Assembly: GCA_000091205.1 (NCBI GenBank)
Contig: AP006487.2
Direction: 5' to 3' (one strand)
DNA from: Cyanidioschyzon merolae
Taxonomy: Eukaryota
DNA length: 64,000 bases
Part shown: in pieces, positions 1 through 64,000 of the stretch
Position numbering within the stretch: position 1 is the first letter of the stretch
Layout of the letters: each line of letters opens with the position of its first letter
The notes under the pieces: generated by a model
Databases searched by the model: none
Seen by the model: only the letters and a program-made list of their open reading frames with translations
Told to the model about the DNA's origin: nothing
Made by a program: the position numbers and the translations under genes

Positions 1-597
1 CGGGGTCTGTAAAATCGGGACATGAACGCCATCATCAAATCATTCGAATGCTGAGAATGGAGCTTGACAGAACGGAGCGACCGGTGTATTGTATGGCAGA
101 GAAAGCGAAAGGAGGCAGTTACAGAAAATTCCGCAAGATCTGGTATTGATGCCATTTGGAAGAGACCCAAACTTTCGCAAGTACGTCCGCGTCCACCAAG
201 TCGTCCTCTTCGATTTTATGCTGACACGGGTATAAAAAGTCCAGTGATGAGATGAGCGGAACCTCTCCCAGATTCGCGGTTTCTTCGCTGGGGTACCTCT
301 GGGATGGACGGCACTCACGCATGTATACATGCATGCGCATGCTCACCCCGAGAAAAGCATACATAAAAAGGCAGCAACCTCATTCGTAGAACGAGGGCAG
401 CGGGTGATGATGCTCGTGACTGAATCAACTCATCATCGAGTCGCTCCTGGCAGGAGTATCGGGTACCGTGCCCAGTATGCCTGTAAGCAGACGCCATTTC
501 ATGGCTGTTTCGCAGCGCCGCCTAGCGGCCTCGTCACTCCACCCGGACGCATGCACGCTGCCGACGCAAAGGCGAACCGCAACCTGCTGCGCAAACC

Positions 598-2901
598 CTA
601 ATGAGAGCCGTTGGAGCCATCGAGGTCGCGGCTTGTCCGGATCGGGAGCTCAACCGGGTTGTATGGAACAAAAACGTTCTGCATATATTGCAAGAATCGT
701 CGACGATAGAAAGCTGGCGGGCAAACCGATGGCGCTGCACCGCAATAAATAAAGAGTTTCCAGCCAAACTCCAGTCTTTTGGGTACGCTGTAATCCTGCA
801 GTGCATCAATAATGCCGAGGCGAAGCTTGTATCCAACGTAGTTGCCAGCCTCTCGGCGAAACGCGATCAGATCCCGAAAAAGAAGCTTGTCTTCAGTGGC
901 ATCGGTGATTCTCTGGGCGAGAGTTGGACTTTGCGGGGCCATCCCGGGCGTCGAACCTGGCAGCTGCAGTGTAAGCTTCGCCAGCGGCGACACAGTGCTC
1001 AAGAGAAGCCCCTCCTGGTCTGTGTTTGTTGATTCCAAAATGACCGGCAGCGATTGCTTCTGCGTCTCATCGGCAAACGGGATTTCCGATCCATGCGCTC
1101 GTCCTTCGTGAGTCGCACTGTGCGTGCGTTTCCATAATGGTGCCGGGATCGGTTCCGAGAGCCCAATGAGAAGCGAGTAGTCCATAATATGGAGCTCCTC
1201 CAGGAACGCCGTGTCCCTCTCGATCATGCGCATGAGGATGGTGTAATCATTTGCGCGAATCAGAAACGGTGAGCGAATGTCATCCTCTCTGAATATCGGC
1301 ACCGCAACCAGTTGAGAGAATGCAATTCTCTCTGACCACTCATGCTCCACGAAAGACGTTTGGGGCACCTGCAAATGCAATGGAGGTCTCTCTGTTCCGG
1401 TCTCATTTGAAGCAGCTGGTGATTTGCTTGAGCGAGTGCGTGCATCCGCAAGAGACGCACTTGCCTTTTTCTTGTACCGTTGAGGAAGGCTCCGTAGCGA
1501 CCTGGGGCGCGGCTTCGATCGCCGGCTTCCTTTCAGATCGTACTTTTCATGCAAGCGAAAAGCGGACGGGAATAGGTCCGGGACGACAACGAAACGAATA
1601 TGGTGTCTTTGTCGAGTCCGGATCTGAAACAGCGCTAAGTACTGCGGGAGCAGAGTGCCCAACGGATCTGAAGAAACGTAAGCGAAGTATGCTGGTAGCA
1701 GTTGAATCAGCTTCGAGTACTCCTGTCGCGTAATGGTCTTGAGTAGAAACTGCTGATCGTGCGTCAGGAAGAAAAGTGCCTGGGAGTTACCTGGACTGGG
1801 TATCTCTACCAGTCCTGCTGGGTTGCAGAGCGACCCCAGGAACTCATCGTCAGTGTAGCCGAACACGCGACGCAGACGTGCGAAAACGCGCGGTGCCGAA
1901 AACTCCCATTTGATCGAGTCGCTAAGAGGTTCTATATACCGGTTCGGTACTTCGCGGACACGGTCTCCGGCTTCCACATGGCATACAAAGGCTGCCACAA
2001 AGTCCGCATCCTGCAGAGGGGCATTGCGCTGCTGCCGCTCCTGCTCGTGGAGGACTTGAAGGGATCGGCGCACACCGGCCTGAATATTCAGCGCAATAAA
2101 CCATGAAGGATTATCCTTGAATACAGTAATCCCGGATTTGTTCCGCCGCATCACTTTCGGTTGCAGCGGGCCCCGCAGAAAAGTCGGAAGACTTCGCCGC
2201 GAACCAATACGAAAAACTCCCAGGCGCTGGAAGGTGCGCAGAAAGTCCTCCCTCAGGTTCACTTGTTCACTGAGAGAGTACTCTCGCTCAAAAGCTTGTG
2301 TCAGTTGATCGAGGCCCAAATACTGGACTCGCCGAGCCCCAGTAGAACAGAGCCGATCTCCGCCTGTCCCAGGGCTGTTGGCGTCTGTCGGCGTTGCGTG
2401 CTCGTCGCTTCGAGGGTCATCAAAGTAGCTGTTTCGCAGGTGACCATCATCAATCAACCAAAAGCCGCCTTCGTTCCCTGTATCGATAAACCGTCCGGGT
2501 TGCGGATGCCGTTCACGAACGATCCGTTCGAGCTGTTCGCGATCCATGTCATACACTCGCTTCGCATATTCGTAACGCACTCGCGTGTTTACAGGGAGCT
2601 CAACAAGCGCCTCCCACACCGGGTATGTGCTGGGTGAGGTCTCCAGCGCCACAGCGCGCTCCGCGTCCCAACAACCAAGCGATTCACATGAACCGAGTAA
2701 GATGATGTCCTCGTTCGCGATGGTGTACGAGCGAACCCGAAATACGGCTTCGCAGGTGCTAGGACTTTGGTTTTCGTCAGCATCCACGTTCGAAACGCTC
2801 ACTGAGTTCGAACGAGTCTTCGAAGCGTGGGTTCCTCTGCCTCTCAGGAGGCCGCTCACAGCGGGAATCAGAGACCAAGGCCGTCTCCTCGGCCTCTTCA
2901 T
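598..2901 (-). CDS. Phosphatidylinositol-phosphate kinase (PIPK catalytic domain) with an N-terminal CBM20-like starch-binding domain
   Basis: Uninterrupted 767-aa ORF with ATG start. C-terminal two thirds carry PIPK hallmarks: SPGNSQALFFLTHDQQFLLKTI, LLPAYFAYVSSDPLGTLLPQYLALFQI, IMDYSLLIGL, YKLRLGIIDALQDY. N-terminal ~100 aa match the CBM20 pattern (VFRVRSYTIANEDIILLGSCESLGCWDAERAVALETSPSTYPVWEALVELPVNTRVRYEYAKRV). Confidence 0.8.
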   Translation of the reverse strand: MKRPRRRPWSLIPAVSGLLRGRGTHASKTRSNSVSVSNVDADENQSPSTCEAVFRVRSYTIANEDIILLGSCESLGCWDAERAVALETSPSTYPVWEALVELPVNTRVRYEYAKRVYDMDREQLERIVRERHPQPGRFIDTGNEGGFWLIDDGHLRNSYFDDPRSDEHATPTDANSPGTGGDRLCSTGARRVQYLGLDQLTQAFEREYSLSEQVNLREDFLRTFQRLGVFRIGSRRSLPTFLRGPLQPKVMRRNKSGITVFKDNPSWFIALNIQAGVRRSLQVLHEQERQQRNAPLQDADFVAAFVCHVEAGDRVREVPNRYIEPLSDSIKWEFSAPRVFARLRRVFGYTDDEFLGSLCNPAGLVEIPSPGNSQALFFLTHDQQFLLKTITRQEYSKLIQLLPAYFAYVSSDPLGTLLPQYLALFQIRTRQRHHIRFVVVPDLFPSAFRLHEKYDLKGSRRSKPRPRSLRSLPQRYKKKASASLADARTRSSKSPAASNETGTERPPLHLQVPQTSFVEHEWSERIAFSQLVAVPIFREDDIRSPFLIRANDYTILMRMIERDTAFLEELHIMDYSLLIGLSEPIPAPLWKRTHSATHEGRAHGSEIPFADETQKQSLPVILESTNTDQEGLLLSTVSPLAKLTLQLPGSTPGMAPQSPTLAQRITDATEDKLLFRDLIAFRREAGNYVGYKLRLGIIDALQDYSVPKRLEFGWKLFIYCGAAPSVCPPAFYRRRFLQYMQNVFVPYNPVELPIRTSRDLDGSNGSH

Positions 2902-5540
2902 TGTAAGCGTAGGGTACTCTTAGCTGTGCCAACCTCTCCCGACACCTTTACATATCCCAGAGCGTGCGAGTTCTGAACCCGAAACGCTACTCAGTGGAAA
3001 GCGCTTGTCGAGTGTCGACACGAGCGCCGCTTCCCGTTCCCCGGCAGCAGACCAGCGGCAGCAAGCGACGATTCGGGGGTTCAGGGAGGTGCCGATCCGC
3101 AGCCTGCTGGGACGGGTGCGCGCTCGCCAGCAACGCAGGCCGCCGGATACCGGGGCATGTCCACGGTGCACTCGCAGACGGCGTCGGGGTAGGCACGGAC
3201 GGCAGAGTGGGTATCCGTATGGGCGCTTGAAGGGAGCCTGATTGCCGCAGAGGTCCTCTTCGTGATTCATGGAACTTGAACGAATTTATGCGGCATGCAT
3301 CTTGCTTCGCTGGCTCTCGATAACAATCGCGCAGCCGTGGAAACCTTTGTTCGACGCATTGATGCCGCACCCGATAAGGACTAGGGAATGGAGTATGCGA
3401 GAGCCCGCTCCGTGCATCGCTGATGGTGTACGCAGCCGATAGCTCTGTTGCGCGCTTTCGCTTCAAGGAGCATCGCTGGGGACGCATTCGATGCATGCTG
3501 GTCGGTTTCATACCGAACAGAATTTGCGGTCGATCGACGATGACTCCAGAGCGTTCGACCCGAAGTTGATCGAGCACCAAATGTTGTTCAGCAGGTAGCT
3601 TCTGATGGAAGCTTTTGTTGCTGGTTCGCGGTGATGGACTCGGCGGTTGCCGATGTCTGGTGTGTTCTCGTGCGTTGCACGTTCGCGCACTGCGCCTTGG
3701 TCAGATACGAACGAAGCACGGATGTGCTCGTTTTGTTTCTGCGTTACGATCTTTTCTGCAGTTTTTGAAGATGAACTGCGCCGTCATTGGAAGTTTGCGT
3801 GTAAGAGCTTATGGACTTGCATGTAGCTCTAGGACTTTCGGTCGACTTTTTTGGAGTTGATGCTTCTCCGCTCGAATTCTGTTCTACACGGGAATCGAGA
3901 TGATTCTCGTCGCTCCTGGACCAGCATTCGTGCAAGAACTGATATCACGATACAACTCGCACGTATAGGCTTCCATTTTCCTCCTCGCCTTACGTGCAGC
4001 ATATTCAGATCACGGAAAAATCAGTTGTTCGATGTTGCTGTTTCAACGCAAGTTGCGTGCGCTGCAATTGGCGCCACTGGATGGACATGACACAAAAATT
4101 TGGTGTCGTCCATTGACGATTCGTTGAAAAGCACATGTGAAATGTTCTCGGAACATGTCACGTAAAATAACCAATTCCATTCCAAGTCCGTATTCTTGTA
4201 AGTTTTCGATCAAAGATGAGACGGTGCTCCAAAAGAGTATGGTACCTCCCAGGGGATATGCCTCCAGAATCACATGGTTTCGCTGTTTGCATGGAAAAAA
4301 GTTCTTGGGGCTCGGATTTTCCGCAAAGAAACGATCTCTCTCAAGGAGAAAAGCGTCATCGCTTTGCACGAAGCAAGCGTGGACGGATCCGAATTCGTCG
4401 AATTTTATCCATTCCGGACGCTTTTCCAGGTACTTGTTTCTTCATGGACAACAGCGTCGCGTTCCGTAAATCCTCGATCGAATGGGGCAACGAGCGTTTC
4501 TCTGTGCTGCGGTCAGAACACTCGCTGAAGAGATTTGGTAGCAGAAGCCCATTTTCGTACGGTACGGAGCTCGCGGGCAGGGTAACCGTAGACGGAATCC
4601 AATGGGACCTTCTGAGCCCGTCAAGCACATGTACCGAATGATATGGCAAGCGTTTGCACGCAACGCGGCAGCTTCACGAGCAGGAGATGTGCTTGACATT
4701 TGGGATCACTTGACGACCGTCAAGTTTCACTGCTGCAAAGCTAGCACCGAGGCAATATACAAAAGCATGAAAGCGGCAAAAAAGCCTCGATCGCATCTTG
4801 TGTCTGTGCATGAACTGCGTCACCAACAGGCGGATGCTGCGAAATCGGGAATCAAACGCCGCCACCTGCATCCTTCGGCTCTTGACAACGGAACTGGGAT
4901 CACAAGACACTCGTGCGCATTCAGAGCCGTAGACTAGAGATAGCAAAAGGAAGCTGTGCCCAAAAATTCCACAAACGCCGGTGTTGATCGTATTCAGAAT
5001 AGTCATAAACTTTGGTGTGAACGCCCGTGTTTTTCCCAGTGCACTTTTTTTCAAGCACGATTGCAATAGCAAAGCGTCTGGTGCAAGAGCGTTGCAATCG
5101 CCGTCGCTCCCAGGATACCGATCTGCCGTACGCGCCGCTGCAGGGTCCGCGGATCGCGCGCCCGTGCCAAGCAACGCATCCGCCCTTGGAGCGTTACGCG
5201 CAATGCATCGATGCGATGCATTGCGCTGCGCGCTGCAGGATACCCGCCTGCAGCCGATGCCGTGCGGTGTTCGATCTCCGCATCGACTTGCGTTCAGCGT
5301 TCCAGGGGTTTCGGTTACCGCTCAGCGGCACCTAGGAATCAGAACGCTGTGGAACAGAGCGGTTCTAGGTCTAGTGGACTGTGCCATTTAAATTCTAGGA
5401 AACTTGAACGTTTCTACGGGAGCAATACATCGTCAGGAACCCCAAAACATTAAAGTGTGGGAAGCTGTCGCCACGCGCTGCAAAGGTGCCCGCGTACGGG
5501 TGCGAGCTGCCGACTGTACCGAACAGAATTCGGTCTGAAA

Positions 5541-6302
5541 ATGTTTAAATCTAAACTATATCGACGCTCTTGGCGGAAAAGGCGACAAGATAATCAGCAG
5601 ATCCTGAGAAATCGGGTGCTCAAACGCAAGCAGCAGGGGCAGGAACAGCAGCAGGAACAGCAGCAGGAACAGCAGCAGGAACAGCAGCCCTGGCGACTAT
5701 GCGCGGACGTGCACGCCCTGTTCCATCGCCTGAGTGAGCACAACGCCCCCGGCGAGAAAGATATGGCACACGCTTCTCCTATGCAATCCATTACGAGGCC
5801 CGGTTCGTTGACATGTACCAGTCCGGCGCTTCGCAAAGTTCTTTCTGAGACCCGGGCAGAACTTTTTCGCACGCGGGATCGTCTCCGGGAGACGCAGCAG
5901 CAGGTCCGTGAACTGGAACATGATCGGACGAGCCTCGAGCAGGCGCTCATGCGTGTCCTTGAGTTGGATCAAGTCCTCCAGAATGGGCAGACGCCATTCC
6001 GTGCTTCCCACGTCTGGGAAACTCCACGAGAGGATCGATTGTTTTCACGTGTCGGGGTGGCGAGCACCCCATGGCTGGAGCGGAGCACGGTGTGGTTCTC
6101 CCCCCGAGAACCCAACTCTGCGAAACGAGCGTTGATCATTCAAGAGGCCCTCGAGAAACGATTTCCTCAGGAAAGGGCCCCTCGTGACGAATGGGACTGT
6201 TCACCTGTTCTCCAAACGAGCGATCTGACAGCGGACCACATTTCTTTACCTAGGAATGACACATCCGCAGCATATGAACACTTTGCCGATCGATCTATAT
6301 GA
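5541..6302 (+). CDS. Hypothetical Q/E-rich coiled-coil protein
   Basis: ORF track starts at a GTG at 5457; first ATG in frame is 5541 (MFKSKLYRR). Contains (QQEQ)n low-complexity tract and a predicted coiled-coil segment (RDRLRETQQQVRELEHDRTSLEQALMRVLELDQVLQ). No recognisable catalytic domain. Confidence 0.35.
   Translation: MFKSKLYRRSWRKRRQDNQQILRNRVLKRKQQGQEQQQEQQQEQQQEQQPWRLCADVHALFHRLSEHNAPGEKDMAHASPMQSITRPGSLTCTSPALRKVLSETRAELFRTRDRLRETQQQVRELEHDRTSLEQALMRVLELDQVLQNGQTPFRASHVWETPREDRLFSRVGVASTPWLERSTVWFSPREPNSAKRALIIQEALEKRFPQERAPRDEWDCSPVLQTSDLTADHISLPRNDTSAAYEHFADRSI
5637..5690. repeat. 12-bp microsatellite (CAGCAGGAACAG) x ~4, coding for a Q/E tract
   Basis: Directly visible tandem copies cagcaggaacag within the 5541-6302 ORF. 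Confidence 0.9.
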
Positions 6303-7387
6303 CTAGGGGCGCGCAGTGTTCCCTTCGATCGCTGACTATAGATCCCATGTATGATCGCGTGCGAGTATGTCGCCATCCGAAACATTGCAGCTCAGTACAG
6401 GCAGCGATTCACTTGCTCTGGCGATGAAGAAAGATCCTGAGAAACTGCATGGAATGCTCGTTAAACCGCATGGGAAGCAGTGCGCTGCTGGTGATATGCG
6501 CCTGTGGTATGCGCCGCGAGGTCCTCAGACACCGCTGCCGCTGGCGTCACCATGGCAGCGCCCTCTCGACTCGAACCGCATATGCTGTTGAAACGGCGTC
6601 GATGGATACCGAGGCCAATGCTCCACCGTCTCCCAATAGCACCTCAACTTCTGGGCTACATGGCTGTGGGTCCATCCAAGTTCCGAAGATGCTTCGCAAG
6701 TCGTCTTTGCCGGCCGCTATGTTTGCGAGGAAACAGCACTCGGCCACCTTAAAAAGCTGCAGCATCAACACGGCGTCGGGAATGGCTCGCATAACCTCCG
6801 CCTGTTCTGCAGCGCGACACGAAGCAAGCTTCGAGGCTGGTGGTAGTAGCTGGTTGCGTCCACGCTGCAGTTTGTCGGAAGCGAGGAAGCTGCAAGCGCC
6901 CCGTATCCGGCCAAGCTGGGGGTGCTGCGAGCTCTCCTCTATTCCCTTCAGGACGATATTGCTTTCGACCAGTGACTGAGCGCTGGTTGATGCGTCTGAA
7001 GTGCGAACGAGATAAATTAACAGAAAAACGTCAGCACAGGCGTCCGTTCACAGCTCCGTTGTATCGCCACCGCAAACGCAGTGAGAGTGCGTCGGACGCA
7101 TTCAGCGTTTCTGCAGTCATTGTTTCCTCCTGTTTCCCAAGTGCCAACGTATCAAGACGTGGGTGCTTCAACGCACACAAAGAGCAGCAGAGGAGGGTTC
7201 TCTCGATGATGAAATACGCCAGGTGTGCGCGCCGAGGACGCTGGTGCAGCGCTGACGAGCCCCTACGACCGTAGGCTGCGCGGCGAGCACATCTGTCGTA
7301 CCCCTAGGTTTGATTGGGTTCGTTCAAGTGAGCAACCGCAAAAACTAAAGCCGTGCGAGCTTTGGGCAGAAGACCTCTATCTCAGTG

Positions 7388-8689
7388 ATGCTCGCAAGTG
7401 CCCGCGCACTGAACCGATCGCTGACTCAGCGAACTTTTTCTTTTGCTGGATTCGGGGACTCGCGAGTAACTGGACCTCACGCGAGCTCTGTCCGGCGCCT
7501 CTGCACTGGGCGCTTGGGTGCTGGGGCAGCTCGGCTTCCCGAGAACATTGCGCCAAACATCCTGCGGGAACTGACAAGTGCATTCAGTGCAGGTAAAGAA
7601 AGCCCGGTTTCGATACGAGAACTGCGCCGGGCGCTTTTTGACACTGTGACAGGACTTTCACCTGCATATGTCGGTCACGCCAAGGCGCTGGCGCTTCTCG
7701 CCTGGAAGGCACCTGGGCACTATGCTGCACTGCGCAGCGTCTTGTTGCGTTTATCCATAATGCGACCAGCCTGGTCACCGAAGCATATCCTCGATATTGC
7801 GAGCACCTCTGGGGGAATGGGCATCGTAGCTGCTCAGGCAACATGGCCCTCTACGAAACTCGATGCCGTGCTCCTGCACTCACACCTTGAGGCGACCGCG
7901 GCGTGCCAAACGTGGCTGCGTGCGGATACGAAAACGCGTTCCTATTTGGAATCCCCTGACGACTATGACCTAATCACCGCCGTGCATTGTCGATCTGATG
8001 GCGGCGCTTACGAACGAAGCCTCGACTTCTTCGAGCAGCTTTGGATGCGCTGTCGGGGGATGCTCGTGATCATCGAGCCCGGTTGTGCTGAAGGTTTTGC
8101 CCGTATGGAAGCTGTGCGCAGCCATTTACTGCAGCGCTTCCATTCCTCCGTGAAAGTCGCGGCACCGTGCCCCCATTCCGGTCCGTGTCCGCTGAGCACG
8201 AAGCACAATACCAAGATCGCGGCGGAGCGGGGCGAACACGGCTACCGCCACAACTTTTGCCATTTTGCTCAACGCTATCATCGAGATCCATCCCTGAAAG
8301 CGTTCGGCGCTCTGGATCGCGAAGGAAAACGTATGATGCCCTCGCATCGGGGTCATGCTCTGCGCAGATACGCTTACGTTGCGCTGGAACGAGTCCAGGA
8401 GGACGACGGCGACGACGCTGCGCGCGCCGCAACGCAGTCACAGGCTCCACCAGGTCGAATTCTGCGGGAGCCGCTACGACGTGGAGGCCACGTTGTCATG
8501 CATGTCTGCCAGCGCAACGGCCAAATTGAACAGCACACATATACGCGTCGCAAGCACGCAGACGGAACCTATCAAAGAGCGCGGCATGCTGCCTGGGGCG
8601 ACGAATGGGACGCTTCTGATCGAGACGCAGCATGTGGACTCGCTGATGCAGAGACACCGCTCGACCGTGCAGGGACGAATGTGTCCTGA
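7388..8689 (+). CDS. Rsm22/METTL17-like mitochondrial methyltransferase (putative)
   Basis: 434-aa ORF (real ATG at 7388 after a GTG). Methyltransferase-like central region (ILDIASTSGGMGIVAAQ) followed by a cysteine cluster (APCPHSGPCP ... FCHF) reminiscent of the CPHxxxCP Fe-S/zinc motif of the Rsm22 family. Confidence 0.5.
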   Translation: MLASARALNRSLTQRTFSFAGFGDSRVTGPHASSVRRLCTGRLGAGAARLPENIAPNILRELTSAFSAGKESPVSIRELRRALFDTVTGLSPAYVGHAKALALLAWKAPGHYAALRSVLLRLSIMRPAWSPKHILDIASTSGGMGIVAAQATWPSTKLDAVLLHSHLEATAACQTWLRADTKTRSYLESPDDYDLITAVHCRSDGGAYERSLDFFEQLWMRCRGMLVIIEPGCAEGFARMEAVRSHLLQRFHSSVKVAAPCPHSGPCPLSTKHNTKIAAERGEHGYRHNFCHFAQRYHRDPSLKAFGALDREGKRMMPSHRGHALRRYAYVALERVQEDDGDDAARAATQSQAPPGRILREPLRRGGHVVMHVCQRNGQIEQHTYTRRKHADGTYQRARHAAWGDEWDASDRDAACGLADAETPLDRAGTNVS

Positions 8690-8814
8690 TCAGAGCCAGA
8701 AACAATGATTGTACCAGTCGCTCATGATCGAGCGGCCCAAGCGAAGGTGGCGGACAGCCGACTGCCTCGCGAGCAGTGCCCTACGCAGCAGTAACGCGAG
8801 GAACGTTTGCTGTA

Positions 8815-8855
8815 GCGCGCTGTGCTGTGCTGTGCTGTGCTGTGCTGTGCTTTGC
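8815..8855. repeat. (GCTGT)n microsatellite, ~7 units
   Basis: gctgtgctgtgctgtgctgtgctgtgctgtgctttgctg read directly. Confidence 0.9.
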
Positions 8856-9567
8856 TGGATGGGATACATCTTGCACAGGGACGCGCGATAAGCTCCTGTC
8901 GCATGGCTTTTAGAGCTCAGTGATGAACCGGCTCCAGGTGGGCGCTTCTATCGGCACCAGGTGTGAAGGCGCGGGCTTCTCTGATGCTGCTTCTCGTCCA
9001 GAAAAGGATGTCGAAGCCCGTCCTCATCACCGGGCAATCGGTATGGGTACCTCACGGGCGCTGCGCTGGAGCACTTTATGGATCCCCACTACCGAATACG
9101 ATACGCACCACGCCGTCGGCGATGCGCCACCGGCATGCCCTCATCTAGTGCGGACACGTTGCACGACGACACGCATGCGGCCGTGCGTGTGTTCCGCGCT
9201 GCCCATCACCGCTGGACACGTGCACAGCATCAGTTCGCGAACGGTGCGTGCGCGCGTGCATGGCTTCCGAGTGAGCGGCGGCGGGATATGCGTGCACAGG
9301 ACACGTGTACAGGTCGCATGCGTGCGTGCATGCGTGATAGAAACGAAAACACGGCGGCAGCGCCCTGGAGCATCACATCGTGCTTTCTTTTCTTGCTGTC
9401 GTTCATTCACCAAAGCGCATTCTTTTTCGGGATGTTACCGCTTTCACGGATAGACCGGAATCAGTTCCGCAATGAATTACGTGTGATCGGAGTATAGCAG
9501 GTGATCTGGAGTATCGATTACGATTCGCAATTGTCGGCAAGAAACTCGTGGGTTTACTGCGTGTGCG

Positions 9568-10959
9568 TCACTGCTGTTCGTGCAGTTCACGATCGAGTGT
9601 TTCCGATAAAGCCGTCCCGATGTCTGGTGTGTATTTCGCATCGTCCGGCGCGAGGAGCTCCTCGTCGCTAGCGCGCTCCTCTGCCAGCGACACGAAGAAT
9701 CGGATGGCTAACTGTTGTGCATACGCCGGCGTAGCGTCGTCCAGGGCGTGCGCACCCGGGGCCCCCAGATGGCTCTGGAACCATGCCTGGACGCCAGCGC
9801 TTAACTGCTCGACCCGCTCCGTGGGGTACAGACGCAGAACGGCAAGCCACTGGTCCGGAGAACCTGGCAGAACGGTTTCCGATTCTCCGAGGACAAGCCG
9901 GGCCGAGTCCCCAGCAATGCACAGCGGGATACAGCCAGCGCTCATGGCCACGGCGATACGTCCCTGCCAATGCGGACTCGCCGAAACCAAGCAGAAACGA
10001 GTGCTCGACGCCAGCGACCAGAGGTCCAGAGCGTCGCTGCTGGTGAAGAAGCGAACGTCAGTCTCGGCATACCAGGACGCCACGTAGAGTGATTCGGACG
10101 GCAGCAGCTGCGTCAACACGGAAACCGTATACGGCCGCGATTCCGTTGTCTTTTGTCTGGAGCTTGGCGCGTCGAATGCATTCGGAAAAGGCGGAACGAG
10201 CCAGCGCACTTCCAAGCTTGGCACGCTAGTGTCGAAGAGCATCTCAGTGGAGGACACGATAAGCGCAGTCTCGCCTGCGAGGATGACATGGCGACAGCGG
10301 CGACAACACGACTCTGAGCCACGGTTCGCCGCCAGTGCGCGACAAAGCGCTCGTGCAGCTTCGATGGGGCCGCGCGATGCAACGCTGGGCGAAGCGCTCG
10401 CCAGTAGCGTCACCAGGATATCAGCGGCGTCCGGGTCAACAGTGCGGTACGGATAGTGCAGCGCATACTGCTGCGCCGCATTCGCTGCCAACGCAGCGTA
10501 CGCTGGTACGTACTGGGATGCACTGCCGCCCCAGAGTTGACTATACAACCACCCAGGATACACGAAAATGCGTGGGGGCGTCAGATTCTGGGCCTTCGAC
10601 GTCCAGGCCCAGGACGTCGTTGACAATGTGGCAAGTGATTCGAGCGCACTGATGCGTCCCAGCTGAGCGTTCGGCGCTGACGCGGGTTCCGCGGTAGCCG
10701 CTTTCGCCCGGAACGGCGCCGAGGGGGTGTCCCAGAACGCCGCCGACGGGCTATCGCGGCTGGCGGCTAGCGCATCCAGCCAGTCCGCGAGGTTACCTCG
10801 ATCCGGAGCCATCAGTCGCAGCGTCGAATAGACTGCCAAGCATGCAATAATAAGGTGCACAGCCCAGCGTCGTAGGTGGTAGAGACTTGCGTTGGCGGAC
10901 CAGCGCCGCAGCAGCGACGCGTACGGCGTGACGCTACCTGGAAAAGGTGTCCGCAACAT
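9568..10959 (-). CDS. Exostosin-like (GT47-type) glycosyltransferase, type II membrane topology (putative)
   Basis: Long ORF; ORF-track start at 11130 is a GTG, first ATG gives MLRTPFPG... A single N-proximal TM helix (WAVHLIIACLAVYSTLRLM) precedes a C-terminal region with exostosin-like motifs (FCLVSASPHWQGRIAVAMSAGCIPLCIAGD...LP). Confidence 0.45.
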   Translation of the reverse strand: MLRTPFPGSVTPYASLLRRWSANASLYHLRRWAVHLIIACLAVYSTLRLMAPDRGNLADWLDALAASRDSPSAAFWDTPSAPFRAKAATAEPASAPNAQLGRISALESLATLSTTSWAWTSKAQNLTPPRIFVYPGWLYSQLWGGSASQYVPAYAALAANAAQQYALHYPYRTVDPDAADILVTLLASASPSVASRGPIEAARALCRALAANRGSESCCRRCRHVILAGETALIVSSTEMLFDTSVPSLEVRWLVPPFPNAFDAPSSRQKTTESRPYTVSVLTQLLPSESLYVASWYAETDVRFFTSSDALDLWSLASSTRFCLVSASPHWQGRIAVAMSAGCIPLCIAGDSARLVLGESETVLPGSPDQWLAVLRLYPTERVEQLSAGVQAWFQSHLGAPGAHALDDATPAYAQQLAIRFFVSLAEERASDEELLAPDDAKYTPDIGTALSETLDRELHEQQ

Positions 10960-11237
10960 CGGCTCTTGCGAGGCTGCTACGTCGCAGCTGCGAAGAGCGA
11001 CGGTCGGCCTAGGTCCTTTCAGCGCACGCGCACCGTCTATAAGCGTTGCGCTTTGCCCGAGGAGCGTTCCCGGGCTGGCCGAGTGTAGCGCGCGCGTCCG
11101 GCGGAGGGCCAGGGCTTCGTGCCGGCGCACGTCGCCGCTGTCTTTCTTCTCCAGCGGTGGCGCTCGACGCTGCTGCGTTCCAGGTACACCCGCGGCCGGC
11201 GACCAGGATCCAAACTGGTGGTCCGCTTGCGCAACCT

Positions 11238-12689
11238 ATGGATGCGGATCTGCTCGAAAAAGCCCGAGCACTAGCGGATCCGGCCTACGTTACTGTCGCC
11301 GAAGCCGCCCGCCGAAGTCGCACGGCGCTATTTCGTCAACTCCTTACCCAGCGAAGACTTTTGCCTCAGGGACTCGACGAGCACACCGTTCGTCTATTGG
11401 TCGACGAGCTCGCCGGCCTGGACGCAAACCAGTTTATAGACCAAGCCAACGTCGGCGAGCGCGAAGGCCGTATTTACAGCGAACTCGTGCGGGCGCGCCA
11501 TTTCGGAATGGCGCACGGCATGGGCCGGGCCGGCGACCTGGCTGCCTCGCAGCCCAAGGCCTGCGGTGCATCCATCCTCGTGCGTTTATGCGCGGCGCTA
11601 TTGCTGGATGCGCTCCATGTTGCCGGTTTCAGGAGCTGCCGTCGGGTCGCGCTGCTGCCGATCGCCACCGGCATGGCGATGACGCTGTGCCTGCTGGCGC
11701 TTCGCTGGCAGCGACCCGCCGCAGATCGCGTCCTCTGGATCCGCATCGACCAGAAAGCATGTCTGAAATGCATCAGAGCCGCTGGCTACCAGATTGATGT
11801 TCTGGAAAACAAACTCGATGGCGACCAGGTCGTCACCGATATGGAGGCGTTGGAGAAGCGTCTGGCAGCGAGCGACCCCAGCCGCTACGCTGCCGTCATC
11901 AGCACCACATCGTGTTTTGCGCCGCGTGCCCCTGACCGTGTTGTTGCTATCGCTCAGCTTTGTGCACGTTACGGCATACCGCACCTCATTAACCATGCCT
12001 ATGGCGTGCAGAGCCGCCGCTGCAACGGGCTCGTGTGCGCAGCGTGTCGCCTAGGTCGGGTCGATGCCGTCATTTTCTCGTTCGACAAGAACTTTATGGT
12101 GCCCGTCGGCGGCGCCGGCGTTGCTGGCACCTCCCCCACGTTCATCGAGGCAGTGGAGTCGTTATATCCGGGTCGCGCCTCCGTGGCACCGGTAGTGGAT
12201 CTGTTCATTACACTGCTCCAACTCGGCCGCGACGGCTTCTCGGGACTGCTGCGCGAACGCGAGCGTCGTTTCCAGCGCTTCCAGGCGCAGCTGGCGCCAG
12301 TACTCGCCAAGCACGGCGAACGACTATTGCACACGCCCGATAACCCAATCTCATTCGCAATCAGCCTGGAACACACCATGCTCGAGGGCGGCATCGAGCC
12401 AACGGCGATCGGGAGCATGCTGTACGCGAGGCGCTGTTCAGGGCCGCGCGCCGTGCTCGGCACCGAGCGGCGTCTCGTGCAGGGGGTGCTTCTAGCCGGG
12501 TACGGTGCGCATATCGCGGATTATCCGGTGCCGTACCTCAACCTGGCAGCAGCCATTGGGATCCGGGATATCGACATCGAACGATTCTGTCGCCGCCTGG
12601 ATGAGGTGCTGGGGCAGGTGCGCGGCACTCGCCACGCCTCTGCAGCTAGCGCGGCGCTTGGGCCCCGAGCCGATCCAGGTCCGCCATGA
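11238..12689 (+). CDS. SEPSECS: O-phosphoseryl-tRNA(Sec) selenium transferase (selenocysteine synthase, SepSecS)
   Basis: Near-collinear match to SepSecS across the whole protein: GEREGRIYSELVRARHFGMAHGMGRAGDLAASQPKA, RIDQKACLKCIRAAGY, STTSCFAPRAPDR, NHAYGVQS, SFDKNFMVPVGGA, YPGRASVAPVVD, LLHTPDNPISFAI. ORF-track start 11046 is upstream of the first conserved ATG (MDADLLEKARAL at 11238). Confidence 0.9.
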   Translation: MDADLLEKARALADPAYVTVAEAARRSRTALFRQLLTQRRLLPQGLDEHTVRLLVDELAGLDANQFIDQANVGEREGRIYSELVRARHFGMAHGMGRAGDLAASQPKACGASILVRLCAALLLDALHVAGFRSCRRVALLPIATGMAMTLCLLALRWQRPAADRVLWIRIDQKACLKCIRAAGYQIDVLENKLDGDQVVTDMEALEKRLAASDPSRYAAVISTTSCFAPRAPDRVVAIAQLCARYGIPHLINHAYGVQSRRCNGLVCAACRLGRVDAVIFSFDKNFMVPVGGAGVAGTSPTFIEAVESLYPGRASVAPVVDLFITLLQLGRDGFSGLLRERERRFQRFQAQLAPVLAKHGERLLHTPDNPISFAISLEHTMLEGGIEPTAIGSMLYARRCSGPRAVLGTERRLVQGVLLAGYGAHIADYPVPYLNLAAAIGIRDIDIERFCRRLDEVLGQVRGTRHASAASAALGPRADPGPP

Positions 12690-13761
12690 GGCGCGGCAGG
12701 CGCACCAGTCCGCGGATTCGTGCACCGACGCGACCGTCCCTGCGAATGACGAACGTGAGATCATCGCTCGGTTTCACATTCGATGCACGCGCACACTCTT
12801 CCCGGATCCAGGCAAGCCATTCCTGAGGATTCGCTGGGGTTGCGATCCAGAATGCATTCGCTCGTCTGCGGGCGGCATCCAGGGCAACGAGCCAAGCATC
12901 GAGCACACCTGAAGCAGACCGCGTTTCCGCGCTGGACGGCACTGTAGGCGTTTGTCGGGCCGCGTCCCAGAGGACTGGCACCCAGACAACGCTCCGCTGA
13001 ATGAGTGCATCCGAATGCGGCTCGGCCTGAGCGAGCCACTCGCGCGCTTTCTCCAGACTCGTGACAGTGATGATGACTCGATACTGCCCTCGCAGGGAAG
13101 CGAGGGGAAAGCGCCAGCGAGGTCCCGGCTCCGACTCTAGCTGTAGCGCAGCGAGGCGCGCTCCCTGTTGCATGCGCTCGAGGCGTCGCTTGGCAGCCAC
13201 ATCGTCCCAGCGGTAGAGTGCTGCACAGAGCACACCAGAGGTCACGTCGATACCGAGGTTGCGCGCAGCCTGCCACCAGCTCTCGGTGGCGGTTGCACTG
13301 CCCGTGAGGGCCACCAGGCTACTCAGCGCGATAACGCTGGCGATGGTTGCACTCGCAACGCCGCCGGCATAGAGAAACTGGCGCGCTTTGCGGAACGGTG
13401 CCTCGGCCTCCTCGCGTAGCTGCCGTCGCTGTGCGGCACTGAGCGCAGCACTTGCTGGTGGTTCCCGGATAGTGCGCGCCTCCCGGAGCTGCGGTTTCGG
13501 ATAGCGGCTCTCGGGCTCCGTTCCCTGGTGGCTGCTCACGCTCGCACAGGCAACTGGCACACGCAAGTGCTTCTTGTGTGTAGGCGAGGAGCGTGCCGAT
13601 GGCATAACTGCCGCGGTGCGCGTAGCGCATGCCGCACCATGCACCCACGCGGAGCGCGAGTACCTGCACTGCCGTGTGCACACCGCAGGTACAAAACCGA
13701 ACCACAGCGACTCCACGGTAAAAGCAAGTTGTCTCTGATGACGTGCCGGTCTCGAAACCAT
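12646..13761 (-). CDS. Hypothetical protein with one predicted TM helix
   Basis: 371-aa ORF with ATG start; hydrophobic segment ATIASVIALSSLVALTGSATA. No recognisable domain. Its 3' end overlaps the SepSecS stop by ~44 nt (convergent). Confidence 0.3.
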   Translation of the reverse strand: MVSRPARHQRQLAFTVESLWFGFVPAVCTRQCRYSRSAWVHGAACATRTAAVMPSARSSPTHKKHLRVPVACASVSSHQGTEPESRYPKPQLREARTIREPPASAALSAAQRRQLREEAEAPFRKARQFLYAGGVASATIASVIALSSLVALTGSATATESWWQAARNLGIDVTSGVLCAALYRWDDVAAKRRLERMQQGARLAALQLESEPGPRWRFPLASLRGQYRVIITVTSLEKAREWLAQAEPHSDALIQRSVVWVPVLWDAARQTPTVPSSAETRSASGVLDAWLVALDAARRRANAFWIATPANPQEWLAWIREECARASNVKPSDDLTFVIRRDGRVGARIRGLVRLPRLMADLDRLGAQAPR

Positions 13762-13982
13762 AAACTTGCAGCGGAGTTTGCTTTAAGTCAGTTCCCCGAA
13801 AGGCGTCGTGCGCTTAACCTGTTGCACAGGCGCACGTGCCAGCACAAAGTGGCAGCGTTATGGATCGGCGCACACCTGCACATAGCAGCGTTCACGTTTG
13901 TACCCGTGGCTGTGCAGCCCAGTGTTGTTGCAGAGTCTGCGTCCAGGAGAGTGCAAGGAAGCGGCATGGAACCGCACACCGA

Positions 13983-15345
13983 ATGAGGTCTCGTGATCGA
14001 GTCATCTACGAGTTTGACTCCGTTCCCGCTAAACTCTGTCTAATAGAAACATACATCGACTGAGGTCTCGTGATCGATTCATCTACAAGTTTGACTCCGT
14101 TCCCGCTAGACTCTGTCTAATAGAAACGTACATCGACTGAGGTCTCGTGATCGATTCATCCACGAGTTTGACTCCGTTCCCGCTAGACTCTGTCTAATAG
14201 AAACATACACCGACTGAGGTCTCGTGATCGATTCATCTACGAGTTTGACTCCGTTCCCGCTAGACTCTGTCTAATAGAAACATACACCGACTGAGGTCTC
14301 GTGATCGATTCATCCACGAGTTTGACTCCGTTCCCGCTAGACTCTGTTTAATAGAAACAAACATCGACTGAGGTCTCGTGATCGATTCATCCACGAGTTT
14401 GACTCCGTTCCCGCTAAACTCTGTCTAATAGAAACATACACCGACTGAGGTCTCGTGATCGATTCATCCACGAGTTTGACTCCGTTCCCGCTAGACTCTG
14501 TTTAATAGAAACATACATCGACTGAGGTCTCGTGATCGATTCATCCACGAGTTTGACTCCGTTCCCGCTAGACTCTGTCTAATAGAAACATACATCGACT
14601 GAGGTCTCGTGATCGATTCATCCACGAGTTTGACTCCGTTCCCGCTAGACTCTGTTTGATAGAAACATACATCGACTGAGGTCTCGTGATCGATTCATCC
14701 ACGAGTTTGACTCCGTTCCCGCTAGACTCTGTCTAATAGAAACATACACCGACTGAGGTCTCGTGATCGATTCATCCACGAGTTTGACTCCGTTCCCGCT
14801 AGACTCTGTTTAATAGAAACAAACATCGACTGAGGTCTCGTGATCGATTCATCCACGAGTTTGACTCCGTTCCCGCTAGACTCTGTCTAATAGAAACATA
14901 CACCGACTGAGGTCTCGTGATCGATTCATCCACGAGTTTGACTCCGTTCCCGCTAGACTCTGTTTAATAGAAACATACATCGACTGAGGTCTCGTGATCG
15001 ATTCATCCACGAGTTTGACTCCGTTCCCGCTAGACTCTGTCTAATAGAAACATACATCGACTGAGGTCTCGTGATCGATTCATCCACGAGTTTGACTCCG
15101 TTCCCGCTAGACTCTGTTTGATAGAAACATACATCGACTGAGGTCTCGTGATCGATTCATCCACGAGTTTGACTCCGTTCCCGCTAGACTCTGTCTAATA
15201 GAAACATACATCGACTGAGGTCTCGTGATCGATTCATCCACGAGTTTGACTCCGTTCCCGCTAGACTCTGTCTAATAGAAACATACACCGACTGAAGTCT
15301 CGTGATCGATTCATCTACGAGTTTGACTCCGGTCCCGCTAGACTC
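13983..15345. repeat. 77-bp tandem satellite, ~17.6 head-to-tail copies
   Basis: Unit gaggtctcgtgatcgattcatccacgagtttgactccgttcccgctagactctgtctaatagaaacatacaccgact repeated contiguously with a few point variants (c/t, a/t, aaact/agact). Each unit contains an inverted repeat ctcgtg...cacgag (6-bp stem, 11-nt loop). No unique spacers. Confidence 0.95.
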
Positions 15346-15985
15346 CATGTTTCGTACGAGGCGCTCGCGAGGATCACCCGCGTGATACTGGGACGCGCTC
15401 GAATGCGTTGCACTCACAGAGCCTCAGTTCTCACTGGTCCCCGTGGGGCATCGTATTTGGGACGGCTTCTGCCGATGCATCATGAATCTAATCGATATAT
15501 GTGTATCTTCAGTCAGCGTGGTGATTGCATCTGTATCGCTCTGCGAGGTGTCTGGGCTCTCCGCGAATGCGTATGGTGCCCGCATCGAAAGTTTCGACAG
15601 ACGGGGTGCCAGTGGTAAAGTGAGGCTGTAACCAGGCTCTTGGAAAGACGCGTTTATCGAACAGCGCTCTGTTCATGATGTAGAACGTGTAAACACGAAG
15701 CTGCAGTCACGACATGTGCTCTGTGAAAAACAACGAGGGCCCAGGTATGCTCTGGGCCATCGCTTGGAGACAGGCTCCCTCATCCTCCATCTGTTTTGCA
15801 CAGGAGAGAGGCCGCATAGTCAAGAGATCAGCGGCCTGACATGTGTACGATGCAAAGGTAGCAGTCAGAGCCTTCTGATCCACCGGGTGTTTCCAGGACG
15901 CCCGGCGCTGCACCTACGGAGCTCGCGCTTGCGCTGGACTCTAGGGTTCAACACCCGTAGCGCTTGTCTGTTTGCGGTCGGTACT

Positions 15986-16600
15986 ATGCTGCGTCTGGCC
16001 GAATGGAAAGACGCACAAACCACAGACGATGCAGACAAAAGTGACGAAGTTCGCAGCACCTCGCAACTGGCGAGCACCCCGCCGCAACCGAGTTCCCAGG
16101 TAGCTGGAGTGCCAACACCCGCGTCGCTACGCTGGCTGAGTCAACAGCGTCTCCAGCAGGACTTGACGGAGCTCGGCGTGACTGCACCGGAACTCGAGCT
16201 GCAGTTTCCGGACCTTTCGGATATCTCCCGGTTTATCGTAACGCTGTCTCCAGCAGAGGGCTGGTACAAGGGTCTGTGCTTTCGCTTTGCGTTTACGGTG
16301 CTGGAGACGTATCCTTTCGAGCCGCCACTGGTTCGCTGCCTCGACGCTGTCTGGCACCCTAACCTGGACGAACACGGTGCGGTCTGTCTGAGTATTTTAC
16401 GTGAGGACTGGCGACCCGTGTATACGCTCGTATCGCTAGTTCAAGGGCTTTTGCACTTGTTACTGGAGCCGAACCCGAACGATGCTCTAAACGCTGCAGC
16501 CGCCGAGATGCTGGTGCAAGACCCCGCCGCCTTTCAGGCTCGTGTTCACCAGCAGGTTCGGGAGCGCCAATACCATTTCGAGAACGCTGCACCTCCATGA
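15986..16600 (+). CDS. UBC12: NEDD8-conjugating enzyme UBC12 (UBE2M-like E2)
   Basis: UBC fold with HPN motif and active-site Cys: CLDAVWHPNLDEHGAVCLSILREDWRPVYTLVSLVQGLLHLLLEPNPNDALNAAAAEML; N-terminal extension typical of UBC12. First in-frame ATG with homology at 15986 (ORF track starts earlier at 15716). Confidence 0.9.
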   Translation: MLRLAEWKDAQTTDDADKSDEVRSTSQLASTPPQPSSQVAGVPTPASLRWLSQQRLQQDLTELGVTAPELELQFPDLSDISRFIVTLSPAEGWYKGLCFRFAFTVLETYPFEPPLVRCLDAVWHPNLDEHGAVCLSILREDWRPVYTLVSLVQGLLHLLLEPNPNDALNAAAAEMLVQDPAAFQARVHQQVRERQYHFENAAPP

Positions 16601-16808
16601 GACATGCAGACCGGAAACGGCTTCCTGCGTCGCTTATGCATATCTGCAGTGTCGCTGGGGCGCAGCTCGCCGGTGTCTGAAGTCTGCGCACTTTAGACGC
16701 TGCCGCCGAAAGCATTTCCAGTCTGGAAGGGTGGCTCGTTCACAAGCTATGGCCAGCGTACACCAATGCAGGATCCGCTCACGATACCGTGCGAGTGTCA
16801 GCGCGCAA

Positions 16809-18395
16809 CTAGCCGTACTGTGTGCTTCCCAGCAGGACGTCGCTTCGCGCTGCAGATGTGGATGCTCCGAGGTCAACGAATTGTGTGTCCAGAAAAGTTT
16901 CGAGCGGCAGCTGCTGTTCCGTTGCCGCTAAAAGCCAATCTATTCGATATGCTCGCGCATATCGACACCGAAACCACGCCGTCACCGGAGGTGTCAGCGC
17001 TTCCTTCATGCCGATCAGGCTGCCGATTTCGAGACGACCATGCGTTTCATTCAGATTCTCTTGTCCTGGAGCGGATCGCATTTCTACGAGGAACCACGGC
17101 AACGCTGGCCCATTCATCTGGGCATCCGTCGCACCAGCGGTATCGCCAGGAGCATCTGATGTATCCCACGGTTCGAGCGCATTTCGCTCAAAGCGAGGAC
17201 ATCCGCGACCTTTCCACACCATCCATCGATGTTCTTCGTCTTGGCAAATATGTCGAAGTACATGGAGAGAACGAGGACTCGTTAGGTGTTCCAGTCGCTG
17301 CCATATCATTTTCCGCAATGAAACCCATGAAGGATGGTCAACGCGCAGGCTAAACATCCAAATCCGTAACAAAAGCAAGAGCTGGAAACAGTCATCCGTG
17401 CGAAGTTGCTCCAGAAGGCTGGCGTCGAGAGCGCCCACCGCACAGGCCTCGACCCAGTTGTAGGTTTGGATGAGCGATCGCTGAACACCAGCGAAATGAA
17501 TCGATCGATGCCAACTCGATATGTCGGAGCTCTTGTCTTCAACGCCATCGCCAGGTGCAGGGAGAAAATCAGTCAGAACGCGGCTGGCGTCAGTTGCGTC
17601 CACAGGAACGTTACCTCCGAGCATCCGCAACAGAGCTGCAAGTGCAGTCGGACTCGGTGCCATGCTCGGCTGCTGCTCCGGGCGAGTAGATTCCGTGCTC
17701 ATTCCCTGCGTAGAAGCATGCGTTCGCTTCTGCTGATCATCAGAGTGATTCGTTGTGTCTGCGTGGGACTGCTCGGGACCAGACATCGTTATCGTCGTCG
17801 TTTTGGTAATATCCGCCTTTGTATCTGTTTCATTGGTCGAGCGCGATGATCTGGATATAAATGCTGACGCGTGGAGCGCCGCTCCCTCTTTTTCAACGTT
17901 CGGGATCTGCCGAGGCCAGTGCGAACCCGGTGCCAGAGAAGCATACGCATTCCGCAAGTTCACGTGCGAGCGATCGTCAACTGGTAGCGCTGCACTCAAC
18001 AGTCGCATAGCTCGAGCACGCAACTGCCAGTCCCGCATTCCAGAAGTGCGAGCCATGAGTCCACGCCAGAGCGCTCGAATGAGCGTCAGACCCTCCCGCG
18101 GTGTCAACGGTTCCCCGCGGCGTGCTGCGACGTACCCCTCTAGCGCTTCGAGGACCGACTCAACCTGGGACGCTCGACTGATCGTGACAGGGACCGCTTC
18201 CAACCATTCTTCAATAGTTTTCCAGTCGCCTTGGGCAAGTTGATCACGCAAAAAATCGACCGGGGAGCTCGTAGCGCCATCAGAGGCCGCAGCCGGCGCT
18301 GCCACGAAAACGCTTGCCACTTCGGTCGTCTCCGACCCGGAGGCACGAGACGCTGCGGTTGCTTTTCCTGTGCGTTGCCGTTTGGTCCCGGGCAT
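16809..18395 (-). CDS. Hypothetical protein (528 aa), no recognised domain
   Basis: Long ATG-initiated ORF in GC-rich coding-like sequence; S/T/A-rich N-terminal and low-complexity middle region. Confidence 0.4.
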   Translation of the reverse strand: MPGTKRQRTGKATAASRASGSETTEVASVFVAAPAAASDGATSSPVDFLRDQLAQGDWKTIEEWLEAVPVTISRASQVESVLEALEGYVAARRGEPLTPREGLTLIRALWRGLMARTSGMRDWQLRARAMRLLSAALPVDDRSHVNLRNAYASLAPGSHWPRQIPNVEKEGAALHASAFISRSSRSTNETDTKADITKTTTITMSGPEQSHADTTNHSDDQQKRTHASTQGMSTESTRPEQQPSMAPSPTALAALLRMLGGNVPVDATDASRVLTDFLPAPGDGVEDKSSDISSWHRSIHFAGVQRSLIQTYNWVEACAVGALDASLLEQLRTDDCFQLLLLLRIWMFSLRVDHPSWVSLRKMIWQRLEHLTSPRSLHVLRHICQDEEHRWMVWKGRGCPRFERNALEPWDTSDAPGDTAGATDAQMNGPALPWFLVEMRSAPGQENLNETHGRLEIGSLIGMKEALTPPVTAWFRCRYARAYRIDWLLAATEQQLPLETFLDTQFVDLGASTSAARSDVLLGSTQYG

Positions 18396-19289
18396 GCTCC
18401 AGACCTCACTGAAAGCACGTCCGTAACAGTCGCACTGATGGACTTGGCCCTGAAGCGCTCACCGAGACGCAGCGACAGTACGGCTAGGCGCAAGCGCTGC
18501 GCCCTGGCGATGGAGGCGCCCTCACAGAGCCGCTGTGCCAAACTGCCGAGCGACTCTCCCTCTACAAGCAAGATCGAAGCGCCGAACTAGAATTCGGTCT
18601 GACTTGGGGAGTTGCAGACTGTGGTCAGGGAAGAGAGCTTCATCTCTCGGAAGGTGACTGAACACGCCGCAACTGCTCGACCCCGTCTTCTCGCCGGGCA
18701 CGATCACAAGGTGAGAGCCGCGCAACGCTACGGGTATCCAGCCTTGCCCAGAAGGTCGTAGCGACACCTGCAACCTCAATGGTGTGAGATGCATGAGTCT
18801 GAACAGGTTCGCATTGGGTGCTAAAGTGGTTTCGGGGAATACGAAAGGGATCCAGGTTCCTGCAGGTACACTGCTGCTTACGACAACAGTCTGAGTACAA
18901 TTGCTCCGTGGAAGTGAGGCCGCGTCCGTGTCAGCATTATTTGGAACGGGTCGTGCGTCTCTGGCGTATACGCTAAACTTTGACGCTGTTTGCAGTGGCT
19001 TGAACACTGGTCGAGCTGTCTATATCTGCTTCTACTTCCTATTCCTCTCTGTTCCCTCGGATGGAAACGCGCAGGTCTGTCGATTACGTCTAGCTCCGTT
19101 GCCAGCAGTCGAAACATGTTGGTGGCAGCCTTGCAGTCCTGATTTCGCCGCATTCGGCTCTTGTCAACACATCGCAGAGAAAGACAGTAGTTGCGGTCTA
19201 GATTTCGCTTTCCATGTTCATCTTCTTTGGACACAGCGAGGCGCTTCGCAAAAGGTGAAATTCGGCGACGCTCAGGTGCTCCAAGATGT

Positions 19290-19650
19290 CAAGCACACCG
19301 CTTTTGCCTACGAGGATCATCCCGTGGCGCGTGAACGCTTACTTCATCGCACGCTACATGCCCTTGACGGGAACTAGAGGCTCTACTCGATGCCTTGCTC
19401 CATTTCGGCGCCTGGTACCGCACCTTGGCATCACGGGCTTTTCCTGGGCGATCCCCTTGACGAGTACTCGGTTCGCTGCAGAAGGGATACGCCACTCTAC
19501 TCGATAGAGGATTTGTGGAACGCACTCATGTCTGTCAGAGCACAAGTACTGGAAGGAGAATCTAGGCTGCAGATCGCGTCGAGAAATTTCGATCGGTCTA
19601 TGCTGGCTTGTACACTGCGAGGACGCACGCTCTGCTGGAAGTGATCGCGG
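19290..19650 (+). repeat. Diverged repeat copy 1 (partner of 22930-23210 in inverted orientation)
   Basis: Encodes LFLGDPLDEYSVRCRRDTPLYSIEDLWNALMSV; the partner on the opposite strand encodes LFLSDTIGEYSVRGTNKRTLFHSVDELWNPMLTM. ~65% nucleotide identity over ~100 nt. Confidence 0.5.
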
Positions 19651-20506
19651 CAGTGATTGGATTCCAAATGCAAGACTCTTTGCCACGCAAACGGGCAAGA
19701 TGATAGCCGCTGTGAGCATATTCCGTGAGAGCTATCAAGCTGCAATGGAATCCCGTTTCGTTTACAGGCACGAACATGCAAGTATTCGTATTTCGAATGG
19801 AAACGATTACTGGATGTGACAAGTTCAAAGAACTTTCGGCATGCGCTTGTGAAGAATCCGTCAACGAACGTCGTCAGTTGCGTTACCTAGTCCATCCAGC
19901 GCTGCACATTGCTGCACCTTCGATTCGACTTGGAATCGAAAAATCGAATTCTTGGAGAATGCATGATTTGAGCTTGCTAAACGTCAGGAAAGGAGAACAT
20001 CGGAGGCCTGCACCCATATATTGGATCACGATATCGGTTAGGTAACGAACGCTAGTTCGAGGGCGTCGCCAATGGTCTTGACGCCGGTAACGTCACGAAC
20101 TCCAGTGGGAAAGCGTCGCAGGAGCCACTCCAATGAGACGACCGAAAATCCTCGTTCTACCCATGAATCCAGCATAGCTCTGCCATGCATTTCAATGTCG
20201 TAGCCGTGCAACTAAGAAAAGTTCCGGAAGAAAATCGAAAGGTAAAAATAGATGGACCCGTGCTGTTTTCCATTGTCATCGAACATAGGTATGGCATAGC
20301 GTGGACTCCTGCATGTAGCGACGTCGCCGCCGCCGCCGCCGGCGGTGCGCTTTAGAGACACGCCGAACAACCCCAACGACAAGGCTGCTTCTGTCTGTAG
20401 CGTTTCCGCGTTCTGGTAGCCGTCAACACGTTTCGCTTCGTTCGATGTACAAAGCTTTCGACGGTGCAGCGAACGCTTTCCCGTGTCCATGAAGAAGCGC
20501 TTTTAG

Positions 20507-21592
<1,086 letters not shown>

Positions 21593-22929
21593 AAGCCGGG
21601 TTTTGGCTCAACGGGGTACGAGCGGTGCGCTCTGGAAGAATGATGCGCAGGCGTTGTGCGCGTTCGGCGGCAATCGCTGAAAGTGAAATGTGCAGATAAT
21701 GCAAAGTGTCCAGTCGTCCGATTAGGCTCCATGGATGAATGAGGAAGCGGAAGGCGTCCCTGCCATGGTTTTCCCCAGCGTCTACCAGCTGAGTCTATTT
21801 TGGGCGGCACTACTCGAACGCGTCGGGGGAAAAGACGACCCCAGACTCCGGAAAGGCGCCACAGTGTACACCATTTTGGCTATGTTGTGGCGAATCTCGT
21901 GTATCTGTTCGTGTGGATCCACTTCGGGCTGCAGGCAAAAATGGGTACGTCGCACTAACGCGCTATCCTTCATCCGTGGGTCTGAAACACCACTGCGCGG
22001 GAGATCTTTTCGCCCCGTGGAGCATGCCTCCGATAACTTAAGCTTGTCAAAGACGGAGAGAACCATAGCTTACCTATGTGCGCGTAGGAACGCGTATCTG
22101 CCATCAGCACTAGTCGGGAGAACCTGCATGGACTATGAGTAGCCTTGTGCACGGAGCAAGTTCCCTGAAAAACTACCCACCCATGCCCCCGTGTCAGATT
22201 CAAATGGAACACGAAACCGCTTGCTCTGTCGCAGCCTTTCTATTTTGGCAAAAATTGGTTTAGATATACAGCCCCGGCATTCGAAGTTTATCAGTATGGG
22301 CTAGCGGATCTACGGGTGGTATTCGGATTCTCGGTCACCTTTACGATGTGGCTCTTTCGACGCTTTGCCGCTGGAATTCGTATATTACCGGAACCGAAAT
22401 GATTCGCAATGGCATCGAATCATGATTCGAAAAATAATCGATGTCGTTCCCCAATTCCTATGTACAAGTCTCTGCACTTGTCTTTTGCTATGTGAAGCGT
22501 GCTCTTGTCACGCATTATGCCAAGTTTTCGAGCTTTCTGTTCCAAGGCGACTCGAGGGCACAGCAGTTTGCGCACCTGAATTCACGACGGAAAGAGAAAA
22601 CGACGTCGTCTCTCGACGGCTCTTTCGCAAGGCTCCTCGCGAACATTCACCCCACTGCTGACGTGAAATTATCGATTCCATGCGAACAACATATGCGTCT
22701 CTCTTGTGGCCGTCGACTAGACGAGATTCCACAACAGCTGGAGACCGCTCACGGGATATGCTTGCAGAGGCGCCCATCTCTTTTTTTTTTGCGTGGAGAA
22801 AGACCCCGGACTCCGACTTGAGACATTCCAGAGATCAGTACCAGTGGGGCGTGCGTCGCTGCTTTGCTTGAAGCAAGTGCAGACGAAGCGAAAGCTCTCG
22901 TCCTGGTCTCGAGCCTGCATTCGCTTTTT

Positions 22930-23210
22930 CATAATTGTTTCATCATGGTCAACATCGGATTCCACAACTCGTCTACAGAATGGAACAGCGTACGCTTGTT
23001 TGTACCGCGGACAGAGTACTCGCCAATGGTATCGCTCAGAAAAAGTTCATGATCGTTGTGCATTGCACTGGGCAGGAAACCGAGAAGAGCAGCGAGGCGA
23101 AACCTCTGCTCTCTGACCTGGATGTATCGGACGGTAAAGCAAGCATTTTCGCGCCACAATGCAGCACTCGTAGGGGAAAGCGTAGCGGACATGCGGGAAC
23201 ACCCGACCAC
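22930..23210 (-). repeat. Diverged repeat copy 2 (inverted partner of 19290-19650)
   Basis: See copy 1; the two copies flank the Dim1 gene at ~3.3 kb spacing. Confidence 0.5.
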
Positions 23211-24544
23211 AACCTCCGGTCACTGCGACGAACGGAGTACCAGGACTATTTCCAGAAGTGATGAACGCAGATGGCGACGCATCGTTCACAGATGCTTTGG
23301 GGTCATGAAATGCGTCAATCACAGCCGCAAGTGTCGAAATCGGTACTCGAACGCTGCCACCAAAATGCTTGGATCGCTGACAACGGACCTGGAAGCGCAG
23401 CAGAGAACCTACTAATCAATGCCGGATATGAAAGATGGGAAAAGCAAGCAGGCATAGAAAACGTTCGCAAAGGCCAATAAGGATGGTATGGAGAAGACAA
23501 CAGCATTTGAATATGTATGCCCGAGTTATAGGGCCCGTTCTGTTTTCTAGTCTTCCAACTCAATTGTGTTTCCCCTCAGATGCGGTGAATAGCAGGAGGT
23601 CGAAATCACGATGGCATGTGTTGTATAGCTTGCAGACGAGGTGACTGTAGGATATATTCGTTACTGAATAGTTCAGGGAGAACTGCATTCCTGCTTCGGG
23701 TGAATCATAACACTGTGCTCAGATATCTGAGGAACACTGAAAGAAACAGGTACATGCGTTCCGCGCCAAAACTGGCTCAGTGAAAAACTGCCCGCAATCA
23801 ATCGTATGAAACGGCTCTTTAATCGCCTTACGGAGAACAAAAGCGACGACAGTAGCTGCCAAGAGCGTCTACGTATCTGAATACCTCGTTGGTGCGGTCC
23901 TGAAAATACTTGGGTACAGTCGCATATAAAGTCCAATGTCATTCACGGCCATCTTCAACCGAAATGTCCATTACAGCATTCCAGGGAAGTCGCCATCCGT
24001 ATGAAGCACAGGGATGTGGGTTTGTTTTTCCAGTCGATGAAACTTCCTTCGAACAGAACGGTCAGAGCATGTATAGGTACCCGTGGAGACGGAGCCCGTT
24101 GTATGTGCGATCGAAATCGAAGCGAACTGAGACATCATCACCTGTTCTCGCTACAGTAGATACATTTGGCGGCCTTCGTTTCTCTCCTAGAGAAGGCTCA
24201 TGCAACAGCACCATGCATTTTGTCAAATCACTGAGGACTTTTCTCAGACGCCTGGCGACATCTTTCTATTGGACAACGAGGTATTTCATCTTTCCTCCTC
24301 CGTTCGAGATTTTGCCGATTCTATAGGGATAGGCTTGCTTCTCGTTCCGCCGTACGCTCCGTGATTCAAACCAATCGAACGGGTGTTTCCTATCGTGAAA
24401 CGTAATGATCGCTTCACAGAGCGACTCACTGAAGCGTTCAGCACACGGTGATTCCAGGGCAAATGCCGTCTTGCTTCCGCAAATCCTTCTCGCTCCGAGG
24501 GGGGTCCTCTGGCGAGAGCATAAAGGAGTAAGCTCATTTTAAAG

Positions 24545-24930
24545 AAATTAAGGGATGAGCCGGGATGTAAACTCCTGAAGGCCGAAATGGAGGAACGTCA
24601 GCGAAGCACTTCGGATATAGAAAAGCCCGGAGCGCTGTTCGAGCAGCAAATGGCACAGAGGGCACGAGTTCGAGGACTCCGTGCACTGGTGCGTTCAACG
24701 AGCTCCAACAAACGCATGGAGTTCGTGAACAGGGACGAAAACGCTGCTATCAATATCAGACGATTTGCGGTGCCAAAAACGGGACCCGATGAGCAGACCC
24801 GATCCAACGTTGTGGGGTCAGCGTCTCAAACTCGAATTGCATATGGATAAACAGAAACAGGTAGCAGCCGGCAGGCAGGCAGGCAGGCCGTGCAACACTG
24901 GAAGGCGGCAGCACGTCGGTATACATTGAG
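24545..24930 (+). pseudogene. TnpB/Fanzor-like relic A: C-terminal RuvC-III segment plus conserved 3' non-coding tail
   Basis: Encodes QRARVRGLRALVRSTSSNKRMEFVNRDENAAINIRRFAV, matching the RuvC-III D-x-NAA-x-NI signature of TnpB/Fanzor. Nucleotide homology to copies C, B, D, E continues ~100 nt past the ORF end. No upstream nuclease domains remain. Confidence 0.45.
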
Positions 24931-25276
24931 CGTAACGACGCGAAGCGTTTTCGCTCTGATAACCACATAGCCCAGTCGTCGTATGCTTTTTCTGAGAACC
25001 GTTTCTCGTGATAGTGAAACGCATCGCAGTGGTACTGGTTGCGAATACTTCGCCAGGAAGGGTTTAAAAATCTAGTGACAAGCTGGGGCGTCTCTCCACA
25101 CTCTTGAACGGACACCGGGGACGCCTCCAGTTGCAGCGCACAGTCGTATGAGCTGCTGCCGCGTCGCACTGTACTCTTAAACGGACACGTGGGACACCCT
25201 AAGTTGCAGATCGCGTACCGCTTGTGGCTCTTCGGTGCACCAGCTGAACGCCAGGCTCTCAGGCAGAGGGCGAGCG

Positions 25277-27349
25277 ATGCGACAGCAAACGAACGCAACG
25301 GAGCTACCAGCATGGAAGCACCGAGACGAAATCATCCACGCCGTCAAGAACCACGTTGTTGTGCTTCTACTAGGCACCACTGGTTGCGGCAAGACAACAC
25401 TCGTGCCCCGCTTCCTCGATGAACAGGGCTTCGGTCCCGTCGCGATAGCGCAGCCACGTCGCTTGGCAGCCATCAGCGTCGCCAGACGCGTCAGTCAGGA
25501 GCTATCCTGTCGACTCGGAACATACGTGGGGTATGCAGTCCGCTTCGACGACTGCTCCGATCCCGAGAAAACTCGTTTGCGGTACGCCACAAGTGGTGTA
25601 CTCTTGCGCGAGGCCATCAGCGATCCGCTTTTTCGTCGCTATGGGTCTCTGGTCATCGATGAAGTACACGAACGTCTCATACAGACGGACATTTTAATGG
25701 CGGTTGCACGTCGAGCGCTTATCGAACGCCGCAAGCAGCCGACCTGTGCGACGGACGCTTTCCGGGTGGTGCTCATGTCAGCAGCAGTGGACGTGACGAC
25801 GCTATTGCGCTACTTTCAAAGCGCAGCGATCGGGCCGGTCAGCGTGTGTTCGATACCAGGGAACCTCCATCCGGTCGATATTCTCTACACAGCGGACTAC
25901 TGCGCAGAGCATCTGGATGCGGCGTTGAACCTGGTCCTTCAACTTCATCTCCATCTGGAAAACGTGCCTGGGGATATTCTAGTATTTCTAACTGGCCAAG
26001 AGGAGATCGAACTCGCCGTCAAGCTACTCCCAGAAAGGCTCCGGCGACGGGGTCCGGGAAGCGCGCCGCTCTTTGCGGTACCCTTGTACGCTACGTTGCC
26101 TCCAGCGCAGCAGCTAGCTGCGATCAATCAGAGCCGTCCGCAGACGCTTGGATCCGTTGCTGCTCGCAAGGTCATTTTCGCGACCAATGTTGCCGAGACA
26201 TCGCTGACGATTCCCGGAGTGCGTTTTGTTATCGATACAGGCTTGAGCAAACAACGCATCCTGGATCCATCCCTGGATGCGGATGTTTTGCAGGTTCGTC
26301 CCATTAGTCGAGCACAAGCCTTGCAACGGGCGGGGCGCGCTGGACGCGAAGCCGGCGGTGGCATCTGCATTCGGCTCTATCCAGAGACGCTGTGGCCAAA
26401 GCTCAGCGCGTATCCAGTCCCCGAACTATGCCGTTGCGATCTGGCGAGCACACTCTTGCAACTGTATGCCATGGGTATGGATCAGCCCTGGAAACTGCCG
26501 CTTGTGAATCCACCACCGCGATCCAGCATGGAACGCGCACTTGTTCACTTGCACGAGCTTGAAGCCCTGGACGATCAACTTCAACTGGACCCGCTGCTCG
26601 GTCGACAGATGGCTGGCCTGCCGTTGGAGCCGATGGAAGCGCGTATGGTGTTGGCCGCCAAGGCGCTGCACGAGCCTATGGTGCTCTCCCAGGTAGTGGA
26701 GATTGCAGCGATGCTCAGTGTGGATGCATGGAGCAGTGGACTCTTGGTTGTGCTGCCCGGGGAGCGCCGGATCGATGTTCAGAGGCACTGGCAGCAGCTC
26801 TTTGTCGAGGAGCGTGCTGGCGACCTCGTTACCGCTGGGCGCATACTGCACCAGTATCTGCAGCAGGCACCGCCGCTGCGAAAGCGCTGGTGCATCCAGC
26901 ATCATCTCAATGAACGTTTGCTGTCCGCTGCTGCAGATGCTTTCACTCAACTCATGCAGCTGCTGGAGTGCACCCCGCTATACGCAGCGAATGCGCCGCA
27001 GCTGGACGCGTTGGCAGCGCAGGTCTCTGCGAGCATACCTGCGGAAGTCTCAACGAGAGAACGATTGTTGGAGCTCGTTCAAAGATGTATCTGTGTGGGT
27101 TTCTTCCGGCATGCAGCGCGTCGGGAAGGTCAGCGATCCTATCGGATCATCCGTACAGGGTATCATCCTGTCGCTCTACATCCGTCATCGCTGTACGCCA
27201 GCGGTGCATATCCCGAGTGGATTGTTTATCGAGATTTCATCTACACAAATAAGCCCTATTTACGAGGCATCACTGCGTGTGAGCCCATGTGGATCCAGAG
27301 TAGTCGCTGCTCGACAGCGACGTTTGCATCTCGCGAAGCCTGCAGGTGA
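25277..27349 (+). CDS. DEAH-box ATP-dependent RNA helicase (DHX family)
   Basis: GTTGCGKTT (motif I), DEVHER (motif II), TGQEEIE, TNVAETSLTIPGVRFVIDTG, QRAGRAGR (motif VI), followed by HA2/OB-like C-terminal region. First ATG at 25277 (ORF-track start is GTG). Confidence 0.9.
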   Translation: MRQQTNATELPAWKHRDEIIHAVKNHVVVLLLGTTGCGKTTLVPRFLDEQGFGPVAIAQPRRLAAISVARRVSQELSCRLGTYVGYAVRFDDCSDPEKTRLRYATSGVLLREAISDPLFRRYGSLVIDEVHERLIQTDILMAVARRALIERRKQPTCATDAFRVVLMSAAVDVTTLLRYFQSAAIGPVSVCSIPGNLHPVDILYTADYCAEHLDAALNLVLQLHLHLENVPGDILVFLTGQEEIELAVKLLPERLRRRGPGSAPLFAVPLYATLPPAQQLAAINQSRPQTLGSVAARKVIFATNVAETSLTIPGVRFVIDTGLSKQRILDPSLDADVLQVRPISRAQALQRAGRAGREAGGGICIRLYPETLWPKLSAYPVPELCRCDLASTLLQLYAMGMDQPWKLPLVNPPPRSSMERALVHLHELEALDDQLQLDPLLGRQMAGLPLEPMEARMVLAAKALHEPMVLSQVVEIAAMLSVDAWSSGLLVVLPGERRIDVQRHWQQLFVEERAGDLVTAGRILHQYLQQAPPLRKRWCIQHHLNERLLSAAADAFTQLMQLLECTPLYAANAPQLDALAAQVSASIPAEVSTRERLLELVQRCICVGFFRHAARREGQRSYRIIRTGYHPVALHPSSLYASGAYPEWIVYRDFIYTNKPYLRGITACEPMWIQSSRCSTATFASREACR

Positions 27350-27414
27350 CGCGGAGAGCCGCATGCGTCTTCCGAGGCCAACGATGGGTGTCATCGAGGG
27401 TATTCTAGTTCATG

Positions 27415-28170
27415 CTAAATGCATGGAACACTGACGTCTTCTTTCCAGATAGGTACATAGCGCTTGAGAGCCTCAAGCGCCAGACGTACGCTCTCCACTG
27501 AGGGGCCAGTCACCAGCACGGAGACGGAACCCACGGGCACGCTTCCTGCAACAGTATGGACAAACATGTGGAGGTTTTGTTCTGCAGCGATGCGATGTAT
27601 GTAGAGCATTGCCATTTCTCTGTAACTTTCGTAAACAAGTGCCGACACGACCCTATCGCTGGAAAGTCGATCCTTGCGTACCAGACCACAAAAGCTCACT
27701 GCTGCGTTTTCAGCTTTCTTCAAGTACGCTGGGGGCACAGGCTCTTCGAGCAAAGCGACCTGCGGTATCTGCAAACTCTCTGTCCCGGTTTGAGAGGGCG
27801 CTTGTGCACCATAACCGGACAAGAGGCATTCTTTCTCGAAAACGGGATCATCTTGACTCGACTTCTGAAACTCCAGACCGCGCCCATGGTCGCTTCGTTC
27901 CATTGGAGTGCGTCCGTTCGCAGGAAGGCGATCCCAGTACTGTGGCTTTTCGAGACCAAGACTTGGCTCCTCTTCCCTTGCTTCCATCGGAACGCATCTG
28001 TTGATCAAAAAACTCTTCAACACGGTCCATGCCTCTTGACGGTGACTCGTCGCAACCACGAGCTGCTCTTCACCGACCGCGCACCGGACGACTGCCCCAA
28101 CGTTTTCTCGTGAGACTCGCTGAATCACTTCGTCGAAACTGATTGAAGCAGGCAGCCTGTAGACAGTCAT
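27415..28170 (-). CDS. Molybdopterin synthase catalytic subunit (MoaE/MOCS2B-like)
   Basis: C-terminal half aligns to MoaE: LVYESYREMA, FVHTVAGSVPVGSVSVLV, LKRYVPIWKED (compare LEYEAY..MA / HRLG.V.V.E.S / LK..VPIWKKE). N-terminal half is divergent. Confidence 0.7.
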   Translation of the reverse strand: MTVYRLPASISFDEVIQRVSRENVGAVVRCAVGEEQLVVATSHRQEAWTVLKSFLINRCVPMEAREEEPSLGLEKPQYWDRLPANGRTPMERSDHGRGLEFQKSSQDDPVFEKECLLSGYGAQAPSQTGTESLQIPQVALLEEPVPPAYLKKAENAAVSFCGLVRKDRLSSDRVVSALVYESYREMAMLYIHRIAAEQNLHMFVHTVAGSVPVGSVSVLVTGPSVESVRLALEALKRYVPIWKEDVSVPCI

Positions 28171-28334
28171 AGAGAGCGTTCCCCAACGTAGGTCAACGCA
28201 CCGCTCAGTGACGGTCTTTAGAACAGCGGGTCTACGGTCTGCAGTGCTCCGTTCCTGTAACGTTGCTCTGCAGCCGCATTCGTACTGACGCTAGAGAGTA
28301 TCGCGGTTCGCTGGGACTCGGGCCAAGCCGACCT

Positions 28335-29444
28335 ATGACCGCGGGGCACGACCCAGAACAAACTAAACGCTCTGGGGGCCTGACGGTGCTCTGGTTGACG
28401 GGCTCTGCAATAGCACTGCGACTGATAACCCTTCCACTGGAGGCCTACCAGGCCCGTCAGTGGCTACGCTTGCGTGAGGCGCAACGACTCGCTTCCGCTG
28501 CCTACCAACTGCTGACCCGTTCGAGCCAAGTACAACTGAATCATCGGACCAGTGCCTCGAACGATGACCTTCTTTCGAGTTTGACGTGCTTGCAACGAAA
28601 AGCGTTACAACGGTACGGCACAAGTCGCTGGAGAGCGCTTGTACCTTGGGGACGCGTTGTCGGCTTGCCAGCTTTTGTCTTCGCTGCACTGCGAGTTCGA
28701 CAGCTCGCTTTGGCAGGTGACCTTGGCGGGACGCTGCCGGGTCTTTGGTTGAAAGATCTCTCCGAACCGGATCCCTTTTACTTGCTGCCGTTATGCAATA
28801 TGGTGCTCATGTTGCGGAACTTGGAGTACAGCTTCCCCTTGATGCCTTTCAGTAAGGCCGGAAATACCTCTGCTGAAACGCGATCGCCTCCTACACAGCA
28901 GTACTGGCTACAGAGCCAGTCGCTGAAAGTGTTGCTCCAAGGTGCGGTGCTCGTGATAACGCCGGGGGTCGTGAACCTGCCCTCGGCGGTGTTGCTCTTC
29001 TGGTTGACAAACTCGTGCATTCAGACGGCACTGACGAGCGCATGGTGGCGCCAACGATGGCACCGATGGATACAGCAGACCGCGCTACCTGATAAGCAAC
29101 GCGAACTAGACAAGTTCAGCGATTCAAAGGAGGAGCCTGCAAACCGTCTTGAGGCGCAGCTCGATCAGGCACTGGATCAGGCTAGCAGAGAGATACGCTG
29201 GGTCAACCGAGCAATTGCTGATGTTGTTCGACATCGACCAGTCACGCCATCCTTGCTGAAACAGGTAGAGTTTGAGCTGCAGCGCTGGCGAGCACGAAGG
29301 CTTATTCAGCTGCCATGGCGCGCAACTGTTCGTGACGCCCCGTCCGGGAGGCCGATGTTGGCCCTGTATCTTGAGAGCTCGGGTTCAGAGGGCGAGCACG
29401 CTGCGGCTTCCGAAACCCCGAGCAGTGCCTCTGTAAAGCACTGA
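28335..29444 (+). CDS. Oxa1/Cox18/YidC-family membrane insertase (mitochondrial type)
   Basis: GLWLKDLSEPDPFYLLPLCNMVLML and LLQGAVLVITPGVVNLPSAVLLFWLTNSCIQTALTS align to the conserved TM2/TM5 regions of OXA1L/COX18. First ATG at 28335 (ORF track start TTG at 28263). Confidence 0.7.
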   Translation: MTAGHDPEQTKRSGGLTVLWLTGSAIALRLITLPLEAYQARQWLRLREAQRLASAAYQLLTRSSQVQLNHRTSASNDDLLSSLTCLQRKALQRYGTSRWRALVPWGRVVGLPAFVFAALRVRQLALAGDLGGTLPGLWLKDLSEPDPFYLLPLCNMVLMLRNLEYSFPLMPFSKAGNTSAETRSPPTQQYWLQSQSLKVLLQGAVLVITPGVVNLPSAVLLFWLTNSCIQTALTSAWWRQRWHRWIQQTALPDKQRELDKFSDSKEEPANRLEAQLDQALDQASREIRWVNRAIADVVRHRPVTPSLLKQVEFELQRWRARRLIQLPWRATVRDAPSGRPMLALYLESSGSEGEHAAASETPSSASVKH

Positions 29445-32400
29445 CGCCACAGGCAGTACAACCGAGCATTTTGCCAGCAGCACCGCGCATGAGACGCAAA
29501 TCTACAGTTGTTGTGGCTGCATTCCTGTGCAATGACGACGGTTCCTCAGTGTATCGATCTGGACCTGGAATGTACTACGAAATGCTGCAAGCATCGAAGC
29601 GATGCTGTGTCGATATGCACCGGTTCCCCGCTGTATTCATATGCTCGATTCGTGCGGGACACGTGGAGGCTTCGACTCTCTGCGCCACCCTGAACAGAGA
29701 GCGTGCCCGCTACCTATCGCTTGTTACTTGCTACCGGTCTGGTTGGAGCGCTTTCATTGATCTCCTGGGGAACGCAGGAAAAAAGACCAGTTCGAGTCTG
29801 GCAATTGGAAAAGCGTGCCCCAAGTTTGACGCCCGTCTGAAGCATGCCATCACATCCTACGTCGCTGCTAAGGTCGTTTTCCGAATAATTAATTTCAGTT
29901 GGGGCTGCGTCGCCAAGCCGCGGACCCCGGATTTTTACTACTGTATCCATAGCGAACAGCGTAGTGCACTCCACTATAGGAAAACGACGAGTTGAGAGTC
30001 TCCTTTGGCACCTTGCTGACTATGATTTGGATTGCGAACTCCATGTGGAGTCGGTGCTGATCCGTTTTGCGCCAAGGAACAGCAAGTGTTCCATCCTTTT
30101 CCATAAGTGCTGTGGTGCAACGAACCACTTCAGCGAGCTCGAGTTGTAGAATCTCTTCGACAGTCCCTGTATACAGAGCAACTGCCTCTACTGCGCCAGC
30201 AAATGCGCTGATTGCGACTACGCAAGCGGTTCCCTGCTGACCGCAACACTGTGCAAGCGATGCTCAAGATACCGAGCGGTGCTCGGTACGTCCAAGATTC
30301 ACAGCTCCCAAGCTGTCGATTTCGCTTCAGAAAGCTGATCAAGTGGATGCTCCGTACAGCTGCGATTCGTAATGCAAACAAAGCACCAGGATACGCCTCG
30401 AGCGACATTGACCACAGACAGCTTGTAAATATGTCGCGATCGAGTCTATACATCGACTTTAGGGCAATTTGGGTTGAACGTGGGCATATTGCGCCACCCT
30501 CTTGCGCATCTGAGAGCACACCAGCACCCCAAGCATTCGACGCATAGAGGAATAGATCGCAGGCGTCGGGATCAAGCCGTGCCGCTTCCGCATGTCCGGA
30601 ATTTTTGCCGGCGATTGGCCAGATGCACGCTGCTACTACTGGAGCCAGCGCCTGCAGTATCTTGAGTAATCGTCAATTCCTGAGATGTTTTTGGTTGCAA
30701 TCAGAGCAGCGAATGTCCGATTACCCGTACCAGCACGCTCTTTTGGTTATTGTTTGGTTTTCTTGCAGGTATTCGATAAAAAGAATGCATCGTGTCGATC
30801 CGATTACAGTCGCTGGATGAATTGGTATTGTCTGTGGTAGCTCGCGAAAAGAACGGCCCCACCTGTGCCTGTCCTTCTATAATGAACTGGGGCATGAACC
30901 GCTTTTCTCATCGCTCTGATCCGACACGTCAGTCTCCCGCAGTAGAACCCTCCAGAACCTCTCTTCGACTGTTTCCTTGCCGATTGATTGTGTAGCGTAC
31001 TTGGATGAAGAAATACTACCAAAGTCACCGCTGGATTTTGACGCCTCCGTACCGCTAATGACAACGGTGATGAAGAGACCCAGAAATACGAATCGAAAAG
31101 CACGCCTGTATGCTAGATAGTCACGCGTCGAAGAGCGCAAGACTGATCTCGTCGTGAAACGCGAGCGCTTATCACAGGACGAACGAGAGTTCATCTCGTG
31201 CAACGAAATGTCCTTCGGGGGAAATGGTACACCTGCACTTGGCTACGCAAACCGGAGCAAACCACTGTTCTGAAAGACGAGCGAAACGGGACGGACGACA
31301 ACACCAGCCCTAGCAGCGATTTAATCCCTTGATCACCGAATCGTCGCCGAACGGACAAGATCGTTCAACAACTCGTGCTTGGTCGACGTATTCTGTGGCT
31401 TCTTTTTTCCCATTTTGTTCCGTCCGGCTCGTAGGTATCATCGGATTGCGTCAATCAGGAGCGGTCAAGGACACCGCAGCTGGCATCGCAGTTGAGCTGG
31501 TCTCTGTGCTGGCTTGTTTTCTCTGGCTCAATCGAAACGAATTCGTTTTTCCAAGACATCCCAGAGCATTTCTATGTTCATCGATGATTAAACGAATCTT
31601 TCGCGTTCGCGACACCAAAATATGCTGCGTACTTTTACGGATCGCAACCCCCCTTCACCGCGCTCGTCTTGCCTGGCTTTTCTGTTTCCTGCCTCGACGC
31701 GTCTCCTCAACCGATTGTTCATACAAGTTTCGGAAGCGAGATCGCCAGTTGTCTACACTCCACTCGATTTTTCGATCAAACCTTCGCGCGACAACACGAC
31801 ACAAATGTTCAGAGCAGATGATGCGATTCGACGTGAGCGAGGCATCAGCGTTTTGCGCATATGCGTACCAGCATATCTTGCCGCGTCGCCGCGCCATCTC
31901 GACGATCGAAGTATGTGAGGTGCCGGTCCTAAAACGTACCAGGCAAACCTCAGAAAGCAACATCATGTCCGGGTTCAGTTCGGGCGCTTTATGAGGCGCG
32001 CATTGTCGACGTTTTCCAGTCATGGTACTGGCCCAGAAAAGTGGGCACTGTTTGAAGGTATGCTACCGTTCAGAGAGAACACGAGCGATCAAGCGGCGCA
32101 CGCGGACGATCGTTACGGGGCGTTCATACGAGCGCGCGGAGGTCACCAACAGTTTCGGTTGTACAGAAGCAAGAAGCGTACATGCACTCACTTCGACTAA
32201 GAGTTGTAAACGAAAATCTCCGATATGTCGTGTGGTTGGGTGCCAGGCAATGGCGCTGGAAGCACTGGAGCGCGCGATGACTGCACCCTTGCGGACTTGT
32301 GGACGGCGTCCAACGAGTGCGGGAATCGATTCCATACGACTCCCGTAGATGCATTCAGGACGATGCCCTCGCATCAATAGCATGGGTGCTCAATGAAACA

Positions 32401-33692
32401 GGCAGAGAAAAAGCACCTGAAACAGAGCCGGATACACGAGACGGTGTACGTCAGGCCGAGCGAACATCAGCTGGCGAGAATATTGACGACCAGAGGATTG
32501 CAAAAGCGAGATTTCAGGAGCAAAATACCTCGATGTACATCCGGGAATGTCCGGTGTTCGCACAGCGCCCAACAGCTTGGTGATCAACGAACCTTTGAGG
32601 GAATCGCGCAGTACTTCGTGTAAACACGGATCTGAAACGCTGAAGACTTGCGATGGAAAACAACAGTGACCATGACAGCGTGTATTTCATCCATGTTTGA
32701 AGCAAGACACTTGTATGAGACGGTTCAGCAGTCCAGAATGGCTGCCATGCCCCATATATACACATGGAACGGTTTTCCTAGAAATTCATGAACGAATATC
32801 CTGCTCCGTAATTCGACTTGACGATGTACCGACATGCAAAGCGGCGTCCTAGGTGCTCTAGCCTAGACGCCCGCCCCCGAAGACCTGCACGGTGTCGCCC
32901 TGCGAGCCTTATTTACCGCACCATACATCCCTGGGATATTTATGATGGCTCCGGCCTTGAAGATCACGCGTTTGTGTGTACGTCAGCAGCGTCGATGCGT
33001 CGCTCTAAAATCCATCTACACAGGTGTTCACGGAATGCTCGGCATTTAAAAGCGAGCCCGCTCAACTTCGTATACAATGTGTCATGCATGTAGACTTGCA
33101 TTTTCGAACGAGATCCGTCATTGGGGCACCAGCTCGAGACTGATCAAGCATCAAGCTTCGTGCACGGTAGACAGGCTGTGCTATGAACGGTTCGGCATTC
33201 GACGCCAGGCGCTGAACCCAGACTTGCGTCACCGTACAGTGCGTTTAGGGTTCCATCAGCAGTGCCTCGTTCTTTGCGTTCGTCCTGCAATTCTCCAGGT
33301 CATAGAAGCGTATCCGCAGCATGAAACTGTTCAGTGTGAGCCGAAGTAGCAACATCCAGCATAGGCATTGAAGCGCGTGTCCTATAGATTCCAAGTGCCT
33401 GTGAGCGCTCCCGCACCGGCGATGCACCTTCGTACGAGGACGCGCTCCATACCAAGTCAGCCGAAACATTTCCTATGAATCAAGTGAGGCAGAACTCGCG
33501 ATTTGTGCACTAATCCAGAAGCACGCTTTCGGGAAAGCTTAGCAACAGAATTCGGGCGATTATGTTTTGGTCTATGGTCGAGTCTTGGCTGGGAATCCCA
33601 GCTACGCAATGGATACCGACGTCAGGGAAAGCGCTAACGCATACTCGGCACTCTACGGATTATATGAACGAGCCGTTGCCTCCAACAGGGAA

Positions 33693-34090
33693 TATGGATG
33701 TATCCGGCGAGATATAGAGACCTGGTGCGGAATGACTAGTGATTTCATAGGCACCGTTGAGGTAGTCGTCTGCAGGGAACTCCTGCTCGTGTCGCAGAAG
33801 CTGCGTTACCGCCACACCAGCATCGAGTGGTATCCGGCGAGATATAGAGACTTGGTGCGGAATGACTAGTGATTTCATAGGTACCGTTGAGGTAGTCGTC
33901 TGCAGGGAGCTCCTGCTCGTGTCGCAGAAGCTGCGTTACCGCCACACCAGCATCGAGTGGTATCCGGCGAGATATAGAGACTTGGTGCGGAATGACTAGT
34001 GATTTCATAGGTACCGTTGAGGTAGTCGTCTGCAGGGAACTCCTGCTCGTGTCGCAGAAGCTGCGTTACCGCCACACCAGCATCGAGCAG
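33693..34090. repeat. 130-bp tandem repeat x3
   Basis: gtatccggcgagatatagagacttggtgcggaatgactagtgatttcataggtaccgttgaggtagtcgtctgcagggagctcctgctcgtgtcgcagaagctgcgttaccgccacaccagcatcgagtg recurs at 33700, 33830 and 33960. Three overlapping minus-strand ORFs encode the same peptide (MKSLVIPHQVSISRRIPLDAGVAVTQLLRHEQEFPADDYLNG...). Confidence 0.9.
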
Positions 34091-36087
34091 GCAAGGCCCT
34101 CCCGGGCGATTCCCGGCGCTGTGCGCGAGCCCCGATCGTATGCACGCTGCCGCTGGCTAGCGTCTGAGCCCTGGTACGTTCTCTCCTCCGTCTTGTGCAG
34201 ACGATGCAGCGAGCCGTGCCTAGGATGCTTCAATCAAGTACTGGCCAACTTCGGACCGGGCGCGGGTGCTCGTCAGGGACGACTTTGTGGAAAGCTGGGT
34301 CTCGGCGTTGCAGTGCGTTCCACAGCTGTCAATCGTTGAGTGCTGAGAACCTTTATCAGCCCGCATCTCTGGCGCTGAGAACAGAGAATCGCCAAATCCG
34401 TCGTCTGGTAACGGTGGAGCCAGCGGGCGCGTCTCTTGGACGCACCGTGACAGGGCGCTTCCGCCCGGTTTTGGCGTTGGAACGCGTCGCTGCTGAGGCG
34501 GTCGGTCGGCTGGAAACGCGCAGCTTCACTTACCGCCGAGCTGGATGTACTTCAGGCCTGCTCCAGCTTCTTCTGGATGGAAAAAAAGCTCTAGATGATA
34601 CATAGATTCACCGGTTGGCTCCAGTTCTGCAGAGCGTGTGATGGAAGGCTCTCGCAGAGCTGAGCTGGCCGACATGCTGGCTTGCTGAAACAACTACTGT
34701 ACGCACCAGTGCGGTGTGTTGGTACACTGGCGGAAAAACGTGTGACGATTCGAGATGAAACCAGCAGTGGATAGTTCAGGCTCTCGTGATTAGAATATAC
34801 GCCGTGGGACTTGAAAGTATTTGAGCTCGTCTCCCTCAGGACATGTGCGGCTTCCTGGGTCTGAGGTTTGGAAACGAAGGACCGCAACGATGGGGCATTG
34901 CGCTCTCGAGAAACAAAGCACATTTCATTCGCTACGTTTCCATCATCACGCAGAAACCAGGACGGTAATCAGTACCGAATATCGGGCACTGCGCTTTGGA
35001 AACGACGCAGATTTCGTTGGTTATGTTTCCATTAACACCAAGAAACCATACTGGTCTTTGGTACTGCGGTCGAGGCTATGACACTGCCTGTGGCCCGACA
35101 ATGCCACCATGTTGTCGCCTGGCGGAGCACTTTCCCCTGTGATGCCAATGGATATTTTGTTCTTTTGTGCTGGGCGATCGATGAGCGTACCCAGAGTTCC
35201 CCGCATGCGCAATGATTACCAGCAACTGCAGGAGAGATCTTAGGCATGGTCGGGACGCTTCGGTGTACCTCAACATTCAGAGCAGCTTCTATTTTCGTGC
35301 ATTCGAGCTGAATCGATCCAGCGTACCTTCGGGCGTTGAGTCTCGTGTAGGACGCATGCTGCACCGGTGGACGTGCAGTCGCAGTCGCTTCGATGGCATC
35401 GGCTCGATACTCCGGTGTCTGGTGGAACCTGCGCCGGCGTTCTTCGCAAGCGTGGCCCGAATCAACAGCGAATCCCAAAGAGTCCAGCAAGGACGCGTCC
35501 ACAAATCTAAAGCGTAGCATCCAGTGTTCTACCAAAAAGTGCCAACCTTTGCCTGGTACACGGCGCTGGATCCCAGGAGCAGGCATGAACAGCACCGGCC
35601 TGTTTAAGAGTCCTCGAGTTCTGGCTCCGTGTTCAACCTCATAATGCGCAGCACTAGCGCAACTTTTTTGCCTGCAGCAATGCGAAGGAAAAGCGATAGT
35701 CGCAAATGTGGTATTCTTGAAAGGCCATAATTTTTACCGCATACGCAGATACCGTGAAAGCGTGCTGAGAAGCTATCTCAGGAAATGCACCGGAACACCC
35801 GGAACTCAACTGCAATATTCCCCAGCATATTCTAGTGGAACGTGCATACCAACCAAAATTCGATATCCAAGCAACGACAGGTTGCAGAGCGCAGACGCAC
35901 CAAGTTCCGCGCTTGCCGCACGAGTCTGAATTTGAATGCCACTGATCCGCCCAGCTGGACAACGCATTCGCGCTGCAAACGCTGAGCGAGCTGGTACCGG
36001 TGCCCGCAACGTTTAAACTGTGCTGAGCAGCGCGATACCATATAAATCCACAGCACGCGCGTTGAGCCACTGTCGGTGTCGGCGGTA

Positions 36088-36939
36088 TCAAAACAACAGT
36101 AAGCACATAATGACGAACATGCCAAGCATGAGCAGCATGCGGCTCACCATCGCTTGCGTTGCATCTTCAGTCTGTACAGAAACTGGGACTCCTCCGTAAG
36201 CGCCTGAGTCACCAGGATTCACCCGAGCTGCGGTCGAAGATGTAGCGCTCGGCGCTCCCGTGGGCGGCTGCGGCGGGAAGGTGAACTGAACGCCGAATAT
36301 AGAGGGAAACAGTCCGAACGGAGTGAAAGATATACCGCCCGCCGTGCCGTACGGCATGAAGCTGCCCGCACCGACGCCGACGTTCCAGTCGCTGAGGTGC
36401 TCTGCTCCCGGCCGCAGCGGCGGAAGCGCTCCGTTGGCAGTCTGGGGTGGAGGTTCGACCCGCCTCGCGGCAGGCCGCGGTGGAATCGCTTCATTTGGCC
36501 TGGCGACCTTCGTCTGCTGCTTCGGGGCATCGCTGACGTCCTCGCGTGTGCGCCCGCGTCCGTAAAGCGGAATGACTCGTTCCCGATCCACCAGCGACTT
36601 GCAAACCGGACACGTCGCGTGTTGCGCCATCCAGCGGTGCAGGCACGACCAGCAGAACAAGTGCCCACACATGGTGACCACAGGATCCTCCAGCGGCACC
36701 TCAAAACAGATGGAGCAGTCAAACGGTTGCTCACTGCTTGACGCTACTGAGGATGCCGCCGCTGGTCGCTTGGCTGCGGCGTCTGTCGCCTCCGCATCCA
36801 GAGACTTGGACAGTTCAGACGTGCCGTGTGCGCTCGCCTCGAACCCTGTGTCGTCTGGGGAGTGCACAGGTGCACGTGTGTCCCCTGTCAAAGGTACCGC
36901 GTCGGTAGGCGACCGGTTGACCTGGCCGCTCTCCGCCAT
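36088..36939 (-). CDS. RING-type E3 ubiquitin ligase, RNF5/RNF185 (RMA1) family, C-terminal TM anchor
   Basis: CSICFEVPLEDPVVTMCGHLFCWSCLHRWMAQHATCPVCKSLVDRERVIPLYGRG is a near-canonical RNF5-type C3HC4 RING; C-terminal hydrophobic anchor VSRMLLMLGMFVIMCLLLF. Confidence 0.85.
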   Translation of the reverse strand: MAESGQVNRSPTDAVPLTGDTRAPVHSPDDTGFEASAHGTSELSKSLDAEATDAAAKRPAAASSVASSSEQPFDCSICFEVPLEDPVVTMCGHLFCWSCLHRWMAQHATCPVCKSLVDRERVIPLYGRGRTREDVSDAPKQQTKVARPNEAIPPRPAARRVEPPPQTANGALPPLRPGAEHLSDWNVGVGAGSFMPYGTAGGISFTPFGLFPSIFGVQFTFPPQPPTGAPSATSSTAARVNPGDSGAYGGVPVSVQTEDATQAMVSRMLLMLGMFVIMCLLLF

Positions 36940-38762
36940 CGCTTACAACTCACGTCGTTTCGGTGCCGCTCAAGCGCAACACTGGATACCGTTTGCACCA
37001 CGCTGCGCCTCCGCTGCGTCACGTTTCGGGAAGCGCGTGCGACGCTCCAGCGGCGGGGCATCTCGCGAGGCGCCGGCGGCGGCAGCCGCAGTGCACGCAT
37101 CCGTTGACGGTTCATCTGTTCGGGAGCGCGCCTGCCAGCTGTTCACTTCAATTGCGTTCCACGTTCGAGTGCGTGTCGCATCGAATGCCTTGACGCGGTG
37201 TACCGTAGACACGCTCGACGTGCGCTCGTTCAACCATCGAGTCCATAAACGGCAGTCACAGCGTTGCGATGTCGTTTCCGCTGATACCGGTTACTGGGAA
37301 AGCACCGCTGCATCACGGTCCGCGCGATAGCCTCTGTGGCGTAGCGAGACTGTGACAATGAATGAGGGCTATGCGCGGCAGGCGTCGGACGCAAGCATGG
37401 CACTCGGCACGCACCAGTGTCGTTGCGTATACCTGCGAGCGAGCTGCAGACTGGCACCTAGGCTGTGCACGGTGAATCAGCAACAGCTTCACACTGCGTC
37501 GGGACATTGGACAAGGCTCGTCGAGCAGGATCGGCATCACCATTCTACTTGGCGTAAGCTGTGGGGCGTCTCATATTCGCAGCTCCATTGCTCTGCTCGT
37601 TATGGGCGTACGCTGGATCCATCTCCCGCTTCTGACAGATCTATGCATTGGGTGTGCGCAAGTCAGCGCAGAGGGATATCGCAGGCAACACGCTCTGGCG
37701 TGGATAGAAGGTTTACACAGGAAGCGGAGCGTACGAGCTACCTATAATTTTCCAGGACCTGCAGTCCGAGTGTGCATGATGCATGCGTCGCGCAAGAAGA
37801 TATCTCTGGTCATCGGCAGCTTGCACTTTTGGACATCGCTGTTTCTCGCCGTCGGCATGCACGAGCGCACTTGGTTTCCTCGGTGACTCGAATGTCGGAG
37901 CTGCCCGGCAGACTCGCGTCGACGCAAACTTCAACGTTTCCGCGACGCTTTGCCTGCAGAGAGGGCCGAATCGCTCAACAGGGTGCCTGGAGCCGGAGCC
38001 CGGGGCGGGCGCCCAGAACCTCGGCAAGACTGAAGCGCTCCCTGATGGAGCCAGATGCGCTGTGGTCGGCTGATATCGCATTCGGAGCTCCGAAACGCGA
38101 GTTACGCAACCACCGCATCTACCGTCGCCCGTTTTCGAAACGGCTACCTCCAAGCTGTGACCCTGCCGTCCGTAGATGTATCAGGAAATCAGACTTGTGA
38201 TTCACTCTAAAAATCCAATAGGTTCAATGACTGAACCCGCTGCTGTTCATGGAGCAGAGTTCATGGACTTTATCAGAATCCTCCGGAATGTGTATGCGTT
38301 CCCGGTCAGACGGCGTACTGGGCACAGAGGTTGCCGCTCCAGCGGACGCGACAAATGCGTACAACGCATTTGCTCTTGGTGGCGAGCGGCATTCGCTGCT
38401 CACTCGTAACGACGACAGCGCATCCAGCGCCTGTGATTCATGCGTTCATTTTCGATTCCCGGCGAATGCCGGCTTCATCGAGACTTCGCGGCAGGGTGTC
38501 TTCCGGTGAGCGGCCGACACGCGAACCCCGAAACGAAACCACCGCATGAACTACTCTATGCGATTTTACCGCTGTTGCTTAACACCCAGAGTCCGAGGAC
38601 GTATACGAGCATCGAATGCATCGTTTCGTGGTCTTCCACACAGAGCAGCGCGAATGCAGGCAAGCGATGCGCGTTCCAGCGTCAGAGTTGCACAGGGCCG
38701 GTAAACGAGGACCCCACGAGCTCTCAGACCATCCGATCCTGTTGTTTATGAACTTGAGTCGT

Positions 38763-40277
38763 CTACGCAATTGCACGTTTACGGCGTACGTATCTTTGCA
38801 CGAGCTCCGCAAACTGCGTCGCTGGACAAGCCCTCTGAATGAACGGATGCGTCAGGAGCCGATCTACGCTCCAACGATCCATGGGTTGCATCGCGAGGCA
38901 GGAGTGTAAAAAGTGGTGAAATTCTGGGCTCCAGCGGGCAGCTTCCGCCAGCTTGGGCGGCCCTCGGGTCGTGATCAGGAACATGGCCCGGAGCGGTGTC
39001 TCTTTGATCCATGGAGGCTCGCCCTCGGCGCATTCTATGGCGAGAATCCCGAGGCTCCAGACGTCAACTTTGTAGTCGTACTCCATGCTTCTGATGAGTT
39101 CGGGCGCCATCCAAAACGGAGTGCCAACGCATGTCGTTCGCTTGTCGCGCTCTGGTGTCAACTGGGCACAATATCCAAAGTCAGCGAGCTTGATGGCCCC
39201 CGACGATTGACCAAGCAGACAGTTATCAGACTTGATATCACGATGGATGCGACGTAGGCGGTGCAGCTGACCGAGCGCAATCAGAACCTCTCGGCAGACA
39301 TAGGCGATCTCTGGCTCCGTCATTCGTTCACCATGCTCTGCCAGATCATAAAGCAAGTCTGTGAGACTGCCCCCGTCCATGTATTCGAGAACAATCCACA
39401 TCGTGTTGCGATGGAGAAACGCCTCGTGAACCTGCACGATGTTCGCGTGGCGAGTGCTATGCATCATGAAGATCTCCTGCTCGAGCGCGCTCATGACCTT
39501 TTCGGACCGAACTTCGACCCTTTTCATCGCAACAATTTTGGTTGGATCGGTTCGAGAGGCTGCCACATAGACAACGCCCATTGCACCCTCGCCCACTTTA
39601 CGCAGGCGCACGTAGACGTCGCTGGGGTCTCGTTCCTGAATGGCGGGAAAGCGTCCCGAGGCCCTCAGTACAGGCTCGCCCCCGGTTTGGCGTGCATCTT
39701 CGGGGCTCGTCTCAGTGAGCAGCTTCGCAGCCGAGTCATCCTGGTGGAGCGCGGTCCGTTCGTTGCGCTCTTTTAAGGCTGCGACTTGGCTGGGATGGTG
39801 CGTTGGCGACGCCGCCCCAGATCGACGCAAATGAAAGTCCATGATATCGCGTACGACTTGCGGATTCGTCAAGACCTCTGTGCGACTGATACCGTTGCCA
39901 ACGAGTAGGTGCTCCCACTCGCGTGGGAGGCCAGAAAATCCCGTCTCAGAGGTGAGGTCGCGGCGCACAGTCACTTTCTTGCGAACCTTGATCGGTGTCC
40001 CTATCTGGGGTGTTTCCTCAGTACTGTCGGATACATCGTTTTGTTTCGGTGCTGTGGGCTTCATATTCGGCTTTCTGGTGCTGGCCGTCCCCGGATCCGT
40101 CGCGTTGTCTGGCGCGTGGCGTGCACAAGACGGCTTGCGCTTCACTCCAGTCGAGGCGTGCGTCGGGGTTCTCGTCAACGCGCTTAAGGCAGCGAGACCC
40201 GCTAACGCGCGCAGTGCGCCTTCAGGTTCAGCAGAGGTCTCCGGGCTCTTGGAGCTGCGCTTCACTCGTGTCTTCAT
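38763..40277 (-). CDS. p21-activated (PAK/STE20-family) serine/threonine kinase
   Basis: Kinase domain VGEGAMGVVYVA, HRDIKSDNCLLG, DFGYCAQLTPERDKRTTCVGTPFWMAPE, VDVWSLGILAIECAEGEPPW; upstream PBD-like segment ETGFSGLPREWEHLLVGNGISRTEVLTNPQVVRDIMDFH resembles the PAK autoregulatory region. Confidence 0.9.
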   Translation of the reverse strand: MKTRVKRSSKSPETSAEPEGALRALAGLAALSALTRTPTHASTGVKRKPSCARHAPDNATDPGTASTRKPNMKPTAPKQNDVSDSTEETPQIGTPIKVRKKVTVRRDLTSETGFSGLPREWEHLLVGNGISRTEVLTNPQVVRDIMDFHLRRSGAASPTHHPSQVAALKERNERTALHQDDSAAKLLTETSPEDARQTGGEPVLRASGRFPAIQERDPSDVYVRLRKVGEGAMGVVYVAASRTDPTKIVAMKRVEVRSEKVMSALEQEIFMMHSTRHANIVQVHEAFLHRNTMWIVLEYMDGGSLTDLLYDLAEHGERMTEPEIAYVCREVLIALGQLHRLRRIHRDIKSDNCLLGQSSGAIKLADFGYCAQLTPERDKRTTCVGTPFWMAPELIRSMEYDYKVDVWSLGILAIECAEGEPPWIKETPLRAMFLITTRGPPKLAEAARWSPEFHHFLHSCLAMQPMDRWSVDRLLTHPFIQRACPATQFAELVQRYVRRKRAIA

Positions 40278-41799
40278 CCGCAGTCACCGAAAGCCTTCAC
40301 AAACGCAAGCACAATGCGGGCGCTGGAACGCACCACCGGAGGTGCTCAGCTTCCGGAGGATCCCGATACACGTCGCGATGGCGGACACGCGGGCATTCGA
40401 ACAGCGGCCGCCGTCGGCATCGCGCACACCCAGCGCACACACTGCAACGGCCGGGGTGCGGCGGCGCTCATCAGGGACGGATCAGCGCCGGCGTGCTGTC
40501 CTCCGGCGCGGGGCTGTCGACAGCCGTAGAGCGCCCGCCGTTCCCGCGGCTGGAGAGGCGGCGGCGCTCGCAGTTCCCGCTGCACCCTGGTGCGAGTCCG
40601 GGAGCCTGCACCTTCAGGTTGCAGCACTGAGGGCGGTGGGGATCGGCGTGGGCGCGCCCAGCTCCACAGCATGGCAGGTCTCTGCATGGAGTGCATTTGC
40701 ACAAGAAAGTCGCATCGAGGACTCTGCGTATCTGGACTGCATGTGCGCTTTGCCGATACACGTATACCAGAATAAGACGGAACAGGTCCACGCAGCGAAC
40801 ACGGGCGTGCCTAATAAAGTTTTGATCGCTTCCCGTAAGAGTCAACACAAGATTTTGTGCGTATTTTTGTGACTTGTTATTTTTATTGCTCTTTTTTTGC
40901 TGAATTTCAATGTGCTGGTCTCTAATGTGTCTGCAGCTCCGTTTGTCAGCAGTCGAAGAATGCTGATGGCAGCGTTCTCCTCCCGAGTTCGCAGCATTCG
41001 ATTCTCATTCACGCATTTCGAACAGGCAGGCTGAAGTTGCGATCTCGGCTGCGCTTGTCATGATCATATCCTTTGTAGACAGCCTCAGTGCGCCCTTTGC
41101 AGCATGAACCTTGGCCACGGTCAGTGATTACCGTACGTGCACGACACGACACCTCTTCCGAAAAATGCCCTGTGCCGCACCAAGGAATGCTTCGCTGATC
41201 GGTGTGCGCGTTTGACTGGTACAGAGGGCCCGATGTGTTCCCTGTATTCGTTTTCGCGCCCGGTGCCGTGTTCTCCGATCATGGGCTTGCTCATGGCGAT
41301 CCTTCCAGGGTGTACGCTATCCCCTGCACGCACACGCTGTAACATTGGATGGGCGATTTTTTTGGAACGCGATCTTGTTCATGATGGAGCGGTTGGCGGA
41401 AGGGAATTCCAGGATGGTGAGCAATAGAAAAAATTTAGAGTCGTTTATGTTCAGTTCCTAGAACGCAGTGACATACTCTCTACTCTGAGTAATCGCCGCA
41501 ATGACTGGTGTGCAGCACGAGTCGTTGCTTCCGCTGTGAGCGGCGAGGCTGGATATCGGCGTCATGGCTGGTGCCTGCTCGCAGACGGGTGCTGCGATGG
41601 TCACCTGGCACCGCTTATGGCACCCAGAGAACCGCTTCTGCTGCACGTTCGAACAGACGACGGAGCCAGCGGACCTCTGTGACGACCTCGAAAGCTAGCC
41701 AGGTATTCCAGCTCCTTTGGCGGTGTTCCGCGACGGTTTCATCTCGGCAATGATGCAGCGGATGCACCTCGAGGACAATGGAAACCTACGCTTATCGAA

Positions 41800-42485
41800 G
41801 TCTGAGCGCGTCTTGTCGCAACGAACTCCAGAGACTGGCATGTTTCGCGTCTCGCATGATACGCTGGCCTCGTTTTAATGTTGCACCTCATTTGTGTTCC
41901 GCTTGCAGGTGCGTGTCATCAAGTGCTTCCTCGCGGGTTATAGCGGACGTGTTCAAAGAGCGTCCATTTTCAAAAATAAACTATCCTAGGGAGATGTGTA
42001 TGTATGAAAATCGGGGATCCTGATGTGCTAGTGTCGCCGGTTTCAACAGAAAAAACGAAAAATTCTCTTCTCACCGACCATCGAGCGAAGGAGAGCAAGT
42101 TTTATGAAAAAGTAGAAAAAGAGAGGAACGGCGGGTGAAAAGTTTTTGTATGCCTGATGTGACGATTACGAGACTGTAACGGGACAGAGGGCACACTGAC
42201 GAAGGCGCCTTGCATTGATGAGTCCCATCAGAGGCAGCAAACGCATGGAATTCGTGAACAGAGACTTGAACTCCGCCATCAAAATCAGACCATTTGTGTT
42301 ACAAAAGGCGAGGCGCGCGGAACTTACGTTAGCGAAAGGTTTGGGACAGCCTCTCAGGTTCGAAGTGTACACGGGACAAATTGAAACCGATATCTGGTTG
42401 CTGGTCAGAAAAAGGCTTCGAGGCGCCTGTGAGTGCGTATCATTTTCCCCTGTCGAGCCGACGCTCTCTGTGGTGCGGCATAGCC
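41800..42485 (+). pseudogene. TnpB/Fanzor-like relic B (~680-bp element; subfamily with relic D)
   Basis: Encodes SKRMEFVNRDLNSAIKIRPFVL; shares ~680 bp of nucleotide homology with 54380-55055 (e.g. gtgtcatcaa[a/g]tgc, atcgagcgaag[ga]aga[gc]caag, acagagggcac, gcattgatg) both upstream and downstream of the RuvC-III-coding segment. Confidence 0.45.
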
Positions 42486-43099
42486 GTTCTGTCTCCGTGC
42501 AAGGACCGCATCGGCCCTGTAGACGCTATCGCCGACGCTCTGGGCATGCACTCGGCGCACGATAGAACGTACGGAACGACCATTATATCCGAGAGAAAGT
42601 ATGGGTTACGGAACGTGGAAGTAAGGCGTGGAATGAGGGATACCTTACAGCGCGCTGATGACGAGCGCAGAATCCGAGAACGCTCGCCACAGCAACCACT
42701 TTGGCATTTTTTCACTGACAAAACGTTTACTTAGGCCAGCGTTCTCCGATTATGCGCTTTTTTCTTTTCTTTCTTTTTTTTCAGTGCGAGGTGAGGTATC
42801 CATCAACCCCCTACCTCCATGTTACATTACCTATACTTCGTCTCGGATATTCTGGTCGTTTCATACGTCCTATCGTGTGTGCCTAGTACCTGCCGTTCCG
42901 TATTCGCGTCTGCGCTTGAACCGCTGGAGCAGATAGCTCATAGGGCTAAAACAGCTTTTCTATACCACAGAGGGCGTCGGCTCGAGGTGTGCTTCATCCG
43001 ACGTAGAATCGGGTCTCGTCGTCAGTTTGTGCTCGTACAGTCTGCGGATGCAGGCTTGCCTTCGCTGCACGACACGCTGGAGAAACTTGGTTGTTAGGA

Positions 43100-46000
43100 T
43101 GAATTCTGGGAGCTGCCTCTCTCCTTCGTGATCATGCATGGAATGCATTGTTGTCGGTTGGCTATGCGGATTTGTGCTTGACACCCACTACAGAAGGAAG
43201 GCGTAGAGAGCACTAAACCCGTGTGCGCATCCGATCCGCTGGACCTTCCGCCTAGAAGGTAGCACGTGAGTTTGTTGGCCACTAATGAGCACTGAGGATC
43301 TGTTAGCGAACCATCAGTTGCCAGTGCTGCACTCAGAGTGAGTGTCCGGCCTTCGACTATCACGGTGTTGCCGAGCTGCTGCTGTCCTTCGAGGAGCTCG
43401 CTGCGCTCCTGCTTCTAGCGCGGCCACTGTAGGCCTAAATATGTCAGCGTCTCGGGGATTTCGTCTCGATAGCAGGTACAGTGTGACTCCCAGTGCGATT
43501 CCAGGGTTCCTATCCGGCTTAGAGCCGGTGCTGGTAGCCAGGAGCCACCAACGCTGATTTTGGCGAGCCACTGGGTACCTCGAGCAAGTCCCGGGAATTC
43601 CAGCGCCTCCCACCAGTAATTGCATGTGTATGCTAGGTTGTAGTTCCGGTATAGAGTCAAGCCGGCGTTACTCGCGCGACTGGTACTGTATCTACGTTCC
43701 CATATTGTTGTTCGGACCGTTCGCTTGAGGCGACGGGAGAATTCTATATTCCTGGGGAATGATTGGGTAGCGTGTTTTCGCCTAAGAGGCGCTTCAGCCA
43801 AATCTGCGCTGATTTCATCCAAGTGATCTTGCGGTGCGTTGGGGTCTGCATGGATATCCGACTGAACCAGGTGTTCATGGTTGGCCCTTTGCCCCATATG
43901 CGTGCCCGGCAGCCTGCTGCTATCGCCTCTGTCGAGGGTATTTGGAGTTCAAGTCCGAGTGCCAGCAGGTTGGTTGCTCTGCTCTGCATTGAGCATCCAA
44001 CTACAACGAGTCGCATTGCCCTGTTGGCGGCTGTCTGCAGACGCGAGGCATTTGTGTGCTTCATGCCGCACCATTCAGCACCACAGGTCGCAGGCTGGAT
44101 GATACATATCCTTAGTGCGCTGGTACGGATTGCTAAGGGGATAGAGGGGTCGGATAAGAATGGGCATGCGATCGCTGTACGTCTATGCATCTTGGCGATC
44201 ATCTCGTTAACGTGTGCCTTTTCGTCGAGCGTCGGCGTGAGACAGACCCTAGGTAGCGATATTTTTCCACGATTGGAATTTCCTGATTCTGCAACCGCCA
44301 CGAGCGATTGCGAATGCTCTGCGAGTCTCCATGGATGGCCATGACGCCGCACTTCGATGCTCCTATGCTCATCTCCCAGCGATCGGCCCAGGCGCTGACT
44401 TGTTCCATGCTAGCCGCAAGCGTTTCCGGGGCGGGTGCCAACAGCACGACATCGTCCGCAAATAGAAGGCCTGCGAGGCGGTTCCCATATGGGCGCTCCC
44501 CATCGGGCATCTCCACAGTCTATCCACGGCACCTCAAGCCCGTATTGTCTGTAGTTGTTAAGCAGATCGTTGATGAAGATGTTGAAAAGGAGCGGGGATG
44601 CAGGATCGCCCTGTCGCAGTCCACGGCGGATTCTTATCGAAGGGGTTCTTGAGCCGTCGCCTAGTCGGATGCGCATCCACGAGTCTGCATAGAGCGCACG
44701 GAAGAACGCTAAGCACTTTGCGGAGACTCCGGCTCGTTCCATCTTCATAAATGGAGCCTCATGCGGGAACGTGTCAAAGGCCTTTTGGAAGTCGACGAAG
44801 CATACGTAAGTTGGTTGTTGGTCGCTAATGAAGCGACGTTGCACCACTTCAATGAGGGTCAGGGCATGGTTCATGCACTCCTCGTGGCTCCGGAATCCAG
44901 CCTGTTCTGGGGCGAAGAACTTGCGTTCCTGGAGGCCGCTGTGGATACGGTTCGTGAGCATGGCGCGAAGTAGCTTCATGATTGACGGGATGAGGCGCAT
45001 AGTCCGGTAGATGTTCATGTCTGTGTGTGTGTGGGAGTCCTTTTTGAGGATCGGTACGACCTCGACAGCCCTCCGTACATCTGGGATGTACGCTTCTTCA
45101 AACATGCGTTGAATGAGCTCCAGAAGGCGTTTGCCTAAGATTGTGTCAGGTTCATCTGGTATCGATGGTGTCCCTGTTGTCCCGTCTTTTGGGGTCGCCA
45201 GTTTCATCCACTCCGCAGGGATACCGTCGATGCCAGGTGTTTTGCGATTGCTTGAGCATAGCAGAGTCCGAACAGATTCAGGCCAGAAAATTGGGTCGTT
45301 CCATTCCGGTACCGGGTCGAGGCGCGGTAGTTCTGCAGCATATCGGTGCCAATAGATTCGGTCTTAGCAGTGCCCAGTTGCGTCTTCATGTAATTCTGTG
45401 CCGTGGTCCGTCCAGGCCTCATTCACTGAGGCACGCTCCGTCCTCAGCGCTTCCTTTTAACAGTTGGTGTGAGCCCCAAGCACTTTCTTGGTGGGTCCAG
45501 TCTCGATCGGATGTAGCCTGGGGTTTCATCTTCGTTGGTGCTCTTCAGCATAGATTCCGCCAGGGAGGCCATTTTGCGGTTTCGATCCTCTCGTTTGTCT
45601 TCTCTGGAAAGTTTCTTCGTTCTTTTGATAGCTTCCTCATGTTGCGCCTGTAGCGCCGGTAGCGCTGCCTTCGCTTCCTTGTCTCCGGCGTTGGCGCGTA
45701 TGGCGGTGCGGTTGACAATCTTGTTGAGTCGGTGGCATTCATGAATCCGAGTTTTGGTACGTCGTTTGAGGTACTGCGGCTTGCTACTGTTGTGTTCAGG
45801 TGCAAGCAGTCCCAATTTTCTGGCAATCTTCTGATTCCCATCTACAAACTCGCGTGCCAATTGGTCTGAAGATTTGTATTCACGGCTTTTCGGATCTTCA
45901 GCGCTGTGAGCAGGTGCCTGGGATTGGCGACGGCTTTCTTGAGTTCCAGCTGGGGTGCCCTTTCGGGGGATACCTTGTGATGGGCTCGTTTGGGAGTTCT

Positions 46001-46350
46001 TCTTTCTATTCTTCTGTTTTTTCTTGCTGGTCTACTTCTTCTTCGGGCTCTTTCCTGAGCTGCTTTCTCTGGTTATTTTGCATTTAAGGGGATCATGAGG
46101 TTTCTGTGTCTCTTTCTCCGTACCTCGTTGGGTCTCTTTTCCAATTGTAGAGTCCTCGACTTGTATCAGTTCTTCATTACTGTACTGGTAATTCGATATC
46201 TCGTGGTTAAATACCGAGGCGATCCCGCTAATATTCCATGATGCGAAACCTATCGAGTCGTAGCGCATAAGGGAATAGGAGTAACGCTGCGGTACTCCAG
46301 AGATACGTTGTCGATTTAGACGCAGCTTCCACAGGGTGTGTGAGAGCACA
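43100..46350 (-). mobile_element. Degenerate non-LTR retrotransposon (LINE) with APE endonuclease fragment and reverse transcriptase
   Basis: Minus-strand ORF fragments in series. 46032-46349 carries an APE N-terminal motif (IGFASWNISGIAS). 45444-45860 is the RT N-terminal region. 44410-45207 carries RT domains 1-5 (FRSHEECMNHAL, DFQKAFDTFPH, RGLRQGDPASPLLFNIFINDL). 44199-44516 carries FADD (LLFADDVVLLA). 43415-44352 carries the thumb/C-terminal region. Frameshifts occur between fragments. Confidence 0.8.
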
Positions 46351-47348
46351 TGCCACCATTGCCTCCTGCATTCCAGTCGTTCACTGAGTGTCTGCCGCAG
46401 CGCTAGCGTAGAATCAGATGTACATTAGTCAAGGTCGATTCGAATGCGAACTTTGTCTTTCCGGACGCGTGAAGCTACCCTCAACCATTGGGAAAAGTCT
46501 GCAAACCACCATTTCAGCGGCTTTGTATCCGCTCCCCAAACACATAGGCGGGCAAGTCGCTTATTCCACTTTCGACAGTGAGCATACTGCCAGCTGTCTT
46601 CCAAAGTATCCGCCGAGATTGTTTCCAAAGTTGAGGTAGGTACTCAAGGTAGAAGGTGAAACTGAGCCCGAATTCAGGGATGGATCCAGTATTTGTGCCC
46701 GAACCTGCAGCGTTGTTTCGGGAGCAGCGGATGACTGCGCTCAGAATTATCGTCATCATTCTCTGCTACTGCCTACGCCCCTCCGTTCGTTGCGGTCAAG
46801 GCCCCTGGCGTGGACTTCCTTCGCAGTCGCTCAAGCACCCCGCGTTAACCCACTTTCAGAGGTTCTCCGGAAAGACTAGACCCCTTAGGCGGACGTGGTT
46901 TGTGGGGCTTTTAAGATAGTGGTTCCTTGATAAATAGTTTGCGACTAGTTTGCATCGCGCTCGGTGAGCGCACCTCGGAGATCGGGCAGGCATGAGACGC
47001 TACGCGCATGCCACTGTTGAAGGGAAACACGTGACCTTGATCAATAGCGTGTTGTTCTGCTGTAAAAGTCGGATTCCCGTTGAGGGCGTAGCAAAGTATA
47101 GTTTTCAGTTCATTTCTGTTTCAACCCTCAAGTAAAAATACTCGAGTGTTTTTTCGCAGTATATAAGAGAAGCGTTCAAAGAGCATTCTTTTTAAAAAAA
47201 CTAAAAAAAGGAAAAGTATGTAGGAGCAAGTCCACGATCCTGGAGGCCCACTGTCGCAGGCTGCCAGAAAGAAAACAAAAAACAGTGCCGAGTCCAGAAG
47301 AACAGGGAGAGAGAAGAAGAACCGAAGAGGGGAGGCCCTACGTCGAAG

Positions 47349-48990
47349 GTGGCAAGAAAGACGACTGTACAACGAGATGGTGGTGAAAGCCTTTCTTCTT
47401 GGACATATCAAGGATCCCTACAGGGAAAAGTTGCGAGACGCTATCGAAAAACGTGTCGACTCGTATTCCGAGAGTATTATCAAGGCGTCGTCAGGGCTGA
47501 TGCATTTGGCGAGGGAGATGTATCGCGACATGGCGCACATGGAAACAGTCGAGATTCCGGACGAGTTTCTCGACATGACCTTTATTTGTCAGCTAATGCT
47601 TGGTACAGCGGAAACGCGGAAGGAAAATGTGCTAGTGCACGCCCTCCACGAAGAACATACCTTTTACAGCTTCAATGGTACTCGATACAAGGTGACGGAG
47701 ATATTTACATCTATGGGGCGATGAAGTACCTCACGAATCTGAAGAACCATTTGACAATGAACCTCGAACGTTTCACGGTACGCGCCGTGTGTGCACTCTA
47801 CCCGGGCCTATCTCGCAAAGGAAAATGGGCGATTATCAATGGCATCACGAAAGATCGTAAGCATGAAGATGAGACGGATTTCGTTGACAAGAAGGCGTCA
47901 AACGAGAGCACGAATGAAGCTTCTGTAATCCGTGCTGCTATTCAAGAGCACCGTGCAATCCTGGGACTGGATTATCCAGCAGAAAAGATATCAGAGTTGA
48001 AAAAAGATAAGGAAACATACGATCGCCTCATTCTACGGTATTTCGTGTTTCTGGACCAAGAACTCGAACGCGAGGCGGAGATGAAGGTGAATAGGGGAAA
48101 AATGAAGAGTGGGAGAGACGGAAGGCTGTCCTAACGGGGAAGCGCTTCAACGTGGTTCCATTGTGCAACATCAAGTCAGATTTTGTGACCATCGGCTCCG
48201 GCGTCCTTTACGGCATCATGAAGCAGATCAGTCCGGAGTTCAGTGTCAGCAGGGAGGACTTCACCGGCGAAAACCGGGAGACGTACTGCAAGAGTATCTT
48301 CGATTTCAAACGTCTGAGAGTGAGCAAGCAAAAGTTGTTTACTGGGATGATCGTAACCGATGGAGTAGAATTGTGTGCAAACTATCGGCGGTTGAAGAGA
48401 GATCGGCCAGTCCCTCCCTCGGCTGCGCCCGTGACGAAGGATCAAGAAAACAAAGAGGTGTATCCTGCGACGCAGGAGGTGGAGGATAGAGACCTTGTCG
48501 TTGACGTGACCAAGGATGAAGAAAGGGAGGAGGCGGATCTTGCGACGCAGGAGGTGCAGGATTACGACCTTGTCGTAGGCGTGGACCCTGGGAATACGAA
48601 TGTCCTAACCATCGCAGCACCGAAGCGTGCGGAAGATGGAAAAGTGCCAGCGGAATCCTGAAGATATACAAAAGTACGGACCGCTGACGGAAGGGCGAAT
48701 GGAAAGGAGAGCGAAAGTTCGAGGATTGCTTGCATCAGTAAGTACAACCAGTGATGGCAAGAAACGGATGGAGTTTGTGAAGCGAGGTTTTAATGCCGCA
48801 ATCAATCTACGGAGATGTGCGGTGCTAGAGAATAAACCTCCAGACTGGACAAGAAGGAACCTTGTTGGACAATCTCTCAAAGGTGAACTATATGAGAGAA
48901 AGCTGGAAGCAGTAGTGGGTAGCCAGTCCAAAAAGACGGGGGGGGGGCGTCTGCACGTCAGCTGGAGACGATTTGTCTAAGGCGCGTTCG
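47349..48990 (+). pseudogene. TnpB/Fanzor-like OMEGA nuclease gene, most complete copy (C); frameshifted and internally deleted
   Basis: Collinear ORF fragments in frames 1, 0, 2, 0 (47377-47724, 47349-48134, 48152-48661, 48627-48980) join with single-nt shifts. Fragment 3 ends with a RuvC-I-like motif [17 protein letters not shown]; fragment 4 carries RuvC-III KRMEFVKRGFNAAINLRRCAV. RuvC-II and the zinc finger are absent (only ~70 aa between RuvC-I and RuvC-III). The 3' tail is homologous to relic A to ~48965. Confidence 0.5.
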
Positions 48991-49117
48991 CCGCCATTGC
49001 TGCGTACTGCCGGCGTCGTTCGACTTCGAACGGCGTTCGTGACCGAAGCTCATCCGCGGATCCAGCTGCACGCCGCTGCTTCATTCAGGACGCGTTGTAT
49101 AACAACGTCAGGGAACC

Positions 49118-49438
49118 ATGACGAAAGGAACATCTTCCAAGGGTCGCCGTCACGGCAAATCACATACACTCTGTATCCGTTGTGGACGACGATCGTACCA
49201 TATCCAGAAAAGTACCTGTGCGAGCTGCGGGTACCCGTCGCCGCGAAAGCGGACTTACAACTGGAGTTTGAAGAGCAAGCGGCGACGCACTACAGGAACT
49301 GGGCGCATGCGGTACTTGAAGACGGTTGCTAGACGGTTTCGAAACGGGTTCCGCGAAGAGAACACTCGTAAGGCGATAAAGAGGACAGTGGCTGCCGCTC
49401 CCGCACAGGAGAGCGGCCAGGAAGCAGCGAGCTCTTGA
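49118..49438 (+). CDS. RPL37: 60S ribosomal protein L37e
   Basis: [81 protein letters not shown] is a near-full-length match to eukaryotic L37e including the C4 zinc ribbon. Confidence 0.95.
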
Positions 49439-50849
49439 TTCGGAGTAGACGCGGCGCTACCCGTGTAGCACCGTATGCAGCGCAGCCTCTCGTCGGAGAG
49501 CAGCGATTGAGGTTGCTAATGGGGTCTTTATGTGGTGAATCGAACTGGTGTAAAACTTCTTCCGAGTGTCCCCTAGCGCTCATACCAACACCCATGGACG
49601 TTACGTCGCTCGTATCGCGTACGCGGTGCGCGCTTGTCGCAGCACGTATTGCCGTGGCCCTTTGCGGGTCCGTCGAGCAACTTTGTACCACAGCTGCATG
49701 GCTTGCGCTCTTGTTTATGAGCCTGGTACGACGCGAGCCGATACGTTCCAGTCCCGACTGGAGCGCATCGGGTACCCGTTCCCGCTTGGAAGCTTGGGCA
49801 CCCATCGCACTGCGTCGGCAGCGTTCCTAAATCGCGCATATCACCAACGATGGCCCGACACGAAATGGTTTCCGCGCGTCGATTCTCTTCCTTCTGTCCT
49901 GAATAGGCGGAGAACATCATGGCTTGTCCATGCCTACCGGTGCATGAGCACCCATCCAGGAGTCGGTCGTGAGCGTTCTCGATCAGTGCTCTGGAGGCCG
50001 CCAAGTTCATTTGAGGAAGCCCGACTTGCATGCGATGCGGCATGCAGCGGCGGGAAATGGCCTGCCGCTTCACACTGGGCGTAAAGTTGGGAGCAGTTGG
50101 CGTTGCTGACTCGCCGTTGTCGTTGTCGATGGCGAGTCGTGTACTTCGCTCGTGCTGAACTCGATGCAAAAATTGCTCGCTCGCATAGAAAACATGATAT
50201 TCGAATCATGCGCATATGACGGACGGCGAATACGCGCTACAGCACATGGGCAAAGCTAGTCCACGCTGCGACTCGTATTCTTCCATCAAGCCCGAGGTTT
50301 CCCGATGGATAGGCCGAAGGTTTTCGCAGGTTTGCGATCAGCGCTAGCGCGGGCGCTGGGCATTCATTCGTGCTCCTGGCTTGTGCTTCGTCATCGAACT
50401 TGAGCTACTCCGCACCGCAATCATTCCCGGAAACGGCACTGGTTACTCTTCAACTGGCATGCATTTCGGTATTTCGCGGCATCGACGACGGCGTACACTC
50501 CTGATGCACCACAGCGTAGAACTCTTGCTCCCGGGAGATGCCACTATTATCTTGCTTGCTGAACGTGTAAGCAGTTACGAAACTAGGGCGCGCTGCTCCT
50601 CCATGCAAGTCGACAAATATCGTGTTCTGGAATCTGCTCTGATACATCCGTTCTACATCATAAATGAACGTATCATCTATGCTGGCGTCGTAGCTCGTTG
50701 TCCAGTACTGCGCGGCGATGGTATTGCGGGTATCGTCCCGAGCGCGTCAGGCAGCGCTGCTGGTCCGCATCGACAAGGGCATTGTAACCGGGACTCGCTT
50801 TGCGAGCTGGGGCGCTTTACACCAGGACTTGTTTGCTGGGTGGAAGGGC

Positions 50850-52019
50850 ATGGAGTGGCCTGTCCGTTTTCATCGACTGCCTGGCGCTTTGCGGTTGACG
50901 GATACCGTTCTTCAGTTCCTGCCTCTGGATCGCGATGCAACCGTTCGCATCATACCGCTGAGTCGGGTGAAGCAGGTTCTGGTATCGGCCCCGGGAAGCC
51001 GCGTACACCTTCTAAAACTACAACTGGAGGATGCAACCTCCGCAGTTTTCGAGTTTGGCGGGGACCAGCGGTCCCGTGACCAGGCACGTGAGGCGATCGC
51101 TCGTGGGCTTCGGCGTCGTGGGGAGGTGGTGGCGGCGGCGGCGGCTGCAAGGCCCGTGGACGACCACGATCCGCTCTATCGGGAGCTGGTCGAGTCCGGT
51201 CTTGTTCCTGAGGATGTTTATCGCCTGTATGCGCCGTATCGGGAGGCAGCAAGCTGGCAGGCGAGGCTTTTCCAGGGTGGCACGCTTGTTGAGGCACCCG
51301 CGCAACGTGCCGGTCTACCGTCGGCACTCTTATCGGAACTTCGACCCGCCGAGGAGAGCGGGCGCCGTGTCAAGTATCGCTTTGATCCGGCAACTATTCA
51401 TCAGATCTTTGTAGAGGAACCTGCGGTTCAGCGCGCCTACGAGGATACAGTGGCTCGTGGCGTCCTTGATGAGAAAAGCTTCTGGAAAAAGTATGTTGAA
51501 ATGCGGACGGCGTTGTCGGCATCTGCAAATGGAGTCAGGCCCAGTGATGCCCACGCTGCCGCACGTGCCTTTTTTGCCAAATACGAACAGCATACTCGAG
51601 ATCATTCAAGCCGGAGCGATCATGAGAACGAGGCTGCGGGAGCTTCGCAGAGCGCGCTCCCTCTCGACGTGGACCTTCGCCGCAACGAATACGCCTCGCA
51701 GGAGCATCGTGAGGAGCACCTCGCTGATGCCCTCGAGCTCCTCCATCGTTTCAACCGTCATGGTCAACTGGTAATGGATGCGAGCCACTTTCGACCGGAA
51801 GAGCAGGAGTGGTTGAAACGTTCTTCCCTGATTCTCGAAGAGCTGGTGGAATCGCCTGCCTCCGATTCCAGCGATGACAACGTTGAGCTCGACGGCCGCG
51901 CCTGCGACGCAACAGTGCTCGCCGCTGGCCTGCTTCCCGCTCCATTTCAAATAGAGCGGGTCGCTGGTGAAGCCTATCGTGCAGCACTTTGTGCGCTCTC
52001 CGATGCAAATCTGTGCTAG
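50850..52019 (+). CDS. TFIIH subunit p62/Tfb1-like (PH domain + BSD motif), putative
   Basis: N-terminal PH-like region (MEWPVRFHRLPGALRLTDTVLQFLPLDRDATVRIIPLSRVKQVLVSAPGSRVHLLKLQLEDATSAVFEFGGDQRSRDQAREAI) resembles the p62 PH domain; BSD-like motif KSFWKKYVEMR. Shorter than metazoan p62. ORF-track start 50718 lies upstream of the first ATG. Confidence 0.55.
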   Translation: MEWPVRFHRLPGALRLTDTVLQFLPLDRDATVRIIPLSRVKQVLVSAPGSRVHLLKLQLEDATSAVFEFGGDQRSRDQAREAIARGLRRRGEVVAAAAAARPVDDHDPLYRELVESGLVPEDVYRLYAPYREAASWQARLFQGGTLVEAPAQRAGLPSALLSELRPAEESGRRVKYRFDPATIHQIFVEEPAVQRAYEDTVARGVLDEKSFWKKYVEMRTALSASANGVRPSDAHAAARAFFAKYEQHTRDHSSRSDHENEAAGASQSALPLDVDLRRNEYASQEHREEHLADALELLHRFNRHGQLVMDASHFRPEEQEWLKRSSLILEELVESPASDSSDDNVELDGRACDATVLAAGLLPAPFQIERVAGEAYRAALCALSDANLC

Positions 52020-53116
52020 GGTTCCTGCTGCAGCACACAATATGCACAGCGCGAGGATCCATGCCCCCGCAGATGCCACTGTATGTTACCTGTTGGCAGA
52101 CAGGGCACATACAAGAGGCAGGGCGCCTTGGTATCCCGCGAACACGCAACAGCCTGTGCGGATGCGAGACGGACTGTTGCACTATTGGCCAGTATCCGAA
52201 TCGAATGGAGCGTGCATCACCCGTGACCAGCTCGAGCTGTGCTATTTTTTCAGCGACTGACCTGTAATCGCGAACGCCCATGCATAGCCAGGACGGCGTC
52301 GATCCGTTCCCTGGTTTCAATAGCACAGGCGATGTCGAGAACGGCGCAAATAGGCTTGCGTTCACATCATGAAACCTCGATGACAGCTCATGAGGGTCAT
52401 CGCACAGTCGCGAAAAGGCATATTGTCCAAGGCGCGTGTCGACATCGACCGGAACCCGTCGGCCTGGTGAACGCACCATGGCGTGCCGTCTTCAGGCATA
52501 ACCTCTCCGCGATGCGCGTTCGCGTTCGAGCGTGATCAAAAAGCTGTACCTTGTTTTGCCGAAGACTGCAAGCACCCAATTTAGGGATGACGTAAACGCC
52601 CCTGTACGTTACGGTGTGCCTGGTTCCCGAGTCGCGCTCGTTCGAACCGACAAGTCGCCTACCCGCGAAGAAACCAAGCACTGGAGGCGTTTTTCAACAA
52701 GCTACTGCTTCGGGTCCAACGGGATGCGCTTTTCGCCGTCGCTGCGCCTTAGCAGTGCCTCCTGCTGATCCTGAAGCCCGGTTACGCGTGATCGCAGGAA
52801 CGAGAGAGAGTCATCCCTGGAAAACACATTATCAAAGCGATTTGCGCGCCACTTCACTGGTCCCGAATCACACGGGTAAGCATCTTGTCCAGGAGGGGAA
52901 TCGTCCGTCCATTCGTACACGGCGCGTCCATGTTCCCGGGAATCCGTATGCATCTTAAATGCCGCTTTCGACGCCGACACCCTGTTGCCCCAGTGAACAA
53001 GGAGGTGTCCCTCTGCTCGACAAATTGCCTTGCGAGGCGGAACGCAGGTGTGCGTGGATCGCTGCGAGCTTCCGGTACGCTGTCGATTGCCAGCGGTACG
53101 CCCGCACTCGGGTTCC

Positions 53117-54289
53117 TCAGCTTGTCGATCGAACGATTCGCCCTACGACAACAGTCACATCATCCGCTTTGCCGCCATAATACCAGAAGCCAGCACTACG
53201 AGCGTTCACTGCAAATGGCGACATTCGGTTTTCGTCTGCTGCGAGCGTCACCGCCATCTGTGCCAAGCGCGTTGCCAGGTCTTGCAGCACAGGCGCGCCG
53301 TCCACAATCATCGCTGGTGCGGGTGCACAAGTGTTTGGCTCAGTGGCGATGTGCATTTCCCGACGTGCGTGGCCATCCGGCTCGCTTTTCAGCGTGGATT
53401 TGATCACAGCATTCGCTCGGGATCGCTCCGCCGGCGGCACGTCTGTTGCCGCCGCTTTCTTCTCAGTACGCTCCCGGTACCAGTCCTGAATGCAATCAAC
53501 AATTTCTTTATCGTACACATTGTCGAAAAGGCCGTCTGTGCCCAGAACGAACCAGTCGCCCGCCTGCACTTCGAAACGGTCCACGAACGCATCGTACGCG
53601 GTATCTTTGCTCTGAGATCCGAGCTGATACGGGCAGTTGAAGTAGTGCTGTTGTTCTTTCGAACGAAAGATAACATCGCCCTTGCGCATGACCAGGAGCC
53701 CAGAATCCCCCAAGTTCACACACGTGAGCGTACCACGTCGCGACACGACCTCCGCGCTCTCCAACGGAGTACTGAGCGCCACGAGGCACGCAGTGCAACT
53801 ACCGACCACATCATTGGACGCGGCCGCTTGATCCAGGACACTAACCAGGCTACCAGAAGCGTCCATACTTTCTGTGCCTGCACGCACGAGCTCGGCAAGC
53901 CGCCTTGAATAGAGGCCCGGATCGACGCCTAGCGCCGACCAGCCACCGACACCGTCGAAAACACCGGCTGCTCGTTTTGTGAGGAAGAACGCGTCCTCGC
54001 CACCACGTTGGCGCTTGTTCGGATGCGGGATCATTGCGACACCCGCTTGGAAGTGAAGTCGTCGGCTGCAAACTATCCACCAGGCAGCGTGGCTAGGCAC
54101 CCGCGGGGCATACCAGGCGGCTCGACGGCGCTCGGCAACGTTCCGTAGACCAGCTTCCGTTCGATTGGAAGCGAGCGAGCTCCACGGTCGAAAACTGCAC
54201 GAAGCAGCACTCGCTCCCTGAGCGAACACCCAGCCGGTCAAGCGATAGTTAGCTGCCGCCTCTGCTGCCCAGAAAAACGCCCTCGTCAT
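53117..54289 (-). CDS. PTC7: PP2C-family protein phosphatase, PTC7 subtype (likely mitochondrial)
   Basis: GEDAFFLTKRAAGVFDGVGGWSALGVDPGLYS, CLVAL, LTCVNLGDSGLLVMRKGDVIFRSKEQQHYFNCPYQLG, LGTDGLFDNV, MSPFAVNARSAGFWYYGGKADDVTVVVGRIV align along PPTC7. Likely start MTRAFFW at 54289, just downstream (in gene orientation) of the (GAAC)n tract; the ORF track extends to 54712. Confidence 0.85.
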   Translation of the reverse strand: MTRAFFWAAEAAANYRLTGWVFAQGASAASCSFRPWSSLASNRTEAGLRNVAERRRAAWYAPRVPSHAAWWIVCSRRLHFQAGVAMIPHPNKRQRGGEDAFFLTKRAAGVFDGVGGWSALGVDPGLYSRRLAELVRAGTESMDASGSLVSVLDQAAASNDVVGSCTACLVALSTPLESAEVVSRRGTLTCVNLGDSGLLVMRKGDVIFRSKEQQHYFNCPYQLGSQSKDTAYDAFVDRFEVQAGDWFVLGTDGLFDNVYDKEIVDCIQDWYRERTEKKAAATDVPPAERSRANAVIKSTLKSEPDGHARREMHIATEPNTCAPAPAMIVDGAPVLQDLATRLAQMAVTLAADENRMSPFAVNARSAGFWYYGGKADDVTVVVGRIVRSTS

Positions 54290-54305
54290 CGCAACCGTTG
54301 CAAGA

Positions 54306-54350
54306 CGAACGAACGAACGAACGAACGAACGAACGAACGAACGAACGAAC
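54306..54350. repeat. (GAAC)n microsatellite, ~11 units
   Basis: gaacgaacgaacgaac... read directly; lies in the 5' leader of the PTC7-like gene (encodes FVRS repeats if the upstream frame is used). Confidence 0.95.
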
Positions 54351-54379
54351 AGGTAGTGCAAAGAACACACCGTACCGGT

Positions 54380-55055
54380 AAGTCGCGCGTGCCGTGGAGG
54401 CGAACGCTGTCGTTCATTCGGCAGCGCTCGAGGCTGGCACCGACTTGCCCGACTAGATGCACTACTTTTTGCTCTTTGACCACAGTGAGATTGATTAGTC
54501 AGGTGTGTGTCATCAAATGCCTTATTCGGTTTATAGCAGATGGGCTGCAAAGTGCGTTCATTTAGAGAAATAGAGAATATAAGATATAGGTATGGAGATT
54601 GAAGTCGAGGATCCTGGATTGCCTCTGTCCACGGGTGTCGGAAAAGAACGGGAATTTTCTCATCTTTTCGACGATCGAGCGAAGAAGACCAAGAAGAGGG
54701 GAGATGGACCACAAAAATGTGTTTGCCCGACGGGGCGATGACGAGAATCTAATCGCACAGAGGGCACGAGTTCTGGCAATCCCTGCATTGATGCGTTGCA
54801 CCAGATGAACTGCATAGAACGGCTCGTGAACGGAGACTTCGACGTCACAAGCAATATCAGGAGATGTGCGGTGCTGAAAACGAGACTCGCGGAGCTGACG
54901 CGAACTAAATTCGAGTGGCAGCCTCTAATACCCCCAGTGTGCCTGGATAAAAACCGCAACCGATGGCAGTCGGCGGATAGAAAAAGACTGGGCGGTGTCT
55001 GCGCGTGGGCAGCTATATGTACTCTCGATGGTGGTAAAACATTGCACGTTTTATA
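54380..55055 (+). pseudogene. TnpB/Fanzor-like relic D (~680-bp element; subfamily with relic B)
   Basis: Encodes AQRARVLAI... and ERLVNGDFDVTSNIRRCAVL in adjacent frames (RuvC-III region with a frameshift); extensive nucleotide homology to 41800-42485 on both sides. Sits ~90 bp upstream of the PTC7 start, on the opposite strand. Confidence 0.45.
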
Positions 55056-56596
55056 AATCATATGCCGAAGAGCAAGTTCGATTTGCAGCGTATGGAACCT
55101 AGTAGCGTTTCTTAAGCAAGTCTGGTCGTTTTCTACGTAATCAGAAGCATTTGCTCCGCCATCGCTACCTGAATGGAATCATTGATCCTGCATCATCAAC
55201 ACTGATTCCGTTGCACAGGACGTACGTAGAGCGCAATGATCACCGTGTGACGCCATGGCTCGCCAAAGCTCCAGGATCCGAGCACTGTGCAGGGACCAGC
55301 GAAGCTGCCGACTTTGTGGTTCCTCAAATGATAACACCTCGATTCGCGTCGAACGGTCTTCTGATCCACCAAAAAAATTTGGTGGGTCGTGATTTTGCGT
55401 TCTCCAAGCACGCCTCCATACACTGCTGCATCAGAGAACCCACTCGAAATGATGCCGTGTCCGTTATTGAATGACGCTTCCGAGCACTGGGCCTGCATGA
55501 AGCCGGTAGTCGATCCCTGAACGCTTCATGCGCGGACACGTACTATGCATAAGACTCGGAAACTCCGGGCTGCACAGGTCCATTGTCTGATGCTTCCAGC
55601 ATCAAAGTCGATCCCCGCTGACTGCCTAGATGACAAGCGAGATCCGCGTACAAGCCCGAGATCCCGTGCATCCAGCATCAAACGCGATTTCGCTCTACTG
55701 CCCAGAAGCGCAAGCATGAAAGCGTCTTGCTCCCGTATTCGACTGTTCCCGACAATGGTCTCGGGCATATGTTTGCTCCCGAATGAATACACCTTCGTGG
55801 AGCGCGCAGCATAGTGCTTTCTTTCCATCGCGCAAGATCAGAAAAGTCTAACCAGTTCTACCACGGATGCGTGTCGCGCGCTGGGCGTCGTACACGACCA
55901 CGATGCCGTGCATCCACCGATTCTCATGATGCAGACACGGTGTATCGAAGGAGTCGATTCTGAGTAGCCGAACGGTGTCGATACCAGCGCCTGGACCTCA
56001 CCATTTCCGCGCACGCTTCTTCCTTCTTCTATGCCAGCAGCAGCGTTCCTACATAAAAAACCCGCGCCATGAGACCTCTATCCGTCTACTGGGATAGCAT
56101 AGGCCGGCCGCACTTGCTTGGCCGGGCACATGCGCTCGATTCGAAATCCTGTCAAAGCACAGTGCCATCCACGTAACCTGCAAAAGAGCGGAGCTTCTCA
56201 GTAAAGCCTGTGTTTGCCGCCTGCCCGAACGAGGTATCAGAAACGTGCTCACCGACGCGCTGCGCACCGGCGCCTTCCAGCGCTGGAAGCAGTGCGCCTC
56301 GAGTGCACGGGTGCGGCGCCTGCCTGCCTGCCTGCCGGCTCCTCTCTATTCCGCTAGCGAACCAAGCACCCTGCTCTTTCCCCAGACACCTTGTCCACTG
56401 TGGAGGCCGCTCAGCTACAACTCCGACGTGCAGCGTCTGTCCACGATCAACACGAGTACGCACCTTGTGAAGGGTACAGTCGCGAGATACGTATGCTGGG
56501 CGCCAGCGCTGGCAGGTAGGCGGCGCCCCGCGCATTCTCTGCACACCCGAGGCGCGTTTTCGCGACTTTCCGTTACGTGAAGTTGGTGTCGGGTTC

Positions 56597-57661
56597 ATGG
56601 CGTTTCTTTCAAGTTGTCCGGGTGGATCGTGCCTGACACGAGATCATCATAAGCATCGGTTGGCGATCCGTTCTCGTCTGCAACGGTCTCTGTGTTGCAC
56701 GACGGCTCGCACCGAGCAGCAGGTCCAGGCCCAAGAGGTGGAGCGCCCCAAGCACTTTTTCGGACGCGTTATTACCGCTCTGGTGACGCCATTCAAATTG
56801 ACTGGCGTTGAGGTGGACTATGGTGTTGCTGAATCTTTAGCTGCTCACCTTGCTGAGAACGGTTCGGATGCGATAATTGTTGCAGGCACCACGGGAGAGT
56901 CGGCAACGCTGACCTGGTCGGAAGAGTACGAACTCTTTCGGGTGGTCAAGTCGGCCGTTGCAGGGACAAAGTGTCGGGTGATAGCGGGTGCTGGCTCGAA
57001 CTCGACGGAAGAGGCGATTGAGGCGACCAAAAAGTCGGCAAAGTTGGGTCTCGATGGAACCCTACAAGTTGTCCCGTACTACAACAAACCCCCACAACAG
57101 GGTATTATGGCACATTTTCGGGCGATAGCCAACGCAGCACCTGATCTGCCTATGATGCTCTATAACATCCCCGGACGCACGGGCATCAATATGACAGCGG
57201 AAACGTCGATCAAGCTGGCGGAGATGTGTCCGAATATCGTGGCGCTGAAGGAAGCATCAGGCAACCTGGAGCAGTTTGCTCGAATTCGGCGAGCAACGTC
57301 ACCCGACTTCGCCCTGTACTCTGGAGACGATGCGCTGACGCTTCCGCTTCTATCGCTCGGAGGCAATGGTGTGGTGAGCGTTGCCTCTCATTTCATCGGT
57401 CCCGAGATCCAGCGGATGATTGAGCACTTCGTGGACCTGGGGAATCCAGAAGAGGCGTTTCGAATTCACTGCCGATATATGGACCTGTTCGAGGCACTCT
57501 TCGTGATGGCGAATCCAATACCGGCAAAAGCAGCGCTGCGTTTGCTTGGCTGGCCGGTGGGCCCCACGAGACTTCCGCTCACGGATATCACAGCATCCGC
57601 AGAGCAGCAGTTGCGGCAGGCCATGATTGCGGCAGGCCTGCTTTCCAATGGAAGCGGATAG
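56597..57661 (+). CDS. dapA: 4-hydroxy-tetrahydrodipicolinate synthase (DapA, lysine biosynthesis via diaminopimelate)
   Basis: VTPF, AGTTGESATLTWSEEYELFRVV, IAGAGSNSTEEAIEATKKSAKLGLDGTLQVVPYYNKP, YNIPGRTGINMTAE, ALKEASGNL with the catalytic lysine context; ~55-aa N-terminal extension relative to bacterial DapA. Confidence 0.9.
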   Translation: MAFLSSCPGGSCLTRDHHKHRLAIRSRLQRSLCCTTARTEQQVQAQEVERPKHFFGRVITALVTPFKLTGVEVDYGVAESLAAHLAENGSDAIIVAGTTGESATLTWSEEYELFRVVKSAVAGTKCRVIAGAGSNSTEEAIEATKKSAKLGLDGTLQVVPYYNKPPQQGIMAHFRAIANAAPDLPMMLYNIPGRTGINMTAETSIKLAEMCPNIVALKEASGNLEQFARIRRATSPDFALYSGDDALTLPLLSLGGNGVVSVASHFIGPEIQRMIEHFVDLGNPEEAFRIHCRYMDLFEALFVMANPIPAKAALRLLGWPVGPTRLPLTDITASAEQQLRQAMIAAGLLSNGSG

Positions 57662-60099
57662 TGCTTCCTGGCAAGGCTAGCGCAGGTCTCGTGCCTGTGG
57701 CTGCGTTATCCACATGGGGGCCAGTGCCTTTCGCCCGCGTCTCGCTCTATGTGCGGCGACTTTGGGATCGCGCTCGCCTTTCACGCCAGTGTGTGTGTAT
57801 CTATGTGTGGGTTGCCCTGTCTTTCATGCAGGGCTTGCGTACCATGCGGGCGTTTGTTGCCCTGCCCTTCGTAGTTCGCATCAAGTTGGAAAGACGCGAG
57901 TTTCAAAAAGCTCCGGACTGGATCAAAGCACATGGCCAGGAGTTCCCGAACGAGCACGTAAAGTTTGAAGCTGCGCGTTGTTGTCTCTCGGAGGTCGAGA
58001 CGGACAGAAACGGATTTGTTTGGAAAGCCGACCAGGGCGCATTGGTCACGCAGGGCGCCTCGAGCGGAGTCCTGTTGCACACGAGAACGCTGTCGAAGCC
58101 GAAAGGAGCATTTTCGAGCCAGAGCGCCATCGGGGCTGTTGCGCGTAAAACGGATCTTGCGACTTTATGCAGCCGCTGCTTGCATTAAAAATAAGCCTAC
58201 TATGATCGTCTGCATGTCCTCGGTCGTGCGAAGATGCACGGCAGCTAGCTGGGTCTCAGCGGCGACAGTTTACGCTGGCCTGGTGGCATCGGCCTGTAAC
58301 CGCAGGGCACCCGAAGGGATGGGCATTTCGGCCGCGCTCCGGGGACATGGTGATAAGTCCCCGCATTCATGCGTGCCGAGCTTCCCTGAACGTCGGTAAT
58401 GATCGCGCACGTGAGCATTCCGGAGGACAGACTCAACAATCCAGCACCGTGAAAAATGGACGCGTATCGCCGGGACTCGAGCCCCGTGGACACCACGGCC
58501 AGCTGCGGTTGCCGTGGCAGAGCGCGAGCGGTGAGCGCCGGCTCCTTTTTGACGAATGCTTGACCCTGAGCCTGTCGATTTGCGTTCGAGAACCGCGAAC
58601 ACTCGCCGATGCTCTGGTTACGGATGCATCATCACAGCGCCACACGGCGCTGAACCGAAGGCACTGCAACACTGGGGGAGTGCATTGGCGTGCGGACGAT
58701 TCGCTGGGGGTTTCGCAAGACGTTCGGATTTGCTCGTCATGAAGCAGGTTGGGATCTGGGTCTCTCATATGCAATCGCCACTGGGCATCGAATGGATTTG
58801 TTGACCTCGAATGGGGTTCGGATCCCGCTGGCTGGGTAGCTCGGCTACGCGCGCACTGGGCGCGCTTGTGCTGCTCCGGAGCACGGACTACCGAAGCAAC
58901 ACAGCTGGACGCAGGGCTTGGATCCCGTCAGGCCAGAGAGGGCCGGCTTACTCAAGCGCGTTTTGAACACGTTGCAGGCGGTGAGCTCGAGGCACAATGT
59001 CTTCACATGCTGATCCTGAAGAAACTAAATTCACGCGCGGGGATTTTGTGTGCTGCAGACGAGGCTGGACACCGCAGCGACGACCTCCACCAATGGGAGA
59101 TTAAAATGGAGCACTGGGCTGCTCGCTATGTACGTGGATAGGTTCTTCTCGACTTGTCTTTTCAGATGTAGAGCTGTGACTTTTCGAGAGCAGCAACAAG
59201 GGCTTGAGCACTCGTGTGTCGGTTTAGGATTCTCGGCCATAGTTTCAGAGTGGTTTTTTCGACGCTCTTCCACTAGGACTCGTTACATCACCGAAATCAA
59301 GACCATTCCCGATGTTCCGGAACTAGGGTTCGTAAACGAACCAATATTCGTCTCCAATGTGTACGTAAAGGTTTCCAATCTTCTCAATATCTTACTTTTG
59401 TAGCGTGCTCAAGCCACGTATGCTTGTAGTTTTGTCTCTTTCTTTCTCAAGGCAACTCATTGATATCGCAATGCTCGCCATTGCTTCGACGAGGGAAAAT
59501 GCTGGACGTCGTCCCTCGGAGACTTGTTCACGAGTTCATACCGACAATACGCGCAACATGCCACTTCGAATCATGCATTGCTTTCAAGCGGTACACTCAA
59601 TGCTCTCTGCGGCGGTCAACGAAACAGGATTCGCTATCTGCCTCGTACGTCTCACAGGACATACTTCCGGAGGCTGCAGTCTGTCTCTATTTTGCCTGGA
59701 ACGTTGTCTAGATTTCGGAATTGAGTCATCCGGGTGTCCGTGTCGAGTGCTACGTACGTCACTGTTTTGCACGAAGGAAGCGTCAAGGGATCGAATACCT
59801 TCGACTTGTTATCCAATCTGGATTTACCCCCCGATGTTTGTTTCATCACGAACAACATCGTGTTCCACCAATACGTTATCGAACGGAACAGGGCGCGGTT
59901 GGACTTGCAGCCATCAGCGCCGTCGCCGAGTACATCGCTCAGATCAAGCACGTGATCGCAGAGCACGGCGCCGGGTGCGGAAACTGCAATGGATATCAAG
60001 GGGAATCTTCTCTTCTCCGAAATGGCAAGTAGCCTGCGATGAAGCACGGGATCGCGCGCTGTAGGACGGCGCTCGGAGGACGAGGAGATATGGTCGATG

Positions 60100-60365
60100 C
60101 ATAGGCACACTTGGCAGCGGTCAAATGTCACCGCTGTGAAGCGCGGACCCCAGCTGTACACAAAAACAGATGAAAACAGCAAGCGAAGCGCGGATCGCGA
60201 TTTTCACCTGTGCATGGTTTGCGTGACCAGCAGCCGGACGCAACGGAATCGGAACTCGAATGCCGCCATCAACAACCCGCGAATGCTGAGAACGGAACCG
60301 AAGACTCACGAGAGACCAGCATATGTAGATCAGCAGATAATCGAGAAGGAAAGAAAGTAGTCTCA
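60100..60365 (+). pseudogene. TnpB/Fanzor-like relic E (zinc-finger CxxC + RuvC-III remnant)
   Basis: Encodes HLCMVCVTSSRTQRNRNSNAAINNPRMLRT (CxxC followed by N-x-NAAIN); nucleotide similarity to relic A (cgaa..c.c..atcaa / aaaacgg.acccga.g). Confidence 0.35.
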
Positions 60366-60558
60366 GAAAATGCACTCAGAATCTGGTATTGGTGATACGA
60401 GCACGTGATCAAAACGCTTGCGTTCTCGCCCGCGTCAGCAAAGTGATCGCGCGCATCGTTCCCCCACGCTGACACGCGTGTCCAGCGAGCTGCCTGCCAG
60501 GCACGCAGACGCGCACGCATGGCGGCGGATCGCGAAGGCGCCACCGCCGCGCTTCGGC

Positions 60559-60618
60559 GGCGATGCGCAGGAGCGCGCGGCGATGCGCAGGAGCGCGCGG
60601 CGATGCGCAGGAGCGCAG
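60559..60618. repeat. 20-bp tandem repeat x3 (ggcgatgcgcaggagcgcgc)
   Basis: Three contiguous copies read directly. Confidence 0.85.
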
Positions 60619-60723
60619 CGCCAATTCAACGCAAACAATTTCCGTTGTATACGATCATCTTCGGATTTTGGTTGAATTCGTTTGTTTCGTGCCTTTGAGG
60701 GCACCAGAGCAAGTGTTTGTGCA

Positions 60724-61461
60724 ATGAATTCGAGTTTTATAGTTTCCCCTGTGTACAAGAGTTGTAATTTGCGGTGTCGGGCTCTTTTGCTACGAAATCA
60801 CTGCGCTTTTGGGTCGAACGTGAGCGGGAGCGTGAACCGCCAGTGCACCCAGTTCTGGCGTGCACCGCAGCGACGTGTCTTGCGATGCGGCCTGACAGCT
60901 ACGGATTCTGGTCGGTCAACGCTTCCATCGCCCAAAGTTCGAGAAGAATCTAGCCGGAGGTTCTCAGATCAGGAGATCGCGTCTGAAACCCCGCTGGTCA
61001 CCTTGCTCTACGACGGTGAATGCCCGATCTGCATGAAGGAAGTACGCTTCCTACAGTCGCGGGACGCGGGCCGTGGCCGTATTGCATTCGTTGACATTAC
61101 GTCGCCAGACTACGACCCCGCGAAATATGCCGGTATCACGTTTGAGCAGGCAATGGGCCGCATTCACGGTATTCTCCCCGACGGCACGGTTGTGAAGAAG
61201 GTGGACGTCTTCCGAGCGTGCTACGAAGCAGTTGGCCTCGGCTGGCTTTGGGCAGTGACTAGCGTTCCCCTGGTGAAGAAGTTGGCGAATGCCGTGTATG
61301 ACTTTTGGGCGGATCGGCGTCTGCAGTGGACCGGGCGCGGCACGCTCGAAAGCGTACTTGCAGCACGCCGCGGTGCAGCACCGGCCGCCGATGGGGACGA
61401 CTGTTCCGAACGCTGCGTGATCGACTGGGGTGAAGATGAAGAGCCGGAGGAAAAGAAATAG
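60724..61461 (+). CDS. DCC-family thiol-disulfide oxidoreductase (DUF393)
   Basis: LLYDGECPICMKEVRFLQSRDAGRGRIAFVDITSPDYD matches the DUF393 CxxC motif and fold signature. First ATG at 60724 (ORF-track start is TTG); N-terminal ~60-aa extension precedes the domain. Confidence 0.7.
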   Translation: MNSSFIVSPVYKSCNLRCRALLLRNHCAFGSNVSGSVNRQCTQFWRAPQRRVLRCGLTATDSGRSTLPSPKVREESSRRFSDQEIASETPLVTLLYDGECPICMKEVRFLQSRDAGRGRIAFVDITSPDYDPAKYAGITFEQAMGRIHGILPDGTVVKKVDVFRACYEAVGLGWLWAVTSVPLVKKLANAVYDFWADRRLQWTGRGTLESVLAARRGAAPAADGDDCSERCVIDWGEDEEPEEKK

Positions 61462-61835
61462 TTTTCTTTTCAAAGGATCTGCGAACCATTGAGGTCATGC
61501 ATGACGTGAAGCTGCGTTCGTTGCGCGCTGCGAGCACACCGAGCGACGGCGTTGGCGTCGCTTAACGCATTTGCGGACTCGCGATGCGCGGTTGGTGCCC
61601 ACATCGAGTGCGTGCCCCAGCGGCGATTTGACCGCACATGTGCCAAGGCTGGTCGAGTAGGGAAGAAGGTTGAAATATTTGGAACAAATAGATTATTATG
61701 GACAAATGTGCATGCATATGCCCAGATTGACGCTGGTTCCTGTTCCCCCATGCTATGTAAAGTTGTCAACACTCGTACGTTTCTCTTTCCAACAAGGTGC
61801 CGCTGTTTCGCAGCGCTTTGTGAGCGTGAGCTCCA

Positions 61836-63569
61836 ATGCACGCGGGGGCTTTTTTGTCGGCACAACCAAGTGGTACGCTGGGTTACACGGCTAACCTTTG
61901 CCAGAGTTCTTTCGGCAAGCACTTGGATGCTCACTCTACGGCGCTCGGAAGCGCTGTACCCGCTTTCCGACGTTCACGTCACCGGCGGGGCGCAGGCGCC
62001 TTGCTCCTGCGACGCCGGTCGCTCCTCGCCGAGTGCGAGCAGCGTGGCAGACTGCTCAGGTCCGCAGCTACGAAAGGACAGAGGGACGTCGAAAGGCACA
62101 CCGCTACAAAGACGCTGGTGCTCACTCGACCGGTCTTTTACTCGAGGTGTCCTCAGCACCACAAGGCGTTCGAGAGACCAATAGCACGCTGGATGCAGGC
62201 AGCTTCGCTGTCGAGAACAGGCGGAACAGCGCGTGCCTCGGTGCCAAGCTTCCCGACGGCGCTGCGCCACATTGCGAACACTCTCCAGGAACCGCTTCAG
62301 TACACAGACTTTGTTGCAGTGGAGCGCGCGCGTCGGCATGTCGAGGCGCTGCTGCGGGGCGGGCCCCAGAACCTACCGGCTTTTGAGTTTCTGGCACCTG
62401 TCTCCGAGGAAGCGCCGCAAAATGCTCGCGGGCCGCGGAACCGCGCAGCGCCGTCGCGCTATCCCTCGCGAAGCCCGGGCGGTGTTGCACCACCCCATCG
62501 CTACTATGAGTTACGCTTGCGGCCACCGGGTGAAGAGATCGTTCTGCGGTCTAGCGATTATAAGGAGCGATGCTGTGGGCGCATGGGCGAGGAATGCCTC
62601 GCTAGCCAAGACTCGAATGGTGTCCAGTCATCGAGCGGCTCTTGCGAGCGCGAAGGGACTGCGTTTATTCGAGTTCCAGGGGTTGTAGATTGGACGGCGA
62701 AAGGCGCTCTCGAGAAATGGTTTGCACGAGCATCTCGTTGGCAACTGTTTGACGACGGCACCTTTGCTACCACCCAACGGCCGGTGATTGAGCTTTCCCA
62801 TCGCGAGGAGTCGGCAGCAGCCGCACCGTTCGCTGAGCCAGTCGTTGGATTCCGGATACATGATCGCCAATGGAGCCGCTACCTCTGCAACCATCCACGC
62901 GTCATCGCGATCGGTGACGTACATGGCTGTATCACAGAGCTGCAGGACCTACTCCGCGTCTGCGACTATCGACCTGGCGACGAGTTGATTCTGCTCGGAG
63001 ACCTGGTAGCAAAGGGCCCCGATTCGCAAGCCGTCGTGCAAATGGCCCGTGAAATCGGTGCTCGGGCCGTGAGAGGCAACCACGACCACGAGGTCATTCG
63101 TTGTCGGGAAGCAATGATGCGAGGCCACGATCCCAGCTACGCCTCCGTCGATCATCAGCGTATCGCGCGGCAACTGAGCCAACAGGAGCACGAATGGTTG
63201 CGGAGCTGCCCCTGGTACATCCGCTCAGAGGATCTGGAAACGGTCTTTGTTCACGCCGGATTCCAGCCGGATGTGCCTTTCGAGGAACAGCTGCCTCGCC
63301 ACATGATGAATCTGCGTTCTGTGCTCGAAAACGGTGCTCCAAGCGCTCGCCACTCGAATGGCATGGCTTGGGCGCGCCTCTGGAAAGGTCCGCTTCGTGT
63401 TGTATTTGGACATGACGCATACATGGGCCTCCAGCTCTGGGACAAGTGCATCGGCCTGGATACCGGATGCGTGTATGGTGGTAGACTCACAGCGCTGCTT
63501 TTGCCCGAAAATCGCCTGATATCTGTCCCTGCACGAAAGATGTACGTTGCTCCACGCAAACGAGGATGA
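61836..63569 (+). CDS. Bacterial-like PPP-family metallophosphatase (ApaH/PrpE-like, ALPH type) with long N-terminal extension
   Basis: C-terminal ~220 aa: IAIGDVHGC, LILLGDLVAKGPDS, VRGNHDH, FVHAG, VVFGHD are the GDxHG / GDxVDRG / GNHE(D) metallophosphatase motifs in ApaH-like arrangement. N-terminal ~350 aa are low complexity, so the true start may be internal. Confidence 0.7.
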   Translation: MHAGAFLSAQPSGTLGYTANLCQSSFGKHLDAHSTALGSAVPAFRRSRHRRGAGALLLRRRSLLAECEQRGRLLRSAATKGQRDVERHTATKTLVLTRPVFYSRCPQHHKAFERPIARWMQAASLSRTGGTARASVPSFPTALRHIANTLQEPLQYTDFVAVERARRHVEALLRGGPQNLPAFEFLAPVSEEAPQNARGPRNRAAPSRYPSRSPGGVAPPHRYYELRLRPPGEEIVLRSSDYKERCCGRMGEECLASQDSNGVQSSSGSCEREGTAFIRVPGVVDWTAKGALEKWFARASRWQLFDDGTFATTQRPVIELSHREESAAAAPFAEPVVGFRIHDRQWSRYLCNHPRVIAIGDVHGCITELQDLLRVCDYRPGDELILLGDLVAKGPDSQAVVQMAREIGARAVRGNHDHEVIRCREAMMRGHDPSYASVDHQRIARQLSQQEHEWLRSCPWYIRSEDLETVFVHAGFQPDVPFEEQLPRHMMNLRSVLENGAPSARHSNGMAWARLWKGPLRVVFGHDAYMGLQLWDKCIGLDTGCVYGGRLTALLLPENRLISVPARKMYVAPRKRG

Positions 63570-64000
63570 TCATTGCGCACCAGAACGGACAAGGGATCGA
63601 GCGAGACGCGCCTGTGCAGTGCGCTGCTGATCTTGGGTCTGCGAAAAGATGCCAATGCGACTTGGCGTTGGCGAGATATGTATCGAGCATTCGCCACACG
63701 AAGCTTGCGCATGTATCCCGGGTATTCGATCTGGAGATTGAATCCATGCAGAGAACTGATAAGTGCTCGCACATCGAGGCTGTGGATCGCACGAAAGCGC
63801 CCTTCCACGAAGGACATCACGAGCGCTTTCCGTTGTATATCGACGGACTCGGTCTAGATCCAGAGACGTTGCATTGACCCCATTCTGCTCATGAAATTCA
63901 TGGAGAGCAATGATGTTACGCGCGCGCCTCGACGTGGACGGCAACGATGCAAGCATTGCTCCAGCGGCGACAGCGCACTGGTCTCTCGCTCGTGTCCGTC

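Follow-up and report, generated by a model that had tools for sequence, protein, structure and literature searches.

In a 64,000-nucleotide stretch of chromosome 5 of Cyanidioschyzon merolae 10D, hereafter called the window, the region between two protein-coding genes holds a 77-bp sequence that is repeated in tandem almost eighteen times (positions 13976–15345, no strand assigned). This raises the question of what kind of sequence the array is, how it came about and whether it has any function at the site where it lies. We shall argue that the array is probably a locus-specific, non-coding minisatellite (VNTR-type) that arose in the C. merolae lineage within the shared 5' region of a divergent gene pair, that turns over by slippage and exchange, and that most likely lacks a sequence-specific function. 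No description of the array was found in the literature searched.

Results

Organization of the array

The array was delimited by Tandem Repeats Finder (TRF) together with a table of its units, a 30-mer scan and the base composition. The repeat scored 2537 in TRF, with a period of 77 bp, 17.8 copies, 96% matches and no indels, the consensus unit being TGAGGTCTCGTGATCGATTCATCCACGAGTTTGACTCCGTTCCCGCTAGACTCTGTCTAATAGAAACATACATCGAC. The units follow each other head to tail without spacers over a length of 1.37 kb, with a GC content of 46.8%, and a 30-mer of the unit had 18 in-register matches in the 64-kb window compared to none in 100 shuffles of the window. The 77-bp array of about 17.6 copies without spacers, as described in the original prediction from the letters of the sequence, was thus real, with a copy number and extent as given here.

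Counted against the consensus, the first two units of the array carried three variants each and the interior units between zero and two, while the final unit was incomplete and stopped after 53 nt. When the interior units were compared with each other, identity was 97.1% at lag 1 (97.08% at 77 bp), 98.5% at lag 2 (154 bp) and 99.1% at lag 6 (99.07% at 462 bp). Units located two apart and six apart were hence more alike than neighbours, which shows that the array has a higher-order structure. On the basis of the variant pattern and the identity at a lag of 462 bp, two consecutive copies of a six-unit block of 462 bp could be placed at 14292–14753 and 14754–15215, respectively (strand not assigned for either). 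The variants of the units in the first of these blocks came in the order T57/A69, A49/C73, T57, none, T57/G59 and C73, and the same order returned nearly unchanged in the second block. The higher-order structure that had been suspected on the basis of variant positions was in this manner borne out, both by the identities at lag 2 and lag 6 and by the recurring 462-bp pattern.

The array lies upstream of two divergent genes

One of the flanking genes, at 12646–13761 on the minus strand, encodes an LPA1/Rep27-like protein with a DUF3493 domain (Pfam PF11998, E = 2e-19) that is residue-for-residue identical to the C. merolae 10D entry BAM79372.1 / XP_005535658.1. The other, at 15986–16600 on the plus strand, encodes a ubiquitin-conjugating E2 enzyme of UBC12/E2 M-like type (Pfam UQ_con, E = 4.5e-32), here called UBC, a homologue of which carries the JGI name 'ubiquitin-conjugating enzyme E2 M'. 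As judged from translation, the UBC open reading frame is open from 15716, with the first ATG found at 15986. Both genes have their 5' ends toward the array, from which they are separated by unique sequence as seen by sequence comparison: 214 bp on the DUF3493 side, counted from the ATG (13762–13975, unit-like only in its last 8 nt), and 640 bp on the UBC side, up to the first ATG (15346–15985), neither spacer being assigned a strand. The two divergent ATGs (13761, minus strand; 15986, plus strand) enclose 2,224 bp of shared upstream sequence, which contains the array, and with regard to these start codons the array thus belongs to the upstream region of a gene. Earlier, the flanking genes had been described as convergent or unrelated and the array as located downstream of the 5' end of the minus-strand ORF. 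The genes are instead divergent, and the array is found upstream of that ORF, whose ATG at 13761 is 214 bp away.

The flanks were also considered as possible decayed units, an explanation that was discarded since the neighbouring 77-bp blocks taken in register were near random identity and the boundaries were sharp. A scan of the locus for bacterial-type promoters and terminators was uninformative for a eukaryote. On the side facing away from the array, the DUF3493 gene and the SepSecS gene (11046–12689, plus strand) overlap by about 44 bp at their 3' ends, an overlap that was likewise called in all of the related contigs.

The unit is non-coding and its hairpin is at chance level

The array is non-coding, its period of 77 not being a multiple of three, and the presence of stops in six of six frames ruled out a coding repeat. 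Using ARAGORN we found no tRNA in the array, and searches against Rfam gave no match on either strand, neither at gathering threshold nor at E <= 10.

An inverted repeat of the form CTCGTG-ATCGATTCATC-CACGAG (example copy at 14144–14166, no strand assigned) was intact in 14 of the 18 units and not in every unit, as had first been stated. The right arm of the stem reads TACGAG in three of the other four units and TACAAG in the last one. These stem variants break the pairing and none of them was compensated, whether in the units of 10D or in those of related contigs. Folded as DNA, the unit reached -6.3 kcal/mol with a z-score of 0.48, with 136 of 200 dinucleotide shuffles folding equally well or better, and the opposite strand gave a z-score of 0.24 against its shuffles. 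Among shuffled 77-mers, moreover, 17% had a stem with 6 or more perfect base pairs around a loop of 3–15 nt. With folding at shuffle level on both strands, a stem of this kind in 17% of the shuffles and uncompensated stem variants, the hairpin was rejected as a functional structure; it is incidental and at chance level.

The unit was found at one locus

As a probe in metagenomes we used a 19-mer that is invariant across the 17 full units. The scan returned five stretches, three of which represented the same locus with flanks about 99% identical (L018, L020 and L021), and the remaining two lay in unrelated contigs that had approximately 24 bases in common with the array and no further similarity, which was ascribed to chance. 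The unit was not found among 2.9 million viral contigs, nor in genomes covering 185,579 prokaryotic species, and it was thereby without a match in the viruses, bacteria and archaea of those collections. Within the 64-kb window, neither the 30-mer scan nor self-comparison revealed any related sequence outside the array.

The uniqueness of the unit was in this way assessed over three metagenomes containing this alga and over the 64-kb window. Because one of these metagenomes assembles the alga in contigs of >100 kb, a second array elsewhere should have appeared. The original prediction had offered a tandemly amplified element and a satellite, centromeric or subtelomeric, among its options, and it had held that a unit unique to this locus would be a local minisatellite only. 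The unit was indeed confined to this locus within the metagenomes and the 64-kb window, and is therefore to be seen as a local minisatellite; the option of a tandemly amplified element holds in the form of a single-locus 77-bp tandem array, and the satellite option went unsupported, with a single locus, a length of 1.37 kb and 1.8 copies in assembled relatives. Satellite DNA occupies several chromosomal sites with long arrays of many copies, and what we found was instead 1.37 kb, with no second locus in the collections covered. A protein-binding array, likewise among the options offered, would be conceivable but had nothing specific in its favour.

Assembled array length and edge units differ between samples

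Ten environmental contigs, about 99% identical to 10D, spanned the array (representing eleven loci, with one contig counted twice). Both the left and the right junction of the array were identical in all ten contigs and in 10D. Anchor-to-anchor lengths were 143, 220, 297, 374 or 528 bp in the environmental contigs compared to 1,375 bp in 10D, which corresponds to 1.8, 2.8, 3.8, 4.8 or 6.8 copies versus 17.8, in steps of whole 77-bp units, where the environmental values are lower bounds because short-read assemblies may collapse arrays. It was also clear that the unit adjoining the left flank carried variants that differed among the samples, with A22, A26 and G48 being variants that do not occur in 10D. 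Since the variants of this edge unit differ across samples, the arrays differ between populations, and these edge-unit differences are a more reliable signal than the assembled copy numbers. As read from the assembled sequences, a copy-number polymorphism between populations is suggested.

Several contigs were interrupted at or near this site. The contigs L015, L016, L020 and L021 terminate within the 77-bp array, those of L001 and L013 terminate approximately 230–240 bp past its far edge, and gene callers lengthen the DUF3493 ORF to 443 aa, so that it reaches the edge of the array. Assembly and annotation are repeatedly at risk at this locus.

Orthologous spacers of sister lineages

Cyanidiococcus yangmingshanensis (L002) has the same gene order of PIP5K, Rsm22, SepSecS, DUF3493 and UBC. 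The spacing between DUF3493 and UBC is 449 bp in that species and about 500 bp in a relative having 61% protein identity (L003). Using local alignments evaluated against shuffles, we found no significant similarity of these two spacers to either the 77-bp unit or the C. merolae spacer. A progenitor of the unit in the sister lineages was likewise sought and rejected, with alignments of the unit as well as of the whole spacer against L002 and L003 remaining at shuffle level. As the orthologous spacers have no detectable homologue of the unit, the array is younger than the split from both lineages.

The spacer of the 61%-identity relative was seen to have a tandem duplication of its own, located at 915–1066 of L003 and identical in L022 and L023, with two copies of 76 bp that share 65/76 positions and that each contain GGTCTCGT and TCTCGTGG. 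Homology between this duplication and the C. merolae 77-mer was not established, the P value ranging from 0.03 to 0.4 by scoring scheme. The duplication reflects either recurrent instability of the spacer or coincidence; it may be a sign that repeats recur in this spacer and are possibly selected for. In L002, the UBC end of the orthologous spacer contains a direct repeat, about 35 bp long (9527–9562 and 9622–9658, 95 bp apart), with the annotated start codon of UBC lying inside the first copy. The true UBC start of L002, or an upstream ORF, may be different from the annotation.

Other repeats in the window

The window also contains a dispersed element of approximately 250–300 bp, present as four plus-strand copies at 24560–24900, 42089–42430, 48609–48950 and 54662–55000 that are 60–78% identical. 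One frame of this element reads KRMEFVNRD(E/L)N(A/S)AI(N/K)I and is followed by conserved non-coding sequence. Tentatively, we take this frame to resemble the RuvC-III motif 'DxNAAxNI' found at the C-terminus of TnpB/Fanzor nucleases; none of the ORF fragments of the element matched TnpB in Pfam scans. The four copies may belong to the 3.2-kb interspersed element that was reported to be present in 253 copies in C. merolae (Nozaki et al. 2007).

Two further tandem repeats were found, one at 33700–34087 with 3.0 copies of a 130-bp unit at 98% identity and another at 34878–35048 with 1.9 copies of an 89-bp unit, both situated within a stretch of about 3 kb (31994–35032) without any ORF of at least 150 aa. 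In addition, the minus-strand ORF at 44410–45207 matches the reverse-transcriptase domain RVT_1 (E = 3e-19) and constitutes a retroelement fragment in a strongly AT-skewed region at 44–47 kb.

Discussion

Probable nature as a young, neutral minisatellite

The array thus consists of a head-to-tail unit within the 10–100-bp range, found at one locus in the metagenomes and the window, and non-coding, as is the case for minisatellites. Its history probably began with a tandem duplication that arose within the intergenic region shared by the two flanking genes, LPA1/DUF3493-like and UBC12-like E2, after which the array would have grown, shrunk and become homogenised via replication slippage together with gene conversion or unequal exchange between sister chromatids. 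Turnover of this kind would be expected to yield whole-unit differences in length, fixed junctions, blocks of 154 and 462 bp and divergent edges, and population-specific variants are likewise part of the signature expected for a minisatellite evolving by slippage and unequal exchange. It is from this pattern of the array that we infer the mechanism. The best reading is that the array is young and fast-changing. It is probably neutral, as nothing that we found spoke for a sequence-specific function, and its sole probable effect would be that the two promoters have been pushed about 1.2 kb further apart.

Alternative explanations

The location of the array between two divergent start codons, at distances of 214 bp and 640 bp, would also suit a cis-regulatory module of variable copy number, in which each unit would carry a putative transcription-factor site, such as the inverted CTCGTG boxes or the motif TTCCCGC, and where unit number would adjust the transcription, or the chromatin, of one gene or of both, much as promoter tandem repeats do in yeast. 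The variation in copy number and composition between populations, as judged from assembled contigs, agrees with such a role, as do the 154-bp dimer periodicity, which is near nucleosome size, and the 76-bp × 2 duplication in the orthologous spacer of the 61%-identity relative. The 9-mer GTCTCGTGG is furthermore present in both sister-lineage spacers and GGTCTCGTG in every C. merolae unit, a sharing with a nominal shuffle P = 0.006. However, that test was chosen post hoc, with the motif picked after k = 7, 8 and 9 had been inspected, and alignments between the lineages, whether of whole spacers or unit to unit, were not significant (P 0.03–0.9). Elsewhere in the window, 8-mers of the GTCTCGTG type were not concentrated at promoters. 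The sequence TTCCCGC, which we take to be E2F-like, is a mere 7-mer that could be expected to match some known motif by chance, and since it is also missing from the spacers of the relatives we treated it as a chance occurrence. Alleles assembled at just 1.8 units also argue against a regulatory module, and altogether we regard such a role for the array as improbable.

The low GC content of the region brings to mind the centromeres of C. merolae, with the array then being, or lying inside, the chromosome 5 centromere that CENH3 binds. According to published summaries of these centromeres (Kanesaki et al. 2015), each chromosome has one CENH3 region of 2–3 kb with a GC content of 48.4%, compared to 55% for the genome, and no other sequence pattern. 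The gene-free spacer of 2.2 kb that holds the array has the lowest GC content of the window, 0.476 over 14001–15500, and the array region thereby agrees with a description of 2–3 kb at a GC content near 48%. That agreement is not diagnostic, however, because at least three other stretches in the 64-kb window have a GC content of 0.48–0.50, and any single stretch would beforehand have a chance of a few per cent. An 18-copy satellite would also have merited reporting, whereas the centromeres, as summarised in the literature, have no other pattern; the orthologous spacer is just 450–500 bp in the sister lineages, the array of close relatives was assembled at 1.8 units, and the unit has no counterpart at the other loci searched. 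Should the array nonetheless be the centromere of chromosome 5, it would be the sole satellite-type centromere, made of a recently expanded repeat, among short and unique low-GC ones. Judged from these sequence features, a centromere role for the array is unlikely, and we give very little weight to the array being that centromere or a part of it. It is equally hard to see the array as tandem genes for small RNAs, be they snoRNA-like, tRNA-derived or of another type, in which every 77-bp unit would give one RNA and the hairpin would be part of its fold. The length of the unit is within the size range of tRNAs and C/D snoRNAs, and a CUGA occurs at the unit junction with GUGAUCGA found 8 nt downstream, but GUGAUCGA does not qualify as a C box and a terminal stem is lacking, so that a C/D-box RNA fails on both accounts. 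The blank results with Rfam and ARAGORN, folding no better than that of shuffles on either strand and the uncompensated stem variants all speak against small-RNA genes, which we therefore think most improbable. Finally, the other dispersed repeats and the reverse-transcriptase fragment in the window could make one think of a remnant, or an internal repeat, of a transposable element or a virus-derived insertion. The sharp junctions, the lack of flanking terminal repeats, flanks without similarity elsewhere in the window, the absence of the unit from the viral contigs and the lack of a second locus in the metagenomes all disagree with such an origin, to which we attach hardly any probability.

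Significance of the locus

As a minisatellite, the array is an ordinary kind of sequence that becomes somewhat conspicuous only through the repeat-poor genome of C. merolae, in which transposable elements make up 0.7% and one interspersed family another 5%. It represents a well-delimited case of recent birth and turnover of a minisatellite in a eukaryotic genome that is among the poorest in repeats so far known. Because its edge units and its assembled length vary by sample, the array could be used as a marker for strains or populations of Cyanidioschyzon. It also calls for caution when this alga is assembled from short reads or binned from metagenomes, where contigs break or collapse at the locus. 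Homologous recombination being efficient in C. merolae, the array should furthermore provide an easy natural test case for the effects of promoter repeats on divergent gene pairs.

Comparison with known repeat systems

Compared to centromeric satellites with higher-order repeats, such as alpha satellite, the array is similarly tandem, with a six-unit periodicity and a dimer sub-period near nucleosome size, but it is 1.4 kb long rather than tens of kb to Mb and it occupies a single locus instead of being common to the chromosomes. With the regional centromeres of C. merolae, as known from summaries of Kanesaki et al. (2015), it shares a stretch of some 2 kb that lacks genes and has a GC content near 48%, whereas no repeat pattern is reported for the known centromeres and the low GC content of the array is common to other intergenic stretches of the window. 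The location in a shared divergent upstream region and the apparent variability between populations are likenesses to the tandem repeats of yeast promoters. Such promoter repeats are reportedly variable in yeast. They are mostly short AT-rich units affecting nucleosome occupancy, which differs from the long unit of mixed composition in C. merolae.

The closest likeness is that to minisatellites of the VNTR type, i.e. single-locus arrays with units of about 10–100 bp. There are two differences, namely that the copy-number polymorphism of the array is known from short-read assemblies only, and that the host genome is unusually poor in repeats, making an 18-copy array more conspicuous than it would be in animals or plants. 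With these minisatellites the array shares a 77-bp unit repeated head to tail over 1.37 kb at one locus, differences in assembled length by whole units among related genomes within fixed boundaries, internal variants arranged in higher-order blocks, and edge units that are more divergent than those of the interior.

Follow-up and report, generated by a model that had tools for sequence, protein, structure and literature searches.

The omegaRNA scaffold that serves the Fanzor1 protein SpuFz1 is 75 nt long (Saito et al. 2023, Nature 620:660). In S. punctatus, ghost loci have kept the omegaRNA and lost the protein (Saito et al. 2023). Helitron2 elements have hairpins at both ends, and the text that Bao and Jurka devote to them states that some carry Fanzor1.

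For Cyanidioschyzon merolae, the text of Bao and Jurka (2013, Mob DNA 4:12, PMC3627910) describes CMe-1A as the sole Fanzor1 family, with ~150 copies that are each ~80% identical to a 3169-bp Repbase consensus. According to the same text (PMC3627910), the family has no terminal inverted repeats (TIRs), no target-site duplication (TSD) was determined, and the 5' 635 bp of the consensus are another repeat, TE-N2_CMe. The CMe-1 protein is classed there as Fanzor1, and its C-terminus is given as ...KKRMEFVNRDFNAAINIRRCAVLEKRPPELTRENFVGQPLKVELYEKKLEAVVGGRSKKTGRRLHVSWRRFV, i.e. ...RRLHVSWRRFV (PMC3627910).

We analyzed a 64,000-nt stretch of C. merolae DNA, hereafter the window. The original prediction, made from the letters of the window, grouped five loci (A to E) into one dispersed family of TnpB/Fanzor 3' modules with a conserved non-coding tail, which it took for a candidate omegaRNA or right-end scaffold. 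We put a probability of roughly 80% on a different joint explanation, in which dead relics of CMe-1A and a separate family at E account for the loci, and the right end of CMe-1A is a likely omegaRNA scaffold.

The element in the window agrees with the published CMe-1A in the genome it inhabits, the C-terminus ...RRLHVSWRRFV, the 3' end ...GAAAGGCG (the 3' terminus of the published consensus), the lack of TIRs, and the ~80% identity of copies to the consensus. The TE-N2_CMe 5' part is missing from locus C and from most of the copies examined; otherwise nothing essential differs. Like Spu-1, the element of SpuFz1 (PDB 8GKH), CMe-1A is a single-ORF element of ~2-3 kb whose protein has the same fold, and its tail resembles the omegaRNA region in position and size. 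Short protein-less derivatives of ~550 nt are a further likeness to Spu-1, but in those of CMe-1A coding fragments are retained and the tail is a different one. The 30-nt inverted repeats and the CA motif of Spu-1 have no counterpart in CMe-1A; SpuFz1 has a CCCC zinc finger, whereas CMe-1 has no CxxC pairs; and the SpuFz1 omegaRNA was shown by RNA-seq and cryo-EM, whereas that of CMe-1A is predicted from sequence. With IS200/IS605 TnpB elements and Helitron2, CMe-1A shares the absence of TIRs and, apparently, subterminal hairpins at both ends. As in IS200/IS605, the candidate guide region would overlap the right end, and it may also reach into the last part of the ORF. CMe-1A differs from IS200/IS605 and Helitron2 in having no associated TnpA or RepHel gene and in its eukaryotic host.

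Four of the five loci are relics of CMe-1A

The 3169-bp CMe-1A consensus aligns to loci A-D at 73-88% nucleotide identity when compared with the window by blastn. Locus A (24555-24836 in this alignment) corresponds to consensus positions 2737-3020 at 73% identity, and locus B (41913-41980 and 42209-42288) corresponds to positions 826-894 and 2862-2944 at 77-81%. Locus C (46956-48639 and 48634-49015) is the closest, matching positions 648-2251 and 2767-3145 at 84.6-88%, and locus D (54527-54650 and 54824-54903) matches positions 847-964 and 2908-2987 at 73-79%. Because the consensus aligns to the loci, their identification as CMe-1A is essentially settled.

The loci are also homologous to one another on the + strand (66-73% identity, E values of 1e-8 to 1e-17 in blastn). 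An HMM of the CMe-1A family, built from 94 database homologues and run on the six-frame translation of the window, detects A (E = 1e-28), B (5e-11), pieces of C (1e-46 to 1e-95), and D (1e-6). The conceptual protein of C matches 94 proteins, and a scan of metagenome contigs yields more than 433 tblastn-confirmed copies of the family. A further relic, which the original prediction did not list, lies on the + strand at 31805-32500; it is strongly diverged and is recovered by tblastn and by the HMM (E = 2.9e-5 and 1e-3). The homology that had been claimed for five + strand loci thus holds, by blastn and HMM, for A, B, C, and D but not for E, which belongs to another family.

CMe-1A is the source of loci A, B, C, and D and of the 31805-32500 relic, all on the + strand; they are dead transposon relics on a chromosome of C. 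merolae 10D. The elements at A-D were already known, the family having been catalogued for C. merolae in 2013. Identical 10D proteins exist for four long ORFs of the window: BAM79367.1 (PIP5K), BAM79380.1 (p21-activated kinase), CYME_CME163C, and BAM79387.1. The window as a whole consists of ordinary intron-free genes with transposon debris between them.

A common orientation of the loci had been noted as having a chance of 1 in 16. All five CMe-1A relics are indeed on the + strand, but the two-sided p value is 0.06, which is not significant. When the family of E is included, eight remnants are on the + strand and two on the - strand (p about 0.11). No large duplications account for the orientation pattern. 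We treat the orientation bias as chance.

Locus C is a dead 2.1-kb element

Locus C, a 2.1-kb copy of the CMe-1A Fanzor1 element, spans 46952-49037 on the + strand, as do all of its features described here. It is 78-83% identical to L001/L002 in blastn and covers residues 9-502 and 675-752 of protein P0001 in tblastn. The left end bears a hairpin, GCGCTC-GGT-GAGCGC (46955-46969), recognized by eye in the left-end alignment. A TATA box, TATATAA (47160-47166), is located 52 nt upstream of the ATG (47218) and is kept in other copies, including B and D.

The ORF of C is dead, with a TAG directly after the ATG and frameshifts in addition. In its translation, the RuvC-I motif GVDPGNTN (48578-48601) is preserved, with D484 invariant in the alignment. 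A 515-bp internal deletion at a GATGG microhomology has removed RuvC-II, and in RuvC-III (KRGFNAAINL, 48780-48800) the catalytic D is replaced by G. The last 45 Fanzor codons, ...GQSLKGELYERKLEAVVGSQSKKTGGGRLHVSWRRFV (48846-48980), end with the stop codon TAA (48978-48980). The true non-coding right end follows (48981-49037) and consists of GGCG-loop-CGCC, the linker ATTGCTGCGTAC, and the terminal hairpin GGCGTCGTTCGA-CT-TCGAACGGCGTT.

The segment to the left of C (45135-46945) was considered as a part of the element and rejected, because this segment is a LINE whose reverse-transcriptase ORF lies on the minus strand. This LINE recurs beside other CMe-1A copies.

Loci B and D belong to a lineage of short deletion derivatives

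Loci B (41886-42512, + strand) and D (54502-55085, + strand) have the same layout, in which a promoter with a TATA box and an ATG are followed by ~45 codons and then by the last ~100 codons. In blastn, B aligns to L003 6463-6987 and D to L003 and L070; the 3' parts are detected by nhmmer at 42301-42512 in B and at 54872-55085 in D. The deletion junction, between ...DDE and TVMAQRARVRG..., is common to B, D, L003 6463-7040, L070 7633-8210, L062, L056, and L006. The shared junction and the dispersal to many loci indicate that a single deletion derivative has spread, and imply that it was mobilized in trans. B and D represent an old lineage of ~0.55-kb CMe-1A derivatives, which numbers ~70 genomic copies. 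The two loci do align with each other, as had been stated, but over ~550 bp instead of ~680 bp. Identity among copies of the short lineage is ~48-70%, and on other contigs these copies occur in both orientations relative to neighbouring full-length elements.

Locus A (24555-24955, + strand) is a 3' fragment of CMe-1A that corresponds to residues 665-752 of P0001. RuvC-III is retained, catalytic D included, and a premature stop interrupts the ORF at 24848. Up to 24955, the 3' part of A matches the short-lineage tail in an nhmmer search with the short-tail HMM and is unlike the tail of C. A 5' truncation of this kind was considered as a retro-like sign and set aside, since 3' fragments are too few (A, L055 1094-1200, and L036 923-1035). 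The motif KRMEFVNRD-NAAINIRR, which had been assigned to all five loci, is present in A, B, and C; it has decayed in D, and E is from the other family.

Most of the apparent common tail is coding sequence

The case for a shared non-coding tail had been built on similarity running 100-250 nt past the coding segment, with ggcggcagcacgtcgg from A and ggcgtctgcacgtcag from C quoted as non-coding examples. Both strings encode RRLHV(S), at consensus positions ~3074-3089, 20-35 nt before the stop codon at 3108-3110. They are coding because intact ORFs and the published consensus continue for 45 codons past NAAINIRR and end with ...GRRLHVSWRRFV and the stop. The ORF stops right after ...WRRFV in the published protein and at 20 of 80 loci; the other copies have earlier nonsense mutations. 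Most of the reported similarity is thus an artefact of premature stops. In B and C, the apparent tail up to the true stop consists entirely of the C-terminal coding region. In A and D, part of the similarity does extend beyond the coding region, the stretch past ...GGCGTCTGCACGTC being the tail of the short lineage.

Homology between C and loci A, B, and D ends inside the coding part, at ...GGCGTCTGCACGTC (about position 139 of 217 in the short-tail HMM, and consensus position 3020 in A). At the 3' end of B lies the ~60-75-nt tail of its own lineage, and A, B, and D share this type of tail with their own relatives, different from the tail of C. A covariance model of the true tail matches C (48975-49045, 70.7 bits; C itself is in the seed alignment) and gives no match in the window at A, B, D, E, or 31805-32500. 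A conserved non-coding tail is accordingly not a common property of the five loci: the model finds C alone, the A/B/D tail is a different one, and E is from another family.

These results bear on the view expressed in the original prediction, in which the five loci are ghost guide-RNA loci whose common scaffold still serves Fanzor proteins made elsewhere. The S. punctatus loci provide a precedent (Saito et al. 2023), B, D, and partly A share their tail of ~60-75 nt with relatives elsewhere, and two short-lineage relatives each form a stem of their own at the corresponding position (GGGTA/TACCC and GGCTG/CAGCC). However, beyond the coding part the tail of C is unrelated to those of A, B, and D, and E is a member of another family. 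The level of identity within the short lineage is consistent with neutral decay, the linker of C (ATTGCTGCGTAC) departs from the consensus ACTACTGTACAC at 4 of 12 bases, and there is no significant covariation (see below). For the five loci as one set, the view is largely refuted, and we judge it to be very improbable.

CMe-1A encodes a Fanzor1 protein

The proposal that the modules represent the 3' portion of a TnpB/Fanzor gene is borne out by profile, fold, and RuvC triad. A Fanzor1 profile was made from 43 diverse homologues; the exhaustive search gave 1232 clusters at E ≤ 1e-3. Against the PDB, the profile matches Parasitella parasitica Fz1 (9cf0, 2.7e-22), SpuFz1 (8gkh, 3.9e-12), and GtFz1 (9cer, 8e-6). 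An AlphaFold2 model (pLDDT 79.8) matches SpuFz1 in Foldseek (9ceu, E = 9.3e-17, target-normalised TM 0.70). The seven best PDB matches of the model are SpuFz1, PpFz1, and GtFz1, with E values of 9e-17 to 1e-13 and target-normalised TM of at most 0.72. In the 43 diverse homologues, the triad residues D484 and E656 (P0001 numbering) are invariant, and D725 is nearly invariant. The triad is incomplete in the window, where C has no RuvC-II and a D-to-G change in RuvC-III, A and B contain only RuvC-III, and the motif of D has decayed.

No significant match came from Pfam or PDB when the conceptual protein of C, A, E, or P0001 was searched singly, and Pfam PF07282 matches only weakly, in 7 of 43 family members. 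The link of the A-D family to Fanzor1 emerged only through the profile of diverse homologues and the structure model.

A CxxC...CxxC zinc finger between RuvC-II and RuvC-III is not found in the A-D family, which has HHELGC...C (DEFRTSYTHHELGCTLQRVEMEKCQR...GLLALVST) instead. As fold and triad are decisive, the family belongs to Fanzor1 despite the missing zinc finger. Nuclease activity of CMe-1 is not assured, because the family has no canonical CxxC...CxxC zinc finger.

Locus E belongs to a second family

The relic at locus E (60048-60357, + strand) comes from a second, apparently TnpB-like family. Once one frameshift is repaired, its peptide reads VKCHRCE...FHLCMVC...RNRNSNAAINN; both CxxC pairs are present, and the sequence looks like a canonical TnpB C-terminus. 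In blastn, E shows no similarity to the DNA of A-D; it scores E = 0.95 against the CMe-1A-family HMM and aligns to the Fanzor1 profile in hhalign with 71% probability over only 20 columns around RuvC-III. Therefore, E is a separate family. The E family has no match in PDB or Pfam, and a database search with it returned one 87-aa fragment only.

Relatives of E are located in the window at 4666-4929 (+ strand; blastn match 4707-4894), 19058-19237 (- strand; tblastn), 23230-23409 (+ strand; tblastn), and 40881-41104 (- strand; blastn match 40910-40977). E thus appears to be a relic of an older TnpB-like family with five remnants in the window, two of them on the minus strand, and the family seems to have gone unreported until now.

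The right end of CMe-1A has a constrained core

In intact copies of CMe-1A, a non-coding right end of 57-59 nt directly follows the stop codon. It begins with a small hairpin that has a fixed GGCG/CGCC stem and a free loop, continues with a near-invariant 12-nt linker, ACTACTGTACAC, and ends with a terminal hairpin that varies in sequence and keeps its pairing potential. Examples of the terminal hairpin are ACGTCGTTCGA-CTT-TCGAACGGCGT and, in L006, GGCCGGCGAG...CTCGCCGGC. The tail is present after nearly every Fanzor C-terminus, with 85 covariance-model matches in 82 loci. In 80 loci, identity is 85-90% through the stop codon and ~58 nt more, and then falls to background after ...GGCGTT. This point, where the copies diverge into their flanks, sets the right boundary of the element in the way that had been suggested. 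The ends of pairwise alignments cluster 45-50 nt past GCCACTACTGTACAC.

Nucleotide diversity is 0.13 in the core made up of the GGCG stem and the central part of the linker (CGCCACTACTGTACAC), 0.53 in the loop of the first hairpin, 0.36 in the terminal hairpin, and 0.69 in the flank. For coding positions, it is 0.085 at codon positions 1-2 of the RuvC-III motif and 0.20-0.29 at third codon positions. The value of 0.13, near the constraint on the catalytic motif, indicates that the right-end core is under purifying selection. No codon-position signature is visible in the last 15 codons, where the ratio is 1.07 versus 3.4 in the RuvC-III motif.

A tail that directly follows the stop codon, in an element whose own TATA box and ATG suggest a normal Pol II-type unit, could be the mere 3' UTR of the Fanzor mRNA, with termination or polyadenylation signals, and owe its conservation to its place in the transcription unit. 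However, 93% of C. merolae genes use UAAA as their poly(A) signal (PMC8831791), whereas TAAA occurs in only 1 of 47 non-redundant tails. Moreover, constraint on the core like that on catalytic residues is unusual for a transposon 3' UTR. The scarcity of UAAA speaks against an ordinary 3'-UTR signal, and transcription that reads through into the flank would be consistent with it. We consider a mere 3' UTR to be improbable.

Folding potential and element ends

The terminal 44 nt have a mean folding energy of -15.9 kcal/mol, compared with -11.1 kcal/mol for the flanks (p = 3e-8) and -9.5 kcal/mol for upstream coding windows (p = 1e-12, Wilcoxon tests). The sense strand folds at -25.4 and the antisense strand at -20.6 kcal/mol; a coding control shows about half of this asymmetry. 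In the terminal hairpin, G-U accounts for many of the most frequent pairs, and individual divergent copies have different stems at the same position of the tail.

The covariation check that had been proposed for the tail gave no significant result in tests for compensatory substitutions. With fixed columns (A6), 497 of 500 shuffles scored at least as high as the data. With the model-fitted alignment (A10), 67 of 500 shuffles scored as high for covariation, and 12 of 500 for percent paired. RNAalifold found only a 3-bp consensus helix in the last 200 nt of a MAFFT alignment of 48 tails. The 106-nt 3' region of C does not fold better than shuffled versions of itself (z = +0.27), and no Rfam family matches anywhere in the window.

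On the left side, the homology between pairs of copies mostly breaks off 50-90 nt upstream of the anchor, at the left-end hairpin, whose stems vary among copies (e.g., CGCG-GTCGATA-CGCG and CGCGTGCACGCG). The left boundary is blurred by TE-N2_CMe, a ~620-bp extension, or the LINE, which precede the unit in subsets of copies; the ~620-bp extension is distinct from TE-N2_CMe as it occurs in the published consensus. A search between the element ends found no terminal inverted repeats. No transposase, target-site duplication, or TAM was identified for the element, and neither the element nor the window was seen to contain a HUH or RepHel gene.

The right end may instead act at the level of DNA only. 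The left and right hairpins would then be single-stranded cis sites for a HUH-type transposase acting in trans, IS200/IS605-like or Helitron2-like, and no guide RNA would be involved. Hairpins at both ends without TIRs or a detected TSD fit this explanation, as do the terminal hairpin that changes in sequence but keeps its pairing potential, the spread of deletion derivatives that have only the ends, and the Helitron2 elements with hairpins at both ends, some of them with Fanzor1 (Bao and Jurka, in the text on these elements). Against it, a HUH or RepHel gene was not seen in element or window, and the G-U pairs favour a sense-strand RNA over duplex-symmetric DNA hairpins. We find it doubtful that the ends function as DNA only. 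A DNA-level role could coexist with an RNA role, since the DNA end and the omegaRNA overlap in IS200/IS605.

A proposed role for the right end

From the comparison with the known systems, the CMe-1A tail appears to be the best candidate for an omegaRNA scaffold. By analogy with SpuFz1 and TnpB, transcription would cover the right end, and maybe the last ~15 codons as well, and continue into the flank. The CMe-1A transcript would thereby supply the omegaRNA scaffold, and ~15 nt of the flank would be the guide. The Fanzor1 nuclease would cut element-free alleles, and the element would be copied back by homologous recombination. The same hairpins might also be the DNA ends for a transposase acting in trans.

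No copy in the window is now capable of the proposed mechanism. The full proposal combines two parts: a Fanzor1 that operates with neither TIRs nor the canonical zinc finger would have the 57-59-nt right end, perhaps extended by the last ~15 codons, as its omegaRNA scaffold, and B and D would be members of a protein-less lineage that is mobilized in trans and has a guide-like tail of its own. We advance this combination tentatively, at somewhat less than even odds.

The finding in the window is itself minor, as it concerns dead copies of a family catalogued in 2013. Its by-products are a description, at base resolution, of the CMe-1A right end, with a fixed stem, a near-invariant linker, a variable hairpin, and no host poly(A) signal; evidence for the spread of a deletion derivative that has only the ends; and a second, seemingly unreported family of TnpB-like relics. 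Neither the right-end anatomy nor the ~0.55-kb deletion lineage is described in the text of Bao and Jurka 2013 on the family.

If the right end is an omegaRNA, C. merolae would be a natural system in which to ask why eukaryotic transposons carry RNA-guided nucleases. C. merolae is haploid and almost intron-free, has efficient homologous recombination and gene targeting, and can be transformed. If the proposal is true, the alga would be a native and tractable host, with ~150 copies available, in which to test what a Fanzor does for its own transposon.

The 3′ end of CMe-1A

Some fragments of the Fanzor1 transposon CMe-1A keep the 3′ end only, and their lengths are very unlike, ranging from 107 nt to 400 nt. 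Such fragments lie at 1094-1200 of L055 and 923-1035 of L036, two contigs outside the window, and at 24555-24955 of the window (locus A). The 107-nt fragment comprises the non-coding tail that follows the ORF stop and about 35 nt of the ORF. That the 3′ end is kept while the extent of 5′ truncation varies might be a sign of the replication mechanism, or just the outcome of deletion.

In the CMe-1A family alignment, the last 15 ORF codons (...GRRLHVSWRRFV; window 48933-48977 in locus C) are equally diverse at the three codon positions, with a ratio of 1.07, whereas the ratio is 3.4 in the RuvC-III motif. Equal diversity of this kind would be predicted for a stretch that evolves as nucleic acid, whether under constraint or by drift, and not as protein. 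In GtFz1, the omegaRNA similarly overlaps 17 codons.

Repeats

Just upstream of RuvC-I, CMe-1A carries an acidic 75-bp (25-aa) repeat (window 48430-48583; residues 374-470 of the database homologue P0001; also in the homologue P0026). Its copy number differs among CMe-1A copies, and it is the sole long low-confidence (disordered) segment in the structure model. Elsewhere in the window are a tandem array of about 18 units with a 77-bp period (13966-15352; inter-unit identity, 94-98%) and a repeat of three units with a 130-bp period (33700-34087; 98% identical).

Sequences flanking CMe-1A copies

In the published CMe-1A consensus, a 635-bp repeat, TE-N2_CMe, makes up the 5′ part (PMC3627910). 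TE-N2_CMe fragments, in inverted orientation, lie directly downstream of locus B, at 42453-42623 (minus strand), 42810-43013 (plus strand), and 43237-43261 (plus strand). A subset of CMe-1A copies shares a left extension of ~620 bp before the Fanzor unit (L006 1606-2155, L027, L036, L055, and L003). The extension is distinct from TE-N2_CMe, contains a perfect 12-bp palindrome (GGACACGTGTCC), and is not present in the window.

A LINE-like retroelement occupies about 43000-46945 on the minus strand, with an RVT_1 ORF (44410-45207, minus strand; E = 3e-19) and an ORF with the FADD motif (44199-44516, minus strand). Its 5′ end adjoins the left end of locus C, and the same 1.8-kb sequence also flanks further CMe-1A copies in L011, L034, L039, and L061, where both orientations occur.

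A second TnpB-like family

Heavily decayed remnants of a second TnpB-like family, separate from CMe-1A, are located at 4666-4929, 23230-23409, and 60048-60357 (locus E) on the plus strand, and at 19058-19237 and 40881-41104 on the minus strand. Copies outside the window include L049 5406-5654, L002 13447-13731, L059, L009, and others. The family consensus reads ...HLTT..C..CE...KRSVDRNFRLC..CV...KQRNRDSNAAINILRLL. No intact ORF of this family was found, the sole database match being an 87-aa fragment. In the list of Bao and Jurka, C. merolae has a single Fanzor family (PMC3627910).

Deletion derivatives of CMe-1A

A ~0.55-kb deletion-derivative lineage of CMe-1A is defined by a single junction common to all copies. 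Two copies are in the window (41886-42512, locus B; 54502-55085, locus D); others are at L003 6463-7040, L070 7633-8210, and, on the minus strand, L062 ~4800-5320, L056 ~4470-4990, and L006 ~5820-6220. The 3′ tail of the lineage differs from that of full-length CMe-1A, and at one position in this tail two copies have unlike stems (GGGTA/TACCC versus GGCTG/CAGCC). The lineage is dispersed, which implies that it has been mobilised in trans.

Follow-up and report, generated by a model that had tools for sequence, protein, structure and literature searches.

The window analysed here, a stretch of 64 kb (64,000 nucleotides) on chromosome 5 of Cyanidioschyzon merolae 10D, carries on its minus strand a decayed LINE. 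This copy spans the full length of the element but is dead, and it belongs to the only LINE family known in this species. It is not a mere neighbour of the Fanzor relic beside it (relic C): the terminus of one is fused to that of the other. As a relic the LINE is nothing unusual, both repeat families having been published before; novelty seems to lie in the junctions between them. We presume that these were made by the LINE reverse transcriptase (RT). The joint reading, in which a dead copy of a LINE without its APE endonuclease is combined with Fanzor-core junctions made by the LINE RT, has in our opinion about an even chance of being right.

A family that lacks the endonuclease defining its lineage and yet has amplified is an example from nature of LINEs spreading either independently of an endonuclease or with help in trans. 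Its counterpart, the Fanzor family CMe-1A, has been “unclassified” since 2013; at every locus that we examined, it meets LINE-type ends precisely at the termini. CMe-1A with the corresponding 3.2-kb repeat makes up ~5% of the C. merolae genome; the finished genome (16.5 Mb) contains ~26 LINE, ~70 TE-N2 and 150-253 CMe-1A copies. If the coupling holds, it would explain how the CMe-1A Fanzor family moves, and it would provide a natural template for linking an RNA-guided nuclease with reverse transcription. C. merolae is genetically tractable.

Extent and decay of the LINE copy

The first-pass annotation placed the LINE at 43100-46350, which proved to be its coding part only; the full element spans 42707-46952. 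The features of the region are the following.

42707-46952, minus strand: full-length, dead LINE copy of 4,246 bp; copies L002, L007, L010, L012, L020 and L024 align to identical ends
46269-46952, minus strand: LINE 5' UTR, beginning with CAAACTAGTCGC at 46952; the reconstructed ORF starts at 46268
43094-46268, minus strand: remnant of the single ORF, based on the consensus ORF, tblastn frames, and mapped stops and frameshifts
46221-46253, minus strand: IGFASWNISGI, in ORF 46032-46349; the sole APE remnant, i.e., its first strand with the WN.xG motif
44247-45045, minus strand: RT domain (Pfam RVT_1), interrupted by a subfamily-wide +1 T frameshift near 44510
44436-44468, minus strand: LLFADDVVLLA, in ORF 44199-44516
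42707-43010, minus strand: LINE 3' tail module (~300 nt) with an internal A-rich tract at 42756-42782, terminating in ...AAACGTTTTGTCAGTGAAAAAA
46953-49039, plus strand: relic C, Fanzor1 element core (CMe-1A), based on nhmmer, the junction sequence and a right-end comparison
41875-42429, plus strand: relic B, an internally deleted Fanzor core, based on nhmmer (profile positions 144-373 and 2367-2592)
42452-42706, plus strand: 5'-truncated LINE-type tail (254 nt; LINE positions 3961-4229), which caps relic B

The 5' end of the LINE is base 46952 and its 3' end is base 42707; at least six independent copies terminate at the same bases. An nhmmer profile of the LINE matches 42718-46950 with 5173 bits, and the window copy shares 94.7% identity with the consensus of the family. 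The copies show the hallmarks of a LINE. Their 3' ends coincide at 42707 with a run of A6-10, and their 5' ends lie anywhere between full length and 128-1,300-nt fragments. Six solo copies all start at the equivalent of base 46952, preceded by A-rich flanks.

Both motifs quoted in the first-pass annotation, the “APE start” and the FADD motif, are indeed found on the minus strand (at 46221-46253 and 44436-44468, respectively). The consensus ORF of ~1,057 aa has an APE-less N-terminal region, followed by the RT and, toward the C-terminus, a CCHC-like motif. With the reading frame rebuilt from 38 LINE copies, four frameshifts can be located in the window copy, near 45461 (-1), 44510 (+1 T), 44251 (-1) and 43768 (+2), together with four premature stops at 46034, 45459, 45366 and 43417; thus, the statement that the frames are “broken at least three times” is correct. 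Of 28 copies spanning this position, 18 have the +1 T near 44510.

Pfam RVT_1 is matched far above chance by the minus-strand ORFs 44410-45207 (E=3.3e-19) and 44199-44516 (E=3.1e-6). The best PDB matches of the family RT are R2 proteins and L1 ORF2p (5e-18 to 2e-15), and these solved structures support the element as a non-LTR retrotransposon (LINE), neither LTR nor Penelope-like. For the window family, L1 and R2 score almost alike, so that this comparison does not separate them; for the APE-bearing relative P0361 the L1 match is slightly better than the R2 one (5e-23 vs 2e-19). The LTR or Penelope-like alternative, raised in the first-pass annotation, finds no counterpart here: no integrase, protease, RNase H or GIY-YIG domain and no PLE-type RT occurs in any ORF, no long direct terminal repeats were found, and the relatives are LINEs with APE and RT. 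The element also differs from the RLE-type LINEs (the R2/CRE/NeSL group), which carry a restriction-like endonuclease C-terminal to the RT: the C-terminal 330 aa of the ORF have no Pfam match and contain the CCHC-like motif followed by ~110 aa without PD-(D/E)xK.

The A-rich stretch at 42756-42782 is conserved within the LINE 3' UTR, and the 3' tail module is common to the non-autonomous family X (see below) and to the tail of relic B. The ~300-nt similarity between the relic B tail and the LINE 3' end may reflect an omegaRNA or an RT-recognition element, as was first supposed; RNAalifold gave weak support for conserved stems in the tail (-8.6 kcal/mol, 12 pairs with compensatory changes), and an Rfam search of 40.5-50 kb returned no match.

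Eight ORFs of the window match proteins of 10D chromosome 5 exactly; exact-product look-ups for RPL37 and P0005 gave no match. The family is the same as the C. merolae “retroelement” of Nozaki et al. 2007 (PMC1955436; “retroelement, alive” at NCBI). The annotated 10D retroelement proteins are 87% identical to the stitched RT of the window and 91-92% identical to the consensus N-terminal region over the overlap. The published element is likewise ~4 kb long, non-LTR by BLASTX and defective in most copies; 26 non-LTR elements of ~4 kb were counted in the genome, along with 253 copies of a 3.2-kb WSV486-like element (PMC1955436). That account consists of the count and the BLASTX class; the boundaries, the absence of APE, the shared 3' tail and the Fanzor junctions are not reported there.

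The endonuclease of the LINE family

The first-pass annotation described an APE-type LINE with a truncated endonuclease. This description stands for the ancestry of the element, whose relatives combine APE and RT, but not for the decay of this copy: the whole family lacks ~200 aa of the APE core, and ~100 aa of K/S/T-rich sequence stand in their place.

APE (PF03372/PF14529) is absent at E<=10 from the window ORFs, the consensus and the 450-501-aa family proteins; a PDB profile search at E<=10 for a nuclease in the LINE ORF found none, and BLASTP of the family against L1 ORF2p gave no APE signal. All 37 homologues of the LINE N-terminus belong to the same APE-less family, and eight full-length copies share this architecture. 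The APE status of the relatives was settled by an exhaustive representative search: seven of the seven closest full-length relatives scanned, which are 36-42% identical to the window family across the RT, carry Exo_endo_phos (PF03372) and RVT_1 (PF00078) in one ORF, with PF03372 ~330 aa upstream of RVT_1. The first distant matches and the loci L038 and L039 were uninformative on APE, their ORFs being cut by contig ends or decayed.

In the alignment, IGFASWNI(S/C)GI falls on the APE start of the relatives (e.g., EIGLASWNINGL), and the linker and RT also align. This alignment, together with the presence of APE and RT in all seven relatives, marks the element as a LINE of the APE lineage with a family-wide deletion. 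The family descends from APE-bearing LINEs and lost the endonuclease core before amplification; of the APE domain it retained the first strand alone, along with the linker, the RT and the CCHC-like C-terminus. Pairwise identity among seven of the eight full-length copies is star-like (88-92%). The variants among the copies show no third-position excess in a codon-position test; hence, there is no direct evidence for selection on the APE-less protein.

APE-type LINEs (human L1 ORF2p and the 1,260-1,470-aa metagenomic P0360-P0367) and the window LINE are alike in the FADD RT, the pre-RT linker and the C-terminal Cys-rich motif, as well as in copies truncated at the 5' end, an invariant 3' terminus bearing a short A-run, and A-rich flanks at the target. 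The window LINE is unlike them in that ~200 aa of the APE core are gone, no target-site duplications (TSDs) are seen and no ORF1 is detected. TSDs, named as a check in the first-pass annotation, were sought around nine units and none was found, neither for the full-length L002, L007, L010 and the window copy nor for the composites L040, L042, L044, L048 and L064. Their absence could be explained by age (5-10% decay) or by endonuclease-independent insertion.

Junctions between LINE-type ends and Fanzor cores

The “island” of ~7 kb formed by the LINE with Fanzor relics B and C was described properly in the first-pass annotation (relics at 41875-42429 and 46953-49039); the AT-rich tracts said to flank it belong to the elements themselves, the one at 42756-42782 to the LINE 3' UTR and the one at 47.1-47.3 kb to the 5' region of the Fanzor core. 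The LINE was also said to “anchor” the island. The relics do adjoin it, but this wording misses the recurrent terminus-to-terminus joining.

Relic C keeps both termini but lacks profile positions 1760-2276 through an internal deletion. At the left end, the sequence (C)ATCGCGCTCGGTGAGCGCACC lies head to head against LINE base 1; the right end is a hairpin, ...GTCGTTCGACTTCGAACGGCGTT. The deletion aside, it aligns over the whole core profile to copies with CMe-1A-type protein ORFs, which is consistent with its assignment to the Fanzor1 element CMe-1A (a ~3-kb repeat that has neither TIRs nor TSDs and contains a TnpB/Fanzor-like ORF). Among the 180 Fanzor protein homologues found, some carry DUF8286; no transposase was found within the Fanzor element. 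The left end of the core has a GCGC-N7-9-GCGC hairpin, while the right-end hairpin shows compensatory changes (CGTTCGA/TCGAACG vs CGTTTTT/AAAGACG) and, unlike the LINE 3' end, has no A-run.

At six or more loci the Fanzor element terminates at the hairpin ~65 nt past the Fanzor stop codon, which rules out the tail as a part of the CMe-1A 3' end. Since the core ends at the hairpin, the 5'-truncated tails found beyond the core right end in L001 and relic B are separate LINE or X pieces. The relic B tail and the LINE 3' end face each other tail to tail and form an imperfect inverted repeat of ~250 bp. A Fanzor relic at 54509-55008 shows the same deletion type as relic B. Sensitive nhmmer searches upstream of these two relics gave no LINE or X piece; both are without a detectable left terminus and are therefore uninformative on left-end junctions.

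At each of the 15 loci examined, the left end of the Fanzor core (the gene-start end) adjoins the terminus of a LINE or of X, and none of them has a unique flank there; this sample is biased by the nine loci chosen for containing RT. Six were retrieved via the Fanzor protein. At most loci, the neighbour of the right end is unique DNA. The junctions lie at the exact terminal bases of both elements and occur in two orientations, including at loci between ordinary genes. In the direct ones, the 3' oligo(A) end faces the core and the 5' truncation is variable (L021/32, L057-63, L013, L040/41 with a tail of 195 nt, L042/43 with 267 nt, and L064). In the inverted ones, the LINE/X 5' or truncated end is at the core (the window, L004, L008, L001, L003/25, L018, L033-37, L044-47, and L048-56 with a 128-nt fragment only). 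Identical junctions were assembled independently from several metagenomes, whose contigs may be chimeric across long repeats, and the finished 10D sequence shows the inverted junction. We believe that this pattern suggests that the LINE and Fanzor families move together.

The element X is a ~0.7-kb deletion derivative of the LINE, 641 nt (~640) long within composites; it shares with the LINE a 3' module of ~550 nt and the same AAACGTTTTGTCA..GAAAAAA terminus. It is probably TE-N2_CMe, being matched to the published description by size and by position beside the Fanzor start. The units of inverted X and core have in common an 80-nt linker, which is missing from solo X copies.

One view is that the LINE and the Fanzor element were inserted independently in a tolerated gene-poor spot, and that their adjacency has no mechanistic meaning. 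C. merolae is extremely compact with transposable elements gathered in few places, both families are of considerable age, their copies having diverged by 5-20%, and the window contains five Fanzor-core relics; all this would favour chance nesting. It is nevertheless scarcely credible in view of exact terminal-base junctions at all 15 loci, in two orientations and in part between ordinary genes, and of the strong asymmetry between the left core end, always at a LINE/X terminus, and the right one, mostly at unique DNA.

L014 and L018 were considered as orthologues of the window locus and rejected: their identity is mosaic (L018 matches the window at 99.6% in the tail and 92% in the LINE body), and L014 lacks the +T of the window copy. 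The long-range structure of these two contigs was left out of the analysis.

Possible origin of the junctions

In its most economical version, the preferred reading assumes that transcripts of the LINE or X would extend at their 3' side into Fanzor cores, which would be copied along with them. Direct junctions would then arise by ordinary 5' truncation of LINE/X-core copies, and the head-to-head junction in the window could result from twin priming at an internal oligo(A), giving a 5' inversion. A close variant is that an endonuclease-independent LINE would heal DNA ends at Fanzor-core termini.

L1 3' transduction, twin-priming 5' inversion, U6/L1 template-switch chimeras and endonuclease-independent L1 insertion are known processes. 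The junction classes described above resemble them by analogy, in that they seem to combine variable 5' truncation with a fixed 3' end or an inverted 5' with a direct 3' segment, and in that the joints, which lack TSDs, appear to fall exactly on RNA-like termini, give or take 0-4 added bases. The difference is that the cargo here is a 2.7-kb nuclease-encoding element without poly(A) at its 3' end and that the association is near obligatory, whereas the L1 events are occasional.

Several observations speak against the preferred reading. No TSDs flank any of the nine units; the core right end has no A-run, and therefore priming there would differ from priming on the LINE RNA; the truncated tail beyond the core right end (L001, relic B) is not predicted by read-through; and L064 and L011 require extra deletions or nested insertions. 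In addition, TE-N2 at the 5' end of the CMe-1A consensus (~150 copies) fits propagation of an inverted-X and core unit better than repeated independent events.

It is tempting to propose such a unit directly. CMe-1A would be a non-autonomous retroposon with an RNA antisense to Fanzor, which runs from the hairpin end through the core to the X tail and oligo(A), and the LINE RT would act in trans on the tail; relic C with the LINE (49039 to 42707, minus strand) would be the autonomous version. The 3' module and terminus common to X and the LINE agree with this, and the 80-nt linker implies that the two parts were propagated together. In Repbase, a 635-bp TE-N2 stands at the 5' end of the CMe-1A consensus, close to the 641 nt of X in composites, and twin priming would yield the 5'-truncated tail beyond the core in L001 and relic B. 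We still regard the antisense unit as unlikely: it leaves unexplained the six loci where the LINE/X 3' end points directly toward the core left end with variable 5' truncation, in L048 core base 1 carries just an inverted tail fragment of 128 nt, and six solo LINE copies begin exactly at LINE base 1, i.e., the LINE has its own 5' end.

The terminal hairpins also permit a mechanism at the DNA level. The core may be an IS200/IS605-like DNA transposon with subterminal hairpins, moved by an unidentified transposase and targeting a sequence at LINE/X termini, and the LINE would be a landing pad and not a partner. The two sharp termini, the hairpins at both ends (with compensatory changes at the right one) and the absence of TIRs and TSDs, as in IS200/605 and as stated in PMC3627910, would all fit. 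A common target could exist, considering that the reverse complement of the LINE 5' end (TAAATAGTTTGCGACTAGT) resembles the LINE 3' end (TAAACGTTTTGTCAGT), and pre-existing 5'-truncated LINE/X copies would account for the variable tail lengths. However, the distance from this motif to the junction is not constant (~30 nt greater in X composites), and the motif is absent at the junctions of L048, where the inverted fragment is truncated at X position 599, and of L064, where the core starts from position 90. No transposase candidate is known (PMC3627910), and we consider the transposon reading distinctly unlikely.

One further proposal links the junctions to the lost endonuclease. The Fanzor RNA-guided nuclease may substitute for APE: breaks at or near the ends of its own element would give the 3'-OH that primes reverse transcription of LINE/X RNA, and the LINE would depend on Fanzor. 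The LINE family amplified after the APE loss with no APE-bearing member found, LINE/X 3' ends lie exactly at Fanzor-core termini, the TSD absence is expected without staggered APE nicks, and some CMe-1A copies retain intact Fanzor ORFs despite their age (PMC3627910). Against this, six solo LINE copies occupy unique A-rich sites with no Fanzor core nearby, and TnpB/Fanzor proteins cut inside a guide-matched target beside the right end of the element, not the left one (PMC13565253). We find such a substitution very unlikely. Equally doubtful is a mutual dependence, in which the RT of the endonuclease-less LINE would copy the Fanzor1 element and the Fanzor nuclease would supply the breaks; if true, it would be the first retro-mobilised Fanzor and a natural RNA-guided, nuclease-primed retrotransposition.

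The Fanzor side of the junctions can be compared with the description of CMe-1A by Bao & Jurka 2013 (PMC3627910), which is the 3.2-kb WSV486-like element mentioned above: an unclassified Fanzor1 element of ~3 kb with ~80% identical copies, without TIRs or TSDs, and with the 635-bp TE-N2 at the 5' end of the consensus in ~150 copies. Relics B and C match it in the Fanzor1 ORF, the ~3-kb size, and the lack of TIRs and TSDs. As compared with this description, the TE-N2-like part proves to be an inverted LINE-derived module, the core turns out to have sharp ends of its own, each with a hairpin, and the place of X can be taken by a full LINE, as in the window.

Position, extent and decay of the LINE

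The products of eight long ORFs in the window are identical to BAM79367-BAM79387 of C. merolae 10D (chromosome 5, 528,682 bp). The element at issue is a known, dead LINE, which the first-pass annotation sighted correctly; its boundaries and flanking tracts are corrected here. The motifs reported in the minus-strand ORF fragments (46.35-43.1 kb) are present, IGFASWNISGI at 46221-46253 and LLFADDVVLLA at 44436-44468, and Pfam detects RVT_1 in two fragments (3.3e-19 and 3.1e-6). The minus-strand sighting is real, well beyond chance.

The LINE was compared with 35 metagenomic loci coding close RT relatives and with two further contigs; L numbers below name loci compared with the window. Its first bases are CAAACTAGTCGC and its last bases ...AAACGTTTTGTCAGTGAAAAAA; these termini are common to at least six independent copies, whose flanks differ. 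Since the copies stop at the same bases, 46952 and 42707, the LINE is 4,246 bp long and consists of a 684-nt 5' UTR, a single ORF (46268-43094) and a 3' UTR of ~390 nt. The range initially assigned to it, 43100-46350, is the coding part only. Two AT-rich tracts had been taken for the flanks of the island; neither is a flank, and both are inside elements. The A-rich tract 42756-42782 belongs to the 3' UTR and is kept in every LINE-type copy, while the AT-rich stretch at 47.1-47.3 kb is inside the adjoining Fanzor element.

Features of the island (nhmmer scan of the window with profiles built from copies; core, the Fanzor element with its own two termini)
41875-42122 and 42205-42429, plus strand: relic B, internally deleted Fanzor core
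42452-42706, plus strand: LINE-type tail fragment, LINE positions 3961-4229
42707-46952, minus strand: LINE
46953/4-49039, plus strand: relic C, Fanzor core, both termini present, internally deleted

Over ~250 bp, the LINE 3' end and the tail fragment at relic B are imperfect inverted copies of each other. Separately, the reverse complement of the LINE 5' end, TAAATAGTTTGCGACTAGT (46929-46952), is similar to the 3' end, TAAACGTTTTGTCAGT (42713-42735), and the palindrome AAACGTTT is inside the 3' end. The likeness of the two ends may be fortuitous or may represent a short terminal inverted repeat.

The majority consensus of 38 copies, with which the window copy shares 94.7% identity, has an ORF of ~1,057 aa. 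Private to this copy are frameshifts near 45461, 44251 and 43768; premature stops are found at 46034, 45459, 45366 and 43417. An additional T near 44510, by which the frame is lost just ahead of FADD, is carried by 18 of the 28 copies covering the site; the remaining ten either read in frame or carry compensating changes at this site. A (CA)n microsatellite (~45020-45040) codes HTHT just ahead of RT domain 1; its length differs between copies, by which the majority consensus loses the frame here; the window copy keeps it.

Seven full-length copies are related in a star-like manner (88-92% pairwise identity), and no codon-position bias was found among the variants of the LINE copies; this points to a single old burst followed by neutral decay. 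Two loci were compared with the window over 41500-46945. In L018, the LINE tail and relic B match at 99.6% and the LINE body at only ~92%. In L014, identity is 97.8% overall and reaches 99.6% for that tail and relic B, and the +T frameshift of the window copy is missing. Such mosaic identity would stem from gene conversion among paralogous LINEs or else from chimeras made in assembly.

Endonuclease and lineage

An APE domain was found neither in the window ORFs, nor in the consensus, nor in the family proteins of 450-501 aa (Pfam, E<=10), and the PDB profile search (E<=10) gave no APE-like match. BLASTP against human L1 ORF2p found no APE, and the pre-RT linker aligns only weakly with residues 308-376 of that protein. 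With the 363 N-terminal aa as query, the homologues found were all of the same family and all without APE.

Relatives were sought exhaustively among 1.8 billion representatives using the query P0001. Full-length relatives are many (1,260-1,470 aa, RT identity 36-42%), and Exo_endo_phos (PF03372) is located ~330 aa upstream of RVT_1 in all seven scanned. The LINE sequence SIGFASWNICGI aligns to the APE start of these relatives, e.g., EIGLASWNINGL; after it, ~200 aa of the APE core are gone and ~100 aa of K/S/T-rich sequence are found instead, and then the linker (tGHS.d..yW) and the RT again align well with the APE-bearing relatives. Considering that all seven relatives have an APE and that the APE start, linker and RT are aligned, the LINE belongs to the APE lineage and its endonuclease is truncated. 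The annotation of an APE-type LINE with a truncated endonuclease is thus right about lineage and truncation, but the truncation is family-wide and preceded the amplification: the noted "APE" is a family-wide relic.

RNase H and a restriction-like endonuclease are absent from the LINE, and no features of an LTR or Penelope-like element were found. In the PDB, L1 and R2 match the LINE RT nearly equally, and for the APE-bearing relative P0361, L1 is slightly ahead of R2. The relatives P0360-P0370 also have 100-180 conserved aa in front of the APE (...v.kv.rv.q....r.Diy...), with no Pfam match.

Junctions of the LINE with the Fanzor core

C. merolae was reported to have 26 non-LTR-like class I elements of ~4 kb, as well as a 3.2-kb element that is interspersed in 253 copies and contains a WSV486-like ORF (Nozaki et al. 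2007, PMC1955436). The latter was named CMe-1A and described as a Fanzor1 element of ~3 kb in ~150 copies, without TIRs or TSDs and of unknown class, the 5' 635 bp of which are another repeat, TE-N2_CMe (~70 copies) (Bao and Jurka 2013, PMC3627910). By these descriptions, both components of the island are published families. The unexpected result is their coupling, terminus to terminus; a 2026 review considers a link between retrotransposons and Fanzor not known (PMC13565253).

Both core ends are sharp. The left end is (A)ATCGCGCTCGGTGAGCGCACC and keeps a GCGC-N7-9-GCGCACC hairpin; the right end is the hairpin ...GTCGTTCGACTTTCGAACGGCGTT, ~65 nt past the Fanzor stop codon, and at least six loci diverge immediately past it. 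In the right stem (49010-49039; L021, L034, L057, L064), subfamilies differ by compensatory changes, having either CGTTCGA/TCGAACG or CGTTTTT/AAAGACG. The hairpins recall the ends of IS200/IS605 elements, or else the stem of an omegaRNA. The core right end of relic C is 79 bp upstream of the intronless RPL37 ORF (49118-49438); if it carries an omegaRNA, the guide would be RPL37 promoter sequence.

A short repeat, X, takes part in the junctions as well. It is ~0.7 kb long, shares its last ~550 nt with the LINE 3' end (profile positions 187-718) and has the LINE terminus, AAACGTTTTGTCA..GAAAAAA; its 5' part has a faint likeness to the LINE 5' UTR. Within composites, X is 641 nt long, inverted, and adjoins the Fanzor start. 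In size and position it matches the published description of TE-N2_CMe.

Neighbour of the core left end at every locus available (direct, the 3' oligo(A) end of LINE or X, plus 0-4 extra bases, is aimed into the core; inverted, the 5' end or a truncated end of LINE or X is at the core)
Direct: L021/32, L057-63; LINE of 2.7 kb or more each
Direct: L013; 217-nt tail
Direct: L040/41; 195-nt tail
Direct: L042/43; 267-nt tail
Direct: L064; whole X, core from profile position 90
Inverted: window, L004, L008; whole LINE each
Inverted: L001; deletion across the junction
Inverted: L003/25, L018, L033-37, L044-47; whole X and a composite-specific 80-nt linker each
Inverted: L048-56; 128-nt tail fragment only

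Unique DNA adjoins the core left end at none of the 15 loci, six of which were reached via the Fanzor protein and nine selected for containing an RT. The window contributes one informative left end, where LINE base 1 (46952) and the core (46953/4) are head to head with no spacer. Metagenome contigs may be chimeric across a 4-kb repeat, and junction-scale structure alone was relied on; several junction loci were assembled independently from different metagenomes. At the core right end, unique DNA is adjoining at most loci. L001 and relic B differ in having a 5'-truncated tail after the core, and L018 in having an A-rich spacer and then a LINE.

Possible origin of the junctions

The LINE family is endonuclease-less, its copies have a LINE-like structure, its tail is common to X, and the junctions are exact and asymmetric. 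We infer that the junctions were made by the LINE reverse transcriptase. The direct class would result, in the manner of L1 3' transduction, from 5' truncation of an RNA carrying LINE or X and then the core; the same outcome would be expected of template jumping, end to end, from core RNA to LINE RNA. The inverted class would result from twin priming at the internal oligo(A). Together, 5' truncation and twin priming cover 15 of the 17 recorded junctions. A model in which an antisense unit is transcribed into RNA ending in the X tail covers the inverted class and both tails that come after the core; however, it leaves six direct junctions and L048 unexplained. All RNA-based versions face the difficulty that no TSDs were found around the units examined and that an A-run is missing from the core right end.

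All solo full-length copies of the LINE (L002, L007, L010, L018, L020, L024) are preceded by 20-30 A-rich nt, e.g., GAAAAAATACAGAAAAAACAAAA, missing at the head-to-head junction of the window. Either such sites are preferred as targets, or the stretch is a variable leader added without a template; the A-rich flanks are consistent with T-rich DNA acting as the primer on the terminal A-run. It is also possible that an endonuclease-independent LINE healed DNA ends at the core termini, that breaks made by Fanzor prime the LINE, or that a DNA transposon aims at LINE ends.

Two more Fanzor-core relics are found in the window, at 24555-24920 and 54509-55008. The latter is internally deleted as relic B is (profile ~185-386 joined to ~2325-2599), which suggests a short deletion-derivative subfamily of ~0.5 kb. 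A 75-bp repeat within the Fanzor ORF (48430-48583) codes an acidic ...ATQEVEDNDLVV... unit and varies in number, two in the window and four or more in L021 and L032. The window also contains a tandem array unrelated to the transposons (13976-15345; 77-bp unit x 17.8, 96% matches) and a tandem repeat at 33700-34087 (130-bp unit, three copies, 98% matches).

Follow-up and report, generated by a model that had tools for sequence, protein, structure and literature searches.

The element family closest to the locus analysed here is CMe-1A, a non-autonomous element of ~3 kb described in the Cyanidioschyzon merolae genome by Bao & Jurka 2013 (Mob DNA 4:12; PMC3627910). As described there, CMe-1A is present in ~150 copies, which individually show ~80% identity to a consensus of 3169 bp; the element lacks TIRs, its TSD was undetermined and its class unknown, and its 5′ 635 bp correspond to a separate repeat, TE-N2_CMe (PMC3627910). 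Some copies retain an intact Fanzor1 ORF, encoding the 734-aa protein CMe-1 (PMC3627910). Fanzor proteins carry a characteristic signature composed of a DPG RuvC-I motif and a repositioned glutamate (Yoon et al. 2023), and in Spizellomyces punctatus Fz1 (SpuFz1) the catalytic residues are D383, E541 and D606 (PMC11423790).

The window, i.e., the whole 64,000-nucleotide stretch analysed in this study, is a chromosome segment of C. merolae 10D, since its DEAH-helicase ORF at 25235-27349 (PRP43) is identical to XP_005535662.1 of that strain over 690/690 residues. In addition to this helicase, the other genes identified in the window, including a PAK-type kinase and TFIIH p62, are eukaryotic. Using the CMe-1A consensus and the CMe-1 protein sequence (734 aa) published by Bao & Jurka 2013 (PMC3627910), we found by blastn that window 46956-48506, 48505-48639 and 48634-49015 match consensus 648-2193, 2117-2251 and 2767-3145 with DNA identities of 84.6%, 88.1% and 85.6%, respectively, so that the copy at 46952-49037 (plus strand) corresponds to consensus ~648-3145 without 2252-2766. 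At the protein level, the repaired window translation and CMe-1 show 71% identity over aa 53-449 and 80% over aa 628-734, and both end with the same C-terminus, HVSWRRFV. The repaired translation (535 aa) also matches 93 proteins in public metagenomes, the best of them P0001 (752 aa) with E=2e-224, showing that the signal carried by the ORF fragments is real and beyond chance. The combined DNA and protein matches assign the window copy to the published family, and we consider it very nearly certain that 46952-49037 represents a defunct copy of the CMe-1A core, CMe-1A being a Fanzor1-encoding mobile element of C. merolae. The view put forward in a preliminary description of this DNA, that a decayed Fanzor/TnpB-type nuclease gene resides here in a eukaryotic genome, is thereby borne out by the alignment with CMe-1A and CMe-1, and also by the profile and fold evidence described below.

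The core begins with a 5′ non-coding leader (46952-47217, plus strand) that matches consensus 648-~905, a segment lying before the start codon of the consensus. The original start codon is retained at 47218-47220; the 5′ end at 47349 proposed in the preliminary description lies inside the gene, and the element itself runs from 46952. The collinear ORF fragments reported there are indeed present, four in number and all on the plus strand (47377-47691, 47688-48101, 48095-48643 and 48654-48977). Fragment A (coding part 47377-47690) starts with MVVKAF, represents the REC/WED N-terminal part and ends at a 1-nt deletion; fragment B (47691-48092) ends at a second 1-nt deletion; fragment C (48095-48633), comprising WED, an acidic linker and RuvC-I, ends at the junction of a large deletion; and fragment D (48636-48980) comprises RuvC-III and the tail homologous to CMe-1 aa 628-734, ending with a TAA stop codon. 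The acidic linker is encoded by a tandem repeat detected by TRF at 48430-48583 (plus strand), with 2.1 units of 75 bp (25 aa) each. Intact copies have 150 nt more in this repeat, equivalent to two additional units, so the window copy is shorter but in frame here, and the copy number of the 75-bp repeat differs among family copies. The RuvC-I motif, which includes VGVDPGN, is encoded at 48566-48616 (plus strand), with its catalytic aspartate (48584-48586) in a Fanzor-type DPG context; the corresponding column contains aspartate in 80/80 relatives, as does the glycine column glycine, and aligns to the “DP” motif of SpuFz1 and Parasitella parasitica Fz1 (PpFz1). The RuvC-III motif KRMEFVKRGFNAAINLRRCAV follows at 48762-48824 (plus strand) and includes K-R-G-F-N-A-A-I-N-L.

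Lesions were called against five intact copies and the published CMe-1A consensus. Directly after the original ATG, codon 2 of the window copy is TAG (47218-47223, plus strand; ATG GAA in the consensus), and further indels are found in the N-terminal 50 codons. A base missing from the window copy at ~47690 is present in 5/5 intact copies, and another missing at ~48092 is present in 4/5. These are two of the three single-nucleotide frame shifts previously postulated; the third, placed near 48640, is instead a deletion of 515-522 bp with its junction at 48633-48634 (plus strand; consensus 2252-2766, CMe-1 aa 450-627), which removes ~178 aa including the RuvC-II glutamate (VDEFRTS, E603) and a helical insert. 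The repositioned glutamate is thus lost from the window copy, though kept in the family. The D-x-NAA-x-NI signature of RuvC-III recognized in the preliminary description is likewise present only with its aspartate replaced: codon 48786-48788 has changed from GAT to GGT and encodes glycine, whereas the family has aspartate at this position (79/80 relatives) and the consensus reads RDFNAAINI. Beyond the coding region, the loop of the right-end hairpin is 1 nt shorter in the window copy than in other copies, and consensus 1-647 is missing, its place being occupied by a decayed retroelement, so that the copy is either truncated or fitted with another 5′ module.

Could these frame breaks simply be short introns or sequencing errors in a live Fanzor gene? 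Both 1-base shifts fall in short G and A runs, and introns had been raised as a possibility in the preliminary description. However, intact relatives consist of a single unbroken ORF with no intron at the shift positions, the extra bases recur in 5/5 and 4/5 intact copies as stated above, and neither introns nor base-call errors account for the nonsense codon 2 (TAG), the aspartate-to-glycine substitution or the ~520-bp deletion, in which an invariant glutamate is lost. Two further points count against a live gene: introns number only about 27 in C. merolae, and the Sanger assembly of the 10D genome is finished. We regard such a gene as extremely improbable. Taken together, the nonsense codon, the two 1-nt deletions, the large deletion and the loss of the RuvC-III aspartate leave the window copy unable to make the enzyme; it is a pseudogene that neither splicing nor error correction could rescue, in agreement with its earlier designation as a decayed and inactive nuclease.

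Searches with the repaired window protein alone yielded nothing significant in Pfam, NCBIfam or PDB sequences, and single relatives and a shallow 19-sequence profile gave no significant match in the same three collections either; the sole Pfam domain of the relatives is PF26935 (DUF8286). The family itself is large, with 2018 cluster representatives collected by an exhaustive HMMER search at E<=1e-3. Only one profile, termed A2 and built from 80 diverse full-length family members, gave Fanzor matches. Against the PDB, A2 matched PpFz1 (9cf0, E=1.2e-23), SpuFz1 (8gkh, E=2.1e-16) and Guillardia theta Fz1 (GtFz1, 9cer, E=2.7e-11), with the GxDPG, DEFRT and NRDxNAAxNI motifs aligned to their counterparts in all three Fanzor1 proteins. 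The columns of the catalytic triad in A2 contain D in 80/80, E in 80/80 and D in 79/80 members. The preliminary description had held that its reading would fall if the repaired translation found no TnpB/Fanzor profile match; with the single sequence this seemed to be the outcome, which the 80-member profile with its three Fanzor1 matches overturned.

In line with the profile matches, an AlphaFold2 model of the intact relative P0001, computed on A2, reached a pLDDT of 83 and a pTM of 0.81, with disorder confined to residues 384-469, the acidic repeat region. A Foldseek search with this model retrieved SpuFz1 over its full length (E=9e-17, TM 0.72-0.74) as well as PpFz1 and GtFz1, followed by Cas12 variants at E~3e-3. 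The match of the bilobed REC/WED and RuvC/TNB fold was obtained on P0001, not on the window copy. The Fanzor link of the window copy rests on the profile of its family and the fold of a relative rather than on the window copy itself. The alternative that the DxNAAxNI-like segment derives from an unrelated protein family and resembles Fanzor by chance draws on the missing direct Pfam/PDB match of the repaired protein and on the relatives carrying only a domain of the DUF type, PF26935. Against this alternative, three Fanzor1 proteins of known structure are matched over the full length in both profile and fold, with catalytic motifs aligned, and a published Fanzor1 of C. merolae is 71-80% identical, leaving the alternative a vanishingly small probability; the chance-resemblance reading of this segment is refuted by the A2 profile, the Foldseek result and the CMe-1 alignment. 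The family to which the window copy belongs is a Fanzor1 family.

Both parts of the DPG and repositioned-glutamate signature are found in the CMe-1 family, the latter as D-E-F-R-T-S in 80/80 relatives and in CMe-1. The C4 zinc finger between RuvC-II and RuvC-III is absent across the clade (median of 1 cysteine; CxxC in 2/80). Such a finger belongs to the Fanzor motif of Bao & Jurka (PMC3627910) and is present as CCCC in SpuFz1. Since it is found in “many”, not all, Fanzors (Yoon et al. 2023), its absence is no bar to Fanzor1 membership. The earlier statement that RuvC-II and the zinc finger had been deleted from the window copy thus holds for the catalytic glutamate but not for a zinc finger, which the clade does not have. 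Over aa 481-720, third-position diversity among 30 element copies is 2-3 times that at positions 1 and 2, a ratio indicating that the RuvC half of the family evolved under purifying selection. In the CMe-1 clade, the D-E-D triad is thus invariant and under purifying selection, while the zinc finger of characterised Fanzors is lacking. The nuclease encoded by intact family members is TnpB-derived and combines a REC/WED lobe with a split RuvC domain bearing the triad D431/E603/D672 (CMe-1 numbering). By homology to SpuFz1, GtFz1 and PpFz1, it would be expected to bind an omega-RNA transcribed from the element's right end and to cut guide-matching DNA adjoining a TAM; both this RNA guidance and what the intact family does in the cell are inferred. 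The DUF8286 (PF26935) label seems to denote a large clade of Fanzor1 proteins, with ~2000 cluster representatives, that is missed by the standard TnpB/OrfB models, and its members consequently stay unannotated in red-algal and metagenomic data.

To define the ends of the element, 71 related loci from JGI metagenomes were compared. The right end falls on the same nucleotide, window 49037, in >35 related loci, immediately after GGCGTCGTTCGACTTTCGAACGGCGTT, with unrelated flanks beyond it. A terminal hairpin of 11-12 bp is predicted at the right end in all copies folded; in the window copy it is formed by GGCGTCGTTCGA-CTT-CGAACGGCGTT (49012-49037) within the 3′ non-coding tail (48981-49037, plus strand), as delineated by junction alignment and folding, and is a candidate for the end of an omega-RNA scaffold. 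The left ends are heterogeneous. Many related copies begin at the equivalent of 46952, some reach 51 bp further left to GYGTCGGACACGTGTCC, which contains a 12-bp palindrome, and others run hundreds of bp further left, the longest of them through the 3′ end of a second Fanzor element (68-71% identical) and then ~720 bp. These differing leftward extents define no single 5′ terminus, and because the left ends are heterogeneous, no left-flank (TAM-type) motif is derivable. Comparison of the two ends of CMe-1A shows no inverted repetition between them and hence no TIRs, and the flanks of >30 copies share no common duplication that would qualify as a TSD.

By analogy with TnpB and Fanzor systems (PMC10432273), the guide RNA of CMe-1A would be expected to end at the element's right boundary. 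An omega-RNA encoded at this hairpin-bearing end is plausible. The consensus ORF ends at a TAG within a GGAGAC...GTCT hairpin, leaving a non-coding tail of ~60 nt. With RNAalifold as well as in a three-stem model of the 3′ end built by hand, the pairs are mostly conserved with little covariation: 84.7% of cells are paired (shuffles, 83.6%), and 17/500 shuffles attain the same covariation score. Folding z-scores range from -0.65 to -5.1. Synonymous diversity among element copies shows no fall near the 3′ end, and Rfam gave no match.

These data bear on whether the window copy, its coding part being dead, might still yield from its right end (~48900-49037) an omega-RNA used in trans by intact CMe-1. 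With its sharp end and 11-bp hairpin, the terminal stretch of ~400 bp is kept at 81-86% identity, the hairpin is consistently predicted, and ghost loci that lack Fz but have conserved omega-RNA regions have been described (Saito et al. 2023). Nevertheless, covariation lends this no support, the fold of the window copy has a z-score of only -0.79, the 3′ tail diverges approximately neutrally (0.218 versus 0.20-0.28 at third positions), and the hairpin loop of this copy has suffered a 1-nt deletion. A surviving guide function at this locus seems unlikely.

At its left end, the core is directly abutted by a decayed 4.2-kb poly(A)-type non-LTR retroelement on the minus strand (42707-46951), which stands in place of the TE-N2_CMe module. 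It retains an RVT_1 match (E=5e-19) in two frames at 45363-44202, a short A-run end at 42707 and TE-N2 homology at 42810-43013; no endonuclease domain was detected in 42707-46951. On the other side, RPL37e (49118-49438, E=2e-25) begins 81 bp beyond the right end of the copy, so that both neighbours named in the preliminary description, a LINE and RPL37, are confirmed. The right end of the core is invariant and hairpin-bearing, unlike its retroelement-joined left boundary.

The junction at 46952 is not peculiar to this locus, and the retroelement does not stand beside the core by mere coincidence. Locus L001 has the same junction with a retroelement copy of different 5′ truncation. The window-type junction also occurs at L003, L008, L046 and others, where the right flanks differ. 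In L015/16, L022, L030, L013 and L019, the orientation of the retroelement is reversed: its A-run 3′ end meets the core at this same CMe-1A nucleotide, with differing truncation points and unrelated outer flanks. Position 46952 is also the published boundary between TE-N2_CMe and the core, and part of TE-N2_CMe recurs in the 3′ region of the retroelement. Two readings of the junction were rejected. A simple insertion of the retroelement into a longer CMe-1A is contradicted by the absence of the missing left part from the window and from the junction-sharing loci, and an adjacency unique to the window locus is contradicted by the recurrence of the junction at loci with unrelated outer flanks. 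It is conceivable, if rather doubtful, that the left boundary of the core is a site of recurrent, defined DNA breakage. In such a scheme, the Fanzor element may be nicked at a fixed end by an HUH-type transposase or by the Fanzor RNP, and the resulting breaks at the left end may be healed by retroelement cDNA. If true, recurrent breakage would provide a first mechanistic handle on the movement of this “unclassified” Fanzor1 carrier. The hairpin right end together with the hotspot left junction may help to classify a transposon whose type has been “unknown” since 2013.

The window also contains other members of the family, located by tblastn and blastn with intact relatives and the published consensus, and the five-copy family postulated earlier is recovered in full, with 46952-49037 as one of its members. 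All are on the plus strand: an old fragment at 24555-24836 (consensus 2737-3020, 73%); a more divergent, stop-riddled Fanzor relic at 31805-32571 (27-37% aa identity), which retains TTPVDAFRT with E changed to A; and two heavily deleted relics at 41913-42288 (consensus 826-894 and 2862-2944) and 54527-54903 (consensus 847-964 and 2908-2987).

The CMe-1 family was compared with known systems. With the TnpB proteins of bacterial IS200/IS605 elements (e.g., ISDra2), it shares an RNase-H-like split RuvC domain, the D-E-D triad, its situation as a mobile-element gene and palindromic sequence at the element ends; however, it shows no sequence or fold match to TnpB above the Cas12 variants, has DPG instead of D-hydrophobic-G and a repositioned glutamate (Yoon et al. 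2023), and resides in a eukaryotic host without TnpA. The solved Fanzor1 proteins SpuFz1 (8GKH/9CEU), PpFz1 (9CF0) and GtFz1 (9CER) are similar over the full-length fold of the intact relative and share the DPG RuvC-I, the “alternative” glutamate in D-E-[FY]-[RK]-T-[ST] and the RDxN-type RuvC-III, yet sequence identity is only 13-15%, the CCCC zinc finger of their NUC/TNB domain is missing from the clade, and the clade carries a disordered acidic tandem-repeat linker. As one dead copy of ~150 in a family already described in 2013, the window copy itself offers nothing new on RNA-guided nucleases. It resembles CMe-1A in its C. merolae genome, in DNA (85-88%) and protein (71-80%) identity, in inter-copy divergence at the ~80% level and in the lack of TIRs, and it differs from the consensus in having neither TE-N2_CMe as its 5′ module (consensus 1-647) nor the segment 2252-2766 and in bearing a nonsense codon, two frameshifts and the D-to-G substitution. 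Its last ~22 nt also differ from the published consensus in the blastn alignment, with a TTCGA-CTT-TCGAA hairpin at the right end where the consensus has GCGTTTTTCTTTTGAAAGGCG instead, indicating that this ordinary dead member of a transposon family known in the C. merolae genome since 2013 represents another right-end subtype than the consensus.

A2, an alignment of 80 diverse full-length members of the family to which the CMe-1A protein CMe-1 belongs, shows that the C4 zinc finger found in characterised Fanzors and TnpB is missing throughout the CMe-1-like Fanzor1 clade (P0001 residues 656-725; P0001 is an intact 752-aa relative). Between the RuvC-II glutamate and the RuvC-III aspartate the median is a single cysteine, and CxxC occurs in 2 of the 80 sequences. 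Even so, the D-E-D catalytic triad does not vary, and purifying selection acts on the RuvC half. The window copy itself is missing most of the segment matching P0001 residues 656-725. Just before RuvC-I lies an acidic tandem repeat with a 25-aa (75-bp) unit (window 48430-48583; P0001 residues ~384-469), predicted to be disordered, whose copy number varies among element copies from 1 in the published consensus to 2.1 in the window and up to ~5 in P0001. P0001 and other relatives carry PF26935 (DUF8286) as their sole label, and the Pfam models for TnpB/OrfB fail to pick them up; ~2000 cluster representatives (E<=1e-3) therefore appear to be unannotated Fanzor1-type proteins.

The window also contains another Fanzor relic, far more diverged (31805-32571), which shares 27-37% amino acid identity with P0001 and with P0083, another relative. 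It carries stops and an internal deletion, and its RuvC-II region is kept as 'TTPVDAFRT', with the glutamate replaced by alanine. The right end of the CMe-1A copy (49037) lies 81 bp upstream of the start codon (49118) of the intron-less RPL37e gene on the same strand, so that the relic takes up most of what would be the RPL37e promoter region. A search of window 1-64000 against Rfam yielded no family reaching its gathering score anywhere.

At several independent loci, one and the same CMe-1A nucleotide, window position 46952, is the join point with a poly(A)-type RT element. In the window, the RT element (42707-46951, minus strand) meets the CMe-1A core at 46952, which is the published boundary between the TE-N2_CMe module and the core. 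Among the metagenomic loci, the junction is found in L001 (8402-9671), L015 (659-860), L022 (6354-7551) and L030 (7917-8781), and at the locus starts of L003, L008 and L046. Both orientations are represented, the 5' truncation points differ between loci and the outer flanks are unrelated; the missing left part of CMe-1A does not resume beyond the RT element. Elsewhere in the window, the 3' ends of two RT elements face each other tail to tail, ~50 bp apart (42453-42658, plus strand, and 42707 onward, minus strand), the upstream one being a ~200-bp fragment with 70-78% identity to other copies.

The copies extending furthest left show the 3' end of a second Fanzor element, then ~720 bp, then the core, as in L069 (8518-8927, 8950-9670 and core from 9671). 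This head-to-tail arrangement is common to about seven loci (L069, L035, L004, L005, L026, L062 and L072); the upstream element is 68-71% identical and carries the other right-end subtype. The right end consists of GGCGTCG followed by a TTCGA-CTT-TCGAA hairpin (window 49012-49037; same position in >30 loci). In one left-end class, GGACACGTGTCC in L033, L065, L024 and L011, G(C/T)GTCG is followed by the palindrome GACACGTGTC. The two ends thus read as if 'GGCGTCG + palindrome' were repeated in direct and not in inverted orientation. No transposase was identified; in their direct-repeat-like layout, the CMe-1A ends are reminiscent of those of single-stranded DNA (HUH-type) transposons.

What the first reader, a model, noticed from the sequence alone, without database searches (positions are those of the whole stretch)
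54380..55055. Fanzor-like relics sit immediately upstream of gene 5' ends (PTC7, RPL37, DEAH helicase, DCC)
Four of the five relics end within ~100-360 bp of a start codon. D is ~90 bp upstream of the PTC7 ATG on the opposite strand and overlaps the ORF-track extension of that gene. C ends ~130 bp before the RPL37 ATG. A ends ~350 bp before the DEAH helicase ATG. E ends ~360 bp before the DCC ATG. This suggests promoter-proximal insertion preference, or exaptation of the relics as promoter sequence. It may also simply reflect survival bias in a compact genome.
Basis: inference. Interest (0 to 1): 0.55.

Follow-up and report, generated by a model that had tools for sequence, protein, structure and literature searches.

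The report
Fanzor transposon relics abutting gene starts

Summary
The window is Cyanidioschyzon merolae 10D, on a 528,682-bp chromosome-sized contig. The region 54380-55055 is a dead, internally deleted copy of the Fanzor1 element family CMe-1A, which Bao & Jurka described in 2013. It keeps the 5' leader, about 45 N-terminal codons, about 90 C-terminal codons with the RuvC-III motif, and a tail.

The window holds six such relics, all on the + strand, not five. Element C ends only 72 bp before the RPL37 ATG.

- Of 41 junctions with a host ORF within 500 bp, 35 face a co-oriented start codon and 6 face a stop codon (p = 5e-6).
- The median gap to the ATG is 76 bp, and several gaps are 5-20 bp from verifiable true starts.
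- Partial copies always keep the 3' end.

Simple harmless-site survival predicts avoidance of these positions, so it is disfavoured. Insertion preference and retention cannot be separated, and no selective constraint on the relics was detected. The family is known. The orientation-biased, ATG-abutting distribution was not found in the literature searched.

The parts
54380..55055 (+). Relic D, the finding: an internally deleted, degenerate Fanzor1 CMe-1A copy. It consists of the 5' leader, the first ~45 codons (ATG at 54592), the last ~90 codons (RuvC-III remnant VNGDFDVTSNIRR at 54826-54864) and a 3' tail. There is an in-frame stop.
   Evidence: blastn and tblastx to relics A, B and C. nhmmer 5' block at 54499-54732 and 3' block at 54822-55006. 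Translation.
53117..54289 (-). PP2C/PTC7-like phosphatase gene (BAM79384). Its ATG at 54289 lies 91-178 bp from the 5' end of relic D.
   Evidence: Exact match to the NCBI protein. Pfam PP2C.
54309..54350 (.). (CGAA)n microsatellite between the PP2C ATG and relic D. Its length varies among strains.
   Evidence: Sequence. 8.5-12% differences across 54290-54466 in four strains.
56597..57661 (+). DHDPS gene (BAM79385). Relic D's 3' side faces its ATG from about 1.55 kb away.
46935..49046 (+). Relic C: the longest copy. It has the 5' leader, a frameshifted ORF running through RuvC-I (GVDPGNTN), a deletion of about aa 503-675, RuvC-III, a stop at 48978-48980, a 3' hairpin (CGTCGTTCGACTTCGAACGGCG) and a precise 3' end at about 49046.
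   Evidence: tblastn. nhmmer hmm 60-558 at 46935-47436 and hmm 2-293 at 48751-49044. Junction sequence.
49118..49438 (+). RPL37 gene (BAM79382). Its ATG lies 72 bp downstream of the 3' end of element C and points the same way.
   Evidence: Exact match to the NCBI protein.
24557..24937 (+). Relic A: a C-terminal (RuvC-III, MEFVNRDENAAINIRR) fragment of an older subfamily.
   Evidence: tblastn E = 5e-21. nhmmer 24706-24920.
25277..27349 (+). DEAH/PRP43-like helicase gene (BAM79376). Its ATG lies 340 bp downstream of relic A and points the same way.
   Evidence: Exact match. Pfam.
41873..42435 (+). Relic B: the same 5'-leader plus 3'-end deletion architecture as D. No gene start lies within 1.5 kb.
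   Evidence: B and D are collinear in two blocks. nhmmer 41881-42063 and 42233-42429.
31738..32640 (+). An additional divergent, internally deleted Fanzor relic in a convergent intergenic region, not near any start codon.
   Evidence: tblastn with P0079: aa 100-219, 461-618 and 638-676.
60097..60360 (+). Relic E: a very degenerate RuvC-III remnant (…RNRNSNAAINNPRML…).
   Evidence: Weak tblastn hit, E = 0.002, at 60109-60273. ORF translation.
60724..61461 (+). DCC-family thiol-disulfide oxidoreductase gene (BAM79386). Its ATG lies 364 bp downstream of relic E and points the same way.
   Evidence: Exact match.
42706..46934 (-). Non-LTR (LINE-like) retrotransposon relic with reverse-transcriptase ORF fragments at 44199-45207. 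It lies head-to-head with element C.
   Evidence: RT motifs in ORF translations. 90% identity to L029 over 2.7 kb. A-rich 3' end.

Best explanation
The relics are dead copies of the Fanzor1-carrying element family CMe-1A. The element has a precisely defined 3' end: a subterminal hairpin, about 60 nt after the stop codon. Its 5' extent is variable.

In Cyanidioschyzon-type genomes these elements are distributed non-randomly. Their 3' end typically lies a few to about 150 bp upstream of a host start codon, in the same orientation as the gene. Their 5' side tends to face the start of a divergent gene.

In many cases too little room remains for a separate core promoter and 5' UTR. I therefore infer that these host genes are transcribed from within the element's 3' portion or by read-through of it. 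The most plausible source is the outward transcription that a TnpB/Fanzor element needs in order to make its guide RNA across the right end.

On this reading the distribution arises in two steps. Elements integrate into the open promoter or 5'-UTR region. Copies and 3' fragments are then retained when their outward transcription keeps the neighbouring gene expressed.

Relic D is a dead, internally deleted member lying in the divergent PP2C-DHDPS promoter region. Nothing shows that D itself has acquired a function.

What is shown: family identity, coordinates, the orientation and distance bias, and preferential retention of the 3' end. What is inferred: promoter or read-through activity, and the two-step origin.
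For: - Fanzor1 identity. The family was already catalogued in this species (PMC3627910).
- Sharp 3' end. Most copies fold an 8-13 bp hairpin there, and two subfamilies use different stem sequences.
- 63 unique 3' junctions: 35 face an ATG and 6 face a stop within 500 bp, p = 4.9e-6. The older or truncated class gives 9 to 0.
- The median distance to the ATG is 76 bp. 58% are within 100 bp against 23% expected, p = 1.7e-4.
- The downstream ORFs are bona fide host genes with canonical N-termini: alpha-tubulin, RPS4, CysRS, a KTI12-like protein, a DEAD-box helicase, ProA, FtsZ and cytochrome c1.
- In the window, element C ends 72 bp before the annotated RPL37 ATG.
- All 17 partial copies keep aa 650-750 and none keeps aa 1-300.
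- Independent metagenome gene calls fuse the Fanzor C-terminus in frame to host proteins: P0098 (G3P dehydrogenase) and P0101 (EAP30).
Against: - No transcript data were available, so a start site inside the element is not shown.
- Nucleotide identity among 26 full-length copies is flat, and the last 100 nt are the least conserved (0.69).
- Relics are not more conserved than other intergenic DNA between strains. The power is low at 1-2% divergence.
- RNAalifold found no consensus structure over the last 250 nt, and there are no Rfam hits. A guide RNA is therefore unproven for this family.
- Almost all scored copies are degenerate, so integration bias and retention cannot be told apart.
- Gene starts outside the window come from my own ORF predictor, which takes the first ATG and may understate distances.
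- The sample is metagenomic and includes lineages other than 10D.
- Relic D itself does not show the 3'-end-to-ATG arrangement.
Confidence: 0.5

Rival explanations
1. Targeted, strand-specific integration with no benefit to the host. The element moves through a single-stranded DNA intermediate, in the IS200/IS605 or Helitron style: subterminal hairpins, no inverted repeats, no target duplication. It integrates into the displaced non-template strand of transcription bubbles or R-loops at gene 5' ends. That would fix both the location and the orientation. Copies then simply decay.
For: - Precise 3' end with a hairpin.
- Candidate 5' hairpin GCGCTC-GGT-GAGCGC at the start of the shared 5' core.
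- No TIRs or TSDs, as also reported by Bao & Jurka.
- Orientation bias of 35:6 and clustering right at the ATG.
- No sign of selection on the relics.
Against: - No HUH/Y1 or Rep-helicase gene was seen in or next to the elements. The ~1 kb 5' modules have only short ORFs.
- The 5' ends are variable rather than precise.
- It does not explain how genes with the element 5-20 bp from their ATG remain expressed unless the element also supplies transcription.
- No empty-site/filled-site pair could be recovered.
Confidence: 0.22
2. Survival bias only. Insertion is random, and in a genome this compact only copies landing in intergenic DNA persist. Any surviving relic is therefore inevitably close to some gene end.
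For: - Relics occupy every large intergenic gap in the window.
- Almost all copies are degenerate.
- Relics evolve at least as fast as other intergenic DNA.
- Codon position 3 is as conserved as positions 1 and 2, which indicates neutral decay.
Against: - Start- and stop-facing neighbours should be about equal, but the observed split is 35:6, p = 4.9e-6. TE-free divergent, tandem and convergent gaps have similar lengths.
- Harmless-site survival predicts depletion in the last ~100 bp before an ATG, but 58% of co-oriented ends lie there against 23% expected.
Confidence: 0.1
3. Adaptive exaptation. The relics, D included, are maintained by purifying selection as host promoters or regulatory modules.
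For: - 3' ends are preferentially retained next to start codons. The older or truncated class gives 9:0, and 17 of 17 partial copies keep the 3' end.
- All four related strains keep relics C, D and E at the same sites.
Against: - SNP density in relics is 1.2-2.8%, other intergenic DNA is 0.4-1.5%, and coding DNA is 0.0-0.5%.
- The strains are too close (98-99% identical) for presence of the relics to mean much.
- The 3' terminal 100 nt is the least conserved part among copies.
- D's promoter-proximal end is its 5' end, which shows only a weak trend (p = 0.09).
Confidence: 0.13
4. Artefact of the surrogate sample, arising from chimeric metagenome contigs, mis-predicted ORFs or repeated counting of the same site.
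For: - Some contigs share one flank but differ in the other: L086/L014 versus L018, and L044 versus L047.
- My ORF caller is a simple codon-usage model.
Against: - Statistics use single junctions only, which short reads span.
- Flanks were de-duplicated by shared 21-mers.
- All 24 inspected downstream proteins are different, recognisable host genes.
- The ORF caller reproduced the official annotation in the window without false positives.
- The four window cases use NCBI-annotated starts.
Confidence: 0.05

Closest known systems
Fanzor1 element CMe-1A / TE-N2_CMe of C. merolae (Bao & Jurka 2013, Mob DNA 4:12; PMC3627910)
   Same: Same species and same protein family. The paper reports ~150 copies about 80% identical to the consensus, about 3 kb long, with no TIRs and undetermined TSDs. 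Here, nearest paralogues are 75-96% identical (mostly 83-90%), the core is about 2.7 kb, and no TIRs were seen.
   Different: The passages retrieved from the paper describe the family and its shared 5' module but do not mention position or orientation relative to host genes. I could not compare with the Repbase consensus itself.
Characterised Fanzor1 nucleases (SpuFz 8GKH, PpFz 9CF0, GtFz 9CER; Saito et al. 2023)
   Same: Profile and fold match. GxDPG, DEFRTT and NRDxNAAxNI motifs are present in full-length homologues. The 3' end of the gene runs to a precisely defined element end, where the guide RNA of such systems is encoded.
   Different: The window copies are pseudogene fragments. No guide RNA has been demonstrated for this family. 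No partner transposase is present, whereas distant relatives in giant-virus-like contigs sit right behind a DDE_3 transposase gene.
Promoter-targeting elements of compact genomes and gene-rich regions (S. pombe Tf1; P element, Mutator and mPing; Ty1/Ty3 and Dictyostelium TRE at Pol III genes). Cited from general knowledge.
   Same: Accumulation within a few hundred bp upstream of genes, read as a safe-haven strategy in compact genomes.
   Different: Those cases rest on de novo insertion data and mostly lack a strong orientation bias. Here the element's 3' end abuts the start codon (median 76 bp, down to 5 bp) and is co-oriented, and only old copies are available.
Bacterial insertion sequences with outward-reading promoters (for example IS10 pOUT and IS6110) and the internal guide-RNA promoter of IS200/IS605 TnpB elements. 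Cited from general knowledge.
   Same: Transcription leaving the element's end can express the adjacent gene. The TnpB guide RNA is transcribed across the right end into flanking DNA. Both would give an orientation-dependent effect on the downstream gene.
   Different: Outward transcription from this eukaryotic element is inferred, not measured.
Helitron contributions to promoters and 5' UTRs (bat Helibat elements). Cited from general knowledge.
   Same: Hairpin-terminated elements with no TIRs or TSDs, enriched just upstream of genes and donating promoter or 5'-UTR sequence.
   Different: No Rep-helicase and no 5'-TC…CTRR-3' termini were identified here. The cargo is a Fanzor gene.

Membership tests
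Fanzor1 (eukaryotic TnpB-like RNA-guided nuclease) | Sequence-profile similarity to experimentally characterised Fanzor1 proteins | tested here: met
   A profile of 55 family members against PDB gives PpFz 9cf0 at E = 3.7e-17, SpuFz 8gkh at E = 4.1e-11 and GtFz 9cer at E = 9e-4. Single-sequence phmmer and the local Pfam copy gave nothing.
Fanzor1 (eukaryotic TnpB-like RNA-guided nuclease) | Fanzor/TnpB fold (WED, REC, split RuvC, zinc-finger insertion) | tested here: met
   AF2 model of homologue P0079 has pLDDT 89.9. The top seven Foldseek hits are SpuFz, PpFz and GtFz, with E = 7e-18 to 1.5e-15 and TM 0.51-0.73. Cas12f comes next.
Fanzor1 (eukaryotic TnpB-like RNA-guided nuclease) | Intact ORF carrying all RuvC motifs, that is, a functional nuclease | tested here: not met
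   Relic D keeps only about 45 N-terminal and about 90 C-terminal codons, with a stop between them. Its RuvC-III motif has degraded to VNGDFDVTSNI. Relic C has frameshifts and lacks about aa 503-675. The motifs are intact in metagenome homologues.
Fanzor1 (eukaryotic TnpB-like RNA-guided nuclease) | Guide (omega) RNA encoded at the 3' end and running into the flank | tested here: inconclusive
   The 3' end is precise, and most copies have a subterminal hairpin (mean z = -1.06 against shuffles). RNAalifold predicts no consensus pairs over 250 nt. There is no Rfam match and no extra conservation at the 3' end.
CMe-1A / TE-N2_CMe (Repbase family of Bao & Jurka 2013) | About 3 kb Fanzor1 element of C. 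merolae with no TIRs, no recognisable TSDs and many diverged copies | tested here: met
   The species was identified. The core is about 2.7 kb from the start of the shared 5' core sequence to the 3' end. Copies are 75-96% identical to their nearest paralogue. No terminal inverted repeat was found. The Repbase consensus was not available for direct alignment.
Promoter-proximal (5'-end-targeting) transposable elements | Copies enriched immediately upstream of gene starts relative to random intergenic placement | tested here: met
   35 ATG-facing against 6 stop-facing 3' junctions within 500 bp, p = 4.9e-6. 58% lie within 100 bp against 23% expected, p = 1.7e-4.
Promoter-proximal (5'-end-targeting) transposable elements | The bias is present in de novo or very young insertions, that is, an integration preference | not testable with these tools
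   Only 2 scored junctions belong to copies with an ORF of at least 600 aa. No empty-site/filled-site pair was recovered.
Exapted TE-derived promoter | Host transcription start site lies inside the element | not testable with these tools
   No transcript data were available. It is inferred only from 5-45 bp gaps between the element end and true start codons. The literature states that no endogenous C. merolae promoter has a mapped TATA box or TSS (PMC12770821).
Exapted TE-derived promoter | Purifying selection on the element sequence | tested here: not met
   Relic SNP density is 1.2-2.8%, other intergenic DNA is 0.4-1.5% and CDS is 0.0-0.5% in four strains. The power is low because the strains are 98-99% identical.
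IS200/IS605-like or Helitron-like single-strand transposons | Subterminal hairpins, no TIRs or TSDs, and an HUH transposase | tested here: inconclusive
   The 3' hairpin is present and a candidate 5' hairpin was seen. No transposase-sized ORF lies in or next to the elements. The 5' ends are variable.

The most novel reading that the evidence does not exclude
The Fanzor element's right end carries an outward-reading promoter, the one that makes its guide RNA across the element boundary. Integration is strand-specific at transcriptionally open gene starts. As a result, dozens of C. merolae-type host genes, including housekeeping genes such as RPL37, RPS4, alpha-tubulin and tRNA synthetases, now depend on Fanzor-derived sequence for their promoter and 5' UTR. 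A corollary is that each copy's guide would match the 5' UTR or start-codon region of the empty allele. That would allow homing at promoters in the recently described diploid phase of these algae.
Probability: 0.2. Interest if true: 0.8.

Novelty: new variant of a known kind. Interest (0 to 1): 0.6.

Why it matters
Fanzor nucleases are intensively studied as genome editors, yet the natural life of the elements that carry them in eukaryotic genomes is largely unknown. That includes where they land, how they persist and what they do to host genes.

This sample shows a strong, orientation-specific association between the guide-RNA end of the element and host start codons. It gives a concrete hypothesis that is cheap to test, because C. 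merolae is genetically tractable by homologous recombination and has public RNA-seq data.

It would also supply the first candidate mapped promoter architecture for this model alga. A 2025 methods paper states that no endogenous promoter has a known TATA box or start site.

If the association turns out to be only an integration preference, it is still a new example of safe-haven targeting, this time by a Fanzor-carrying element.

Tried and rejected
- **Pfam, translated relics:** Pfam gave no hits on the translated relics or on the full-length homologues. Single-sequence and 8-sequence profile searches of PDB also gave no hits. Only a 55-sequence profile reached the Fanzor structures.
- **LINE partnership idea:** I asked whether the Fanzor elements share their 3' tail with the neighbouring LINE, like a SINE/LINE pair. 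That would have explained the 5' truncation. I rejected it. The match was between a truncated LINE fragment lying behind relic B and the full LINE, and the LINE ends in an A-rich tail unlike the Fanzor hairpin end.
- **Extra conservation of the 3' region:** My early impression that the 3' region is extra-conserved was wrong. Pairwise identity is flat at 0.78-0.85, and the last 100 nt are lowest at 0.69.
- **Hairpin covariation:** The two stem types are shifted relative to each other. This is not strict compensatory covariation, so I did not claim it. RNAalifold found no consensus structure.
- **Empty-site search through the RPS4 locus:** Related contigs were either filled or broke at the element edge. 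The Cyanidiococcus orthologue has no Fanzor upstream, but its intergenic DNA is not alignable. L091 diverges 117 bp upstream of the ATG into unique sequence of unknown meaning.
- **Classification of whole intergenic intervals:** The split was divergent 19, tandem 15 and convergent 5. I did not use it for the final statistics, because some contigs may be chimeric across the repeat.
- **tRNA and Rfam scans of the window:** Both gave nothing.
- **Transposase in the ~1 kb 5' modules:** I looked for one and found only short ORFs.

Full report
**What the window is.** Long ORFs match Cyanidioschyzon merolae 10D proteins residue for residue on a 528,682-bp contig. Examples are DHDPS BAM79385 and PAK kinase BAM79380.
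- PP2C/PTC7-like BAM79384: 53117-54289, minus strand.
- RPL37 BAM79382: ATG at 49118.
- DEAH/PRP43-like helicase BAM79376: ATG at 25277.
- DCC oxidoreductase BAM79386: ATG at 60724.

Consecutive accession numbers show that no annotated protein gene lies between PP2C and DHDPS. They also show that only one lies in the 8.8 kb between the PAK kinase and RPL37.

**What the relics are.** The region 54380-55055 shares 66-69% nucleotide identity with three other + strand stretches. Its translation carries a decayed RuvC-III motif. A stitched translation of the longest copy found over 100 metagenome proteins, including a 752-aa full-length one, P0001.

Single sequences hit nothing in Pfam or PDB. A 55-member profile hits the solved Fanzor1 structures PpFz, SpuFz and GtFz, at E = 4e-17, 4e-11 and 9e-4. 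A confident AF2 model (pLDDT 90) has those same structures as its best fold matches, at TM 0.51-0.73.

Bao & Jurka (2013) already listed one Fanzor1 family in C. merolae, CMe-1A. They reported ~150 copies at about 80% identity, a length of about 3 kb, no TIRs and undetermined TSDs. So "Fanzor-like relic" is correct, and the family is known.

**Anatomy in the window.** tblastn and end-profiles give six relics, all on the + strand:
- A: 24557-24937.
- A divergent extra relic: 31738-32640.
- B: about 41873-42435.
- C: 46935-49046.
- D: 54380/54467-55007/55055.
- E: 60097-60360, barely recognisable.

B and D share one architecture: the 5' leader and first ~45 codons are joined to the last ~90 codons and the tail. 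C is nearly complete but frameshifted, and it lacks about aa 503-675. C lies head-to-head with a LINE-like relic at 42706-46934.

All of them hold:
- A ends 340 bp before the helicase ATG.
- E ends 364 bp before the DCC ATG.
- D starts 91-178 bp from the PP2C ATG on the opposite strand and overlaps that gene's ORF extension.
- C's coding homology ends 138 bp before the RPL37 ATG. Forty aligned copies show that the element continues about 60 nt past its stop codon to a sharp end. The true gap is therefore 72 bp.

**Is it more than chance?** Six relics cannot answer this. One scan of metagenome contigs returned 80 loci with near-full-length copies, collapsing to about 45 sites. A codon-usage ORF caller trained on the window's confirmed genes reproduced the annotation without false positives, though it missed the short RPL37 gene.

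Some contigs share one flank but not the other, so they may be chimeric across the repeat. I therefore counted single junctions only, de-duplicated by flank k-mers. The results for 63 unique 3' junctions are:
- 41 have a host ORF within 500 bp with no repeat in between.
- 35 of those face a co-oriented start codon and 6 face a stop codon (binomial p = 4.9e-6).
- The older or truncated class gives 9:0.
- For the main family, whose end is precise, the median gap to the ATG is 76 bp.
- 58% of those gaps are 100 bp or less, against 23% for random points in TE-free DNA bordering a start codon (p = 1.7e-4).

The downstream ORFs are ordinary host genes with canonical N-termini. They include alpha-tubulin, RPS4, CysRS, AlaRS, FtsZ, cytochrome c1, ProA, a DEAD-box helicase and a KTI12-like protein. 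In several cases the conserved N-terminal motif leaves no doubt that the ATG 5-19 bp from the element end is the real start. On the 5' side the trend is weaker: 10 junctions face a start and 3 face a stop, p = 0.09.

**What this says about mechanism.** Random insertion followed by loss of harmful copies predicts two things: equal numbers of start- and stop-facing neighbours, and a deficit right in front of start codons. Both predictions fail.

With 5-70 bp left, a separate core promoter and 5' UTR hardly fit. The genes must be transcribed from within or through the element's 3' part. This is inference, because no transcript data were available. A 2025 paper states that no endogenous C. merolae promoter has a mapped TATA box or start site.

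A natural source would be the transcription that TnpB/Fanzor elements need across their right end to make a guide RNA. A guide RNA is not demonstrated for this family:
- Most copies fold a subterminal hairpin, and two subfamilies use different stems.
- RNAalifold finds no consensus structure over the last 250 nt.
- There is no Rfam hit.

Partial copies show a striking profile: all 17 keep aa 650-750 and none keeps aa 1-300. This fits either integration that proceeds from the 3' end or selective retention of the gene-proximal end.

**Against adaptive exaptation.**
- Identity among 26 full-length copies is flat.
- Codon position 3 is no freer than positions 1 and 2.
- The last 100 nt are the least conserved part.
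- In four strains 98-99% identical to 10D, relics carry at least as many differences as other intergenic DNA. The power of this test is low.

Only two scored junctions belong to copies with an ORF of at least 600 aa. Integration preference and retention therefore cannot be separated with these data.

**Relic D specifically.** D is a dead deletion derivative in the 2.3-kb divergent PP2C-DHDPS gap. Its 5' end, not its 3' end, neighbours a start codon. Its 3' end is about 1.55 kb from the DHDPS ATG. D illustrates promoter-region residence but not the stronger 3'-end rule, and nothing indicates that it has a function.

**Dead ends.**
- A SINE/LINE-style partnership with the adjacent LINE was rejected.
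- The search for an empty allele at the RPS4 site failed.
- No transposase was found in the elements' 5' modules. Distant relatives at 36-38% identity lie in giant-virus-like contigs, two of the three directly behind a DDE_3 transposase gene.

**Verdict.** The family is already known. Promoter-proximal TE accumulation is a known kind of phenomenon. The co-oriented, start-codon-abutting placement of a Fanzor element's guide-RNA end was not found in the literature searched, and it is directly testable in a tractable model organism.

Noticed in passing
window 31738-32640 (+): A sixth, more divergent Fanzor relic. It is internally deleted: aa ~100-219 are joined to aa ~461-676 of homologue P0079. 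It lies in a 6.6-kb convergent gap and is not near any gene start. All six relics in the window are on the + strand.
   Followed up: partly
window 42706-46934 (-), plus a truncated copy at 42453-42700 (+): A LINE-like retrotransposon relic with reverse-transcriptase ORF fragments (YVCFVDFQKAFD…, FADDVVLLA) and an A-rich 3' end. It lies head-to-head with Fanzor element C and tail-to-tail with a 5'-truncated copy of itself. The same LINE-5'-end/Fanzor-5'-end junction recurs in L010, L015 and L078.
   Followed up: partly
window 13889-15420: A tandem array of about 20 copies of a 77-bp unit, about 95% identical, in a low-GC stretch (0.50).
   Followed up: no
window 33700-34089: Three tandem copies of a 130-bp unit, 97-98% identical, in the same convergent gap as the extra relic.
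   Followed up: no
window 54309-54350: A (CGAA)n microsatellite between the PP2C start codon and relic D. This stretch differs by 8-12% between otherwise 99%-identical strains. Metagenome gene calls for PP2C vary between 390, 441 and 448 aa, probably because the repeat length shifts an upstream ATG in or out of frame.
   Followed up: partly
window 48430-48579; P0001 residues ~390-480: A 75-bp (25-aa, acidic) tandem repeat inside the Fanzor ORF just before the RuvC-I motif. There are two units in element C and four in the intact homologue P0001, so copy number varies between copies.
   Followed up: no
L017:370-470, L040:3294-3394, L043:4373-4463, L062:1234-1341, L068:4006-4113, L073:1042-1148: The last ~100 nt of the Fanzor element, hairpin end included, recurs 1.05-1.15 kb upstream of the Fanzor ORF in five or six different sites (L017 and L040 may be the same site). 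It is followed by a shared ~950-nt module (GGGCTCGATGTACGGGTTAGGCTC…). This could be a subfamily with short terminal direct repeats, or a fixed composite with another element.
   Followed up: partly
L044 versus L047; L086/L014 versus L018: These contig pairs share several kb, up to 8.2 kb at 95% identity, ending exactly at a Fanzor 3' end, but continue into different host genes: FtsZ versus an anion exchanger, and RPS4 versus cytochrome c1. Either recombination between copies or assembly chimeras across the repeat could explain this.
   Followed up: partly
L098:3395-5863, L099:3075-5869, L103: Homologues 36-38% identical to the Cyanidioschyzon-type protein lie in gene-dense contigs with giant-virus hallmark genes (RNA polymerase subunits, D5 primase). 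In two of the three cases they sit directly behind a DDE_3 (Tc1/IS630-like) transposase gene. The algal elements lack such a partner.
   Followed up: partly
window 19321-20152 and 22326-22531: Further stretches repeated in at least 4 unrelated metagenome loci. They are not Fanzor-coding. The first ends about 370 bp upstream of the Dim1 (BAM79375) start codon. Their identity was not determined.
   Followed up: no
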